From contig JAQGDQ010000615.1 in NCBI GenBank assembly GCA_030141605.1, forward strand, positions 1-64,000: 64,000 nt of DNA, given 5' to 3'. Both the position numbers and the translations under genes were made by a program. This document shows, one piece after another, positions 1 through 64,000 of this stretch (the first letter of the stretch is position 1; the number at the start of each line of letters is the position of its first letter). Under the pieces are notes generated by a model. It saw nothing but the letters and a program-made list of their open reading frames with translations. It had not been told where the DNA came from and did not search any database. The DNA is from Tubiluchus corallicola. Lineage: Eukaryota > Animalia > Priapulida.

Positions 1-627
1 TTGCAAATGTCCTACTACATCCTATATCTCCTACTATAGGAATAATTATTGCAAAAATTTATTTACACAAATGGGCCTACATTTGCAAATGTCCTACTAC
101 ATCCTATATCACCTACTATAGGAATAATTATTGCAAAAATTTATTTACACAAATAGGCCTACATTTGCAAATGTCCTACTACATCCTATATCTCCTACTA
201 TAGGAATAATTATTGCAAAAATTTATTTACACAAATAGGCCTACATTTGCAAATGTCCTACTACATCCGATATCTCCTACTATAGGCCTTATTATTGCAA
301 AAATTTATTTACACAAATGGGCCTACATTTGCAAATGTCCTACTACATCCTATATCACCTACTATAGGAATAATTATTGCAAAAATTTATTTACACAAAT
401 AGGCCTACATTTGCAAATGTCCTACTACATCCTATATCTCCTACTATAGGAATAATTATTGCAAAAATTTATTTACACAAATAGGCCTACATTTGCAAAT
501 GTCCTACTACATCCTATATCTCCTACTATAGGAATAATTATTGCAAAAATTTATTTACACAAATAGGCCTACATTTGCAAATGTCCTACTACATCCGATA
601 TCTCCTACTATAGGCCTTATTATTGTC
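1..627. repeat. 82-bp tandem satellite, ~7.6 copies, runs off the window start
   Basis: Unit TTGCAAATGTCCTACTACATCCTATATCTCCTACTATAGG... recurs at 1, 83, 165 etc. About 2 reverse-complement copies lie at ~16914-17063. Confidence 0.95.
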
Positions 628-1818
628 AAAATTTATTTTATCAAGAATGCCGACCGTTCTTCGAAATGCGCGAATATAAATTCAATTACATAATGCATAT
701 AATATATGTTACATGTTTAAAACAACAAAACATTTATGTTGTGATAAATTTTATAGCTTTTGTGCAAAGAGAAGCCGCCAAAAATTTAATTTAATCGTCA
801 CAAATGTGATAAACATGGCGGCCATAAAAGTACGTTTATTAAGAACGAGATTTTATATTTTACATTCGCCGAAAAAAGGTTATTGTCCTTTTTCATTTTA
901 ACTGGACGTGTTTAGGTCAACGTGTTTACTTCGTACAGAACAAATCCGTCTTTCGTTCAGTGGAAAAATAAAATTTAACGAAGGTTCTGAAAGCGTCGAA
1001 GTGTCCTATTTTTTGAATTAGTAGAACTGTATAGTGGTTGTTTGTTTCTCATTGAAGAACTAATCAAAATGCAGGAATGGTATGTTAAAGTGAATTTAAA
1101 CAAAACTAAAGCAAGGTTGTTCATTACTGCTATTGTAGAAGGTCCTCTAAGCGTGCTTGCTTGCATACAAGTAAAACAGCAACCAGTATTTTTATTTGCT
1201 CTACAAAGAAGAGAGTCTTTTGGATGTTGTGAACTCACCTCTGTAGCGCTAAGTTCAACCGGACCTAGGTCTGAACCGGGGGAGGGGAGGGTGAGAGGGA
1301 GTTAATACCGTAGCACGAATGTCTAGGTTAAGCTCTTCAATGGTGACGCAGTAAAGCAGTTTATAAAAATACCAATTAACTATTAATGACAAGAATAGAG
1401 ACAATGAATTCAAAATCCCAATTAACAAGGAAAACATGAGCATAAAACTACCGTTGTAGTTTATCTTCAGGTGAAAGAAAAAGACAAAAAAATCACATGG
1501 AATTATTAATACTAATTCTTTTGGGAGTTTTTTTTATTTATAATTATTATTAACGTACAAAGACATCACAATGATGAATAAGCACAGAAGCATAACAAAT
1601 AAAAAACAACTGACGGGGAGATACACACAACTAGGTATAAAATCACTATCTACAGTCACAGGTGTGATGCAACCAGAAGCTAGTTAGTTCTTATCTGTCT
1701 TCTACGTGCTTATATCCTTTCTTAAACATCGTGTTTTTTCTTTCTGTTGTCCTTGTTTTCTAATTGTGGAATTTTTTAAATTTACAGTAAATAAAGTAAA
1801 AACCAAATCAAATTACTC

Positions 1819-2155
1819 CCCCCTCTCTCTCTCTTTCTCTCTCTCTCCCTCCCTCCCTCTACTTCTCTCTCTCTCTCCCTCTCTTCCTCCCTCCCTCTAC
1901 TTCTCTCTCTCTCCCTCCCTCCCTCTACTTCTCTCTCTCTCTTTCTCTCTCTCCGTCCCTCTACTTCTCTCTCTCTCCCTCTCTCTCTCCTCCCCTCTCT
2001 TCCCCCCTCTCTCTCTTTCTCTCTCTCTCCCTCCCTCCCTCTACTTCTCTCTCTCTCCCTCCCTCCCTCTACTTCTCTCTCTCTCCCTCTCTCTCTCCTC
2101 CCTTCTCTTCCCCCCCCTCTCTCTCTTTCTCTCTCTCTCCCTCCCTGCCTCTACT

Positions 2156-2197
<42 letters not shown>

Positions 2198-2505
2198 TTC
2201 TCTCTCTCTCTTTTTTCTCCCCCTCTCTCTCTTCTCCCCCTCTTTCTCGCTCTCACTCTCTCTCCCGCTCTCTCAGAACACATTAACCTTTCTCCACAGA
2301 TAAACAAGAAAACACGCTCAAGAGTAATGTAAAAAAGACGTGGCTGGATTCTGTCTCTCTCTCGCTCTCTCGCTCCCCCTCTCTCTCTCTCCCCCGCTCT
2401 CTCTCTCTCTCTCTGTCTCCTCCCTCTCTCTCTCCCCCTCGCTCCCTCCCCCCTCTTTCTCTCTCTCTCGCTCTCCCCCCCCTCTCTCTCTCCCTCGCTC
2501 CCTCC

Positions 2506-2576
<71 letters not shown>

Positions 2577-2690
2577 CCCCGCTCTCTCTCTCTCCCTCTC
2601 GCACACATACAATCAGAACACATTAACCTTTCTCCACAGATAAACAAGAAAACACGCTCAAGATTAATGTAAAAAAGACGTGGCTGGACT
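1819..2690. repeat. CT-microsatellite-rich minisatellite with two copies of an ~80-bp core
   Basis: (CT)n tracts are interleaved with CAGAACACATTAACCTTTCTCCACAGATAAACAAGAAAACACGCTCAAG at ~2275 and ~2614. The mirror region has three cores. Confidence 0.9.
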
Positions 2691-4042
2691 CTATAATTCC
2701 AAGATCTCCAAATCACGACTTACAAGTTGAAAACAAAAAACCGAACACGAGTCATAAATCATTTTTCTTTCAGTGAACAACAAGCAAGAATTTCAATGTT
2801 TATGTAACGCTGCCTTTTTATAATTTTATTGCAGCGGATAAAACCGTTTCAGGTTGCTTCAGACATCTGATTAAAAATAATTTTTTACACGTTTCTTACT
2901 TACACACAAGTTAACCAAACGGGATAATAATCTTATTAAAAATTCAATTATGGATATAAAAGCTTATGAAAAAATGTGAAAAACAACAGATGCTGGCCTT
3001 GTATCTAACTGTACGTGTGATTTGAATTTCAATATGTCTAAGTAGTACATACATTGATATTGGCTATAAAAACACAATTTATAAACAAGTAAATAGAACA
3101 ATGTACAACATAGCAGAAGTCATCAATTTGAGTCTTAAAATATGAATACAATTCAGTAAAAATTTCATTATGCAAAATTCGGATTAGAGAAATGTTTATT
3201 GTTATCGGCATAAGTCATTTTTTGAAGGGAAATACTTTTGACTTTAACTGTTACTACTTGAAATAATTAAAAATAAAAAAAGCTGTAAATGTAGAATTTG
3301 ACTTTTTTGACAAGCAAATAATTAGGTTTCTAAGATATCGCATAACAAGTAGGTCTAAACATTTTAATACAATTCGTAATCATTCGTTTTATAACATTCT
3401 TGAAGTCATTGGCCAATTTATTTCTGTTTATTTATTTATTATTCGAATTATGACGTATGATTATTCGAATTTTCTTTGATTGTATGTTGTTTAGCTAAGA
3501 GGATGTCAACAACATTCTTATAGCATTTGCACCATACGCCCGGGGGAAAGTTTCGTTTAATACTTTTTATGTGATCTTAATTTGTTCATGTTATTCATTA
3601 TTCTATTAATGTCCTTTCTGTCTCAACTGATTCTGTCATTTTATAAACGACATTGGTACCCTGCGATGCGGGTTGAGAACTGGTTTCCTTAATCAATTAT
3701 CAGGTATGTCAAACGTAACCGAATGCACGTGATTTGAAGAGTCGAACTGAAACTGGCACAGTGCCAATTGTACCAGAGGCTGTCCACGTTGCAGTGAATT
3801 CAGAAGATGGCAAAGTGTAATTTACATTTAATTCATACGCTGGTAGAGTTCTTACGTCAGGGCTGTTAAATTGTTTATTTTTTCCGCCTTCAGAGAAACA
3901 ATAAGTGGTAAAAACCAAGAATCAACTTCCATCAAACAACTTCCGTTAGTGTAGTAATGGTTCAGATCATATAAACTAATTGGTATCAGTATGTATAGTT
4001 ATCACACTTTGCGTTTAGCATAAATAACTACACTTCTATTGA

Positions 4043-4866
4043 GGAGATCGCTGGCATCTATTAGAATTAAATAGAACATTGTAGAATGTTCCGTTAGAAT
4101 AATCGTCTTACCGCGTAGAATGTTCTAGAAAGAAACGTCTATAGGTTTTACACGTCAAATGTAGACACAGGAAAGTTCAAATGTGACTTAGGTAAGTCAA
4201 ATGTAGACATAGGAATTTCCAATGTGTTTTGGTAACTCAAATGTGACTTAGGTAAGTCAAATGTAGATGCATTACTTTGAATAAATCGGTAATTAAGTTA
4301 TTTAAGTGCAAATTAGAGAAAGATAAACCAAAGATAGTGCATCTATTATTAGGCCTATAACATTGTTTTAACTTAAGAGCAATTATTAAAAATTAAAGAA
4401 GATTAAATTTAACATCCTTAAGCTTTACCACCTATCCACATTTGAGATACCAATGTCACATTTGACTTGACATGTGTCTACATTTTACTTACCAAAAATG
4501 CTTAAGATTTGTTGAAAACCATTGTTAACACATTTGAACTACCTAAGTCTACATTTGCGTTACCAAGACACATTTGAATTACCTAAGTCTACATTTGAGT
4601 TAACGCAGGTCTACAGTTGACATGTAAAACCTATGTTCCTTGGCACCCTATATAGTGTATCTGAAAATGCAAGTATACAAGAGAATGTGTAAGTGGCGTC
4701 CGTGTGAATATGCGTGAGTCTCTCTCAGCGGTCTGCTTCGCCTTATATAGCGTGTCCGAGAAGCTTCCAGAAGTTTTGTTCAAAAATATTCTACACGGTA
4801 AGACAATTATTCTAACGGAACATTATACAATGTTCTATTTAATGCTAATAGATGCCAGCGATCTCC
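4043..4866. mobile_element. Non-autonomous TIR element (MITE-like, ~85-bp TIRs); mirror copy at 12481-13304
   Basis: GGAGATCGCTGGCATCTATTAG...GTAGAAT (4043-4120) is inverted at ~4790-4866. No ORF. Confidence 0.7.
4141..4634. mobile_element. Nested MITE with internal ~21-bp repeats; mirror copy at 12713-13206
   Basis: Termini are ATAGGTTTTACACGTCAAATGTAGAC and GTCTACAGTTGACATGTAAAACCTAT. Internal TCAAATGT(A)GACTTAGGTAAG repeats face each other in the two halves. Confidence 0.7.
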
Positions 4867-7261
4867 ACAACAACTTCCGTAATGGCTATGATAAATAACA
4901 ACAGGCTACAGCTTGTGAATAGACGCCCATGGCTTTTTAACTGAACATGTTTTTCAACTTTTTCAACTGAATAATAATAAGGAACAAGTTCTACATGCAG
5001 CCTCTATTAGTTACAGTTGTAGATTTTTTTCAATTTGAATTGACGTGTCACTAAACACAATACTTGGATCTCTAGTTCTAAAAATAACTATTAAGACACA
5101 AAATAATTCACAGTTAAGCAGAGAACAGGCGTACATTGTAATTAGTTATAGTTAAACTTAATAATTATACATTAAAACAACGTGCGATAGGTAAAATTTT
5201 CAGTAAACTTAATAAAAGTAACAATACATAGCCTATATACATATGTATTTATTATTTTCCTAGGTTAGAAGATGTCAGCCGTTCATGTCAATGTTTTGTG
5301 TCGATACAAAGTTTAGCTTTCCGCGTGTAAATAAACTTCTTATATCTTAAACAATATTAAAGAGGTGCTAATTCGAGTATTTCAAGCTGATTTCCAATGT
5401 GGTTATTATTATCTTAAACGCACGCACTTGGGCGAAGAACCAGTGATATTATTTTGGTATTACTCGGTCCGGGAATTGAACCCACAACCACGTTTGCTCA
5501 CGGAACAACCTATATCAAACAATTTCAGCTAACAGCCCAAGCTTTGCAAGTTTCTCTCATGTCTCATGTATAATAAAAACGGCATTTTCGCATTTAACGT
5601 ACGCATTAATTACAGGTGTTATATAAACATAAAAATACCTAGCTTGTAAATAACTGTCTAGAGCAACTCTTATAGCGTCTAGTTATAACGTTGCCTTGTA
5701 ATTTTCAATGTACTTCAAAACACTTAGAAACTGTTTAGGAACTTTGCAAGTCTATAAGCCGAATCTTTCCAACAACAAAACATCTAAAGCTGGTTATACA
5801 AACGAAAACAGCACGGTTCATAAAGTGCTCATTATACTGAAGCCAAACAAAATCAAATTCAACACTTAAGCATCGAAATCTGTCACACGAAGGTAATCCA
5901 AATTATTGTAAATATAGAAAACAGACACCCCCCCCCTCCTCCCTCCGCATGTCCGTCCCAGAGGCCTTACTATATCATTCATGTAAAATTTCATTAGCTT
6001 AAAATCATGCAGCTGGCATCCATAAGAGCAAACAGACAAACTTCTCTCGCTTAATAGCATAGATTTATTTATTTAAAGTTCGCTAAGAGTGAAAACACGT
6101 AGCTAGCAAAATTAACGCCAAAAAACAAGCTATTGTCGTTGTACTAACTAGTATGCAATCCTATACGGTATCTAGTTACGTAAGTAGTTGCATAGGTCAA
6201 GCAAAAGAACAATGAATCAGGCTTATTAATCAGCACAGCTGTCTTACTAAATTGTGTGGGCTTGTTGGTCAGCTTGCAGGTCCTGATTGCTAATTAACCT
6301 GTAAACAGACAGGTGTACTAATACAACTGGAGGCCAGTGGCCAGAAGCGACGACTATTTCACCATTAAAAATAAATTTTCCCACGGATATAAGAGAAAAG
6401 TTAGAAGTAGATAACAGGTGAAAAAGTGCTGTTCTTGGAAAGCATTCAGCCTATGTGACTCAGCTAACGTGCATTCAGTCCATATAAGGAAAAATGTTTA
6501 TAGCTAATATGCAAAACATTTGTGAATTGATGATTTTTCATATGCTACTCGATTTTCAAGTACGGTAAAAAGTATGCATTTTAACATAATTAACACTGGA
6601 AAAACGTTTCTGATAATTAAATGATAGATTAAAAACTTAATTAACGTTGGGCGAGCCCAACTATCAATGACATCACAAACTAACATAATTTCCAACAGCA
6701 AAATTATTCCACGAGAGTGTTGCACGCGTTTGCTAAAGCGAAAATTAATGTGCAGTGCCACTGTAAGATATTCGGTGTGTTGTACTAAAATTAGGCAAGT
6801 TTTAAGATAAAAATTCAAATTATAAATTTACCGCTGTGCTCACACGAGCTGTCGAACGTGTGTAGTTCGTCACAAACTGACACATCTGAAGGAGAGATAC
6901 AGAACCTGATTTTGTGCAATGCGTTTCCGAAACGCAGGCACTAGTGCCCGTCTAACTAGCAACTGGCGAAATGCATGTAACAATGAAGAACTAGTGAAAC
7001 TGTGTTTGTGTGATAATATTTCTCCCATGTAAGGCATTTTTGAAAAAATAGTTTGTTTCCATTCATGATTTTAAAGAGTGGATTGTTTTGACCTACAGTT
7101 TAAGACTGGGTCCGGTTTTGCTTTAACGAAAATGTGAGCGGGGTGCAGCTGAACGAACGAAACAAGTGAGCATACAAGCAAACCAAAGAACAAATAAACA
7201 TACAAACAAATGAAAAAACAAATGAATACACAAGCAAATGAAAGAGTAAATACACAGACAA

Positions 7262-7461
7262 ACAAACGAAGAAGGAAAGAAACATACAAACAAACGAAGG
7301 AAGAAAGGAACATACAAACAAACGAAGGAAGAAAGGAACATACAAACAAACGAAGGAGGAAAGGAACATACAAACAAACGAAGGAAGAAAGAAACATACA
7401 AACAAACGAAGGAGGAAAGGAACATACAAACAAACGAAGGAAGAAAGGAACATACAAACAA
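7262..7461. repeat. 28-bp tandem repeat, ~7 copies, at the inner end of the left arm
   Basis: Unit ACAAACAAACGAAGGAAGAAAGGAACAT. Confidence 0.9.
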
Positions 7462-8190
7462 AACAGCAAGAATGACAACAACAACAGTGACAGCTATAAC
7501 AACAACAGCAAACAAAACAGCAAGAATGACAGCAACAGCAATGACAGCAATAACAACAACAACAACAACAGCAAACAGAATAGCAAGAATGACAACAACA
7601 GCAGCGACAGCAATAACAACAACAGCAAACAGAATAGCAAGAATGACAACAACAGCAACAGTGACAGCAATAACAACAACAGCAAACAGAATAGCAAGAA
7701 TGACAACAACAACAGTGACAGCTATAACAACAACAGCAAACAGAACAGCAAGAATGACAACAACAGCAATGACAGCAATAACAACAACAGCAAACAGAAT
7801 AGCAAGAATGACAACAACAGCAGCGACAGCAATAACAACAACAGCAAACAATAGCAAGAATGACAACAACAACAACAGGACAGCAATAACAATAACAGCA
7901 AACAGAATAGCAAGAATGACAACAACAACAGCAGTGACAGCTATAACAACAACAGCAAACAGAACAGCAAGAATGACAACAACAGCAATAACAGCAATAA
8001 CAACAACAGCAAACAGAATAGCAAGAATGACAACAACAACAACAACAGCAAACAGTGACAGCAATAACAACAACAGCAGCAACAGCAAACAGAATAGCAA
8101 GACAGACAACAACAGACAGCAATAACAACAACAGCAGCAACAGTAAACAGAATGACAACAACAGCAGTGACAGCAACAACAACAACAATA
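7462..8190. repeat. AAC/AGC-rich minisatellite (~55-65 bp unit)
   Basis: Recurring AGCAAACAGAATAGCAAGAATGACAACAAC...; it accounts for the overlapping poly-C/V/N/T ORFs. Confidence 0.9.
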
Positions 8191-9375
8191 TTAAACAACA
8201 GGAGCAATGGCAACAACAACAACATCGATGGTAACAGCAATAGTAGCATCAATAACGGCAATAGTTCCACTAGCAAGTAGATCATGAAATTTTCTATAAC
8301 TGTTACTGATGCATAATCATGAATTATTAATTGTTGGAGTTTTTTCAATTTTCATTCAGAAATCCATGCCTTGAGCCATGTCACCGTTCAGTCATATTGT
8401 ATCCACAACAACACAAATGCGGAAATAATTTGAATATGATGGCGGTTCAAGACATTGAGAAAGCTAATTTTATTTTTTCACTTGGTAATGACCTTTGCTT
8501 CATTAGCAATCCTACACTAATTTATGCTGGTGCACTATCACTAGTATCAGTACGAACTCGTACTTTATAAATAGAACGTACCTTGCCACTGGGGTTTAGC
8601 ATCGTTTTTCTGGTACAGTTTTATTGACATGCTAGTTGACATTGACTTCGTCTTCAATGATTACTATGATGCGATGCGAGCTCAGAGTGTCAATGTCGAG
8701 GCAAAGTTGAAAAAAATCGTGTTGCTGTGAGCATGTCAATACTCAATAGCGGTAACCTTCCATGCCAGCATTATTTGCGCATTAATTTTTTACTTTCACA
8801 CGGCGTTAAAACAGCTAATGAGATTGCTCCTTATTTATCTGAGATTTCTCTTCGAGTTTTTAGCGCTTTATGATACATTTAGGGTGAATAAATGCGCTTA
8901 TTTTTTCGTAGCAATAATTTTGTGCAAAAATGGTATGAAATGATTATTATAGAGATTTATGTGTGTTAAATTTTCATTTTCTTGTTTAATTATTTGTTCG
9001 TTCGTTCGTTTTCCGTTTACTGTTCATCTCTGCATTCATTCCTTTGTTTGTTCATTCATTTATCATTTCTTTTGTTGGTTCTGTGTTTATTTGTTTATCT
9101 GATATTTGTTCATTTTTTAGATTTCTTCCTTCGTTTATACGTACATTTATTTTTGCTCATTTCTTTGTTTATTTTTCTTGTTCCTTTCATTGATTTGTTT
9201 GCTCATTCTTTTTTATATGTGTTTATGTGTGTGTTTGTTTTTTGTTCGTTGTTTGTTTGTTGTTTTATTTGTTTCATTTTTTATTCGTTCATTCATGTGT
9301 TGGTATGTTCATTTGTTTTTTCTTTTGTTTGCGTGTTCTTTTTCTCCTCCTTTTATATGTATGTTCGTCTGTTCT

Positions 9376-10085
9376 TTCGTTTGTTTGTATGTTCCTTTCT
9401 TCCTTCGTTTGTTTGTATGTTCCTTTCTTCCTTCGTTTGTTTGTATGTTCCTTTCTTCCTTCGTTTGTTTGTATGTTCCTTTCTTCCTTCGTTTGTTTGT
9501 ATGTTCCTTTCTTCCTTCGTTTGTTTGTATGTTTCTTTCTTCCTTCGTTTGTTTGTATGTTCCTTTCTTCCTTCGTTTGTTTGTATGTTCCTTTCTTCCT
9601 TCGTTTGTTTGTATGTTCCTTTCCTCCTTCGTTTGTTTGTATGTTCCTTTCTTCCTTCGTTTGTTTGTATGTTTCTTTCTTCCTTCGTTTGTTTGTATGT
9701 TCCTTTACTCCTTCGTTTGTTTGTATGTTCCTTTCTTCCTTCGTTTGTTTGTATGTTCCTTTCCTCCTTCGTTTGTTTGTATGTTCCTTTCTTCCTTCGT
9801 TTGTTTGTATGTTCCTTTCCTCCTTCGTTTGTTTGTATGTTTCTTTCTTCCTTCGTTTGTTTGTATGTTCCTTTCCTCCTTCGTTTGTTTGTATGTTCCT
9901 TTCTTCCTTCGTTTGTTTGTATGTTCCTTTCCTCCTTCGTTTGTTTGTATGTTTCTTTCTTCCTTCGTTTGTTTGTATGTTCCTTTCCTCCTTCGTTTGT
10001 TTGTATGTTCCTTTCTTCCTTCGTTTGTTTGTATGTTCCTTTCTTCCTTCGTTTGTTTGTATGTTTCTTTCCTTCTTCGTTTGTT
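9376..10085. repeat. 28-bp tandem repeat, ~25 copies
   Basis: Unit TTCGTTTGTTTGTATGTTCCTTTCTTCC, preceded by degenerate TTTG-rich sequence at 8980-9375. Confidence 0.95.
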
Positions 10086-11842
10086 TGTCTGTGTATTTAC
10101 TCTTTCATTTGCTTGTGTATTCATTTGTTTTTTCATTTGTTTGTATGTTTATTTGTTCTTTGGTTTGCTTGTATGCTCACTTGTTTCGTTCGTTCAGCTG
10201 CACCCCGCTCACATTTTCGTTAAAGCAAAACCGGACCCAGTCTTAAACTGTAGGTCAAAACAATCCACTCTTTAAAATCATGAATGGAAACAAACTATTT
10301 TTTCAAAAATGCCTTACATGGGAGAAATATTATCACACAAACACAGTTTCACTAGTTCTTCATTGTTACATGCATTTCGCCAGTTGCTAGTTAGACGGGC
10401 ACTAGTGCCTGCGTTTCGGAAACGCATTGCACAAAATCAGGTTCTGTATCTCTCCTTCAGATGTGTCAGTTTGTGACGAACTACACACGTTCGACAGCTC
10501 GTGTGAGCACAGCGGTAAATTTATAATTTGAATTTTTATCTTAAAACTTGCCTAATTTTAGTACAACACACCGAATATCTTACAGTGGCACTGCACATTA
10601 ATTTTCGCTTTAGCAAACGCGTGCAACACTCTCGTGGAATAATTTTGCTGTTGGAAATTATGTTAGTTTGTGATGTCATTGATAGTTGGGCTCGCCCAAC
10701 GTTAATTAAGTTTTTAATCTATCATTTAATTATCAGAAACGTTTTTCCAGTGTTAATTATGTTAAAATGCATACTTTTTACCGTACTTGAAAATCGAGTA
10801 GCATATGAAAAATCATCAATTCACAAATGTTTTGCATATTAGCTATAAACATTTTTCCTTATATGGACTGAATGCACGTTAGCTGAGTCACATAGGCTGA
10901 ATGCTTTCCAAGAACAGCACTTTTTCACCTGTTATCTACTTCTAACTTTTCTCTTATATCCGTGGGAAAATTTATTTTTAATGGTGAAATAGTCGTCGCT
11001 TCTGGCCACTGGCCTCCAGTTGTATTAGTACACCTGTCTGTTTACAGGTTAATTAGCAATCAGGACCTGCAAGCTGACCAACAAGCCCACACAATTTAGT
11101 AAGACAGCTGTGCTGATTAATAAGCCTGATTCATTGTTCTTTTGCTTGACCTATGCAACTACTTACGTAACTAGATACCGTATAGGATTGCATACTAGTT
11201 AGTACAACGACAATAGCTTGTTTTTTGGCGTTAATTTTGCTAGCTACGTGTTTTCACTCTTAGCGAACTTTAAATAAATAAATCTATGCTATTAAGCGAG
11301 AGAAGTTTGTCTGTTTGCTCTTATGGATGCCAGCTGCATGATTTTAAGCTAATGAAATTTTACATGAATGATATAGTAAGGCCTCTGGGACGGACATGCG
11401 GAGGGAGGAGGGGGGGGGGTGTCTGTTTTCTATATTTACAATAATTTGGATTACCTTCGTGTGACAGATTTCGATGCTTAAGTGTTGAATTTGATTTTGT
11501 TTGGCTTCAGTATAATGAGCACTTTATGAACCGTGCTGTTTTCGTTTGTATAACCAGCTTTAGATGTTTTGTTGTTGGAAAGATTCGGCTTATAGACTTG
11601 CAAAGTTCCTAAACAGTTTCTAAGTGTTTTGAAGTACATAGAAAATTACAAGGCAACGTTATAACTAGACGCTATAAGAGTTGCTCTAGACAGTTATTTA
11701 CAAGCTAGGTATTTTTATGTTTATATAACACCTGTAATTAATGCGTACGTTAAATGCGAAAATGCCGTTTTTATTATACATGAGACATGAGAGAAACTTG
11801 CAAAGCTTGGGCTGTTAGCTGAAATTGTTTGATATAGGTTGT

Positions 11843-11935
11843 TCCGTGAGCAAACGTGGTTGTGGGTTCAATTCCCGGACCGAGTAATACCAAAATAATA
11901 TCACTGGTTCTTCGCCCAAGTGCGTGCGTTTAAGA
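11843..11935 (+). mobile_element. tRNA-derived SINE fragment; mirror copy at ~5412-5504 (-)
   Basis: B-box-like GGGTTCAATTCCC within GTGGTTGTGGGTTCAATTCCCGGACCGAG. No complete cloverleaf. Confidence 0.4.
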
Positions 11936-14631
11936 TAATAATAACCACATTGGAAATCAGCTTGAAATACTCGAATTAGCACCTCTTTAATATTGTTTAA
12001 GATATAAGAAGTTTATTTACACGCGGAAAGCTAAACTTTGTATCGACACAAAACATTGACATGAACGGCTGACATCTTCTAACCTAGGAAAATAATAAAT
12101 ACATATGTATATAGGCTATGTACTGTCACTTTTATTAAGTTTACTGAAAATTTTACCTATCGCACGTTGTTTTAATGTATAATTATTAAGTTTAACTATA
12201 ACTAATTACAATGTACGCCTGTTCTCTGCTTAACTGTGAATTATTTTGTGTCTTAATAGTTATTTTTAGAACTAGAGATCCAAGTATTGTGTTTAGTGAC
12301 ACGTCAATTCAAATTGAAAAAAATCTACAACTGTAACTAATAGAGGCTGCATGTAGAACTTGTTCCTTATTATTATTCAGTTGAAAAAGTTGAAAAACAT
12401 GTTCAGTTAAAAAGCCATGGGCGTCTATTCACAAGCTGTAGCCTGTTGTTATTTATCATAGCCATTACGGAAGTTGTTGTGGAGATCGCTGGCATCTATT
12501 AGCATTAAATAGAACATTGTAGAATGTTCGGTTAGAATAATTGTCTTACCGTGTAGAATGTTTTTGAACAAAACTTCTAGAAGCTTCTCGGACACGCTAT
12601 ATAAGGCGAAGCAGACCGCTGAGAGAGACTCACGCATATTCACACGGACGCCACTTACACATTCTCTTGTATACTTGCATTTTCAGATACACTATATAGG
12701 GTGCCAAGGAACATAGGTTTTACATGTCAACTGTAGACCTGCGTTAACTCAAATGTAGACTTAGGTAATTCAAATGTGTCTTGGTAACGCAAATGTAGAC
12801 TTAGGTAGTTCAAATGTGTTAACAATGGTTTTCAACAAATCTTAAGCATTTTTGGTAAGTAAAATGTAGACACATGTCAAGTCAAATGTGACATTGGTAT
12901 CTCAAATGTGGATAGGTGGTAAAGCTTAAGGATGTTAAATTTAATCTTCTTTAATTTTTAATAATTGCTCTTAAGTTAAAACAATGTTATAGGCCTAATA
13001 ATAGATGCACTATCTTTGGTTTATCTTTCTCTAATTTGCACTTAAATAACTTAATTACCGATTTATTCAAAGTAATGCATCTACATTTGACTTACCTAAG
13101 TCACATTTGAGTTACCAAAACACATTGGAAATTCCTATGTCTACATTTGACTTACCTAAGTCACATTTGAACTTTCCTGTGTCTACATTTGACGTGTAAA
13201 ACCTATAGACGTTTCTTTCTAGAACATTCTACGCGGTAAGACGATTATTCTAACGGAACATTCTACAATGTTCTATTTAATTCTAATAGATGCCAGCGAT
13301 CTCCTCAATAGAAGTGTAGTTATTTATGCTAAACGCAAAGTGTGATAACTATACATACTGATACCAATTAGTTTATATGATCTGAACCATTACTACACTA
13401 ACGGAAGTTGTTTGATGGAAGTTGATTCTTGGTTTTTACCACTTATTGTTTCTTTGAAGACGGAAACAATAAACAATTTAACAGCCCTGACGTAAGAACT
13501 CTACCAGCGTATGAATTAAATGTAAATTACACTTTGCAACGTCGACGGCCTCAGGTAAAGTTGGCACCGTGCCAGTTTCAGTTCGACTCTTCAAATCACG
13601 TGCATTCGGTTACGTTTGACATACCTGATAATTGATTAAGGAAACAAGCTCTCCGCCCGCATCCCAGGGTACCAATGTCGTTTATAAAATGACAGAATCA
13701 GTTGAGACAGAAAGGACATTAATAGAATAATAAATAACATGAAGAAATTGAGATCACATAAAAAGTATTAAACGAAACTTTCCCCCGGGCGTATGGTGCA
13801 AATGCTATAAGAATGTTGTTGACATCCTCTTAGCTAAACAACATACAATCAAAGAAAATTCGAATAATCATACGTCATAATTCGAATAATAAATAAATAA
13901 ACATAAATAAATTGTGCAATGACTTCAAGAATGTTATAAAACGAATGATTACGAATTGTATTAAAATGTTTAGACCTACTTGTTATGCGATATCTTAGAA
14001 ACCTAATTATTTGCTTGTCAAAAAAGTCAAATTCCACATTTACAGCTTTTTTAATTTTTAATTATTTCAAGTAGTAACAGTGAAAGTCAAAAGTATTTGC
14101 CTTCAAAAAAATGACCTATGCCGATAACAATGCGCATTTCTCTACTCTGAATTTTACATAAAAGTTATACTGAATTGTATTCATATTTAAAACTCAAATT
14201 GATGACTTCTGGTATGTTGTATATTGCTCTATTTACTTGTTTATAAATTGTGTTTTTATAGCCAATATCAATGTATGTACTACTTAGACATATTGAAATT
14301 CAAATCACACGTACAGTTAGTGACAAGGCCAGCATCTGTTGTTTTTCACATTTTTTCATAAGCTTTTATATCCATAATTGAATTTTTCATAAGATTATTA
14401 TCCCGTTTGGTTAACTTGCGTGTAAGAAACGTTTTAAAGTCATTTTTAATCAGATGTCTGAAGCAAACCTGAAACGGTTTTATTCACTGCAATAAAATTA
14501 TAAAAAGGCAGCGTTACATAAACATTGAAATTCTTGCTTGTTGTTCACTGAAAGAAAAATGATTTATGACTCGTGTTCGGTTTTTTGTTTTCAACTTGTA
14601 AGTCGTGATTTGGAGATCTTGGAATTATAGA

Positions 14632-14760
14632 GTCCAGCCACGTCTTTTTTACATTAATCTTGAGCGTGTTTTCTTGTTTATCTGTGGAGAAAGGTTAATG
14701 TGTTCTGATTGTATGTGTGCGAGAGGGAGAGAGAGAGAGCGGGGGAGAGAGAAAGAGAGC

Positions 14761-14817
<57 letters not shown>

Positions 14818-15046
14818 GGGGAGGGAGCGAGGGGGAGAGAGAGAAAGGGGGAGGGAGCGAGGGGGAGAGAGAGAGGAGGAGACAGAGAGAGAGCGGGGGA
14901 GAGAGAGAGAGGGGGAGCGAGAGGCGAGAGAGAGAGTCCAGCCACGTCTTTTTTACATTAATCTTGAGCGTGTTTTCTTGTTTATCTGTGGAGAAAGGTT
15001 AATGTGTTCTGATTGTATGTGTGCGAGAGGGAGAGAGGGAGAGCGG

Positions 15047-15086
<40 letters not shown>

Positions 15087-15375
15087 AGGGGAGGGAGCGA
15101 GGGAGAGAGAGAGGGGGGGGAGAGCGAGAGAGAGAGAAAGAGGGGGGAGGGAGCGAGGGGGAGAGAGAGAGGGAGGAGACAGAGAGAGAGAGAGAGAGCG
15201 GGGGAGAGAGAGAGAGGGGGAGCGAGAGAGCGAGAGAGAGACAGAATCCAGCCACGTCTTTTTTACATTAATCTTGAGCGTGTTTTCTTGTTTATCTGTG
15301 GAGAAAGGTTAATGTGTTCTGATTGTATGTGTGCGAGAGGGAGAGAGAGAGAGCGGGGGAGAGAGAGAGAGAGAA

Positions 15376-15417
<42 letters not shown>

Positions 15418-15708
15418 AGTAGAGGCAGGGAGGGAGAGAGAGAGAAAGAGAGAGAGGGGGGGGAAGAGAAGGGAGGAGAGAGAGAGGGAGAGAGAGAGAA
15501 GTAGGGGAGAGAGAGAGAGTAGAGGAGAGAGAGAGAGAAAGAGAGGGGGAAGAGAGGGGAGGAGAGAGGAGAGAGAAGTAGAGGGACGGAGAGAGAGAAA
15601 GAGAGAGAGAAGTAGGAGGGAGGGAGGAAGTAGGAGGAGGAAGAGAGGGAGAGAGAGAGAAAGAGAGAGAGAGAGGGGGGAGAGGGGAGGAGAGAGAGAG
15701 AGGGGGGA
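14632..15708. repeat. GA-rich minisatellite, three ~305-310-bp units plus a GA tract
   Basis: Core TCCAGCCACGTCTTTTTTACATTAATCTTGAGCG... at ~14633, ~14937 and ~15247, separated by (GA)n. Confidence 0.9.
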
Positions 15709-17459
15709 GTAATTTGATTTGGTTTTTACTTTATTTACTGTAAATTTAAAAAATTCCACAATTAGAAAACAAGGACAACAGAAAGAAAAAACACGATGTT
15801 TAAGAAAGGATATAAGCACGTAGAAGACAGATAAGAACTAACTAGCTTCTGGTTGCATCACACCTGTGACTGTAGATAGTGATTTTATACCTAGTTGTGT
15901 GTATCTCCCCGTCAGTTGTTTTTTATTTATTATGCTTCTGTGCTTGTACGTTGATAATAATTATAAATAAAAAACTCCCAAAAGAATTAGTATTAATAAT
16001 TCCATGTGATTTTTTTGTCTTTTTCTTTCACCTGAAGATAAACTACAACGGTATTCCTGTATTTCTTCTATTTTCTGTATTACAAAACATTCCTTGCTCA
16101 TGTTTTCCTTATTAATTGGGATTTTGAATTCATTGTCTCTATTCTTGTCATTAATAGTTAATTGGTATTTTTATAAACTGCTTTACTGCGTCGTAATTGA
16201 AGAGCTTAACTTAGACATTCGTGCTACGGTATTAACTCCCTCTCACCCTCCCCTCCCCCGGTTCAGACCTAGGTCCGGTTGAACTTAGCGCTACAGAGGT
16301 GAGTTCACAACATCCAAAAGACTCTCTTCTTTCTAGAGCAAATAAAAATACTGGTTGCTGTTTTACTTGTATGCAAGCAAGCACGCTTAGAGGACCTTCT
16401 ACAATAGCAGTAATGAACAACCTTGCTTTAGTTTTGTTTAAATTCACTCTAACATACCATTCCTGCATTTTGATTAGTTCTTCAATGAGAAACAAACAGC
16501 CACTATACAGTTCTACTAATTCAAAAAATAGGACAGATCGACGCTTTCAGAACCTTCGTTAAATTCTATTTTTCCACTGAACGAAAGACGGATTTGTTCT
16601 GTACGAAGTAAACACGTTGACCTAAACACGTCCAGTTAAAATGAAAAAGGACAATAACCTTTTTTCGGCGAATGTAAAATATAAAATCTCGTTCTTAATA
16701 AACGTACTTTTATGGCCGCCATGTTTATCACATTTGTGGCGATTAAATTAAATTTTTGGCGGCTTCTCTTTGCACAAAAGCTATAAAATTTATCAAAACA
16801 TAAATGTTTTCTTGTTTTAAACATGTAACATATATTATATACATTATGTAATTGAATTTATATTCGCGCATTTCGAAGAACGGTCGGCATTCTTGATAAA
16901 ATAAATTTTGACAATAATTAGGCCTATAGTAGGTGATATAGGATGTAGTAGGACATTTGCAAATGTAGGCCTATTTGTGTAAATAAATTTTTGCAATAAT
17001 TATTCCTATAATAGGAGATATAGGATGTAGTAGGACATTTGCAAATGTAGGCCTATTTGTGTATTTTCACAAAAAACGCTACTATTTCGTGCAGGTGAAG
17101 TACATCGTTATTCATATTAAGGAAAGGGATATAAAATCTATCAAGCAAGTTTAGTTGAATGAAACTAGTTTAGTTTGGTTTGGTTTCCTGCCTGCATACA
17201 TCACATGTTCAAAATGTTAGTAAATAACGTTTTGTTGTTGTTGTTTGTTGTTATTGTTTAGAAGTCTGTTAAAAATTCTTTGCTTAAATTTGACAGGCTT
17301 TTTTCACGTGTAGCATGTTACCTGCTTTTTCTCGTTTAAGCATTATATCGCTGTAAGTGCGCGCGTTTTGTTTCATCAGGACTGCCTACGAGAAAATGTT
17401 TTTCACAGTCGGTATAGTTCCAAGTTTACGTGTATTTCCGAAAGACTATTTCTTAAGTT

Positions 17460-18092
17460 TTTTGCAATTCCTGTCAAATTGACATCTAAGAGACATAATA
17501 CAAGATTTAATCAATACATTGCGCATTTCTGTAGAACCAAAATAGCTAAACATTTTATAATATATCAAGGACCAAAAGTCTGGAATAAGATTTGTCAATC
17601 CGCAAAAAATAGCAGATCTATTACTAGATTTTAAAAAATGCTAAAAAATCAAATTTTAAGTAAGTATCAGTGAGTAATCAAAATTTCTATCAGTATTCAT
17701 CCTCACAGTAGTTGAAAAACAGTGGTGTTAGCTTAATCAAGTTATTTTAATTTTACATACTATCAAAAAATAATAGTCTTTTATATAATCCCATATATGA
17801 GCTTCATTCATTACATCATTCCATTTTAAGCACTAATGTTTTTTATCACGATTCACTTTAAAATTTCAGTTTATTTCCATTACTTTTTTTCTATCACTGT
17901 GTGGGACAATCTAGCAAGCCCTGCTTTTTGATTGCCCGCAACACATTTACCTTCGTGTATAAGTGAACAGTGTTTGAGGCTTTTCCTGTGCAGTATTTCT
18001 TATTTGTATTATATCCATTGTAGGCCCTTTCACTATATATTGTATATGTAACCATTGTAAATGTGTAAGGTGAAATAAATGACTTATGACTA
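17460..18092 (+). mobile_element. 5'-truncated LINE (CR1/L2-group) ORF2 C-terminus and 3' UTR
   Basis: Peptide RHNTR...CRTKIAKHFIIYQGPKVWNKI...SITRF*KMLK fits the typical YxGPKxWN ORF2 end. AATAAA plus a short GACTT-like tail at ~18075-18092. Confidence 0.65.
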
Positions 18093-19192
18093 AGCGCCCG
18101 GCGTGTCACAACCCAAAATACACAATGACAAAATTCAAAGCGCAACGTAATGAACGAATGTAAAGTTACCGTTTAACTACATGTGTTTAGTGCTTAATGG
18201 CGCCACCAGTTCTTGGTAGATTGCTTTGTTATCAAAATACAAGCTCTGATTCTCATGTGTTTGGCTTGTTTATGACGCGAGAATTCTGATGTACGTGCTC
18301 ACAAATTGTTTTTGTCGATTTTTGTTTTATTTTCTATAGTTATAGTGAGCGTTAAGGTTACCATTTTTAAACCAAAAGAATGTGTAGCTTATATACATAA
18401 TAGCATGTCTTTTAGATAAAAAATTTCCATGATTCCGTCTCAACTGAGCATGGCAGAAGGAGTTTAAGTGTGTTAGTTACTGTGAACAGTGAGTGAGATA
18501 ATAAATAACGGAAGCTGTTTAACTTTTCATATGATACGAGCGCTAGATATATTTCTACTAGGCTTAATATTATTTATTTTGATGTTATTCACAGAAAATG
18601 TGCATACAGTTTATGCGTCAGGCTGAATAACAGTGAAAATTTTATATGCAAGAACATTTTAAACAGTGATGCAAACTTTACTTCTGTAATTAGACGTCAT
18701 TGGCGTAGTTTGTTATATCGTTAATTGTTATTTGTGTTATTGTTGTGTTTCATGATTTATTGTATTATTTGTATTAATTTGTGATGTGTATATGAACTTT
18801 GTGAAGTTTGAAACAAAATATTAAATCTAAATCTAAATCTAAATAAATTACTCTAGCCGTCAAAATAAGATAATGGCAAAGACGTAATTTTTTGCAAAAA
18901 ACAATATTTTACTATTTTATCCATAAAGAAATTTATAATATTCAGTATTTACAAGGCTATTTACAACTTTCTGAACTTTTCATTACATCTATGAAAAGCA
19001 GCTGTGAAGTAGAACCCTTCCTTTCACTTGTACAACATTTTTCCATACCATAAATATACAAAATATACAACGGTGAATCAAAACTTTTCTATGTACACAT
19101 TGTGTATACTAAGTTATATGAGTTTGTAAGAACACTATATACTACACAAAATATATTTAAGCATACCATACAGCAACTATAAACCTTAAAAG

Positions 19193-19227
<35 letters not shown>

Positions 19228-19345
19228 AAATCGTTTTTAGCAATTATCTTTTTTTTCAATAAAATTTAGAATATCGAATGTAGGAATTCTTAAAAAACTC
19301 ATTGCGTTCTATAGAACACAAAAATCCTATTTACAAGAAGACCAG

Positions 19346-21595
19346 TTACAACATTTCGCTAATAACAACCGAGTACAGTGTAGATTCTGTACAATGTATG
19401 ACAGCATCGTGAATGCTCATGAACACGTGATCCTTCAACACTTTGTCGAAGAAGTCCATGCGATTGAGAGTGCGAATGAGATTGAAGTGACAGTTGGCAA
19501 AGTAGACATCGATACCAACGTCCCTGTACTCATGATAGATGCTAAGCAACATGTCCTTGCCGGCTAAATCTATGAGAGAAAGAAGGGAACAGTCAATGAT
19601 GAGAGCGGAGACCGTTGTAGGAGGGATGGAAGCCATAGACGCCATGGAGATCCTCCTGTCGACAATGCTCTCCGGATTGTTGTTGACGCCTGCCGGCTCC
19701 TCTTCCATTTCAAAGGCAATGTTTGCATTGGCGTGAGGAACGGAGATGACAGCAACATCTGGCTGACTCTTTCTATGTTCTGAATTCTTTTGTTTCTCTT
19801 CTTCCTTAGCCTGCTTCTTTGCTCGTTTCACAGCTTTTTCGTGATGTTCTTTTACAGCAACTGGATCAATACCTGTGAGACGAATGAGCTTCTTGTGAAA
19901 GAAACTGGCATTGATGTAGTTGATGTCCGACTCATAACGGAATATCTTGATGCCCGGAATTTCGTGAGCTTCTTTGAAGTGAGAGATGTCTTGGTATATG
20001 TCGGTGTCCGGAATCCCCCCAAAGACAACTCCGCGAGCAAACTGCGTCCTGACGATGACCGTGAGCAGAGAAAATACAATGCCAAGTATCAGTCCATAAT
20101 GTACTTCTAGAATGACCACACCCAAGTATGTGACAACCCAGACTGCAAAATCCACTTTGCTTTCTCGCCATAGTCGTGGAAGACACTTGTAGTTGGAAAA
20201 CGTCTCACGTAAGGCGACGACAATCACGGCTGCAAGAATTGCTTTTGGCAGCGTTTCCAGATACTGTCCAAAATACAAAAGTACAGAAAGAATGAACATA
20301 GAGCAAATGGCACTTGCCAGTTGAGTCTTACCGCCAAGAGATTCTTGCAGAAGACTTCGTGAAAAAGAAGCTGCCGGCGTAATGCCTTGGAAAACAGAGC
20401 AAACGATAGAATCAACTCCCAATGCCATGAATTCTTGATTGGAATCAATTTTATAGTGATGTTTCTTAGCCAGATGACTTGCCACTGATACGGTGAAGGC
20501 AAAGGCAGTAACAGCTATAATGAATCCATCCATGATCAGATCTTTGACCACAAAAAATGGTGGAAGTTCTGGTTTGTTGATGCCTACTGGTATGTGGTTG
20601 ACGATTTTAACGTCCCACCTCTCTTCAAAGTTCAGTCTCCACGATAGAGCAGTAACAATGACGACGATGATAAAGTCAATAGGAATTGGTATTCTTAGCT
20701 TAAATCTCTTGTTGATGAACACTTTGACTACCAGGAGAATGACAATGCCCGACGCAGCAATTATAAGTTCTGGTACCTTTGTATAACCCGTACATATCCC
20801 TTCAGCTATAGCGTACCATGTTCTCAGAAGTTTGAGCACTCCAGTAAAATGAGGTATCTTCAGACCAAAGATGTATTTGAACTGTGACGTCATGATGTAC
20901 AAGGCAGCTCCAGTAACAAACCCGTCGGTGAGTGATTCTGAGAGGTAGAGAGTGATGCATCCCAGCTTGCAAATGCCAAAGGCCAGCTGAAAGAAACCCG
21001 CTACTAGGGCGACACCCATAGTGACAAGAATCCTGTAATCTGCAGGAATCAGCAGATCACTCTCTATATGAAGATAGTCGCTTACGTTGCCTGGCAATTC
21101 TGTTTTAATGTGCGAAACTACATCAGGATCCTGGATGAACACCCTACTCCACTTGTGCACAGCAGTACCGGTCATCCAGGAGATGACTGCAGCTGGAGCG
21201 ACGCTGACGTGTCTGGACGTCCCCATCAAGAAATAAACGATCAGAGAAAAGAAACTCGAGTACAGTCCACAAATCGGCGGTAGATGGGCAATTTGCGCAT
21301 AACCCATACTCTGAGGAACCATCATGATGGCTACAGTTAAGCCTGTGATTATGTCTGCGGGAAGATCATTCCTCCACTTGTAATGTCTCATCCATTTAAA
21401 CACAGGAAACAATGACTGTAGACTCTTCCATGCATGCTCCTTGGTAACTTTCTTAGCCACAGAGCTTTTGACCTTTTCAGCTCCGTGAGCCAAACGCTGG
21501 CGTAAGGTTTTCGTTTCTTCATCTTTCTTCTCCAAGAACTGGCTGTCAAATTCCGGCCGCGTGTACACCGGCCTTTCCACTGAAAACTGCCGCAT
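19346..21595 (-). CDS. SLC26 (SulP) anion transporter, prestin/SLC26A5-A6-like, single coding exon, 749 aa
   Basis: Motifs DIITGLTVAIMMVPQSMGYA, GLYSSFF, GTSRHVS, NQEFMALG, SFSRSLLQESLGGKTQ; C-terminal STAS domain (IIDCS...IDLAG, FMSIHDAV). First ATG is at 21595; the ORF-track start at 21691 is GTG. Confidence 0.95.
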   Translation of the reverse strand: MRQFSVERPVYTRPEFDSQFLEKKDEETKTLRQRLAHGAEKVKSSVAKKVTKEHAWKSLQSLFPVFKWMRHYKWRNDLPADIITGLTVAIMMVPQSMGYAQIAHLPPICGLYSSFFSLIVYFLMGTSRHVSVAPAAVISWMTGTAVHKWSRVFIQDPDVVSHIKTELPGNVSDYLHIESDLLIPADYRILVTMGVALVAGFFQLAFGICKLGCITLYLSESLTDGFVTGAALYIMTSQFKYIFGLKIPHFTGVLKLLRTWYAIAEGICTGYTKVPELIIAASGIVILLVVKVFINKRFKLRIPIPIDFIIVVIVTALSWRLNFEERWDVKIVNHIPVGINKPELPPFFVVKDLIMDGFIIAVTAFAFTVSVASHLAKKHHYKIDSNQEFMALGVDSIVCSVFQGITPAASFSRSLLQESLGGKTQLASAICSMFILSVLLYFGQYLETLPKAILAAVIVVALRETFSNYKCLPRLWRESKVDFAVWVVTYLGVVILEVHYGLILGIVFSLLTVIVRTQFARGVVFGGIPDTDIYQDISHFKEAHEIPGIKIFRYESDINYINASFFHKKLIRLTGIDPVAVKEHHEKAVKRAKKQAKEEEKQKNSEHRKSQPDVAVISVPHANANIAFEMEEEPAGVNNNPESIVDRRISMASMASIPPTTVSALIIDCSLLSLIDLAGKDMLLSIYHEYRDVGIDVYFANCHFNLIRTLNRMDFFDKVLKDHVFMSIHDAVIHCTESTLYSVVISEML

Positions 21596-21669
21596 GACTA
21601 TCTCCCCTCCGATGCACCAAATCGTCTCTATGCTTATTGGTTGGAAGAATACTGCTTTAGAAAATGAAA

Positions 21670-21702
21670 TAAGTGAATTCCAGCCACACACGTGCTTATA
21701 AG
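21670..21702 (-). promoter_or_regulatory. Candidate TATA box plus initiator for the first SLC26 gene
   Basis: Minus-strand TTATAAG (21701-21695), then TCACTT (Inr-like) ~26 nt downstream, ~80 nt before the ATG. Confidence 0.35.
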
Positions 21703-22189
21703 AGAGTCGTTCCGCCAGACCAGTTTCCGTATTGGCAGCCCACGTCCTTGAGTTGATGTGCTTTAGACGTCATCAGCACCCGCAGGCCATATGAACCTTT
21801 AACTCAATTTGTAATAAACAATCAGCTACCTGAGTAAGACAGGTGTATTAATTGCGCTGAAGATAAACTTACTGTCACCTGGGCTGCGACCTTTTTAATT
21901 TCTGTGGCCTCTTGCATAGAAAGGGACAGAGTTTTTTTTTGTATTCTAGACCCGAGAAGTGTAGTCATTAGGGGAGCTGTCCAGGGTCGCGGGGGGCAAG
22001 CGGATGTTTTTTTCGCAGAACCAGAGTGTGTCCACTTCTTGGCTCGATGACGTCTGCACGTGAGAAAGCGTAAACATGTTTTTACTGCTGCAGTTTTGAA
22101 CTCATTTCTGTTTCTGGTTTTCGCTACATTTACGCACTATGGTTAAACATTAGCCTTCTCGTTTTTTTTACATCAGAAACTGAATTTAG

Positions 22190-22645
22190 ATCTACCTTAA
22201 CCCAGATTTAAATAACAAAAGCATATTCATAGCGCAGGTTAAGTGATTCAGATCTGTGTGTTTGCGGTTTGGGCAGTCAAACCCCAGAACATTTAATTTT
22301 TCATTGTCCGTTACCATTTGTTAGAAAAGATATAAGAGTAAATCTCGAACGCAGCTCAGAAAATAATGACATTCGAAACATTTACAAAAAGAGAGACACT
22401 AATGTAACCAAAATGTATATAGATATTGTAAAAGAACTAACCCAAAATGATCTTATAGTAAATTGATTATACATTGATTATAAATATTGGATATATATTT
22501 AGAATAAGTAAATCGTAATGCAAAATTGTCAGCTTGTTTAGTAAGTAATTCATTTAATGTACATAGTGTATAGACTTATTTAACATTTTTGTACTTTTGT
22601 GCCCTGCAAATAGAGGGCTTCTTGTATAATTTTCAATAAAGATTT

Positions 22646-22690
<45 letters not shown>
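22190..22690 (+). mobile_element. 5'-truncated LINE (I/R1-group-like) 3' end with (TAA)n tail
   Basis: Peptide SDSDLCVCGLGSQTPEHLIFHCP is a CCHC knuckle typical of LINE ORF2 ends. AATAAA at ~22635 and (TAA)n at 22648-22690. Confidence 0.7.
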
Positions 22691-22691
<1 letters not shown>

Positions 22692-24561
22692 GTGTTGATA
22701 CGGCTTTCTATTGTGTATTAGCTGTTAATAGCAATAAAATTGTACAATTAAATTACACCAATGTAATGACCTTACCATTCACAGTTCACAATGCGGGTTA
22801 TTAACTCTGGGAAACTCTGGAGGGCAAGCTGGAAGGCGCGGTGTTTCCAGTGTCAAATAAAATAAATCAAACATGTTACAAAAAGGCATAAATAAATAAG
22901 TTTTATATGAATAATAAATAATTATATGAAAAAGAAACAATTTTGCATCATCAAGTTTTTATTGTTTTACGTTGTTTCTAGGAGGAATCAAGATTGGATG
23001 ATTTGGTTTTTTTCTTTTTCTGATATGGTTCATATAAAAGATATTTACTTATGCCTTCAGATTGGCTTCTGTCTACTGCATTTTTTTATAATATTTAAGT
23101 TATTTTAAATATTTTTTATTAATAAATAAATTATAATTTACGAATATTAAATAGTAAATTATTTTTGTAAGAAATAATATCAACGGGTAAAAATAAACCA
23201 CTGATATTGCTATAGTAATTAATTAAAAATACATATATAATGAAAAATCAAGAATTCCATGTTTATTCCATTACTGCAGAAAAACACTTTCGTAGAAAAA
23301 CACCTTCATATAGGGTTTTCTGTAAAAGTTTTTTTCTTGAAGAAAACCGCATAGAAGGGGTTTTTCGATAAACCCTTTAAGCGTTTTCATTGGGGACACT
23401 AGGAAAACCCTTTAAACCCTTTAAAAATCCTTTCTTTTTAACATTGTACGACATGTCAGTGAGAAAGATGATTAAAATTCTATACAACGAAATAAATTGT
23501 GAAAAAAAAACGATTAAAATTACTGTAATTCTTTACGTCTGGCATAAACAGAAGTCTTGCACGCTATAAATACGTTAAGATCAACACATTTGCAAAGAAT
23601 AGCCTATTTTCGTCGGTCCAACGAATACAAAAAATATTACAAATATTACGAAATAAATATTACAACCTGAAAGTAACTGTTTGTGTAACCAATTTGAAAA
23701 TGTAACAGGTCACTGCATGGGGAGCTCTTGAAGAAAATGCACACTGAGGATGAGGAAATAAATTTGGGAAACTGCGTTTTCCAACTATGATTTGAACCCT
23801 GGTCTTGCTAGGCTCTTACAACTGCGCCACCTAGTATTGATGGAAGGCTACATCTGTGTTAATTTTATCAGAATTAACAAATTAATGACACGTTCCGCAA
23901 AGCTTTTTCTTAGTCTTGCTTATGACCTAGAAAGCAATCGCGAGAAAGATTTTGTTTATTTCTCACTTCCGGTTTTACGTTACAGATTAGCGTAACCTAA
24001 TTGTTTGCGCGATTTGTTATTTAAACTGAAAAACGGCACAAAAACAACGAACAATAAACTTCAGTTTCTCTGCCACAAACAAACATTAAACTTCTGTTAC
24101 TCTGCCACAAACAAACAATAAACTTCTGTTACTCTGCCATAAAGTAAATCCGTTTAGACAACTTGCTTCGAGGCGAAATAAACTTGAGAAGTTTTACATT
24201 AAACGAGCTGCCATCTGCATTAAATCTGATATGTTAAACCTGATATGAATTTTCACGAAACAGGCCTTAACAGTTCTAAATCAAATTGTTTACTTTTGCG
24301 CAGAATAATCTTTGCACACAAATCAATAAACAAGTTTTACAGACGTAATGTACCTCACTTTTTCATAGGCCTAGTTGAAGTTCTTAAGTTATGTTGAAAT
24401 AAGATTTCTGTTTGTCTGAAACAAGTCTTCTCTTGGAGCTACAAGTGACTAGGGAGGAGGGGGTACGTATATGGAAGCCACGCCCATTAAATATAAAACC
24501 TTACTCAACGCACGGGTTCACACTACATGGAAAATCTTCCATTTTTTAAGCTGATCTCTAA

Positions 24562-24598
<37 letters not shown>

Positions 24599-24663
24599 GA
24601 GATATAATAATCTCTAATATATATAATACATCTATATATAATATATCTATCTATATATACTTA

Positions 24664-24699
<36 letters not shown>

Positions 24700-24883
24700 C
24701 ATATATCATTGATTTTTTATGGCAAAAAAAGATTATTATATATATATTATATATATATTAAATCATAGATTAGACCGTACGTAATCAATCACTTGTGTAT
24801 ATATACACGAATGTAGTTTAAATAAATAATTACTGACGCACGGAACAATTTGGACACAATTTAAAAAATTGCAACTACATATA

Positions 24884-25510
24884 TATCAGCATTTAAAGCA
24901 AAATTAAAATCACTAATATTAACCAGATATGAAATACCATCACACCAGTTCGACAACATACACACTAATTCAGAATTCATATATCCACGGCCATATTAAT
25001 TAAATCATAGTTTTTCATTTTTTGTGCATAGTTGTAAATATGCTTGATGTTATATATGTATATAATAATCTTCATTTGCCCTTAAAATACATTGATAATC
25101 ACTGATAAAAACTTTACAGAGATGATCAATCAGTGTTAGTTAATAAAAACTTACACTGCTAAAGGCAAATGCGTCAGTGCAATCTAATCTACTGTGCAGT
25201 AATGGAAAGTAACGACGAATAAAATCAAATATATTTACAACTATGTGCAAAAAAATGAAAAAACTATGATTTAATTAATATGGCCGTGGATATATGAATT
25301 CTGATTTAGTGTGTATGTTGTCGTGCTGGTGTGATGGTATTTCTTATCTGGTTAATATTAGTGATTTTAATTTTGTTTTAAATGCTGATAGGGACTTGAT
25401 TTGTTTAACCTGTAATGGTAGAGAATTCCAAAGTAGAATTGCTTGTTTGATTACAGAGTTCGTTCCATAGTGGGTATTTGTCCTATTTATAAGCATTGAG
25501 TTTATTTGGT
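24884..25510. mobile_element. Two inverted copies of a CR1/L2-type LINE 3' end
   Basis: The minus strand from ~25500 encodes RTNTHYGTNSVIKQAILLWNSLPLQVKQIKSLSAFKTKLKSLILTR*. 25231-25390 is the reverse complement of 24884-25041. Confidence 0.65.
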
Positions 25511-25946
25511 CCTCTATTGCTGTTTGAGTGGCTACACCAACCTACTGGCTTTTACACAAAAATTCCGTAGTTCGCTTTGCCGGTAGCAAGTTTGTTAACT
25601 ACTGCAGTCTCCACAAGATGTCTCTGAGATGCTGGTGCAAGTTCTAATTACGGGTAGACGTTCTGTGACATTTTACACTAGTTTTTTAATGTTTTTATAC
25701 AAAATTATAAAAGGTTCATAATCATGAAAATAAACCTGTTTATATACAAGCTTATTAACAGATTCATTTTTAAATAGTGATTATTATACGACTGTTTGAC
25801 ACAATCTAAAGAAAATGTAAATTTTACTCAATATTTATTAACATTTTTATATAAATATGCAATTTCTGTCTTCAAAAAAAACATTTTCACCTGTCTCAAG
25901 CACTGATTTAGGGCAATAGATCATCGGAACACTGTAGCTTATCTTG

Positions 25947-26249
25947 AAATCACGTTGAAAACACCGGTTCTCGTCTGATTACCGAAGTTAAGCAACGTAG
26001 AGCCTGGTTAGTGCTTGGTTGGGTGACCGCCTAGGAATACCGGGTGCTGTATACTTGCGGGATGCGCACACTGTATCTCTACACTAGGCGAAGGAGCTGC
26101 ACAAGGGAGGAAGAGAGGGGGTTCCTGCGGTCTGGGCAACTCAGGATCTCCATACACCTTGCCCAGGCGTGCGTCCTGGAGACGTTCAAGGATTGGACTC
26201 TCTTGGCGCACATTCCATTGTCTTCCGAGACAGAAGGATGCCAACAACA
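25947..26249 (+). mobile_element. 5S rRNA-derived SINE (SINE3-like) with 11-bp TSD
   Basis: 5S head ATCACGTTGAAAACACCGGTTCTCG...GGAATACCGGGTGCTGTA (to ~26056), ~190-bp GC-rich body, CAACAACAA tail. Flanked by AGCTTATCTTG at 25936-25946 and 26250-26260. Confidence 0.85.
25949..26056 (+). pseudogene. 5S rRNA-derived sequence (SINE head, first ~12 nt missing)
   Basis: Matches metazoan 5S rRNA from about position 13 to 120, including box A AGTTAAGC and box C TGGTTGGGTGACC. No oligo-T terminator follows. Confidence 0.85.
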
Positions 26250-27221
26250 AGCTTATCTTGGCTACCTGGTTTAAGTTTTTGAATTTTTGATGTTATTAGC
26301 AATATTAATTGTATACGTAAAAAATGTATTACTTACTGTGTGATAGATTGCAGTACTCTTATTAATTGCTTTCTAAACCTCTTACAAGGTAGTTTTAATT
26401 TTTTCATAATGTTTTAGACACGGACGTAGGCGTAAACGTAAACATGAACGTAAACATGGCGACTGACATTTTAATTGGTCATGTATAATCATATATATAC
26501 AATAAATCACGATATTTTGTTTTATGCTTTGCATAGACTTAAGTAAACAATTGACACAACAAGTTGGTAACTGTAAATAAATTCATCTGTAAATCTAAAC
26601 GTTACATGTAAAATAAAGTTGAAAAAAGAGAAAAAATATTGAAAAGTGTTTAGCTATATGAGTGCCTTGATTGAAGTAGGAACAAATGAAAGTTTAAAGC
26701 AGTTTGACAGTTGAAAAACTATAAATTTAATCTTACTTTGTGTGGGAAAATGTGAATTTTTCATGTAGAGGATGAAAGTTATCTGCCATAAATGTTTTAA
26801 CATTTTCACTGACATATCATCATACAGAACAGTATGGTCAAGAATCAGACGTTCATTAATTTTACCAGAGAGATTTATACATTTTCTTCTTTGCCTTTCC
26901 AAATCAAATTTAAGGTAGTTTTACACACGTTGTGTAGGAACTAACTACCCACATGTAATAATGACGGTAATAATACATATTTGAACATGACAAATAGTTA
27001 AAAATGTGTAAGAGCAAAGCAATTCATTTTTACATTATTATGTGACGCCAATTTTCCAATTATTTCGTGATTTTGACAACATTAGGTTTTGAGCGCGTGA
27101 AAACTTCACAATTCTCGGTCTTCATGCATTATCTATGATTATAAAATCACTTTAATCTAAAAAATAGTTAAATAACAGTCTTTACTGCACTGTTATTCTC
27201 TATTTGAAGTTATTCCTCCGC

Positions 27222-27321
27222 AGACACGTGCACACGACGTCATCATTTCCCAGCATCTAACTTCTTGTCCAAGACACGTGCACACGACGTCATCATTTCC
27301 CAGCAGCTAACTTCCTGTCCA
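27222..27321. repeat. 50-bp tandem duplication
   Basis: AGACACGTGCACACGACGTCATCATTTCCCAGCA(T/G)CTAACTTC(T/C)TGTCCA occurs twice. Confidence 0.85.
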
Positions 27322-28139
27322 TATCAGTTCCGTTTTGTGTCATTACCCCCTGCCTAAGTGTTTCCCAATGTCATTAAGGGGCTCTATGCACGGATGCGTG
27401 ATGAAAATTAAGTGGGTAAAAATTAACATTTTCTCATGGCAAACTGCCAATAACTTTGTTGCGTAAACAAGTTTACAAATTCTGTTGGTCAAGACGACTT
27501 AAGTTACACTGAATGAACACGCACTCGTCTGTTTACTAGAATTTTGGGCAAAAATATCTCAAGGCGTTTTCAAAACGACAACCAAAACACTCACATAAAA
27601 TGGCTTACAGTAGCTGCTACAGTCATTTTCATCTCATATAGTTTCATTCATTCCGATATGCAATCGAATATCAATACTATTTAAGCAAAACTTAGGTCCT
27701 GAGTGTGGTTATATAGTGTTCTAACGTTAAATTTCTTTACTTAAGCAACCAAATAAATGAGCAAGTACTACTTATCACAGCAATTACACGTTTATTCTTG
27801 TGAGTATAAATAAACTTACTTTCATTTACCTATTGTACACAACAATTACGTATCTAGGTGTAAGAGTTTAAAACATTTTTATGAACATTTCAGTAAAGTT
27901 TTTTAAAAGGTACATGTACAGTATGGGAAAAGTTATTAAGGGAATGGGAAAGGATTATGTATAAGAGTGTGGGGAGGGTTTATAAAGACTTAAAATAATG
28001 TATAACTACTAAAATAAGTATAGCGTCCCTGCTTAAAAAGCGGAAATTCACTTATCCTGGGTGGGCCTGGAATGGAGTGATCCCCGATAAGTGAGGGAAC
28101 ACTGTAAGAGACTTTCGAGGTTGTAAACTTTTAATAACC

Positions 28140-28300
28140 TAAAATTGCTATTGGACACGGTGATGAATCCATTCAGTCCAATAAACGAACGAAACTAACA
28201 CTAAATTAGAAAGCCTGAAAAATTATTGCATCTCCACTGGGACTCGAACACAGGCCTTCTGCTTTCTGAACAGCTAGCCATGAACTAAGTATATCTTGTC
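28140..28300 (-). mobile_element. tRNA-derived SINE fragment
   Basis: Minus strand reads ...GCAGAAGGCCTGTGTTCGAGTCCCAGTGGAGA, resembling a T-arm/B-box and acceptor end. Confidence 0.45.
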
Positions 28301-28321
28301 ACCGAGTTATATAATAAAATT

Positions 28322-28346
28322 TTTACTTACTTACTTACTTACTTAC

Positions 28347-28397
<51 letters not shown>

Positions 28398-28568
28398 CCA
28401 CCTACCTGCCTACCTACCTACCTACCTACCTGCCTACCTGCCTGCCAACCTACCTACCTACCTAGCCTACCTACCTTCCTACCTACCTACCTACCTACCT
28501 ACCTACCTACCTACCTACTTACTTACGTGAGTAGTAAAATTATTACTTATTTATTTATTTATCTACCA

Positions 28569-28611
<43 letters not shown>

Positions 28612-28753
28612 CTACCTACCTACCTACCTACCTACCTACCTACCTACCTACCTACCTACCTACCTACCTGCCTGCCTGCCTGCCTGCCTGCCTACCTACC
28701 TACCTACCTACCTACCTACCTACCTACCTGCCTACCTACTTACTTACTTACTT
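28322..28753. repeat. Compound (TTAC)n/(CTAC)n/(CTGC)n microsatellite
   Basis: Directly visible. Confidence 0.95.
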
Positions 28754-29006
28754 AAATTTAAAAAACAGAAATAAAAATGAAATTAAAAATAAAAAGATAA
28801 CCAAACATTACATAGGAGCAAATTTTGGATACATTGCTATTAACTTTACCTTGTTGGTGATAACGTCTAATCTACTACGTGTCAATGTCAAAATGTTTTG
28901 GCAAAATTAATGTCGAAAACCTATGTCAATAATTTCTTATCAGTATCCACTAAATTCTAGACGCTTTAATCATATTTTATAAAACTAAGTTTACGTGCAA
29001 GTTCTT

Positions 29007-31127
29007 TCATACAGTCCTGCTAATCACGGCATCATGAATGGTGACGTAGAATACACGACGGGGGACCTTGTCAAAAACTTGCATCTCTTCCAGTGATTTA
29101 ATTAAATTGACTTGACAATTAGCAAAGCAAACATCCACGCCAGTGTCCTTGTATTCTTCATAAACTTGTGTTAAGCATTCACCACTAGTTAAGTCTATTT
29201 GGGAGAAGTTGCTACAGTCGATAATTATTGTACGCAAACGTTGTTTTTCAGATTCACCGATAGATGACGCTGGCGTTGTCGAATTGTTTTCATCGAAAGC
29301 TTCATTGACGTGACCTTTACTGGCATTTGCACGAATGGCGTGTTGTTTCCTTTTCTCCATTTCTGATTGGAGAACAGAATTTGACGTCTCATTTGTCACT
29401 GTTGCACAAATTTCGTCGTACTTGGTAGATTTTGCCAGTTTGCTCTTGAAGAATTCTGTGTTCAGATAGTTAAGATTGCTTTCAAAACTGACGATTATCG
29501 CCCCCGGAATTTCTTGCACTTCACTGTAGTCTGCCATGTTGCGATAGATGTCGGTTTCGGGGAATCGCCCCACTATCACACTGCTGGTGAACTGGGTGCG
29601 AACAATGATGCACAGAAGTGAGAAAGCGACACCTACAATCAATCCAACCAAGACGTCAAAACAAACGACGGCGACATAAGCAACAATCCAGATTAGAAAA
29701 TCCGTTTTGCTTTGCTTCCAGAGACGTACGACTTTCGTATAGTTGGTCAGCGTGCTACGCAATGCGACGACAATGATGGCGGCCAACACGGAATTTGGAA
29801 GCGCCTCCAAGTATTGTCCAAGAAACAAAAGTACAATGAGTATGCACAGTGAACTTAGTGCACTTGCTAGTTGTGTTTTACCACCCAGCGACTCCTGTAA
29901 AAGACTCCGTGAATAGGAAGCGGATGGAGAGAATCCAGAAAATAATGAGCAGACAACTGTTCCCGTACCAAGAGCAAGTAATTCCTGATTGGGATCGATT
30001 TTCTGTTTATGCTTCTTTGCCAGATGTTTGGCAATGGAGATCATGAAAGCGTAAGCAGTAAGACTTGCTATTAGACTGTCTACAAGAAGGACTCTCAGGA
30101 TTCCGACAGAAGGTAGTGTAACATCTGGAAATCCTTTGGGAATGTATTTCAGAATTTTCACTCCATATGTTTCTTCAAAGTTAAAACCCCAGGACAAAAG
30201 TGTAGCAGAAACTACCAAGACGAAGTCAATAGGTAGTGGTATTCTGCACTTCTTTGATAATCGTTTACTGATGAAGATCTTGAACACCAGTAGTATGATG
30301 ATACTACACAAAGAAATGACGAGCTCTGGTATTTTCGTGTCTGCAATGTTCTTAGCATACCACGTCCACAGTCTGAAAAGCTTAAAAGCGCCTCTAATGT
30401 TTGGCGGTTTCATTCCCGACAAGTACTTGAACTGGGAAGAGACAATGTAGAGAACAGATCCAGTTACAAAACCATCGGTGACAGATTCGGAAAGGTACAG
30501 CGTGATGAAGCCAAGACGAAGGAATCCCATCAACAGTTGTATGAGTCCCGCTGTGAACGCCATGCTGGTAGCGACGACGATGCGAATCTCTGCTGGTGGT
30601 TCGCCATCAACATCTAATGACTCATTGACGGCACCATAAAGGCTGGAGTTCGTTTCTGGATGATGATAAATTTCACGACTCTGGGTGTAGACGGCTACTC
30701 CTATCAACCAAGAAATCAGAGCGGCCGGAGCAACGCTGATGTGTCGCGAAGTTCCCATCAAGAAGTAGATGATTAGTGAAAAGAAACTGGTGTATAAACC
30801 GTGTATTGGCGGCAAATTTGCCAACTGGGAGTAGCCCATGGCTTGAGGAACTAACATAATTGCGATGGTAATTCCAGTGATGACATCTGCTGCTATGCAT
30901 TCTTTGATGTTATATTTCTTTAACCACAGGACACAAGGAAGCAGGAACTGAAAACCGTTTAGCAGCACCTGCTTGCATGATGATTTAGAGCACCCTTCCA
31001 ACTTCTTCTTTAGTAGAGCTAAAACGAATGGAGATAGTTCTTTGTTTTGTTCATTGCGTTTTGTATTGAAAGTTTTATCGAGATCTTCCACATTGAAAAC
31101 TGCTCTGTCGATCACGTATCTTTCCAT
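29007..31127 (-). CDS. SLC26 (SulP) anion transporter paralog, single coding exon, 706 aa
   Basis: Motifs DVITGITIAIMLVPQAMGYS, GTSRHIS, NQELLALG, SYSRSLLQESLGGKTQ; STAS domain IIDCSNFSQID...TIHDAV. Clearly paralogous to 19346-21595. Confidence 0.95.
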   Translation of the reverse strand: MERYVIDRAVFNVEDLDKTFNTKRNEQNKELSPFVLALLKKKLEGCSKSSCKQVLLNGFQFLLPCVLWLKKYNIKECIAADVITGITIAIMLVPQAMGYSQLANLPPIHGLYTSFFSLIIYFLMGTSRHISVAPAALISWLIGVAVYTQSREIYHHPETNSSLYGAVNESLDVDGEPPAEIRIVVATSMAFTAGLIQLLMGFLRLGFITLYLSESVTDGFVTGSVLYIVSSQFKYLSGMKPPNIRGAFKLFRLWTWYAKNIADTKIPELVISLCSIIILLVFKIFISKRLSKKCRIPLPIDFVLVVSATLLSWGFNFEETYGVKILKYIPKGFPDVTLPSVGILRVLLVDSLIASLTAYAFMISIAKHLAKKHKQKIDPNQELLALGTGTVVCSLFSGFSPSASYSRSLLQESLGGKTQLASALSSLCILIVLLFLGQYLEALPNSVLAAIIVVALRSTLTNYTKVVRLWKQSKTDFLIWIVAYVAVVCFDVLVGLIVGVAFSLLCIIVRTQFTSSVIVGRFPETDIYRNMADYSEVQEIPGAIIVSFESNLNYLNTEFFKSKLAKSTKYDEICATVTNETSNSVLQSEMEKRKQHAIRANASKGHVNEAFDENNSTTPASSIGESEKQRLRTIIIDCSNFSQIDLTSGECLTQVYEEYKDTGVDVCFANCQVNLIKSLEEMQVFDKVPRRVFYVTIHDAVISRTV

Positions 31128-31862
31128 GTCGGCACTTTCTAAAGCTCAAACACGATGGTATTCCTTAAGCGATGACAAAACAAGTGCTTTTAAAATAATC
31201 TAGCGCATGTCGTCAAGGGTGCTTTCGATAAACAAGCTTTCGCAAACCATTTTTTTGTTCACGTTTCATGATGGAGGGCAAAAGAACCACGAGGAATTAG
31301 CGGAGTTCAGGAAGAGAGAGAGTAAGAGAACAAGAGGAGTGTAAAATATGCTGGCAGCACAGAACGACAGAAAGATGAAAATACAAACGAATAAAACCAC
31401 CAAGTCAATTTCGTAGACAATTTATTAGAACTGTATCACAAAAAGCTACTAGTTATTATCGCATTTTAAACAACAGACCCCCATCTGGATTGTCTTGGTT
31501 TAAGCTATGTACACAAGTCAATTGTACACGGTCTAGCAAGTCGTGAACAATAGGATATTGTTCATTGCATAATAGCTGGAAATATGAGCAGCAAATATGA
31601 TCTCTTATGACAACTTTAGATTATAACCTGTTAAATATTGCCAAGCACTAATACATCCTGTTTAAGCACTTTTTCCCAAGAAGAATTATTAAGAATTCTG
31701 TCAGGGCAGCAATCACTTTGCAGGATAGATAAGTGTGTTATTAATTACATTTGGAGACTTATAACAATAATTTCATATATTGAACAATAATAAACAGCTA
31801 AAATTCGCAATGGAGGCAGTGACTGCGATGTAGCCAAGATGGCCGCTAGTTACGTTTTAAAG

Positions 31863-32286
31863 CAGGGGTGTGCAAACTGCGGCCCGCGGGCCACTTGCGG
31901 CCCACCGAGAGATCTTGTGCGGCCCGCAAAGAGGTTTGTCAACGTAATGAAAGTGCGGCCCACGCGATCCAGCTGAAGTCTATGCCAATATCGCAAAGAT
32001 AGTGCGGGTAGTTTTTTCCTCTAGATCGGATGGCATTAACCCTTACAAGACCGTTATCACTTAATGTCACTGTCAGACATGACGAAATATATGGTTTTTA
32101 ATATAAATTTTATATAGACTGCTAAAATAGTTTCTTGAGTGCAGTAGTGCAGTACTAATGATGTGTGCAAATCGGATGAAAAAATCGTTATTAGGTCCTA
32201 CTGTACTTGGCTCCTTGACCAAACTGCATGTGGCCCGCAGGAATGTTTAATGTGGCCCGTCTAGTCAGATAATTTGCACACCCCTG
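31863..32286. mobile_element. Non-autonomous hAT (Charlie-type) element
   Basis: 14-bp TIR CAGGGGTGTGCAAA / TTTGCACACCCCTG, subterminal GCGGCCC repeats, perfect 8-bp TSD TTTTAAAG (31855-31862 and 32287-32294). Confidence 0.9.
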
Positions 32287-32639
32287 TTTTAAAGCGTTTT
32301 CAAAAACGATATCGATGGGACTAATTATGTAAATGTTGATGTACCGTATACGTTTATTTATAACTAATGATTTTATATAGGTACATGAAAATTGTCATCG
32401 TTACTTACGATTTCATGGTCTGCTATATAGATTTGTACTAAAATTATAACTCATAATGTACTATTAATGTGCTAAAATTATATATATATATACAGCAATG
32501 TATAAACATATTATTTTGAAATTCGTTGTTAATTGTAAATTCAAGTTTTACAAAAATGTTTTAAATGGCTTATAAGGAGGAACAGTAAAGAATTATTAAA
32601 CAGACAGTTTTTTCGCCGTTACTCGGTAGCTTGTTTGCG

Positions 32640-32815
32640 ATGACGTGTAACTGTGACGTCATAAGAAGGCTTCGTCACATGACCCAGCTTATATCGTTGC
32701 GCTCTCCTTGCCAACGAAATGGTTGGTGAGGGACATGAATAATTTCACATGAAATATCCAAAACTGCTTTGAACCGCCCAGGTTCCAATTCCAACTGGGA
32801 ACAAAGATGGCGGGA
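32640..32815 (+). promoter_or_regulatory. Candidate promoter (CRE, E-box, YY1-like motif at the ATG)
   Basis: TGACGTCA at ~32654, GTCACATGAC at ~32674, and AAGATGGCGG overlapping the ATG at 32807, followed by a GTAAGT donor. Confidence 0.4.
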
Positions 32816-35800
32816 GAAGGTAAGTGGAAAAATGTCTAATCAAGTATCACCCAAACTTGGCTGCATGTCTTGACAAATTTTTTACAGTTTCAGTTTTGGT
32901 GTTTGTCCAATTCAAACTGCTTCCCTGACCACGATAGAGGCAACATTTAGGGTTCTAGGGTCTAACAAGAGAAGCAGCTTTTAGTTCACTAGAAAGACAT
33001 TTTTACTTTTTACTATTAGCGGTTGTGGCAGACTGGGTGTCGTTGTGCCATTATTTTCATCACTTGGTATCCAAACATTTTGGAAGCAAAACTAGTGGAC
33101 AAAGTAAGCCAATGTGTAAAAGTAGAATTCTAAATTTCGGGGAGCTGAGGAGTGGATTATTCGTAAAAATCACAGAGATTTCGTAACCACTAAGTCCTAT
33201 AGCTTGACTTGTAACGGATCAATTGTAAAATTTCCTTTGTAAAGGTTTAATAATCATGGAAAATTTAAATGCCATTGAGGAATTCAGTATCTTCTAAAAC
33301 AACAAATGTATGAGTTTGTTATTTCAAATTTGATACAATTAAAGTTTACCTTAAGATAGTGGCAACCAAAAATATTTTGGTTATATTTCAATTATTTATC
33401 TGGAATGCCCAGTATAGGGGCACGGTGCTGTCCTTCATTAAAGGACAAGAAAAGGGGCACCTGAGATATGTTTCAGAAAAACCGCCTTAAAAAATTAGAT
33501 TACTTTACAGCATCTTATGCATATATCGTACTCGCGTTAAAATGAATTTATGTTGGTTTTCATTTTAAATCAACACTGTACAGACTGCGCCACTGACGTC
33601 ACCTACGCAAACGTAAATCAGGGGAAGAAAAGGAAATGTAAAATTACTTCCCTTAAAACTTTCCATGCAAATCTATATTACTTAGCATTTCGCTACCTGC
33701 TGGAAAGACGTATCTAAATAGAAATAACAATTTAGAATGTTTGTGCCAATTGGTAAAACGTCGCTGGCTCACCTTACAAGGTGCACCACTCCCTAACCAA
33801 AAACGTATTTTTTCTTATTAACAAGATATAGAAATTTAAAATTTTACTTAGTAGCATGTGTGTTATGAATGCTCTGATTATTTTTCAAACTTCACGGAAT
33901 GTTATCTAACTTGTTTCAAACGACCTACCATTAAAATGGCTGCGCCTACGGGTCATGCGGGAGTTTAAATTTACTAAGTTTAAAGTTTTATACAGCGTTA
34001 CTGCCGATGCAAGCCCGGCATGCAAAAAGGCAGTATGTAAGTGGCATAAGATTTCAAGACGAATTTTTAAGCTTTACGTAAGTGGAGGGTTTTCTTGCGC
34101 TTTTAAAGCGAACGAGACCTACGGATTTTTCTACAGCTGCTTCTAGGACGTTGTAAGAAAGTACTTAAGGATTTAAGATTAAAAAACATTTTATTTAATT
34201 TTTATTTTGATTCTTTTGATCCTAAATAAATTAATTTTTTTATGTGTGAATGATTTAGAGTCACAGAAGGACTTCATCGTGGTTGAGCATGCGCAGAGAG
34301 TCGAACAATTGCAACAAGACATAGAAACGTTGAACGAACAAGTTGCAGCCCTGCAGAAAAAAGCTAAGCTGGTAGCTAAAAATTATTTCTGTGCAGTTTT
34401 TTTTTTGTTTTACAAAATAATAATTAAATTTACTCAAAAAAAAACAGGCAAGGAACTGAGAAACTAGTTTGAGGTGTACTTGGTTAAGTGGTCCAGAAGC
34501 AAAGTCAGTTTTCATAAGTGGTTTAGCACATGTGCCAGTTTGAACAAGAGATTGCTTAACTCACGCGGACAAGAGGAAGGAAGACGTTAATTAAATCCAC
34601 CCAATTAATAGTAGATTAATCTACCTTCAGCTAAGTCGGCTAAGTAATGGTGTATATGGTGTGTATTAATCCAGCTTTTGGTGCAATTTTATTAACGATT
34701 TCAGTCGCAAATTATTTTTTTAATAAGAAATTTTTTTTTGATTTAGTACTTTTGTTCAGTATGTCCATCTTGTTTACACATAATAATTATTTTTCCTACC
34801 TGTGCCCGCGTGCTAAATATAGTCTGTATCCCACGGGATACATTGGGATTCAATGGAAGCATAAAATGTGCTTCATTTTGCAACTGCTGATAATTTTTAA
34901 AGTATTTAAGACATTTAGTTATGCATGCTATACTAATCTGTACAAAGTCGTCTCTAAAGTACTGTACCTTGCGCAGTTTTTTATGCTATGTAGATTTTCT
35001 AGTTTGCCATTTTATCACTATTTTTAGTCTATTGTTAATGGCTTAAATCAAAATAACTATTAACAGATCAAATAACTGTCAGTTTTAAAATTTTATTAAT
35101 TTTAAAGGCAGAAAATATTCTCGTATCCCACGGGATACAACGGGTATGAAAGGGTTAAAGGAAAACCGGATGATTGTATAAACATTAGTTCAGAATAAAA
35201 GAACGTTCTAAAATATTGAAAACTACGATAGCTTTTTTTAAATCAAAGCTTAGATTAATTCATAATTACCTCGGATACTCAATTTTCGTTAAACTTTCAA
35301 AGCTACGCGCGGCTCGGTGAATCTACTAAGATTGGCAGCGGCGCCTTTTTGTCACACATGCGTGGCCGGCAAATAGAAGGCGGTGCCGTGATAACCATGA
35401 TCATGAAGTGCTGTGTTAGTTTCTGACGTCATATGATGTAAAGCCCGTTTTCGCAACATCACGCATTTAAATTGTAACACTTACGCAAACGTGCTTGATG
35501 CGCAAGGGAAGATGCCTACCAATAGCACAAACTGTGGTTAGTTTCTAACGAAAGCAATAGCTGTGTTCGGTTGCCGTTAATTAACTTTCTAAGCTAATTA
35601 TTCAAATATTTGGAACAATTACTAACTTTTAGAGGCAGGAAAATGTATAATTATGCAGTAAATTAAAATGAAATTGAGTCTAAGCAATCGTCCGGTCTTC
35701 CTTTAAACAAGCTGTTATTATAATAAGGGTAATGTAGATCAAAATATTCAATTTGTGAAAGTTCTAAAATATAATGCTCAAATTGGTTCACAAATGTGTG

Positions 35801-38043
35801 TATTTAAAAGTAATTATATATGCGTTTTTTGTATTCTGCTTTACTGTGGTTTGTCAGCTGACCTGCAATCAAAGACAAAACTAAAATAAGCATTTAAACT
35901 ACCAGTACTTGAAGGCTTTGAGGGAGAGTTTGCAAAGATTTTTCAGCTTTGTGGAGTGGAAGGATTTTGCTGCAAGGAAAGACAGTTGCCGTCTGTCGCT
36001 CTAAATTAGACGTTATAATTTTGTGACTTTGCAATCAGAAAAATGTTTTCGTTTTTCTGATTTTTCTTTTCATCGTTTTGCACGTTTGCCTTAACGCAAA
36101 TTTCAAGTAGAAGGTCAGCTATTATTATTTACTTATTTCAAGCCATTTTTGGTAACGCTGTTTCTCTTAAAAGAATATTTTTCAGTAAAGCTCCTTCCAC
36201 AAGCACTGCACCATTGTGGACGGCCCATTTCGCGGCAAAATTTCTCGAGGAAATTCCTCACGAAAATGCAACACGTTGCTCCACTGAACACTTAAATAGG
36301 ACACATTAAATTAGCGTAATTATAATACGCATGTTTCTATGTGACAGGTTTCTATTGTGGCTCGGAACCAGCGATACCATCTGAGAATTTTCTGCGGTTT
36401 CAGCGTCGTTGCTGTTCCAATCTTGATGTCTTTTGTCATTCAGCATTGTATGGACGCGGTTCAATTCCCACAAATTATCACGGTAACTATATTGCACCTA
36501 AATTCTTGTATTTGTCAAATTTGTCCACATTTTAATAACCTGTTTACCAGTGGAACATATAAGTTTTTAATTGGAAGCAATGACTGTGAAAAACATCCTT
36601 GGCATGCCTATGTATATTAAATTTTTTTCGAAATTTTGGTCAAACGGCTTATGGAAAAAACGTTCTAGCGGCGCCTGGTGGGACTCTCGAAAAGAGATAT
36701 ATGGCTCCTTAGAAAGAGGAAGAACAGGGCTACACGATGATGTGGGCTACACTTTAGGACGCGTCACCAAGAGGAGTGGCGACGAGTTAATTAGATGTTC
36801 CATTTTTGGCAATTTTCGCTTAGAAAACTGCTGACGCAATGCCATTGTTCTGACGTCATCCATTATACTCTGCCTATAACCTTATAACTTTAATTCTGTA
36901 AAAGCTGCTGCTGGCTTTGCGTTGTAAATGAGAACTATGTAGGATGTTCGCGTATTATTGATTATAAGTGTACTTATGTCCGGTATGCTCCAGTCTAGTA
37001 TATATTTATCTAGCTCATTTTTTCTTAAATTTGTAAAAAGTAGATGTTTAGTGCAGTCTTGGCTGTTATGTAGTGAATTTTTCAGGAATTTTTTGACGGG
37101 CTTACGTCTCTTTTTCTCTGCGTATCCATGTGGGTGGGCGTTCCTTTTTTCGTCTTGTCTTTTTTGGAAATGATGTCTGATATACCGACGAATGAACAGT
37201 TTAAGGTAAGAGTTAACAAATGTATGTAACAAATGTATGTAACAAAAGTGTAAAGGTTTGATTAAGAATATGTGCGCAATTTTAGTCAAGTAATAGAAAT
37301 AATGACATTTAATAATTTTAATTCTATTTCGTCAATGTGACATTGACTTTCATCACTGTGTGGTATGATATGAGCTTGCACATGTTTTATGCTTATTACC
37401 CGTGAGACTGTACCGTTATTTCCCAAAAATTAGGCACTTTATGAATATAGCCTTGTGGCGCCATCTTTCAGCCGTGAATTGAGTTATGTCGATTAACTTG
37501 TTGCCTTCACACTTTTAAATTTAGACAATGTTATTTTTAGCTTTACCAAAGCGAGTACAAGGACGAAAAGTGGCCAGAAAATTTGTTTCATAATGAAGAA
37601 GAAGAAAACGAAGAAAAAGAAGAAGACGAAAATCGCGAAGGTACAGTAACTTATATGCTTATTATAGCATCTATCAATTTTCATAACAAAGGCAGTCGTC
37701 ATTCGTGCTTATGAATCACAAGCTTAAAATAGTGAGCTCTAGTGATGTTCACTTGTTCTATTCGTTTATGTATTCGACGGTTTATTCACTGATTTGTTTG
37801 GGATAATCGCTAATGTCTTCCATTAATTTGTAAATAAATTTGGTTTGCTGAGTTGTATATTCATTCTAAAGCTCATGTCAAAAGAATCCCGCATGACCTT
37901 TGTCTTTTAGTAATCTTAGTTTTACCTGTCCGTCATTCGTTTTAGATGATGAAAATCTTGCCACAGAAATCGCAGAAAACAGCGAGGAAGACGACACCAG
38001 CACCCTCGTGTGGCCGCCATCGTCATTAATGGACGTGTTTTGA
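32807..38043 (+). CDS. Putative spliced small membrane protein (coiled coil, one TM helix, acidic tail); exons 32807-32819, 34259-34371, 37086-37205, 37541-37640, 37946-38043
   Basis: AG/GT-bounded exons join in frame: MAGE-ESQKDFIVVEHAQRVEQLQQDIETLNEQVAALQKKAKL-EFFDGLTSLFLCVSMWVGVPFFVLSFLEMMSDIPTNEQFK-LYQSEYKDEKWPENLF...-DDENLATE...LMDVF*. The last three exons are better supported than the first two; the GTAGCT donor is weak. Confidence 0.45.
34800..35158. mobile_element. piggyBac-like right-end remnant
   Basis: Ends ...GGGTATGAAAGGG-TTAA. The near-palindrome GTATCCCACGGGATAC occurs at ~34826 and ~35123. No matching left end found. Confidence 0.4.
35159..35702 (+). mobile_element. Non-autonomous Kolobok-type element
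   Basis: TTAA-AGGAAAACCGGATGATTG ... CAATCGTCCGGTCTTCCT-TTAA (16/18 TIR match, TTAA TSD, AG..CT ends). A second copy lies at 58862-59405. Confidence 0.8.
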
Positions 38044-41000
38044 AATGAAGTTTCTATGCATGAAATAATAGGCCTAGCTAAAAGAAAGCGCATATTTTTG
38101 TAAAAGTGGTATAAAGCAACTTCTTGTAAGAAAAATGCCTATATTTCAAGATGTCACACAACTGATATAAAAATGCTTAACCAGTACTGTTTGTTTATTA
38201 TGCATTAAGAGGTAAACATTTGAATGCAAAAAATGAATTAAGAAAAAATCTTCACTAGTTTTGCTTTTCTGTTTAGAGTAAAATTAAGTTTGTACTGTAG
38301 TCCGGTGCGGCATGATACATTAACCAAATGTTTTTTTTGTATAATAAAAATAAGCTATTGCTTATATAATATGCTCACTGATTATGTGTGTTGTTGGTTT
38401 TTTTGTATATTTTAGAATTTATTTATTGCTGTTTTGTAGGTCCAACTGTGAGCTGGACGTCTCTTTCCCGTTGCTATGTTAAATTTGTTTTCGTTTTTAT
38501 TAAAATGATTAAAAAGAATTCCGTGTTTTATTGCAACTACCGAACTACGACCGTCATTGCTGTTATGCTGTTACTACAGAAAAGAAATCAGCTATGACTA
38601 ATTATGTAACTGTTAACGAAAACTTACAAATTTGTCGCCCACGCACTTTTACTTATTTTCACTCAGTTTTCCATAGTTTGCTTGCCATGCTGAAAAGAAA
38701 TCTTCTTAGCAAAGGTAATTACAATCATCACATGCAGTTCAATACAGAATGTTTTGTTATTTTCTACAGCAAACTTTTCCATTTTAACATATAAATGCAC
38801 AACGTCGTCTTATAGAATAAGGTAAAGTGTTAGAAAAACTGCAAGAATAGATGGTATGTAGACGGGAGGGGAAGAAGCAAAAGAAGCCTTACAGCTTTTC
38901 CTTTTTGCAGCTGATTCAATGGCACAAGTAATAACACACGTCACAGAGCAACACAAAGAGAACGCACAGAATAGTTAGTAATAACAAAAACTCACAGTCA
39001 AGAACAGTTTCTGAAACCTGATATGGACAACTGAGACTATTTAGTAGTAGAACAATCAGAGCATTGTACAAAAGCACATAAATGCACAACAACATCATGA
39101 AAACGAACAAACAACATTATGCACTATTAACCATCATAGGCTTTGTACGTTTTAAAACGAAAAACTATCAGTTTTTGTAGCTGAGAAATGACAAGGGAGA
39201 AAGTAAAAAAAAACTGCTATACGTTTGTGAAAATTGTGTAAACTTGCGAGAACAAGTTGCATACTGAAATGTGTGTTTAGTCCAGCTAAAACAGGTCAAA
39301 AGTAACGGTATGCATATATTGACCAGTTCCACAGTTCCAGTTGATGCAGTGTTTAGCTGATTAGTTAATATTACATAAATTTGTGTCGCAAATATGAAGT
39401 GGAATTTCCCGGAAGTGATATGGAACAAAAATGGATTATTGCCATGACCATTTTCACAAATTTGGATTGGAGCAGGTAAGAAGCTTTCTCCATATTACAT
39501 CACTTTTTTAATTTTCTGTCTGAATAGTGTAAATGTTATAATACTTTTTAATAGTTGGCACTCATTCATTATGTGGTTATAAATGTGCTCATTTCCATTA
39601 AGATCTGACTGATCAGGCTGATAGTAATGGTACATAGCAAGTACACTTTTGTGGCAAATTGTTTTTCTGCAGTAAAGTGTTTAATATTTCAAGGTATAAA
39701 GCAAAGAATTCACCAAGTTTTTTGATATTTCTGGAAATAAAACATTGAAGTGTTTACATCAAGTAATGAAAGCCTTGACCCACACATATCGGTTAGTTGC
39801 AAATAAAGATGCCTAAGAATATAATGGCAGTTGCAAAAAATGGAGCTGAACCTATTGGGATTATATTGTTGTTTAGTAATGCAGACATTGCTGATATTTG
39901 TAAGAAAACTGTTTGTAACAAAACCATTTAAAAAATCAACACTATAGTCAAATTTTTAAATCTCTACTACAAAAATTTGACAAAGAATTTAGCGATTTCT
40001 TGATGTCACACCTTTAGGTTTTTGTACACAGATATCTATGAAAGTGTATGAGCTATTTCATATTTTGCATATTGCTACCTATCTTTTGTTTAGTATGTTG
40101 GTATAGTTACAATCAAATTGTTATGCATACTGGACAAATGATAAGACGCATGTAGGAATAACAGTGAGTTGCATTAATTCACCAACAGACGAAAGTGAAA
40201 GTTTCACTTACACATGAAAGTCAAATTGTGATAAATATTAGGCTGCAGATTCTATTAGTAAGAAGAAGTGATTAGGTTATATACAATCCTGCCATTTTTG
40301 AAAACGGCATGAAAAACTGAGGTGAAATTGCCAAACTAATGTGGATAAAGGGAATGCTAGTGGAATGTGATGTGAGCAGTTATGTCCACAAAGTTGTTCA
40401 TCATTTTGGGAAACAAAATTAAGCATTGTTCAACTGCACATTGTTCAATTTTTTTTCAAATGCTCAAACTTCCTATTTGCAATTTCCTGCACATGGACGA
40501 CTTCTAGAGCAACAGCTTTTGTACTCAAACTATGGTCTCACAGGCAAGAATTTAGGATTTTGCGAAGCTTGTCTGATGGTATGAGAAAATATAAGCATGA
40601 GAGAGTGTGTGCATGCTGGTGTGTGTCATTGCTATCTCCATTAGTACTATTTGCCATTAGTACCATCGGTATGATGTTCCTCCTAATGCGTGTACGTGCT
40701 TCAGAACAATGGGTTTTCATATGACCAGTTCAATCAATCTCATGTTCTCGATGATGGTGACAGATGCACATACGACATAGCCATCAATCATCACTAAATT
40801 ATCCAATTTATCTCTGCAGAAGAAGGACATTAAGGAGTTGATTAGAGGTAAGAAGATCCATTTTCTTGTTGACGTCACTGCCATGCGTAAAGTAAATAAT
40901 AGTTAAACAATCCCTGAAAGCTATAAACGGCCCTAAGCTTCTTGGTGAAATTTTGTCGCACATTGTATTAAATCTGAATATGTTCATGGCCTTGCATAAC

Positions 41001-42474
41001 TGAGTTACTTTGTCAGATGTTTATGCTGATAATCTTTTGTCTGATGCTTGACGAGACACAAATTCAGGAGACACAGTGCTGGTATTAATACTGATACAAT
41101 AATAAATGTGGCAAGAAACATATTAGAGACAGGAGCTGCAGAAAAGTTCACCAAACAAAGAAGTTGTCTGCTTGCATCTCTTGCAGTAATACTTCTTGTA
41201 CAATTTCTTTGTCCATTCTGCTAAATTGTTGTCATAAACTGCAAAGTTCAAAAAGAACTTAGGACAAATAGTTGTTGTAACACTGTGGCATCAATGCAAA
41301 TTTGACCACTTACTGTTGTTGTTACTGATAACCCTATGCATTTATGCTGTATATTGTACAGTATGATAGTATTAGCACAAGGAGCATAATACATAATACA
41401 GAAGCGTAAACTTCTGTATGTTAAGAATGAAGCTGCTGATTTCAAAAGGCAAATACGGGCCAAATTAATTCAAATTTTAAGCGAGCATAAAAACCAATTC
41501 TATCCATGATTACTAATTGTTCTTTTGTCATAAATGATTGACACTAAATTTTGCAAAGTGCAAAAATTAGTGCCAAATGAGAAGGATTCTCAAAGAACCT
41601 ACATCAATGAACAGAAGATGAAAAGTTAGGATGACAGCAAACAAAACGCAATCCATCAACCCCACAGTGGAAACAGTTTCAGGTCCCAACGCCATTTTAT
41701 AATTACCCACACAGCATTAACAAGAGGTAAGTTGCATAGAGCACACGGTGCTACCATGTAGTCCAATATCCAAAGCAATCATCTAAAGTCAGACATGTGA
41801 GTGATGTTTTCAAGAATTCTTCAAACTACTTATTAGATTTTAGTAAAACTTGTCACAAAGACTTCTCAACCATCAACGAGTAATTAGTTATTCACAGAAA
41901 GCATCAAAACTATATCAAGTTTGTGGACCCAATATCTTCGTTGACATCACTTAGTGAATGATCATCAGTCAAATGCACAGTAAATGATAGATAAATACTC
42001 CTCATACAATAAGAAGCTTAACTACACACCCCTAATAATAATAATAATAGCCCAGAATACAATAGCGACCTGCTGGCTAGAATGATTACCTAAAATCCTA
42101 TCATACAGGATTATTATACTGACTGTCAGATGCACAACATTTATCAGAGGGAGAGATTCGTTTGTTGCTTCTTAAGATTTCATTCGAGTAAAAATTCACG
42201 TAAAAAATTCGAGTAAAAAATTGGGTTTATTGTTTCTGGTAAAAAATTCTGAGGCTACTACGTCGCCTGTTAAAGTCAGCTAACATATGTGTAACGCTTT
42301 CAGTTTAATGAGTTAAAATTCTTGGTATCACCACTGTAGAAATATCTACTGTATGTTTTTGTCAACCAATATATTCGATTAATTTGCCAAGTTCAGGTTG
42401 GTAAGGGATGTATGTCCATACTATATTATAAAAATTATAATTCATACCCATTGACAATCATTAATTAAATTCAT

Positions 42475-42518
<44 letters not shown>

Positions 42519-43063
42519 TGGACTGATGTTTTTATATTATGCTGGTTGTTTTTTTCATGCTTTGTGATTTTGTTATAGACAATATCTCTGAAGAAACATT
42601 AAATGAGACTCAACACTTGCAGGAGAACTTGTTAGTAAACGAATTTTATCAGCAGCAAACGACTGACCTAGAATCTAAAACCCCCCAAAATACACTTCTA
42701 AGTTGTGCAACAAGTTTTTCCATATATTTTTGCTTCTGTTGCAAGTGCTTCACATTTTTTGGTGTTTTCAGATATTAAACTCAGACAACATTGAAAAGAA
42801 GGGAGCAAGGCATCTTAAACATGAAATACTGTCATCTCCATGAACGTGGTCACAAGGTCTTTTCACAAAAGATTTAATCTTCAACTCTTTAACCTCCAAA
42901 CTGTTATCACATACTTTCGAAGCTAGAAATGTTCTCTGAAATGAGATGCATCAAAATTGCAACTACAACAGAAAAATTAAGGGCCTACCGTAACAATTTT
43001 GCACTGGACCGAGTTATCCATTTACATGCAGACAACATGAAAATTCCAATTATATAAAACGGA

Positions 43064-43945
43064 ATGGATCTTACTTTGTACTTGTACAACATTGCACTTG
43101 CTATAATTGGTATTACAGCTATAGCAGGGAATATGCTAGTTGTCCTGTCTATGATAAAGTGCAGAGAACTGCGCCATAATCGTAATTACTTGTTAACATC
43201 TCTTGCAGTAAATGATCTAGTTTATGGGGTATACATGGTGATTTTGTCATTCTACTGCACACTGGGAACAAATTGTGCTAATATGTACACAATAACAACA
43301 GACTATTACTTCGGCACATGCAGTCTGTACAACTTGTTTGCAGTAGCAATAGAGCGTTATGTGGCTGTTATGAGACCACTACGGTACGCACAGCTAGTCA
43401 CAAGAACGAGAATATTCTGGACAATATTAGCTGTGTGGTTGTCGAGTTTGTTGGTCCCTTTTGCAGTAGTATTATCACTCAAAATGGAAGGAGAGGTATT
43501 CCCTCTACGAATACCGCTTACATTTTTTATAATTTCGATTATATTTCACTATATGCCAGTCGTAGTAACACTGATTGTGTACATCAGGATATGGCGAGAA
43601 GCGATCAGGCAATTCAACAGAATAAGGACCGAATATCAGATGATGCAGATTTATGTGGTACATCAGCAACAATCTCAAGCAAGGGATGGAGGAGCACGAG
43701 AGCCACAAAGAAAAGCAACTACGACTATTGGGATAATTCTGCTTGGCTTCGTTATTTCCTGGACATTTTACATATCACTACTCATGAGCGATGTGCTGTG
43801 TGACTGTGTCACCAATTTACCAAAGCTAATTAGCTACCTAGTACTTTATGGAAATTGTGCCATTAACCCTGCAGTATATGCCTGGAAATGTTCAGACTTT
43901 CAGAAGGCTTTTAAATTTGTTCTTACTTGCTGCACTAATCGGTAA
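43064..43945 (+). CDS. Class A (rhodopsin-like) orphan GPCR, single coding exon, 293 aa
   Basis: TM1 GN, TM2 SLAVND, TM3 AIERY, TM4 W, TM6 FVISW, TM7 NCAINPAVY, helix 8 with CC. Almost no N-terminal ectodomain. Confidence 0.93.
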   Translation: MDLTLYLYNIALAIIGITAIAGNMLVVLSMIKCRELRHNRNYLLTSLAVNDLVYGVYMVILSFYCTLGTNCANMYTITTDYYFGTCSLYNLFAVAIERYVAVMRPLRYAQLVTRTRIFWTILAVWLSSLLVPFAVVLSLKMEGEVFPLRIPLTFFIISIIFHYMPVVVTLIVYIRIWREAIRQFNRIRTEYQMMQIYVVHQQQSQARDGGAREPQRKATTTIGIILLGFVISWTFYISLLMSDVLCDCVTNLPKLISYLVLYGNCAINPAVYAWKCSDFQKAFKFVLTCCTNR

Positions 43946-44589
43946 CTGTTAACAAACCAATGGTAGAGTGTTATGTCAAACATGTAGGACAGTATAAGGC
44001 AATAAATAGAGGCTCCAGGAAGAATATGGTCAATGGTCATATGCAATAGCCACACTGATTCAATGTAGTGTGTTACAGCAGAAATACAATAGCAGCATAT
44101 ATGTGTAAATGCTTCGTGTTGAACAGCAGATTTACTAGTGAAACACTAAATGTGTGATTTAAAGTATTTATTTAGCCTATTACATAACCTTTGTGAAATA
44201 ATAACAAAAACTGCATTTGAATAGTTTTTCTTACTTTGGACCGCTAAAGTAGTCAAGAAAACAAACAATTCAGTGGCAATGTAAGAAACGTTTGTGCAGT
44301 GTTAAGTTAAACACACAAGCATTTATCACCTGGCTAAGTGGTCCCTGATCAAAGTGAATGCCAGAGGTTTACTAATCTCGTGTGGTCATATTAGACTAGC
44401 GGTACTTTCCCTGTTTTTCTGTTCCTTTGCTTACTTTGAATTGTTTAGTGCAGCAAATATGATTGTAAATTAAAAGAGAAGGTAAGTGGTAAAAAGCCTG
44501 TGAATCTAAGTGTAGGACAAAATCAGAGTTTATTAAAGTCAAATCTTGTGTTTCTGTGTATACGGAGTAAAATGTAAAGACACAAAAGA

Positions 44590-44960
44590 GAAATACTCTC
44601 ACACTAATGGACAATTGACATTAACAGACCACTTCTCCGACTAGTCAGACTGCTGATTCAAGGGTTAACTCTAATTGTTGTTGACAAACTAGATTTTTTA
44701 AAAAAACATCTCACTTTCTTGAAAGCTTCATAGTTTTCTCTAACTGTTTTATTAGTGCTAATTAATGTGGAATCCTTTGTTTCCTTCACCTGTGTGTATG
44801 GAGAATATGAAGTACAGGCAGTGAGTGAAATATTCTCAAACTAATGGACAATTGGCTCTAACTGATTACTTCTCCAATCTTTTAATCTGCTGATTCACGG
44901 GTTAAGTGTAATGTTGGTTGACAAACCTAGCACTATTTCTTTAAACCTTCATAGTTTTGT
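44590..44960. repeat. Old diverged tandem duplication (~235-bp period)
   Basis: CTCACACTAATGGACAATTG...CTGCTGATTCAAGGGTTAA...GTTGACAAAC recurs at ~44600 and ~44835. Confidence 0.7.
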
Positions 44961-47369
44961 CTAAGTTAAGATTTTACTCATTCTTTGTAGGCTTTTCATA
45001 TTAACCTGCACGACAGAAAAACATTTGGCAACTTCAGCACATATATAAAATGATCTGGTGGCTAAGTCACCAAAAAGAAAAGCTCATGTATATACAGTAA
45101 TTAAATGTACTAATTAGTAATAAAATAATTAAAAATGCTCGATGACTTTTTCTAGATAAAGTACCTAACTCAAACTACATTAATTAGGTGTTCACTTGTT
45201 TTTAGTTTTAGCTTTGCAGCAATGGCATGCAGTAAGTAAATACCATGTTCTTACTCACATTGTTGTTGTACACGTTTCATAAAAAGTGCAAACACTTTGT
45301 AGTAGGTGATCGTATCACAATCAGACATAACAGGGATATACACTGGGGAACTACCAACACAGCAAGGATGGAGCGGTTTCTCCACTTACCAGTCAGGTAC
45401 CCTGGGGAAAGAATATGTTGTTACGGAATCTTCATAAGTAATTGCACTCATGCCATATTTGTACTGATTCTTCCAGGAGCAAACTAGCATAATTTCAAAA
45501 ATTAAAAATAATGAGAAGCTATAAGGGTATCACCTAATCATAATGAGAGTGTGAAGGCAGACAGAAATAATAATTATAATACTTTATAATATTCTTTATT
45601 ATTATGATTAAAAATTATAGTGCCCAATTTTTTTTCCGTTTTACACTATCCTGGATGCCATGTGCCCAAAACCAAGCAGAAAAGTTAGATGATAGTAAAA
45701 ACATTTGTACAAGGATATGTGTGATGTGCGGACGTATACATGTTATATTCATGTTTACATATAATATTCATATGTAAATGCACATGTGCACAATGCACAA
45801 ACACACACAAATCATGCATTTATCTAGAGAAATGGTACAACAACAAAATAGGTGAGGTAATTTTCTAAGATTAGCAACTTCCTTTACTATCAATTCCTTA
45901 TGTTTACAGCTTTGCTACATTTTTGAACAAAGGCATTAATTTTCCCATGAAAACCACAAAAGAAGCTTATACTAGGCAGCAAGCCAGCCAAGCAGAAGAA
46001 AGGCTAACACAAACAAGAAAATATTCACATGGCAGTATCAGGCTGATGCACTTATTGATGTAATGCTCACATCAAAAGCAAAACTTTATGATTAAACAGG
46101 ACAAAACGTATTTACTGATGCCATTAGATTAAATCTCTGGTGCAAAAGAGATGACAGCATTTATGCCTATAATAACAATGAATGTTTTTGCTAATACCAT
46201 GATTACATAAAAGTTATGATGTTGTAGTTAAATCTTTTCAAAAAAGGGTTAAATTCTCAAGGTAATGGAAAGCACAGACACGACAATGTATCAAAATTTG
46301 CTTGTTAAGTCTAGCAGAGTAAGTTGTGCATGCAGGTTTGTACAAAAGATAAAATGGACATTACTCAATATTTATACTATGTTGCACTTGCAATAATTGG
46401 TACAGTGACTATTGCAGGCAATGCATTAGTTGTGTTGGCCATGGTAAAATACAGGGAGTTGCGTCATAACCGTCAGTAGTGTCTAATGTTACATTTCTGG
46501 TCCACTTAGGGACCCCCACCTGCTGCCCGGGGGGGGGGGGAACCGTGACCCCTGACCGCGACCCTTGACCCGGTTCTATTGTTTTTGATAGTTAAGTGAC
46601 CAATTAGGCGATTAGAGCAACGATTTAAGGATTAGGAGTGACGGTTAGGACTCCTGCAACTTTTCCGGGGGGTGTTTTACGAATTAGGGGCACCAGCCTG
46701 TAGGAAACACCTTGTGAGAACGCCCCTGCCACGGTAAATGCACTCATCCGATCAGGCGAGGAGGCGCGCACGCGTCTACCCTAGATAATTGCTTAATCCG
46801 GTAATTGACTCGAGCACCTAGCTAGATAACGACTTAATGAGGGCTTAATCCGGTAATTGACTTACACGTTTACATGTCTACACGACACGACACCTAGCTA
46901 GATAATTGGATAATTGATGTATCTATTTGAGAGTGTGTATGCAGATTTAAAAGCGTGTTCAAATGTACAGCAACCACTATACGGCAGCCGGGTAGATAAG
47001 TCCAGCTAGATAATTGGATAATTGATGTGTCTATTTGAAAGTGTGTACGTGTATTTAAAAGCGTGTTCGAATGTACAGCAACCACTACAGATAAGTGGAT
47101 AATTGAATGCCCGCTGTCTTCTACTTTGTATGCATTTCAAAGCAGCGAGCGAGTATTTTTAGGTGAGGATATATATATATATATATATATATAATCCCAA
47201 ACTCGTAAGTTGCATTAGCCGTATTTTATTGAAAGATTTCTTTTTTGACAATAGGAGATTTAAAATTTTACTTTTATCTAGACTAGATGTACAAAGAGAA
47301 AAAAACTGAGGCGCTTTACTATTAGACTAAAATTGTCAGAGACTGAAGTGTATTTACTTTTTAAAATAT

Positions 47370-47995
47370 TCATTTATCTTTATCTTTATCTCGGTGGGAT
47401 GCTTTCCTCGGGTTGTCAAAAACGATGTTGGATGGGGGACCCGTGCTCGTTGATGATGCTGTTGTTGTTGTTACTGTTGATGTTGTTGTTGTTAGCGGTG
47501 GTGGCATATTGATAGCAGATGCAAACCGAACGTTGACATTGTGGTTCTGTAATCTCGGCGGCGGCGGTGGTGGTGGTGCCGTTTTAGGTACAGCTGCTGC
47601 TGTAGTCATCATTCTAGCAGTGACGATCGGAAGGTGATGCAATCTCGGTGGTGGCAACACTGCTGCTGCTGCTGCTGATGATGCTGTCACAGTCATCTTG
47701 GTGTTAGGCACGACCTGGTCCTCGACTTTGCAATCATCAACATCCTCGTTGTCAAAACCGTCATCGTTATGATCGTCATTGTCATCTCCATCATTATCCT
47801 CTTCAATCATCACGTCGACGTCGATTGATGGAGATCAACGTCATCATCATCATCGTCATCACCGAAACCCTCGTCGCGATTAACATCGCCTATGCTAGCA
47901 GCAGCAGCATTAGCTCCAGCAGCAGCGCCAGCGGCAGCGCTACAGCTGGCACCAACCTCGCCCGCAAACTCGAAACGACGTCTGCAAGAGCGCAT
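47370..47995 (-). pseudogene. Low-complexity (Ala/Asp/Pro/Thr-rich) reading frame in the element, apparently frameshifted
   Basis: ORFs 47810..47995 and 47370..47813 overlap in different frames. GC-rich, codon-like composition; AATAAA (-) at ~47225-47230. Confidence 0.4.
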
Positions 47996-48023
47996 CGTCT
48001 GATGAGAACCGGCTGCTAATTGA

Positions 48024-48935
48024 TCATTGATCTTGATCGAATCTTAAAGCGCCACACTTTTTCTTAGTGCATTTGCGGGTACACTGGGATTTAATATAGT
48101 TTCTGACGCGCTCGCCCATGAGTAGTCTAAATTGCAATGATTCGAGGTATGTGTGGAAACCGTCACATGCAAATCCACTGGGAGCATTAAATTCGTATAT
48201 GAATACAATTCCATTCCAGATGGCTACTTTCATCGATTGACTAATGTCGAAAAATGTACACCTGCCACTTTACTCGAGCTCGTCAAGGGTGCGGTGATGT
48301 AGCATGTTGGATAAGATGGCGCTACCTATCATGCGCATCTGTCCTGCACCAGGCGAAATCCACATTCTGTGCTCTTCTTGTTTACCAATGATGTAATTGA
48401 TACGGTCTTTTTTCAAAAATAGTTGTTCATACTCGTATGGCGTGAGCCTTACTTGCGGTAACGATGCTAAAGTTGAGTGCCCGATCACCTGTCTTTTGCC
48501 AATTGAAATTTTGGTGCGCAAAAGACCTCCTACTGAAACATAATTGCCCCTACCCAGATGAAACGTCAATCCCGAATCAAAAGGTGCCCGTTCTGCCACC
48601 GCCGCTGCTAGCATGGCCAACGGACATTCTATTTCATTTATCGTTGTTACCTAGTGATGCGGTAAAAAATTATCCTGCATTTTTCTAATGACAAAACGAA
48701 TTTTGGGATCTATATTTGAATTAAATATTTCTAACGTTGTTTGAAGAAATTTCTCTCTTTTTTGCAATAAAATGCGAGTATTTGTGCCCAGGCAATCGCA
48801 ATTTGCGTGAACCGTAAACGTATTCGATAATTGCCAATGATAGGGCCCCAAAAATCTCTCATCAATCGTGTGTGCATCCATGCCCCCAAACAGAGATGCC
48901 ATTATATTTTTTCCAAATCCATTAAGCTTATCCAT
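48024..48935 (-). pseudogene. Decayed protein with 2-3 PC4-like (ssDNA-binding) repeats
   Basis: ORFs 48651..48935, 48270..48620 and 48024..48233 share one frame, separated by single TAG and TAA stops. FHLGRGNYVSVG...KISIGKR...VRLTPYEYEQL and FFDISQSMKVAIWNGIVFI...YLESLQFRLL resemble the PC4 pattern. Confidence 0.5.
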
Positions 48936-51509
48936 TCTATGAGAGTGAGCATAAATTGTACAGCCATCACAATGGCACCGACTAACAACAACACATCGTC
49001 ATCACGACTCTGAGTAATGGAGCCACCCCTTGCCAGGGGAATCTGCAAGTTAAAAGGGAGGCATTGATCAGTAAATGCTTTTATATTCACTGAAAAATAT
49101 ATACGTTACAAAAAGAAAGAAAGAAAGAAAGATGTATTTAGTTAAACTCACCTGATGATCGTCAAACAAAGAGCTTCGACAGGTGGTCACTTTCAAACTT
49201 TTGATGTTATATATCACCTCGTTTTCGATGGTGTCTTGATTAGACAAAACAGTAGCATTATTCGAAGTCATGACGATCTCTTTGAATGGTTTACTGTCTG
49301 ACACTGTTTCCTGTTGTCAGTGTTGCTGTGGTCAGTGATGTCGGTGTTGATGATGATGATGACGCTCCCAAAGAGCTCAATGCTAGCGATGTCGATGATG
49401 ATGATGACGGTGATACCGCTTTTGTAGGCTGCCTCGTTGATGATGACAGCGAACCTGACACTGAAGAGTGCTTTCTGTAAAAGGAAATTTATTTTATACA
49501 ATGACCAAAAGAGGGCGACAATAGCATCGTTAGCAATGAGAAAAAACACTGTGTAAAGTTTTCTTTATTATATATATATACCTGTTATAGTCGACGATTT
49601 TTTAAAAGATGGCGTCCAGATGCATTCGACCTATTCTTTTTGTAATCAATGATACATTTATAGTATAGAGAATAAGAGACATTATTATTATTATTTAAGG
49701 TAGAGTACAGTCTTACGCTGTAAAGAGTTTGGTGGTCTTCATAATGAATAAAATTTCTATTTTCTACTAAGTACCTTTCTAATTTTCTGTCAAGCTCAAC
49801 AAAATCATAATCAGCTTTCTTTGTATTAATACTAAGAGATCATACGAGCATTTACACGAACAATAGTAAAGTTTTACATTTAAAAATTATACTCGCTCGC
49901 TATTGAGATTTCCACGATGGGGTAATCATGAAAATTGATACTTACAGCTATTACTCGGATTGGAGATTATCGGACGTTCTCTCACAATCAATTATCCCAA
50001 TCCGAGATTAACCATCCACAATGGGCTTTTACGCTATGCTATACCATAGCTACTCTAATAATATGTATCTCCTCTGGTAATGCTAACAAAAATTGTCGAA
50101 GAATATGAATTAATACGGTGAATATTATAATTTGCTGTTAATTCATCGCTAAAAGTGTTTACTTACTTTGATTAGCTGTTTAAAAGAAATTATCGAAGAA
50201 TACAACAAATATTATTATTATTATTATTAAGGGTGCACTTTCACACAATCAGTTGAGGATTGCATTTCACGAATTAGCAAAGCAACTAGCTTTCCAATAA
50301 TGCGAATATTAAATTATGGCTCTCACTTACCGTCTTTGAAAGACAATGAGAAAGATGCCGGCGAGCTGGCTTTCTTGACAATGTTCTAAATTATCAAAGA
50401 AAATGACACTCTAAAATCGTTCTATTGTTCTATCCTGTTTTAAAGCATTAAAATTTTTATACACAATTCTTCAACGTCCTCCTTTTCTTGTCTAGAAATT
50501 GATGTTCTAAAATCAATCGCATTTTAAAGCATTAAAATTTCATACTCACCCAGAGGAGATGTTTGCCAAGTCGTAGTGCACGTTACAACACGTCAGTCTT
50601 GACTGTTATTCTTAGACAAAATCCCCACTTAGCTAAGCGACTCGGAAGAGTGGTGTTCAAATTTTGCATTGACGAATTAAAAGGCTGCCATTCATTTACA
50701 ATACCGTGGGGAAAACTTTTGGACTTAATCTGCTCATAGTCACATGACTTGCAAGAGTGGCTTTCTATGGTGTATTATCGAAACAAAAGACTGTCCTTCA
50801 GTTTCAATTCTGTGGGAAAACTTTTCGGCGGGAAAAATTTCTGCATAATAACCATTAATATATTTCTTTGTAAAAAAACACTACGTTATTGGGACGTAAT
50901 AACGAGATTAGGTGAGACCATTTGGGCGAGAAAAAAATCCCTTCTAATTGTAATTTAAGTAGGGGTCGTTTGCTATTTTTTCAAATAAAAGAGTTGTTTC
51001 CGCGAATGAAAAAGACCATACGTGCTCATTTGCAGTACCAGCACTGTGGACGCTCTCAAATTTCGAGTAAGTGTAACTTTCTTATTCTTTACAGATACGA
51101 ATCGAAAACTGTACACATAAAATTTCTTTAGTGTGTTTTAGTTTTATAATGACACTTTATTGCTTTTTCAATAGCCTTCATTATTTTCTTACAGAATTTG
51201 ACTTTCTTTAAAGTCGGAGAAATTAGTCGTGAAGTTTGGAGAAATTACATCATAATTTGTGTAAGTGAAATTTTCTTTTACTGACGGGAATTGAAGTTTG
51301 TACACTTTTATGTTGAGACTCGTCAATTACGTTATCGCTTATCCCTTAAAAGTAAATATAATGCTTTGAAATGCTTAAGCTATTATCTCTTATCTACGAA
51401 AAAATTAGGTCGATGCTCTGACGAAAAAAGACACTTTCACTTAATGCATAAGCTATAACCACGTCGTTTAAATGATCGATATTCATTATTTTTTACAGAA
51501 ATTGACCAA

Positions 51510-51968
51510 ATGCGATTGTTATGCATATTTGGAGAATTTACAGATGCTCGTATTTTCCAGGCTCGGCTGTATCTTAGAAGAGCCTACCTCTATCGTGCAC
51601 GCACCCTCGTCATGGAGCCGGACCCGGAACGCATTTTTAAAGCAAAAGTGGTAGTGAAAAAATTAGACATTGCCACCTGCGATATATGTGGCCGACTTTT
51701 TCAAAGCATGACGGCGATGCTACGCCACATTACAAACGTTCATTGTGCTCACGACAAAGAGCGTCTTTGTCACGTGTGTGGGGATATGTTCATGACCGAA
51801 TGTGGCTTACGGGCTCATCTCATGTGAAAACACCAATGAGAACAGCAGCAGCAGCAACAAAATGGTAACGAAGATAATACAAAGCCGTTTTTGTGTGAAC
51901 AATGCGGTGACCTCTTTCGTACTTTAGTGGGTTTAAAGAGGCACGCCACATTTAAACATCGCGAGTGA
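51510..51968 (+). pseudogene. Three-finger C2H2 zinc-finger gene with two in-frame TGA stops
   Basis: CDICGRLFQSMTAMLRHITNVH, CHVCGDMFMTECGLRAHLM*KH, CEQCGDLFRTLVGLKRHATFKH. Preceded by a TTTTTTACAG acceptor at ~51498. Confidence 0.8.
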
Positions 51969-53051
51969 TGGGAGTTCATGCAAAAAACTGGTTTTGGATT
52001 CACGGATGCTAATGGCTTTATTGGGTGTAATGGACGTATCCATATCTAGTCTAGATAAAGGTAAAATTTTAAAAATTGTATTGTAACTTAAAAATGGGAA
52101 AATATGGATAAAGGAACATTCTATCTATTTAATGTCGAAAGTATGCATGTAAATGAATCTCCACTTGTCAAAAAGAAATCTTTCAGTATGATAGGGCTAA
52201 TGCAACTCGTATTCACCGATGCTAATTGACTGCATACACACTCTCAAATAGTCACATCAATTATCCAATTAACTAGCCGGGTGTCGTATCCTGTAGTGTA
52301 GTGTATGTAAACGTGCAAGTCAATTATCAGATTAAGCCCTCATTATCTAGCTACGTACTGGAGTCAATTACCGGATTAGGCAATTATCTAGGGTAGACTC
52401 GTGCGCGCCTTCTCGCCTGATCGGATGAGTGCATTTACCACGGCGGGGGTGTTCTTTGTAGGTGTTCCCTAATTCGTAAAACACCCCCCGGAAAAGTTGC
52501 AGGAGTCCTAACCGTCACTCCTAATCCTTAAATCTTTGCTCTAATCGCCTAATTGGTCACTTAACTATCAAAAACAATAGAACCGGGTCAGAGGTCGCGG
52601 TCAGGGGTCACGGTCCCCAGCAGAAGGGGGCGTGGCCTAACGGTCAGTAATGTAACATTAGACACTACTACTGTCACTATCTGTTAACATCTCTTGCGAT
52701 AAGTGATCTACTATATGGAATAGTCATGTTGATTTGGTCATTTGGCTGCACACTAGGAAATATTGGTAGTTGTGTCAATATGTACATGTTAACAGCAGAC
52801 TATTATTTTGCTACTTGCACTCTGTACAACATGCGTGCAATAGCACTAGAACGCTATGTGGCTGTTATGAGACCGCTGCAGTATGCACAGCTAGTCACTA
52901 GAACAAGAACATATTGGACAATATTAGCTGTGTGGTTGTTGAGTTTGTCAGTTCAGCTGACAAATATTTCTCATAATGTCGGTTATATTTCACGTTACAC
53001 CAGTTATAATATCACTGATTGTGTACCTTAGAATATGGCAAGAAGCAATCA

Positions 53052-55500
53052 GACAAAAAGGCAGTATGTAAGTGGCATAAAATTTCAAGACGAATTTGTA
53101 TGTTTTATGTTTCTTGTGCTTTAAAGCGAACTAGACCTACGGATTTTTTCTTCAGCTGCTTCTACGCCGTTGTAAGAAAGTACTTAAATTTTAAATATTT
53201 AATTTTTATTTTTATTCTTCTGATCCTAAATAAATAAGCTTAAGTTTTTTATTTTTGGACAAAATTATGGAAAAGTCGTAGGGGTGGGAATGGGTAAACG
53301 CCAATTCCGGAAACCATTAGGCTTGCAAAAAATCTGAATAGGCCTACTACACCCTGAGATCGTTACTGGCTGGTCTCATGAATCAAAAAGTAAACAATCA
53401 GTGATGATAAACAAAAAAAGGCATTCTTGCAACCAAGGCAAATTATGAATGATGACACTTCGTGCAACAATAACGATGTTAGATGCTTAAATCAATTCAT
53501 GTCAAACACCTACAATATGGGGTCTGTGTGGAATATGTACAAATCTATACTGAATTTTTTTTTTGAAGTTTTTATTATTCGGGAATATGTTCATCCAGAG
53601 AAATATGCCTATGATGTCCAGTATGCTCCAGTCTAGTATATATTCATCTAGCTCATATTTTTCTTAAATTTGTAGAAAGTAGACGTTTAGTGCAGTCTTG
53701 GTTGTTATTTAGTGAATTTTTCAGGAGTTTTTTGACGGGCTTAAATCTCTTTTTCTCTGCGTATCCATGTGGGTGAGCGTTCCTTTTTTCGTCTTGTCTT
53801 TTTTGGAAATGATGTCTGATATACCGACGAATGAACAGTTTAAGGTAAGAGTTAACAAATGTATGTAACAAATGTGTGTAACAAATGTATGTAACAAATG
53901 TATGTAAAAGTGTAAACGTTTGATTAAGAAAATGTTCGCAATTTTAGTCAAGTAATAGAAATAATAACGTTCAATAATTTTAATTCTATTTCGTCAATGT
54001 GACATTGACTTTCATCACTGTGTGGTATGATATGAGCTTGCACATGTTTTATGCTTATTACCCGTGAGACTGTACCGTTATTTCCCAAAAATTAGCCACT
54101 CTACGAATATAGCCTTGTGGCGCCATCTTTGAGCCGTGAATTGAGTTATGTCGATTAACTTGTTGCCTTCACACTTTTAAATTCAGACAATGTTATTTTT
54201 AGCTTTACCAAAGCGAGTACAAGGACGAAAAGTGGCCAGAAAATTTGTTTCATAATGAAGAAGAAGAAAACGAAGGTACAGTAGCTTATATGCTTATTAT
54301 AGCATCTACAATCAATTTTCATAACAAAGGCAGTCGTTATTCGTGCTTATGAATCACAAGCTTAAAACAATGAGCTCTAGTGATGTTCACTTGTTCTATT
54401 CGTTTATGTGTTCAATGGTTTATTCACTGATTTGTTTGGGATAATCGCTATTGTCTTCCATTAATTTGTAAATAAATTTGGTTTGCTGAGTTGTATATTC
54501 ATTCTAAAGCTCATGTCAAAAGAATCCCGCATGACCTTTGTCTTTTAGTAATCTTAGTTTTACCTGTCCGTCATTCGTTTTAGATGATGAAAATCTTGCC
54601 ACAGAAATCGCAGAAAACAGCGAGGAAGACGACACCAGCACCCTCGTGTGGCCGCCATCGTCATTAATGGACGTGTTTTGAAATGAAGTTTCTATGCCTG
54701 AAATAATAGGCCTAGCTAAAAGAAAGCGCGTATTTTTGTAAAAGCGGTATAAAGCAACCTCTTGTAAGAAAAATGCCTATGTTTCAAGATGTCACACAAC
54801 TGATATAAAAATGCTTAACCGGTACTGTTTGTTTATTATGCATTTAGAGGTAAACACTTGTATGCAAAAAATTAATTAAGAAAATATCTTTACTGGTTTT
54901 GCTTTTCCATTTAGAATAAAATTAAGTTTGTACTGTAGTCCGGTGCGGCATGATACATTAACCTAATGTTTTTTTTTGTATAATAAAAATGAGCCATTGC
55001 TTATATAATATGCTCACTGATTATGTGTGTTGTTGTTTTTTTGTACATTTTAGAATTTATTTATTGCTAGACATCTCTTTCCCGTTGCTATGTTAAATTT
55101 GTTTTCGTTTTTATTCAAATGACTAAAAAGAATTCCGTGTTTTACTGCAACTACTGAACTACGATGTTCTTTCCAATGCATACATGACTTTATATTACGT
55201 ACTAAACGCTTCCAGTAGTTTCTATCTGATATGAAATGCATCAGTCTTAAATTATCGTACATTAATATTTTCTAACTGTCACTTTCTACTAATGTCTAAT
55301 GTAATCTTGTAGTAAAACTTGTCAGCTTGTGTAGTTATAGTCTATTCTTACTGTAAATGTTTTTGTAAATAGTGTATAAAGTCTGTTGTGGTGAGGATCC
55401 TAAATCATGTTGTTCAAACTGTCTGATCCAATCCTAAATAAATTATGTTTAAACTAACTACGATAGCAGCAGTCATTGCTGTTATGCTGTTACTACAGAA
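53052..55500 (+). repeat. Segmental duplicate of ~34024-34230 and ~36976-38581
   Basis: 53052-53235 matches 34024-34230; 53614-55163 and 55472-55500 match 36976-38581. It includes copies of the last three exons of the putative membrane-protein gene. Confidence 0.9.
55166..55456 (+). mobile_element. Probable 5'-truncated LINE 3' end inserted into the duplicate
   Basis: Absent from the paralogous site at ~38550. Flanked by AACTACGAT direct repeats; RTKRFQ-like remnant; AATAAA near the 3' end. Confidence 0.5.
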
Positions 55501-55843
55501 GAGTTTGATCAAAGCTCATAAATAAATTGCCATGATAAAATACACACGAGCTAAATGATTTTACATTTTAGCTTTGCCTACTACTATTGAAAAACAAAAG
55601 ATACGTTAGAATCAAAAAGTTCAAGAAATTATGCAGAAAAGGTAATTTTAATTTTACGCTATGTAAATATCTAGATTTTACCTCTTTCGTTCACTTTTTT
55701 TTTAAATATTGACTTTTGTAAAATTGTTTTTCTAGTTTAGCACTATTGCCCACAACAATCTTTGACTGGTTATACATATAATATTATTTTTATGTATTTT
55801 ATCATACCTGTTAATGTGTATAACTTGTGCAATAAGGATTAAA

Positions 55844-55884
<41 letters not shown>

Positions 55885-55900
55885 TTATTTATATCTCATA

Positions 55901-56074
55901 TAGTTTAAAATCTCATTTTCTGGCCCGTAGATGTCGCCACACTTCGTGTCCTACTAGTGTGCTGTTTACAGAATTGTGTTTAAAATATATATCAAACACA
56001 ATTCTGTAAACAGCACACTGGTAGGACACGAAGTGTGGCGACATCTACGGACCAGAAAATGAGATTTTAAACTA
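55901..56074. repeat. Near-perfect 174-bp hairpin (foldback MITE-like)
   Basis: TAGTTTAAAATCTCATTTTCTGG...AATTGTGTTT, a ~12-nt AT loop, then AAACACAATT...CCAGAAAATGAGATTTTAAACTA. Confidence 0.9.
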
Positions 56075-56356
56075 GCTTATCTTTAGGTATTCTAGATTCT
56101 AAACTAGCTTCACTTTAGGTAGACTAGCTTTCCGTGAATGTGTTTATGCAGCACAGATTATAAAAATTCTGAGCTGTCCTTGTTGCTTACATGACTGAAG
56201 TGCAGAACTTTGTTTAGATTTAATATTAACCGCACCAGTACAATTCGCCCTATACGCAGCAAACGTGTAACCTTCGGAAAACTTGTTCCGCGCTCAGTAA
56301 GAAAACAGTGCTGGTCAAAAGTCCCTATACTTTAATCCATATCCGCTGCATGGCCT

Positions 56357-56364
56357 ATTTAAAT
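56357..56364 (+). promoter_or_regulatory. Candidate TATA box of the sulfotransferase gene
   Basis: TATTTAAA ~80 nt upstream of the ATG at 56440. Confidence 0.4.
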
Positions 56365-56439
56365 ACAGCCTGCAACAGCGGAATATAATCTCGTTCTCTC
56401 GTTTGTTGTGTGAGAAGTAGTGTTTCGTAATTTTATAAA

Positions 56440-59400
56440 ATGGCCGAAGAGGGGTCGGAAATATGGATGCCAAGCCATCACGACATGTTTGACAAACAGT
56501 GTGTTTTAGAAGTACCGATGGTGCCCCATATGCCACAGATACAAAACTGGTCATGCAGAGATGATGACGTATTCGTCTGTTCTTGGCCAAAGTGCGGTGA
56601 GTGCGAGTTTTAAATGAAATTGTTTGACAAGACTTCAAAATTCTCCTACGTTCTGCTATCATAATTAAGCCCCGAGCCAGCTCTAAATAGTTTGACGCTC
56701 TAGGCAAAAGTTTTTTATCACTCCCTTCCTCAGCGGTTACTATCTTCCCCCACGCACCTCCGAAATTGAATCTTTGTCGTACGTAATAAATTATGGCTAA
56801 ATATAAACTGGATTCAGATATGACTTAGGGGTGTAATTAAGTTACATTACCGCTCTGTCATTGTGATCATTCACTTATCTTCCTTACTAACCCTTTTAAA
56901 TCCTGCTTAACTAAGTACTCCAATCTCACTCATGGTACGTTTTTTGTAATGTGTTCTTTTTTACAGTAACTTTACTCTCTAGTTCTCTAATGATTCGCGA
57001 CACAGTGGCATGTTGTGAACAAGATTTTAAATAATTTTTAGACCGATAAACTAAAATGTCTTACCTTGTTCAATGTGTTTTTATTCCGTAAAATGTATTG
57101 TGTCGAGACAAAATAAACTAAACTTGAACTTGAAACCAAATAAGTAAATAATAATAATAATGATAACGATAACGATAGCGGTAACGATAGCCATAACCAT
57201 AACCATAACCATAAGCATAACCATAACCATAACGATAACGATAACAATGATAACAATGATAACAATGATAACAATGATAATAATAATGATAATGATAATA
57301 AGTTCTGCCACGGTGTCACCACACATGAAAATTATATACAGTGACAGTATAAATTAACTTTATACTTTACAGACAGGTTTTTGCAAATTTCTTTGTTATA
57401 TTTTTCGGCGTTTAAGTGATAACAGTAAAATAAACCCAACATGCTATTGTTCTTTCCTTTAAGCAGCTACTCCATCGTGTTAATAAAGCAAAATGTATTT
57501 AAGAGAGAGAAGATTTTCCTATTGGAGTTACTGGTAGATAAACCTATGAGAATCGACAGGGGAACACGGGAACCGGGAAGGCTGTTGGGGGGGGGGGGGA
57601 CATTGAACAGCAAAACGATTCACTGTTGAAGTCATTTGCAAACAGACTAGAATTTTGTGCTTGTCAAGATGAGGAAACTAGAGAAATGGGTGAGAAAAGA
57701 GGAATTGATTTTTTAAAATGTTCATATGAAAAAGTTGAGAGAAAGTCTAGCCAAGAGTTACGTACATAAAGACTGTGCAGCTTAAATTGCAGAAATTTTC
57801 ACTGCTTCTGAAGACCAATGGGGTCGTAAATTCAACTTCAAGCAACTCAGTCATTAGATAGGTAATTAGCCACACTTAGTACACTTAGAATACACGTATA
57901 AGCCTAACGCGCAGGTGCCATTATACTTTATTATATACAACAAAAATTCGATTTTTGAGGAAGAGGTGGGGCTGTGGAGAAGGGGGTGCTAAAATACTTT
58001 TTGCCTAGAGCATCAAACTACCTAGAGCCGTCCTGACTAGCCTACGTTTATTAAAGGTTTGTTAGCGCGTTTTGTATCTGACTATAGATTACTTAATACA
58101 GCTTATCAACGTGATTTTATGATATTTATTGCAAGTCTAGCATTTTTCTGTAAAATGTCTAAACTGATTCTTATTTGAACTTGATCAAAAATGTCTTTAC
58201 GTTTAAATACCATCTCGTTAACACGTGTGTGTAATTCAAAAACATGATTAATATTATGTAAGTACATTCAAGCAGCTGTAAAGAAATATTGCATTCATCT
58301 ACGCTGACAGCAATCGGAGTGTGTGATGAGCTTTTAATGGCGTCAGTCTGGTGTGAGTGTGTGTTTGTCTGTCCCCCAGTCCTCGACACAATGTGACAAC
58401 AAAAGCAAAATCGCGTGAGTGTGTGTTTGTCTGTCCCCTAGCCCTCGACACAACGTGACAACAAAACTAAAAGCCATAATCCCCATGCAATGAACAAGGA
58501 TAGCTCTGCACAAGGCTTAGAACGCTGTTTGGTTTAAGAAGTTCAAGGTCAAAATCACAAAGTGAAAAAAGTCGAAAAACTTTTGCCTAGTGACTTCACG
58601 TACGGACGTGAGTCTGCGTCTCTATTGAGTACCACTAGTTGTTTATTGAATTACCGTGTTTAATAGGTACAACTTGGGTTCAAGCCATTGTGTGGCAAAT
58701 CATGCACAATGTTGACCCTAACTGGTCAGGAATTAAACACATGGATGCAGATTTTCCCATGATGGAATTCATAGAGGCAAACGTCAATCCTGCAGGTAAG
58801 GAGTTCTTTTATTTGACTTCCTCCATTTCTGTCGACTAATTGCTTGAGGATATAGACTTAAAGAAAGGCCGGACGATTGTTTAGACTCAATCGCATTTTA
58901 ATTTACTGTTCAAAACATACATTTTCCTATCTATAAAAGTTAACAATTGTTCCTTATATTTGAATAATAGGTTTAGAAAGTTAACGGAAACTGAACACGG
59001 CTATTGCTTACGTCAGAAACTAACCACAGTTTGTGCAATGGCAGGCATCTTCCCTTGCGCGTCAAGCACGTTTGCGTGGGCGTTACAGTACTGCTTGAAC
59101 GCGTTATGTCACAAAAATGGGCTCTACGTCATATGACGTCAGAAACTAACACTGCAGTTCATAATCATAGTTATCGCGGTACTGCCTCCTATTTGTCGGC
59201 CACGCGAATGTGACAAAAAGGCGCCATTGCAAATCTTAGCAGATTCACTGAGCCGCGCATAGCTTTGAAAGTTTAACGAAATTTAAGTATCTGAGATAAT
59301 AATTATTTAATATAAGCTTTGATTTAAAAAAAACCATTATAGTTTTCAATATTTTAGAGCATTCTTTATTCTGAACTAATGTTTACACAATCATCCGGTT

Positions 59401-60115
59401 TTCCTTTTTGTCGTTAACTTAAATCAACATTTGACTTACATATTTTAAAGGCTTAGTGAATTATACCGAGTACACTTTTTAAATCTCTTGCAAATGCCAT
59501 TTACATCTACAGACGGAGAGCAGTTACTGCGCTCCAGGAACAATTACTGTAAACACAGCGCCAGTTGCAGTCTTTAGTTTCAACTACAGTTACGGTGAAA
59601 ACAATCACAATGACTACAGACGGAGAGCAGTTACTGCACTCCAGGAACAATTACTGTATACACAGCGCCAGTTATATTAAATGCAGTAACAAACAACAAT
59701 AAAGAATTGCAAGCATAAATAGTACTTTGAACTTCTGTGACTTCAGTAATAGTTACGTGCTGTTCTAGTGTTACGTAAATACTTGTACTTAATATGCAGA
59801 AATAAGAATAACTCTTTTTCAAGATCTGGATAGCTTACGTGACTGGCCTGTGGCTGATCTTAGTACTCGACCATCTCCAAGATTGATGAAGACTCACATA
59901 CCATTCCGGCTACTGTGTGACGATATACAGAAACAAAAAACAAAGGCAAAGGTATGATATATCTTCTCTTATGGAGTCGATCAGGGGAAAAATTAAGTTT
60001 TTCCCTCTTTTTTCAGCCTGGTTTTTTCATTAATTGAAAATAATTTGTTTTACTATAGCTAATTCCTAAATCAAGCAAAAAATCAATATATATATATATC
60101 TATATATATATATAG

Positions 60116-60168
<53 letters not shown>

Positions 60169-62873
60169 AGAGTGTGTGTGTCTGTGAGTGAGAGAGAGAG
60201 GGGGGTGAGAGATAGAGAGAGAGTGAGAGAGAGTGAGAGTGAAAGACAGAGAGAGAGAGAGAGGGGGAGGGAGGGAGGTAGGGAGGTAGGGAGAGAGTGA
60301 GAGTGAGAGAGAGAGAGTGAGAGTGAGAGAGAGTGTGAGTGTGAGAGAGAGAGAGTGAGAGTGAGAGAGAGTGAGAGAGAGAGAGAGAGAGAGAGAACTA
60401 GATATTTTCTTCTAATTTGCTTGAAAATGCACTAATTAATTCCAAAATATTCATTTGCAACTCTCTTTTAAGTGCTGGTCATTTTTGTTGCAAACCTTGG
60501 TCCTACAACAATGAATATTGTGACGATGTCTAGGCTTACAAACTTCCTACCATCTGCTAAGTATCATGCTTTAATAATTATGGAGGTGAATAAAATTGCA
60601 TCGGGTTTTCTTTCTTGTAGATTATCTATGTAACCAGAAATCCTAAAGACGCCGTGGTTTCATTTTACTACTTTGACACAGGCTTCAATATAGAGGGATT
60701 TACGGATCCAAGATACCCTAAAATGAAGTTCCCACAATACCTCGAGAGATTCTTCAACGATCTGTGTGAGTAACTGTGTAACTGTGACGGTGACTGTGAC
60801 TGTATCTTTATTACTGTTTCTAACTGTATAATGCTGTAACAGTAACTATAAATGTAATAGTAACTGTGACTATAAGTGAGCTTTTATTATTGTTTGTAAT
60901 TATTTGTATGCTAATGGTTTTGCTAATTGTAACTGTAAGACTGTTGCATCTTTATTAGTCTCCGTAAAGTCTCGCGCAGACCTGCAATATCTTTCACTTG
61001 CGCAACTGAAAATTGCAGCAATTTTGCCCGTGAAACCAAAATCGGCCACGCAGAGAATGCGACCCTCTTTAAACTTGAACAACCGGCACTGTGGAATTCG
61101 GATTTCCGTTGTTAATTCAGAAAAAGGAAAATAGACACGGGAAATATTGGAATTACCCAATAAAACTAGCCGACGATTGATGAAAGATAACTTTTTATAC
61201 TGTCTCCTGTTTTACTGGTTCATCGTCGTGTAAACGCTTCAGTCATTATTGCATTAGACCACGTAGTTTTGACGAACTTTGTACTTTATTCGACTGTACA
61301 TTACGTATCTCAACATCAAGTGAAAAGAAACATTAGCCGAGAGAAACGACTCTTTTTAGGCTGCTCTTACTGCTTATGTAAGGTTATGCGGACATATTTT
61401 GTAATAAAATTATATTATATTATATTATATTATATTATATTATATTATATTATATTATATTATATTATATTATATTATATTATATTATATTATATTATAT
61501 TATATTATATTATATTACATTACATTACATTACATTACATTACATTACATTACATTACATTACATTACATTACATTACATTACAGTACAGTACAGTACAG
61601 TACAGTACAGTACAGTACAGTACAGTACAGTACAGTACAGTATAGTATAGTATATCATAGCATATCATATCATATCATATCATATCATATCATATCATAT
61701 ATTATTTATCTCTGCAAAATTTAAACTCACAAAATGTAGCAGGTGTAAAATATGTTAACATTAAAAAACATACGTAAAAACCGGCAGAAAAGTGCATGAA
61801 TGGAATCATTTATGCGACTAAAAGACTCGAATTCGAAATACAAATTTTTTTGCGATATCAGTTCATCTAACAAGATGACACTATTTAGCATAACGAACTT
61901 TAAACAATTCATCGTTTGTACAATCCTTTATGAAGTCGTGAACCTGCTGCACAGGCCTAACTAGCAAGAAACAACATGGAGTGGTCAGCAGAAGTGTGTT
62001 AACTGCTTGTACATGTACTAAGACGCGTTTCCAACTATTGCTCACTTTCCAAACAATAATAATTTTGGTCCCCAATCTCCGAATCCGAATCTCTTAAAAA
62101 GTGGTAGCAAAGATAAGAAGAACGATTTATCTTCGTTAATTCGTTTTTCTTTTACCTCTTTTGTGTGTTTAATGGCGCATACAGCACTGTTTTCTTCTTA
62201 CATTTAACTATTGCGCTTAAGAAAAAGTTGCGCAATTAAAAATTGCATGTCTGCGCATTCTCATTGAAAAACAGTGCATTACAAAGCAGTTGCGCATCTA
62301 AAAGTTTGACCAAATATTGCAAGTTTTAGTTGCATATGTCTGCGCACTCTCATAGAGTTCGGCTCTTTACAGATATTGCAACTCAAAATTGGGACTAACT
62401 CTATCCATAAGTTAGCAGTGATTGTAACTGTAACGTTTAATGTGTTAGTCAAATATTATGGGTCAAGTGTCAGAGAGGAGGGTATGCTCTGAAACTCTGA
62501 GCATAATTTGGTCTCGTTTTAGTTTTTTGTCGACTCAGTGGGCCTACATAGGTCAGTGAATTTGCTTGGGCCTGAAACTAAAGTTCAGAGAGCAATGCAC
62601 GACAATTCCACGTAGTACCGTGCATAAAATTAATAATATTATCTACCTGGTGTGGTAAAATACAGGAGAATTATTGTGAGAAGCTTTAATAATTGGTTTA
62701 ATCTAGTTGTTTGTTATTAAACATCATCGTAGATCGTGCATGTTTCACAAGTTTGATTAATTTAATATTTGTTCGCAGGCTTGTATGGCTCCTACTGGAC
62801 CCACAATTTAGAATTCTGGGAAAGGCGTGACTGGGAAAACATACTCTTCCTGAAGTATGAAGACATGCTAAAG
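56440..62873 (+). CDS. Cytosolic sulfotransferase (SULT1-like), 5' part; exons 56440-56596, 58667-58795, 59824-59951, 60621-60765, 62779-62873; probably continues past the window
   Basis: All introns are GT-AG with consistent phases. Motifs: RDDDVFVCSWPKCGTTW (5'-PSB loop), SPRLMKTH (catalytic His), IIYVTRNPKDAVVS (3'-PB), YGSYWTH, LFLKYEDM. Confidence 0.93.
57150..57301. repeat. ATA/ATAACC/GAT compound microsatellite (intronic)
   Basis: Directly visible. Confidence 0.9.
58862..59405 (-). mobile_element. Kolobok-type MITE, inverted second copy of 35159-35702, in SULT intron 2
   Basis: TTAA-AGAAAGGCCGGACGATTG ... CAATCATCCGGTTTTCCT. The interior is reverse-complementary to 35159-35702. Confidence 0.8.
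60086..60396. repeat. (TA)n/(GA)n microsatellite
   Basis: Directly visible. Confidence 0.95.
61409..61702. repeat. Compound pentanucleotide microsatellite (ATATT)n-(ACATT)n-(ACAGT)n-(ATCAT)n
   Basis: Directly visible stepwise change of the unit. Confidence 0.95.
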
Positions 62874-63198
62874 GTTAGTTAGTCGTTGCCTTTTTGCAAA
62901 AGTGTTTGAAGAAACATGAATCAATAGATCTTGAACAAGTGGTACCCAGAATTAATAAACCAGGTATAATTTATGTTAATGAACAATTAACCTAGTAATT
63001 AATGAGTCGAAGAACAAAAAACGAGTTAAGAATTTGTGAGCGAGTCGAAACTGCTTTCAACGTCCTTCTTCAATTCTTGAATTCACTAAACGTTTAACTG
63101 TAAGTTTCGACTTCGGTATCATAAGTATTTTTTCAGTATTTATCTCAATGTACTCATAAATTAATGTACGCATAGCATATCGTGTAGTTAATAGCTAA

Positions 63199-63459
63199 TG
63201 TAGGTTGGAAGAAGTATCACACACAACTACTGCAGTGAATTACAGCTGTAGGTTGGAAGAAGTATCACACACAACTACTGCAGTGAATTACAGCTGTAGG
63301 TTGGAAGAAGTATCACACACAACTACTGCAGTGAATTACAGCTGTAGGTTGGAACAAGTATCACACACAACTACTGCAGTGAATTACAGCTGTAGGTTGG
63401 AAGAAGTATCACGCACAACTACAGCAGTGAATTACAGCTGTAGGTTGGAAGAAGTATCA
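63199..63459. repeat. 48-bp minisatellite, ~5.4 copies
   Basis: Unit TGTAGGTTGGAAGAAGTATCACACACAACTACTGCAGTGAATTACAGC. Confidence 0.95.
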
Positions 63460-63717
63460 GCTGAGATCTGCAACGAATTAACGCACTGAGGCGAAGCCGT
63501 GCTGCTAACTTAAACCACGATGTGACCAACAGACTTGCAAACCTGCAATTTTGCGGCTTTGTATGATGGTGTGTAATCTCTGAAATCTACTACTTTGTTT
63601 GTATATCAGAGCAACTAAAAACCTTCAGCTCAAGTGCGGCAGTTAACTAACTTGCCAAGTGCTCTTCCATCCTTGCCACTTTCCTGAATTAGGACAGGCA
63701 AAAATTATCAGCACTAT

Positions 63718-63967
63718 CAGCGTCACCATTATCGTCATCTTTATCATCCTCATCAATTATCATCGTCGTCGTCGTCGTCCTCGACATCATCATCATCATC
63801 ATTATCATTATAATGGTCGTCGTCGTCTTCATCGTCATCATCATCATCATCGTCATCGTCATCATCATCATCATCATCATTATCACTATAATGGCCGTCA
63901 TCGTCTTCATCGTCATCATTATCATCCTCGTCAATTATCATCGTCGTCGTCTTCCTCATCGTCCTCG

Positions 63968-64000
<33 letters not shown>
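63718..64000. repeat. (ATC/GTC)n trinucleotide microsatellite
   Basis: Directly visible; runs off the window end. Confidence 0.9.

Follow-up and report, generated by a model that had tools for sequence, protein, structure and literature searches.

A 6.2-kb element with Polinton-type ends, two gene arms and no core genes in the genome of a priapulid

A stretch of 64,000 nucleotides from the priapulid Tubiluchus corallicola (contig JAQGDQ010000615.1; the window) contains a 6195-bp insertion that, because it has Polinton-type ends and a 6-bp target-site duplication (TSD) without core genes, is a non-autonomous Polinton (Table 1). We consider it probable that this element derives from a Polinton whose core was lost while the accessory arms on both sides were retained; as such, it would show which Polinton parts survive without the enzymes, namely the ends and the accessory arms. 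The element is a mosaic of abundant and rare lineages, and it is a polymorphic insertion available together with its empty allele.

Table 1. Coordinates of the element, its parts and the interrupted host gene (positions in the window)
Feature	Position	Strand	Remarks
Interrupted rhodopsin-type GPCR, 5' part	46348..46474	+	67% to paralog at 43058-43945
TSD, left copy	46469..46474	.	6 bp, ACCGTC
Whole element	46475..52669	.	6195 bp, (AGT)2...(ACT)2 ends
Left TIR	46475..46944	+	470 bp, first 21 bp perfect
108-bp-period duplication of TIR sub-repeat	46896..47087	+	two 84-bp copies, 92% alike; left end only
Inner TIR-like patches	47208..47288	+	mirrored at 52156-52207 and 52044-52084, 87-88%
Low-complexity coding pieces	47370..48043	-	acidic, then Pro/Thr/Ala-rich; two frames (47810-48043, 47370-47834)
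Broken coding frame	48027..49043	-	339 codons; globular; PC4-like or SET-like leads
Predicted Ser/Thr-rich exon with frame change	49152..49474	-	between predicted GT-AG introns 49043-49151 and 49475-49581
Predicted small exon	50331..50385	-	also in rare relatives (three X1 contigs, one X4 contig)
Predicted exon	50550..50807	-	ends at GTGAGT donor
Inferred point of gene divergence	50820..51000	.	splice-motif strand switch
C2H2 zinc-finger gene	51007..51968	+	runs to right end; last exon from 51499, three fingers
Right TIR	52230..52669	-	440 bp
TSD, right copy	52670..52675	.	ACTGTC; one transition at CpG relative to left copy and empty site
Interrupted GPCR, 3' part	52676..53056	+	Pfam 7tm_1, E 3.4e-15; truncated

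The termini are AGTAGT at 46475 and ACTACT at 52669, the outermost 21 bp forming a perfect terminal inverted repeat (TIR), as the earlier note on this DNA had read them; the 20-bp end motif occurs twice in the window against 0.01 expected, and in none of 100 shuffles. The same note gave the imperfect TIR a length of ~650-800 bp. The repeat is indeed imperfect, with 41 of 434 aligned bases different between the two ends (393 identities, 41 mismatches and 42 gap positions; 82.6% identity with gaps), but it is continuous over only 470/440 bp, beyond which just two patches of 41-53 bp reach 814/626 bp. The proposed 6-bp TSD consists of flanking hexamers identical at five of six bases, and in public contigs from X1 and X2, two runs of one sample, an empty-site joint leads from 46471 to 52673; the duplication is confirmed because the joint skips 6201 bases, exactly 6195 plus 6. 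Insertion into a GPCR reading frame was likewise borne out in part: removing the element together with one hexamer restores the frame, but only locally, since a frame shift near 52960, a stop at 53029-53031 and another repeat at 53054-53097 lie past the insertion. Rfam gave no matches, and an E2F-like motif was dropped, being found once in the element and ten times in the window.

Having no transposase or integrase, the element is assigned to a family by its ends, which is what favours the alternative of a non-autonomous element from another TIR superfamily with 6-bp duplications. To our knowledge, superfamilies of that kind have different end motifs. According to the vertebrate survey, Mavericks end in (AGT)2...(ACT)2 or (AG)3...(CT)3, with TIRs of 46-1447 bp and a 6-bp duplication (PMC8097293), and it is this published signature that the (AGT)2...(ACT)2 ends, 440-470-bp TIRs and 6-bp TSD reproduce, which makes an origin in another superfamily very improbable. 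The element agrees with Polintons in its ends, TIR length and duplication, and departs from them in core genes and in the size of 13-25 kb.

No core Polinton gene fits in the element, where the longest stop-free frame has 154 codons. Pfam searches with 17 element fragments and two read-through frames yielded no family for pPolB, integrase, ATPase, protease or capsid, and PHROGs yielded no core gene for five proteins, so that the earlier statement that core genes are not recognisable holds. By comparison, vertebrate Mavericks in the same survey measure 12.7-24.6 kb and encode eight core ORFs, which are intronless, unlike the predicted genes of the element; they share with it the ends, a TIR of a few hundred bp, the 6-bp TSD, accessory regions flanking the core and mutational decay, 96% of loci being degraded (PMC8097293). 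In nematode Mavericks, a poorly conserved region of 2-5 kb next to the left TIR holds genes with introns (10.1101/2022.07.12.499685); it resembles the left arm of the element in its position and its predicted introns; that cargo, which includes proteases and kinases, sits on largely complete elements, whereas the element consists of cargo-like arms only, with no detected homologs. Core loss can explain the layout, given that both intron-bearing cargo by the TIR and two-sided accessory regions are known in full-length Mavericks. Counted against core loss are the failure to see a parent element in the public contigs, the absence from the element of a core-gene remnant marking a deletion point, a layout much of which recurs in other copies, and a weak hint that the abundant family may itself lack a core.

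On the minus strand, the earlier note placed genes running toward the left TIR. A coding frame of 339 codons does run this way, with four stops against 21.6 expected (0 of 2000 shuffles), although it is broken by these stops (two at 49004-48999, the others at 48653-48651 and 48272-48270) and followed by frame changes, neither mentioned earlier. The low-complexity pieces nearer the left end have no Pfam family above cut-off and are likely the tail of this upstream gene, read as one gene rather than two. Further exons of the left arm (~3.7 kb) are predicted from splice motifs; GTRAGT occurs five times on the coding strand and never on the opposite one, a count of five being reached in 20 of 500 shuffles. 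Two exon-like pieces, at 50331-50385 and 50550-50807, lie in what had been called a central AT-rich region. All five frames submitted to stop-density tests were picked after inspection, and in three of them (47370-48043, 49152-49474 and 50550-50807) stop density is not significant. The interval 50560-50781, covered by the present variant alone, is a candidate for the zone where the two arms join.

The right arm carries the C2H2 zinc-finger gene, on the plus strand and directed toward the right TIR as proposed, with the addition of two stops (51825-51827 and 51837-51839). Read with X at these stops, its frame matches Pfam zf-C2H2_4 over three stretches (E 5e-11, 42.8 bits against a cut-off of 27); two small exons are predicted upstream, at ~51007-51066 and 51195-51260. 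A homolog search with the C2H2 exon returned one candidate and scored none, which is odd for a zinc finger and points to a weak search. The region of gene divergence likely contains back-to-back promoters. With four stops in one gene, two in the other and the frame changes, the cargo is not intact in the present copy.

The identity proposed for the left gene, a PC4-like repeat protein, could not be confirmed: no Pfam family was found, and internal repeats do not exceed those of shuffled sequences (33-358 of 500). PC4 and SET are equally weak leads. The SET lead comes from the ESM Atlas, where the top hits score 0.93-0.94 and the ten best family-bearing hits fall in one family/clan (SET), hits that share only 141-151 of 256 features and so lie under 170; a second query gave no usable match. 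SET has no Pfam match and does not occur among the best 50 rows for the low-confidence model of pLDDT 37. The two single-sequence models of the gene are both of low confidence (pLDDT 46.8 and 37.3) and show a strands-then-helix pattern twice. Fold searches with them returned nothing significant, with PC4 and SET entries absent among the matches listed and the matches themselves within noise (MRP1/MRP2, E 0.86; PURA repeat III, Z 2.2, rmsd 5.2, 49 residues aligned). In two sequence searches, with 900 and 2640 candidates, no homolog reached E<=0.01; others gave two phage matches at E 4-7, and zero and one solved structures (E 1.7). Since no relative was detected among 1.84 billion representatives, the left gene may mark an uncharacterised family of Polinton cargo. 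The single match returned there (P0003) is a tandem-repeat translation, rejected as a chance match; the one match among 146 metagenome candidates (L001) spans 24 residues beside stop codons, lacks DNA likeness and was also rejected.

Depths of public assembled contigs, which are not copy numbers, differ sharply along the element. X1 contigs unique to the present variant have depths of 142-205, like the empty site (160.5), and single X1 contigs on 47.2-49.7 kb reach 4,900-10,700, 30-60 times deeper; summed X1 depth falls from 13,108 (49672-49782) to 287 (49783-49893) and 142 (50560-50781). The pattern repeats in X4, from another study, with 129-469 on left-arm pieces against 3-14 on central and right pieces; X5 contributes one contig on the element and X6 none. 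Thus the left arm (~47.2-49.7 kb) and the inner patches of the repeats find their match in an abundant family, to which the left gene region is 90-95% alike, and depth stays near single-copy at the outer ends, in the centre and along the right arm. Within the left TIR, the outer ~110 bp are rare and the inner part is common to the abundant family, judging by the depth profile of the mirror copy. Such a mosaic suggests recombination between related elements.

The depth edges near 47.2 kb and at 49733 are sharp enough to invite another explanation, in which the left gene belonged to an abundant element of ~2.5 kb (~47.2-49.7 kb) that inserted in, or recombined with, a smaller rare element with Polinton ends. 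This nesting is quite improbable, for matches to the abundant family extend to TIR patches (52329-52360 and ~52509), the patches at 47208-47288 are mirrored at the right end, the 49733 edge is bridged by rare relatives, and 47.2-49.7 kb is not bracketed by any of the 25 longest inverted pairs out of 89. Other copies share much of the layout: rare relatives in both samples connect 49676 with 49750, and one X4 contig extends from 50883 into the zinc-finger gene.

In the favoured scenario of core loss, the central genes for enzymes and capsids would have disappeared from a Polinton lineage, leaving two ends with side genes. A Polinton integrase, supplied in trans by another element or by the present copy before it lost the core, likely made the insertion and with it the 6-bp duplication. 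Recombination between related elements may have joined an abundant left gene region to rare ends, centre and zinc-finger arm, and the side genes are now broken.

The earlier note went further and proposed a satellite or viral segment that keeps its own regulatory genes. For a satellite family of fixed core-less layout, depending on Polintons for copying and integration in trans, equipped with chromatin- or DNA-binding genes and counting the present copy among its rare, decayed variants, speak the clean ends with their duplication and exact empty site, the divergent two-arm layout without core remnant, the collinear pieces in the second study (X4), and an abundant family with the same left gene, predicted introns and TIR patches (summed depth 22,740 at 52509). 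This step remains unsupported because the genes of the present copy contain stops, its TIRs have diverged, its centre, right arm and outer ends show roughly single-copy depth, and a further copy combining this layout with a target site of its own was not seen; core loss, moreover, gives an identical layout. The several copies with TSDs of their own that the earlier note expected did not appear among the joints listed or the 14 of 119 and 24 of 835 loose ends listed, a weak negative. The interior does not behave as single-copy sequence collinear with one parent either, the left arm being abundant and the rest rare. We hold the satellite reading of this copy to be rather unlikely.

An origin as a single, separately packaged and integrated segment of a multipartite Polinton-like virus would suit the element's complete ends and its restriction to non-core genes. 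The broken genes, rare right arm and asymmetric TIRs argue otherwise, no partner segment was seen, and neither the left gene, the C2H2 exon nor any of three TIR patterns has a match in IMG/VR viral contigs, which renders this reading extremely improbable. Transpovirons have TIRs, a C2H2 zinc-finger gene, a superfamily 1 helicase and helper dependence, and their linear extrachromosomal form is tied to a giant virus. The element resembles them in size, TIRs, zinc-finger gene and helper dependence, and differs in its predicted introns, in its chromosomal location with a 6-bp TSD in an animal, and in lacking the helicase, for which there is neither a Pfam match nor a frame long enough. Kapitonov and Jurka reportedly described non-autonomous Polinton derivatives in 2006, which Repbase is said to hold as 'N' families. 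Transpovirons are named in PMC4028283. Insect polintons without polB exist according to 10.1101/2025.02.07.637071; like such non-autonomous forms, the element has Polinton ends without the full core, and unlike them it lacks the entire core and combines two diverging gene arms with an abundant/rare mosaic. In the open-access literature we found no description of a core-less Polinton carrying spliced accessory genes only; core-less elements may be held in Repbase and in the supplementary element lists of PMC8097293 and the bioRxiv preprints.

As for the abundant family, it is conceivable, if doubtful, that it is a core-less Polinton satellite, present in tens of copies per genome and spread by helper Polintons, with a spliced SET-like or PC4-like gene, in some variants a zinc-finger regulator, and arms swapped by recombination; this would amount to a class of animal Polinton satellites that carry cargo only. 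A core-less family with intact genes would be a gene-carrying satellite, bearing on how cargo moves and on whether helpers act in trans. One deep X4 contig leaves the sequence at 49733, rejoins it for 27 bp around a donor site (50524-50550) before continuing into other sequence, a short and weak anchor on that side from which the abundant family may have a similar arrangement of minus-strand exons and may itself lack a core.

The Polinton/Maverick-ended insertion at 46475-52669 (6195 bp) starts with AGTAGT, ends with ACTACT and carries a perfect inverted repeat in its outermost 21 bases. With at most three mismatches allowed, the window contains the 20-base end motif twice, against 0.01 expected, and none of 100 shuffles contained two or more. 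A continuous terminal inverted repeat (TIR) measures 470 bp at the left end and 440 bp at the right, aligning with 393 identities, 41 mismatches and 42 gap positions; the left end also contains a duplication with a 108-bp period. The imperfect TIR of 650-800 bp described in the earlier note does not hold as a continuous repeat; because similarity further inward (87-88%) is confined to two patches, of 53 and 41 bp, with inner limits 814 and 626 bp from the left and right ends, that figure is retained as the outer bound of patchy similarity. An origin in another TIR superfamily fits less well and is very unlikely. The octamer GATAATTG, a candidate binding site for a replication or integration protein, occurs six times in the left TIR region (46784-47105), three times in the right (52258-52388) and 16 times in the whole window. 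The observed/expected CpG ratio is 1.05 in the element, compared with 0.78 elsewhere in the window.

The flanking hexamers are ACCGTC on the left and ACTGTC on the right. Contigs from X1 and X2, public sequencing runs of one sample, contain an empty-site joint from 46471 to 52673 (shorter sides of 30 and 60 bases, respectively) that skips 6201 bases, the 6195 of the element plus 6. Since the position of the joint places the left hexamer in the empty site, we read the right copy of the target-site duplication as altered by one transition at a CpG. In X1 the joint has a depth of 160.5, about half that of the flanking bins (316-431) and similar to that of contigs unique to the element (142-205); as none of the contigs listed bridges either element end, these depths are taken only to suggest one filled and one empty allele. 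X1 is only a possible source of the window: it contains 0.54 of the sampled words, and one of its right-arm contigs differs from the window at 16 of 899 bases. The empty-site contig differs at 10 of 282 bases; of two contigs of a further run, X3, covering 46020-46218, one matches the window exactly and the other differs at 15 of 199 bases. The host is highly heterozygous at 46020-46471, and the insertion polymorphism may therefore be old.

The interrupted gene encodes a rhodopsin-type GPCR (Pfam 7tm_1, E 3.4e-15). Its reading frame does continue across the site once the element is removed, as had been claimed, but further on it is disrupted by a frame shift near 52960, a stop at 53029-53031 and an additional repeat, and its alignment to the intact paralog at 43058-43945 ends at residue 185. 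The gene that received the insertion is therefore broken in other ways as well. The paralog is a single-exon plus-strand frame of 295 codons that shares 67-68% identity with the interrupted copy; the two genes lie in tandem, and the second is a pseudogene. Within this broken copy, 53054-53097 is a short fragment of a highly abundant repeat; hundreds of contigs terminate there with loose ends on both sides, and a 57-bp match to it (91%) is present at 34023-34079.

No core Polinton gene is recognizable in the element, in agreement with the earlier note: the longest stop-free frame has 154 codons, and in a Pfam scan of 17 element fragments zinc fingers were the only families above the cut-off.

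Coding and exon-like features of the element
Feature	Position	Strand	Remarks
Left gene frame	48027-49043	minus	339 codons, 4 stops
Low-complexity pieces, probable tail of left gene	downstream of left frame to 47370	minus	other frames
C2H2 gene part	51498-51965	plus	three fingers, E 5e-11, 2 stops
Exon-like piece	50331-50385		centre of element
Exon-like piece	50550-50807		centre of element

The number of stops in the left frame compares with 17-23 for the five remaining frames and a shuffle value of 21.6; none of 2000 shuffles had so few, and the frame is a real but broken gene. That of the zinc-finger frame was matched by 12 of 2000 shuffles. A contig in X1 and X2 (depths 177.7 and 10) joins 51556 to 51876 and is a second, rare variant of this gene with a different middle. 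In the left part, the minus strand has five GTRAGT donors and 10 acceptors (counts reached by 20 and 98 of 500 shuffles, respectively) versus 0 and 4 on the opposite strand; in the right part, the plus strand has two donors and six acceptors (75 and 18 of 500 shuffles) versus 0 and 2. Because splice motifs thus track the coding strands, there is modest support for predicted spliced genes that diverge from a point at about 50.85-51.0 kb, the six candidate introns being judged from their ends only. The central AT-rich region is not empty but holds two exon-like pieces.

The proposal that the element carries its own DNA-binding cargo is borne out for the zinc fingers only. The left protein, which had been called PC4-like, matched no Pfam family in searches up to E 1 or 10, its internal repeats are not above those of shuffles, and no homologs were found, including at E<=0.01 among 900 and 2640 candidates. 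Two single-sequence structure models, both poor (pLDDT 46.8 and 37.3), contain twice a strands-then-helix unit that we take to be PC4-like; among their structural matches, PC4-fold relatives lie within noise only. In the ESM Atlas, SET-bearing clusters at 0.91-0.94 share 141-151 features with the protein, true members typically sharing 170. The PC4-like and SET-like identities are leads.

Single X1 contigs over 47.2-49.7 kb reach depths of 4,900-10,700 (for example, 9,812 at 47512 and 4,939 at 49232), 30-60 times those of variant-unique contigs (142-205), these being comparisons of single-contig depths, which do not equal copy number; the window's own left-arm variant (47462-47762, 0 differences) has a depth of 205. 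Summed X1 depth falls from 13,108 at 49672-49782 to 287 at 49783-49893, ranges from 12 to 1,420 over the 22 bins of 49783-52224, climbs to 4,483-7,188 within the inner TIR (52336-52557), and drops to 473 over the outermost 110 bp. The same pattern is seen in X4, a run from a second study, with 129-469 on left-arm pieces (~93-95% alike) and 3-14 on centre and right pieces. The abundant family therefore has the left gene with its predicted introns, as well as some of the TIR, but lacks the outer ends, centre and zinc-finger arm. Since this family might be core-less with intact genes, the element could represent a cargo-only satellite family, although we consider this doubtful; element ends at a second insertion site were absent from the joints and loose ends listed (14 of the 119 loose ends in one mapping and 24 of the 835 in another). 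Rare relatives carry the outer ends, centre and zinc-finger arm in collinear pieces; these include a joint at 49676-49750 in both samples, an X4 contig that runs into the zinc-finger gene from 50883, and the variant that skips 51556-51876. A deep X4 contig departs at 49733, resumes for 27 bp at 50524-50550 and continues in other sequence. Because 50560-50781 is covered in X1 by this variant alone and is uncovered in X4, no independent contig in either run links the two arms. A nested composite fits less well and is unlikely.

Intact vertebrate Mavericks share these ends and the 6-bp duplications; they have two core modules, with accessory regions (mostly two) lying outside the modules, and 96% of vertebrate Maverick loci are degraded (PMC8097293). 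Other accounts describe nematode Mavericks having 2-5 kb with intron-bearing genes adjoining the left TIR (10.1101/2022.07.12.499685), polB-less insect polintons (10.1101/2025.02.07.637071) and common mosaicism in this virus group, though reported for core modules (10.64898/2026.10.13.758929). Because excision of the core from a Maverick with two accessory regions would leave the observed layout of both ends plus a pair of accessory arms set back to back, we regard the element as probably a non-autonomous Polinton derivative. The insertion would likely have been made by a Polinton integrase, and the core may have been lost before insertion, with subsequent movement in trans, or afterwards; in both cases the duplication would be clean and an empty site would be expected. 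Possible recombination between related lineages, which would have produced a mosaic element, is indicated by the uneven depth and by the 9% mismatch between the TIRs.

The element works like a non-autonomous Polinton and differs from autonomous Polintons/Mavericks in gene content and size, which places it outside that family. Non-autonomous Polintons are already known, reportedly from the work of Kapitonov and Jurka in 2006. Transpovirons encode a helicase; the element has none and so falls outside that class, and a viral segment, also raised in the earlier note, fits less well and is very unlikely. No account of a core-less Polinton with only spliced accessory arms surfaced in the main texts of the open-access literature; the element itself is real.

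Elsewhere in the window, two long single-frame minus-strand ORFs of 807 and 712 codons (19346-21769 and 29007-31145) resemble SLC26/prestin-type anion transporters. Long microsatellite blocks at 7071-10275 seem to be present in duplicate at a spacing of about 2.8 kb, and there are recurring inverted pieces at 1.7-2.7 and 14.7-15.8 kb.
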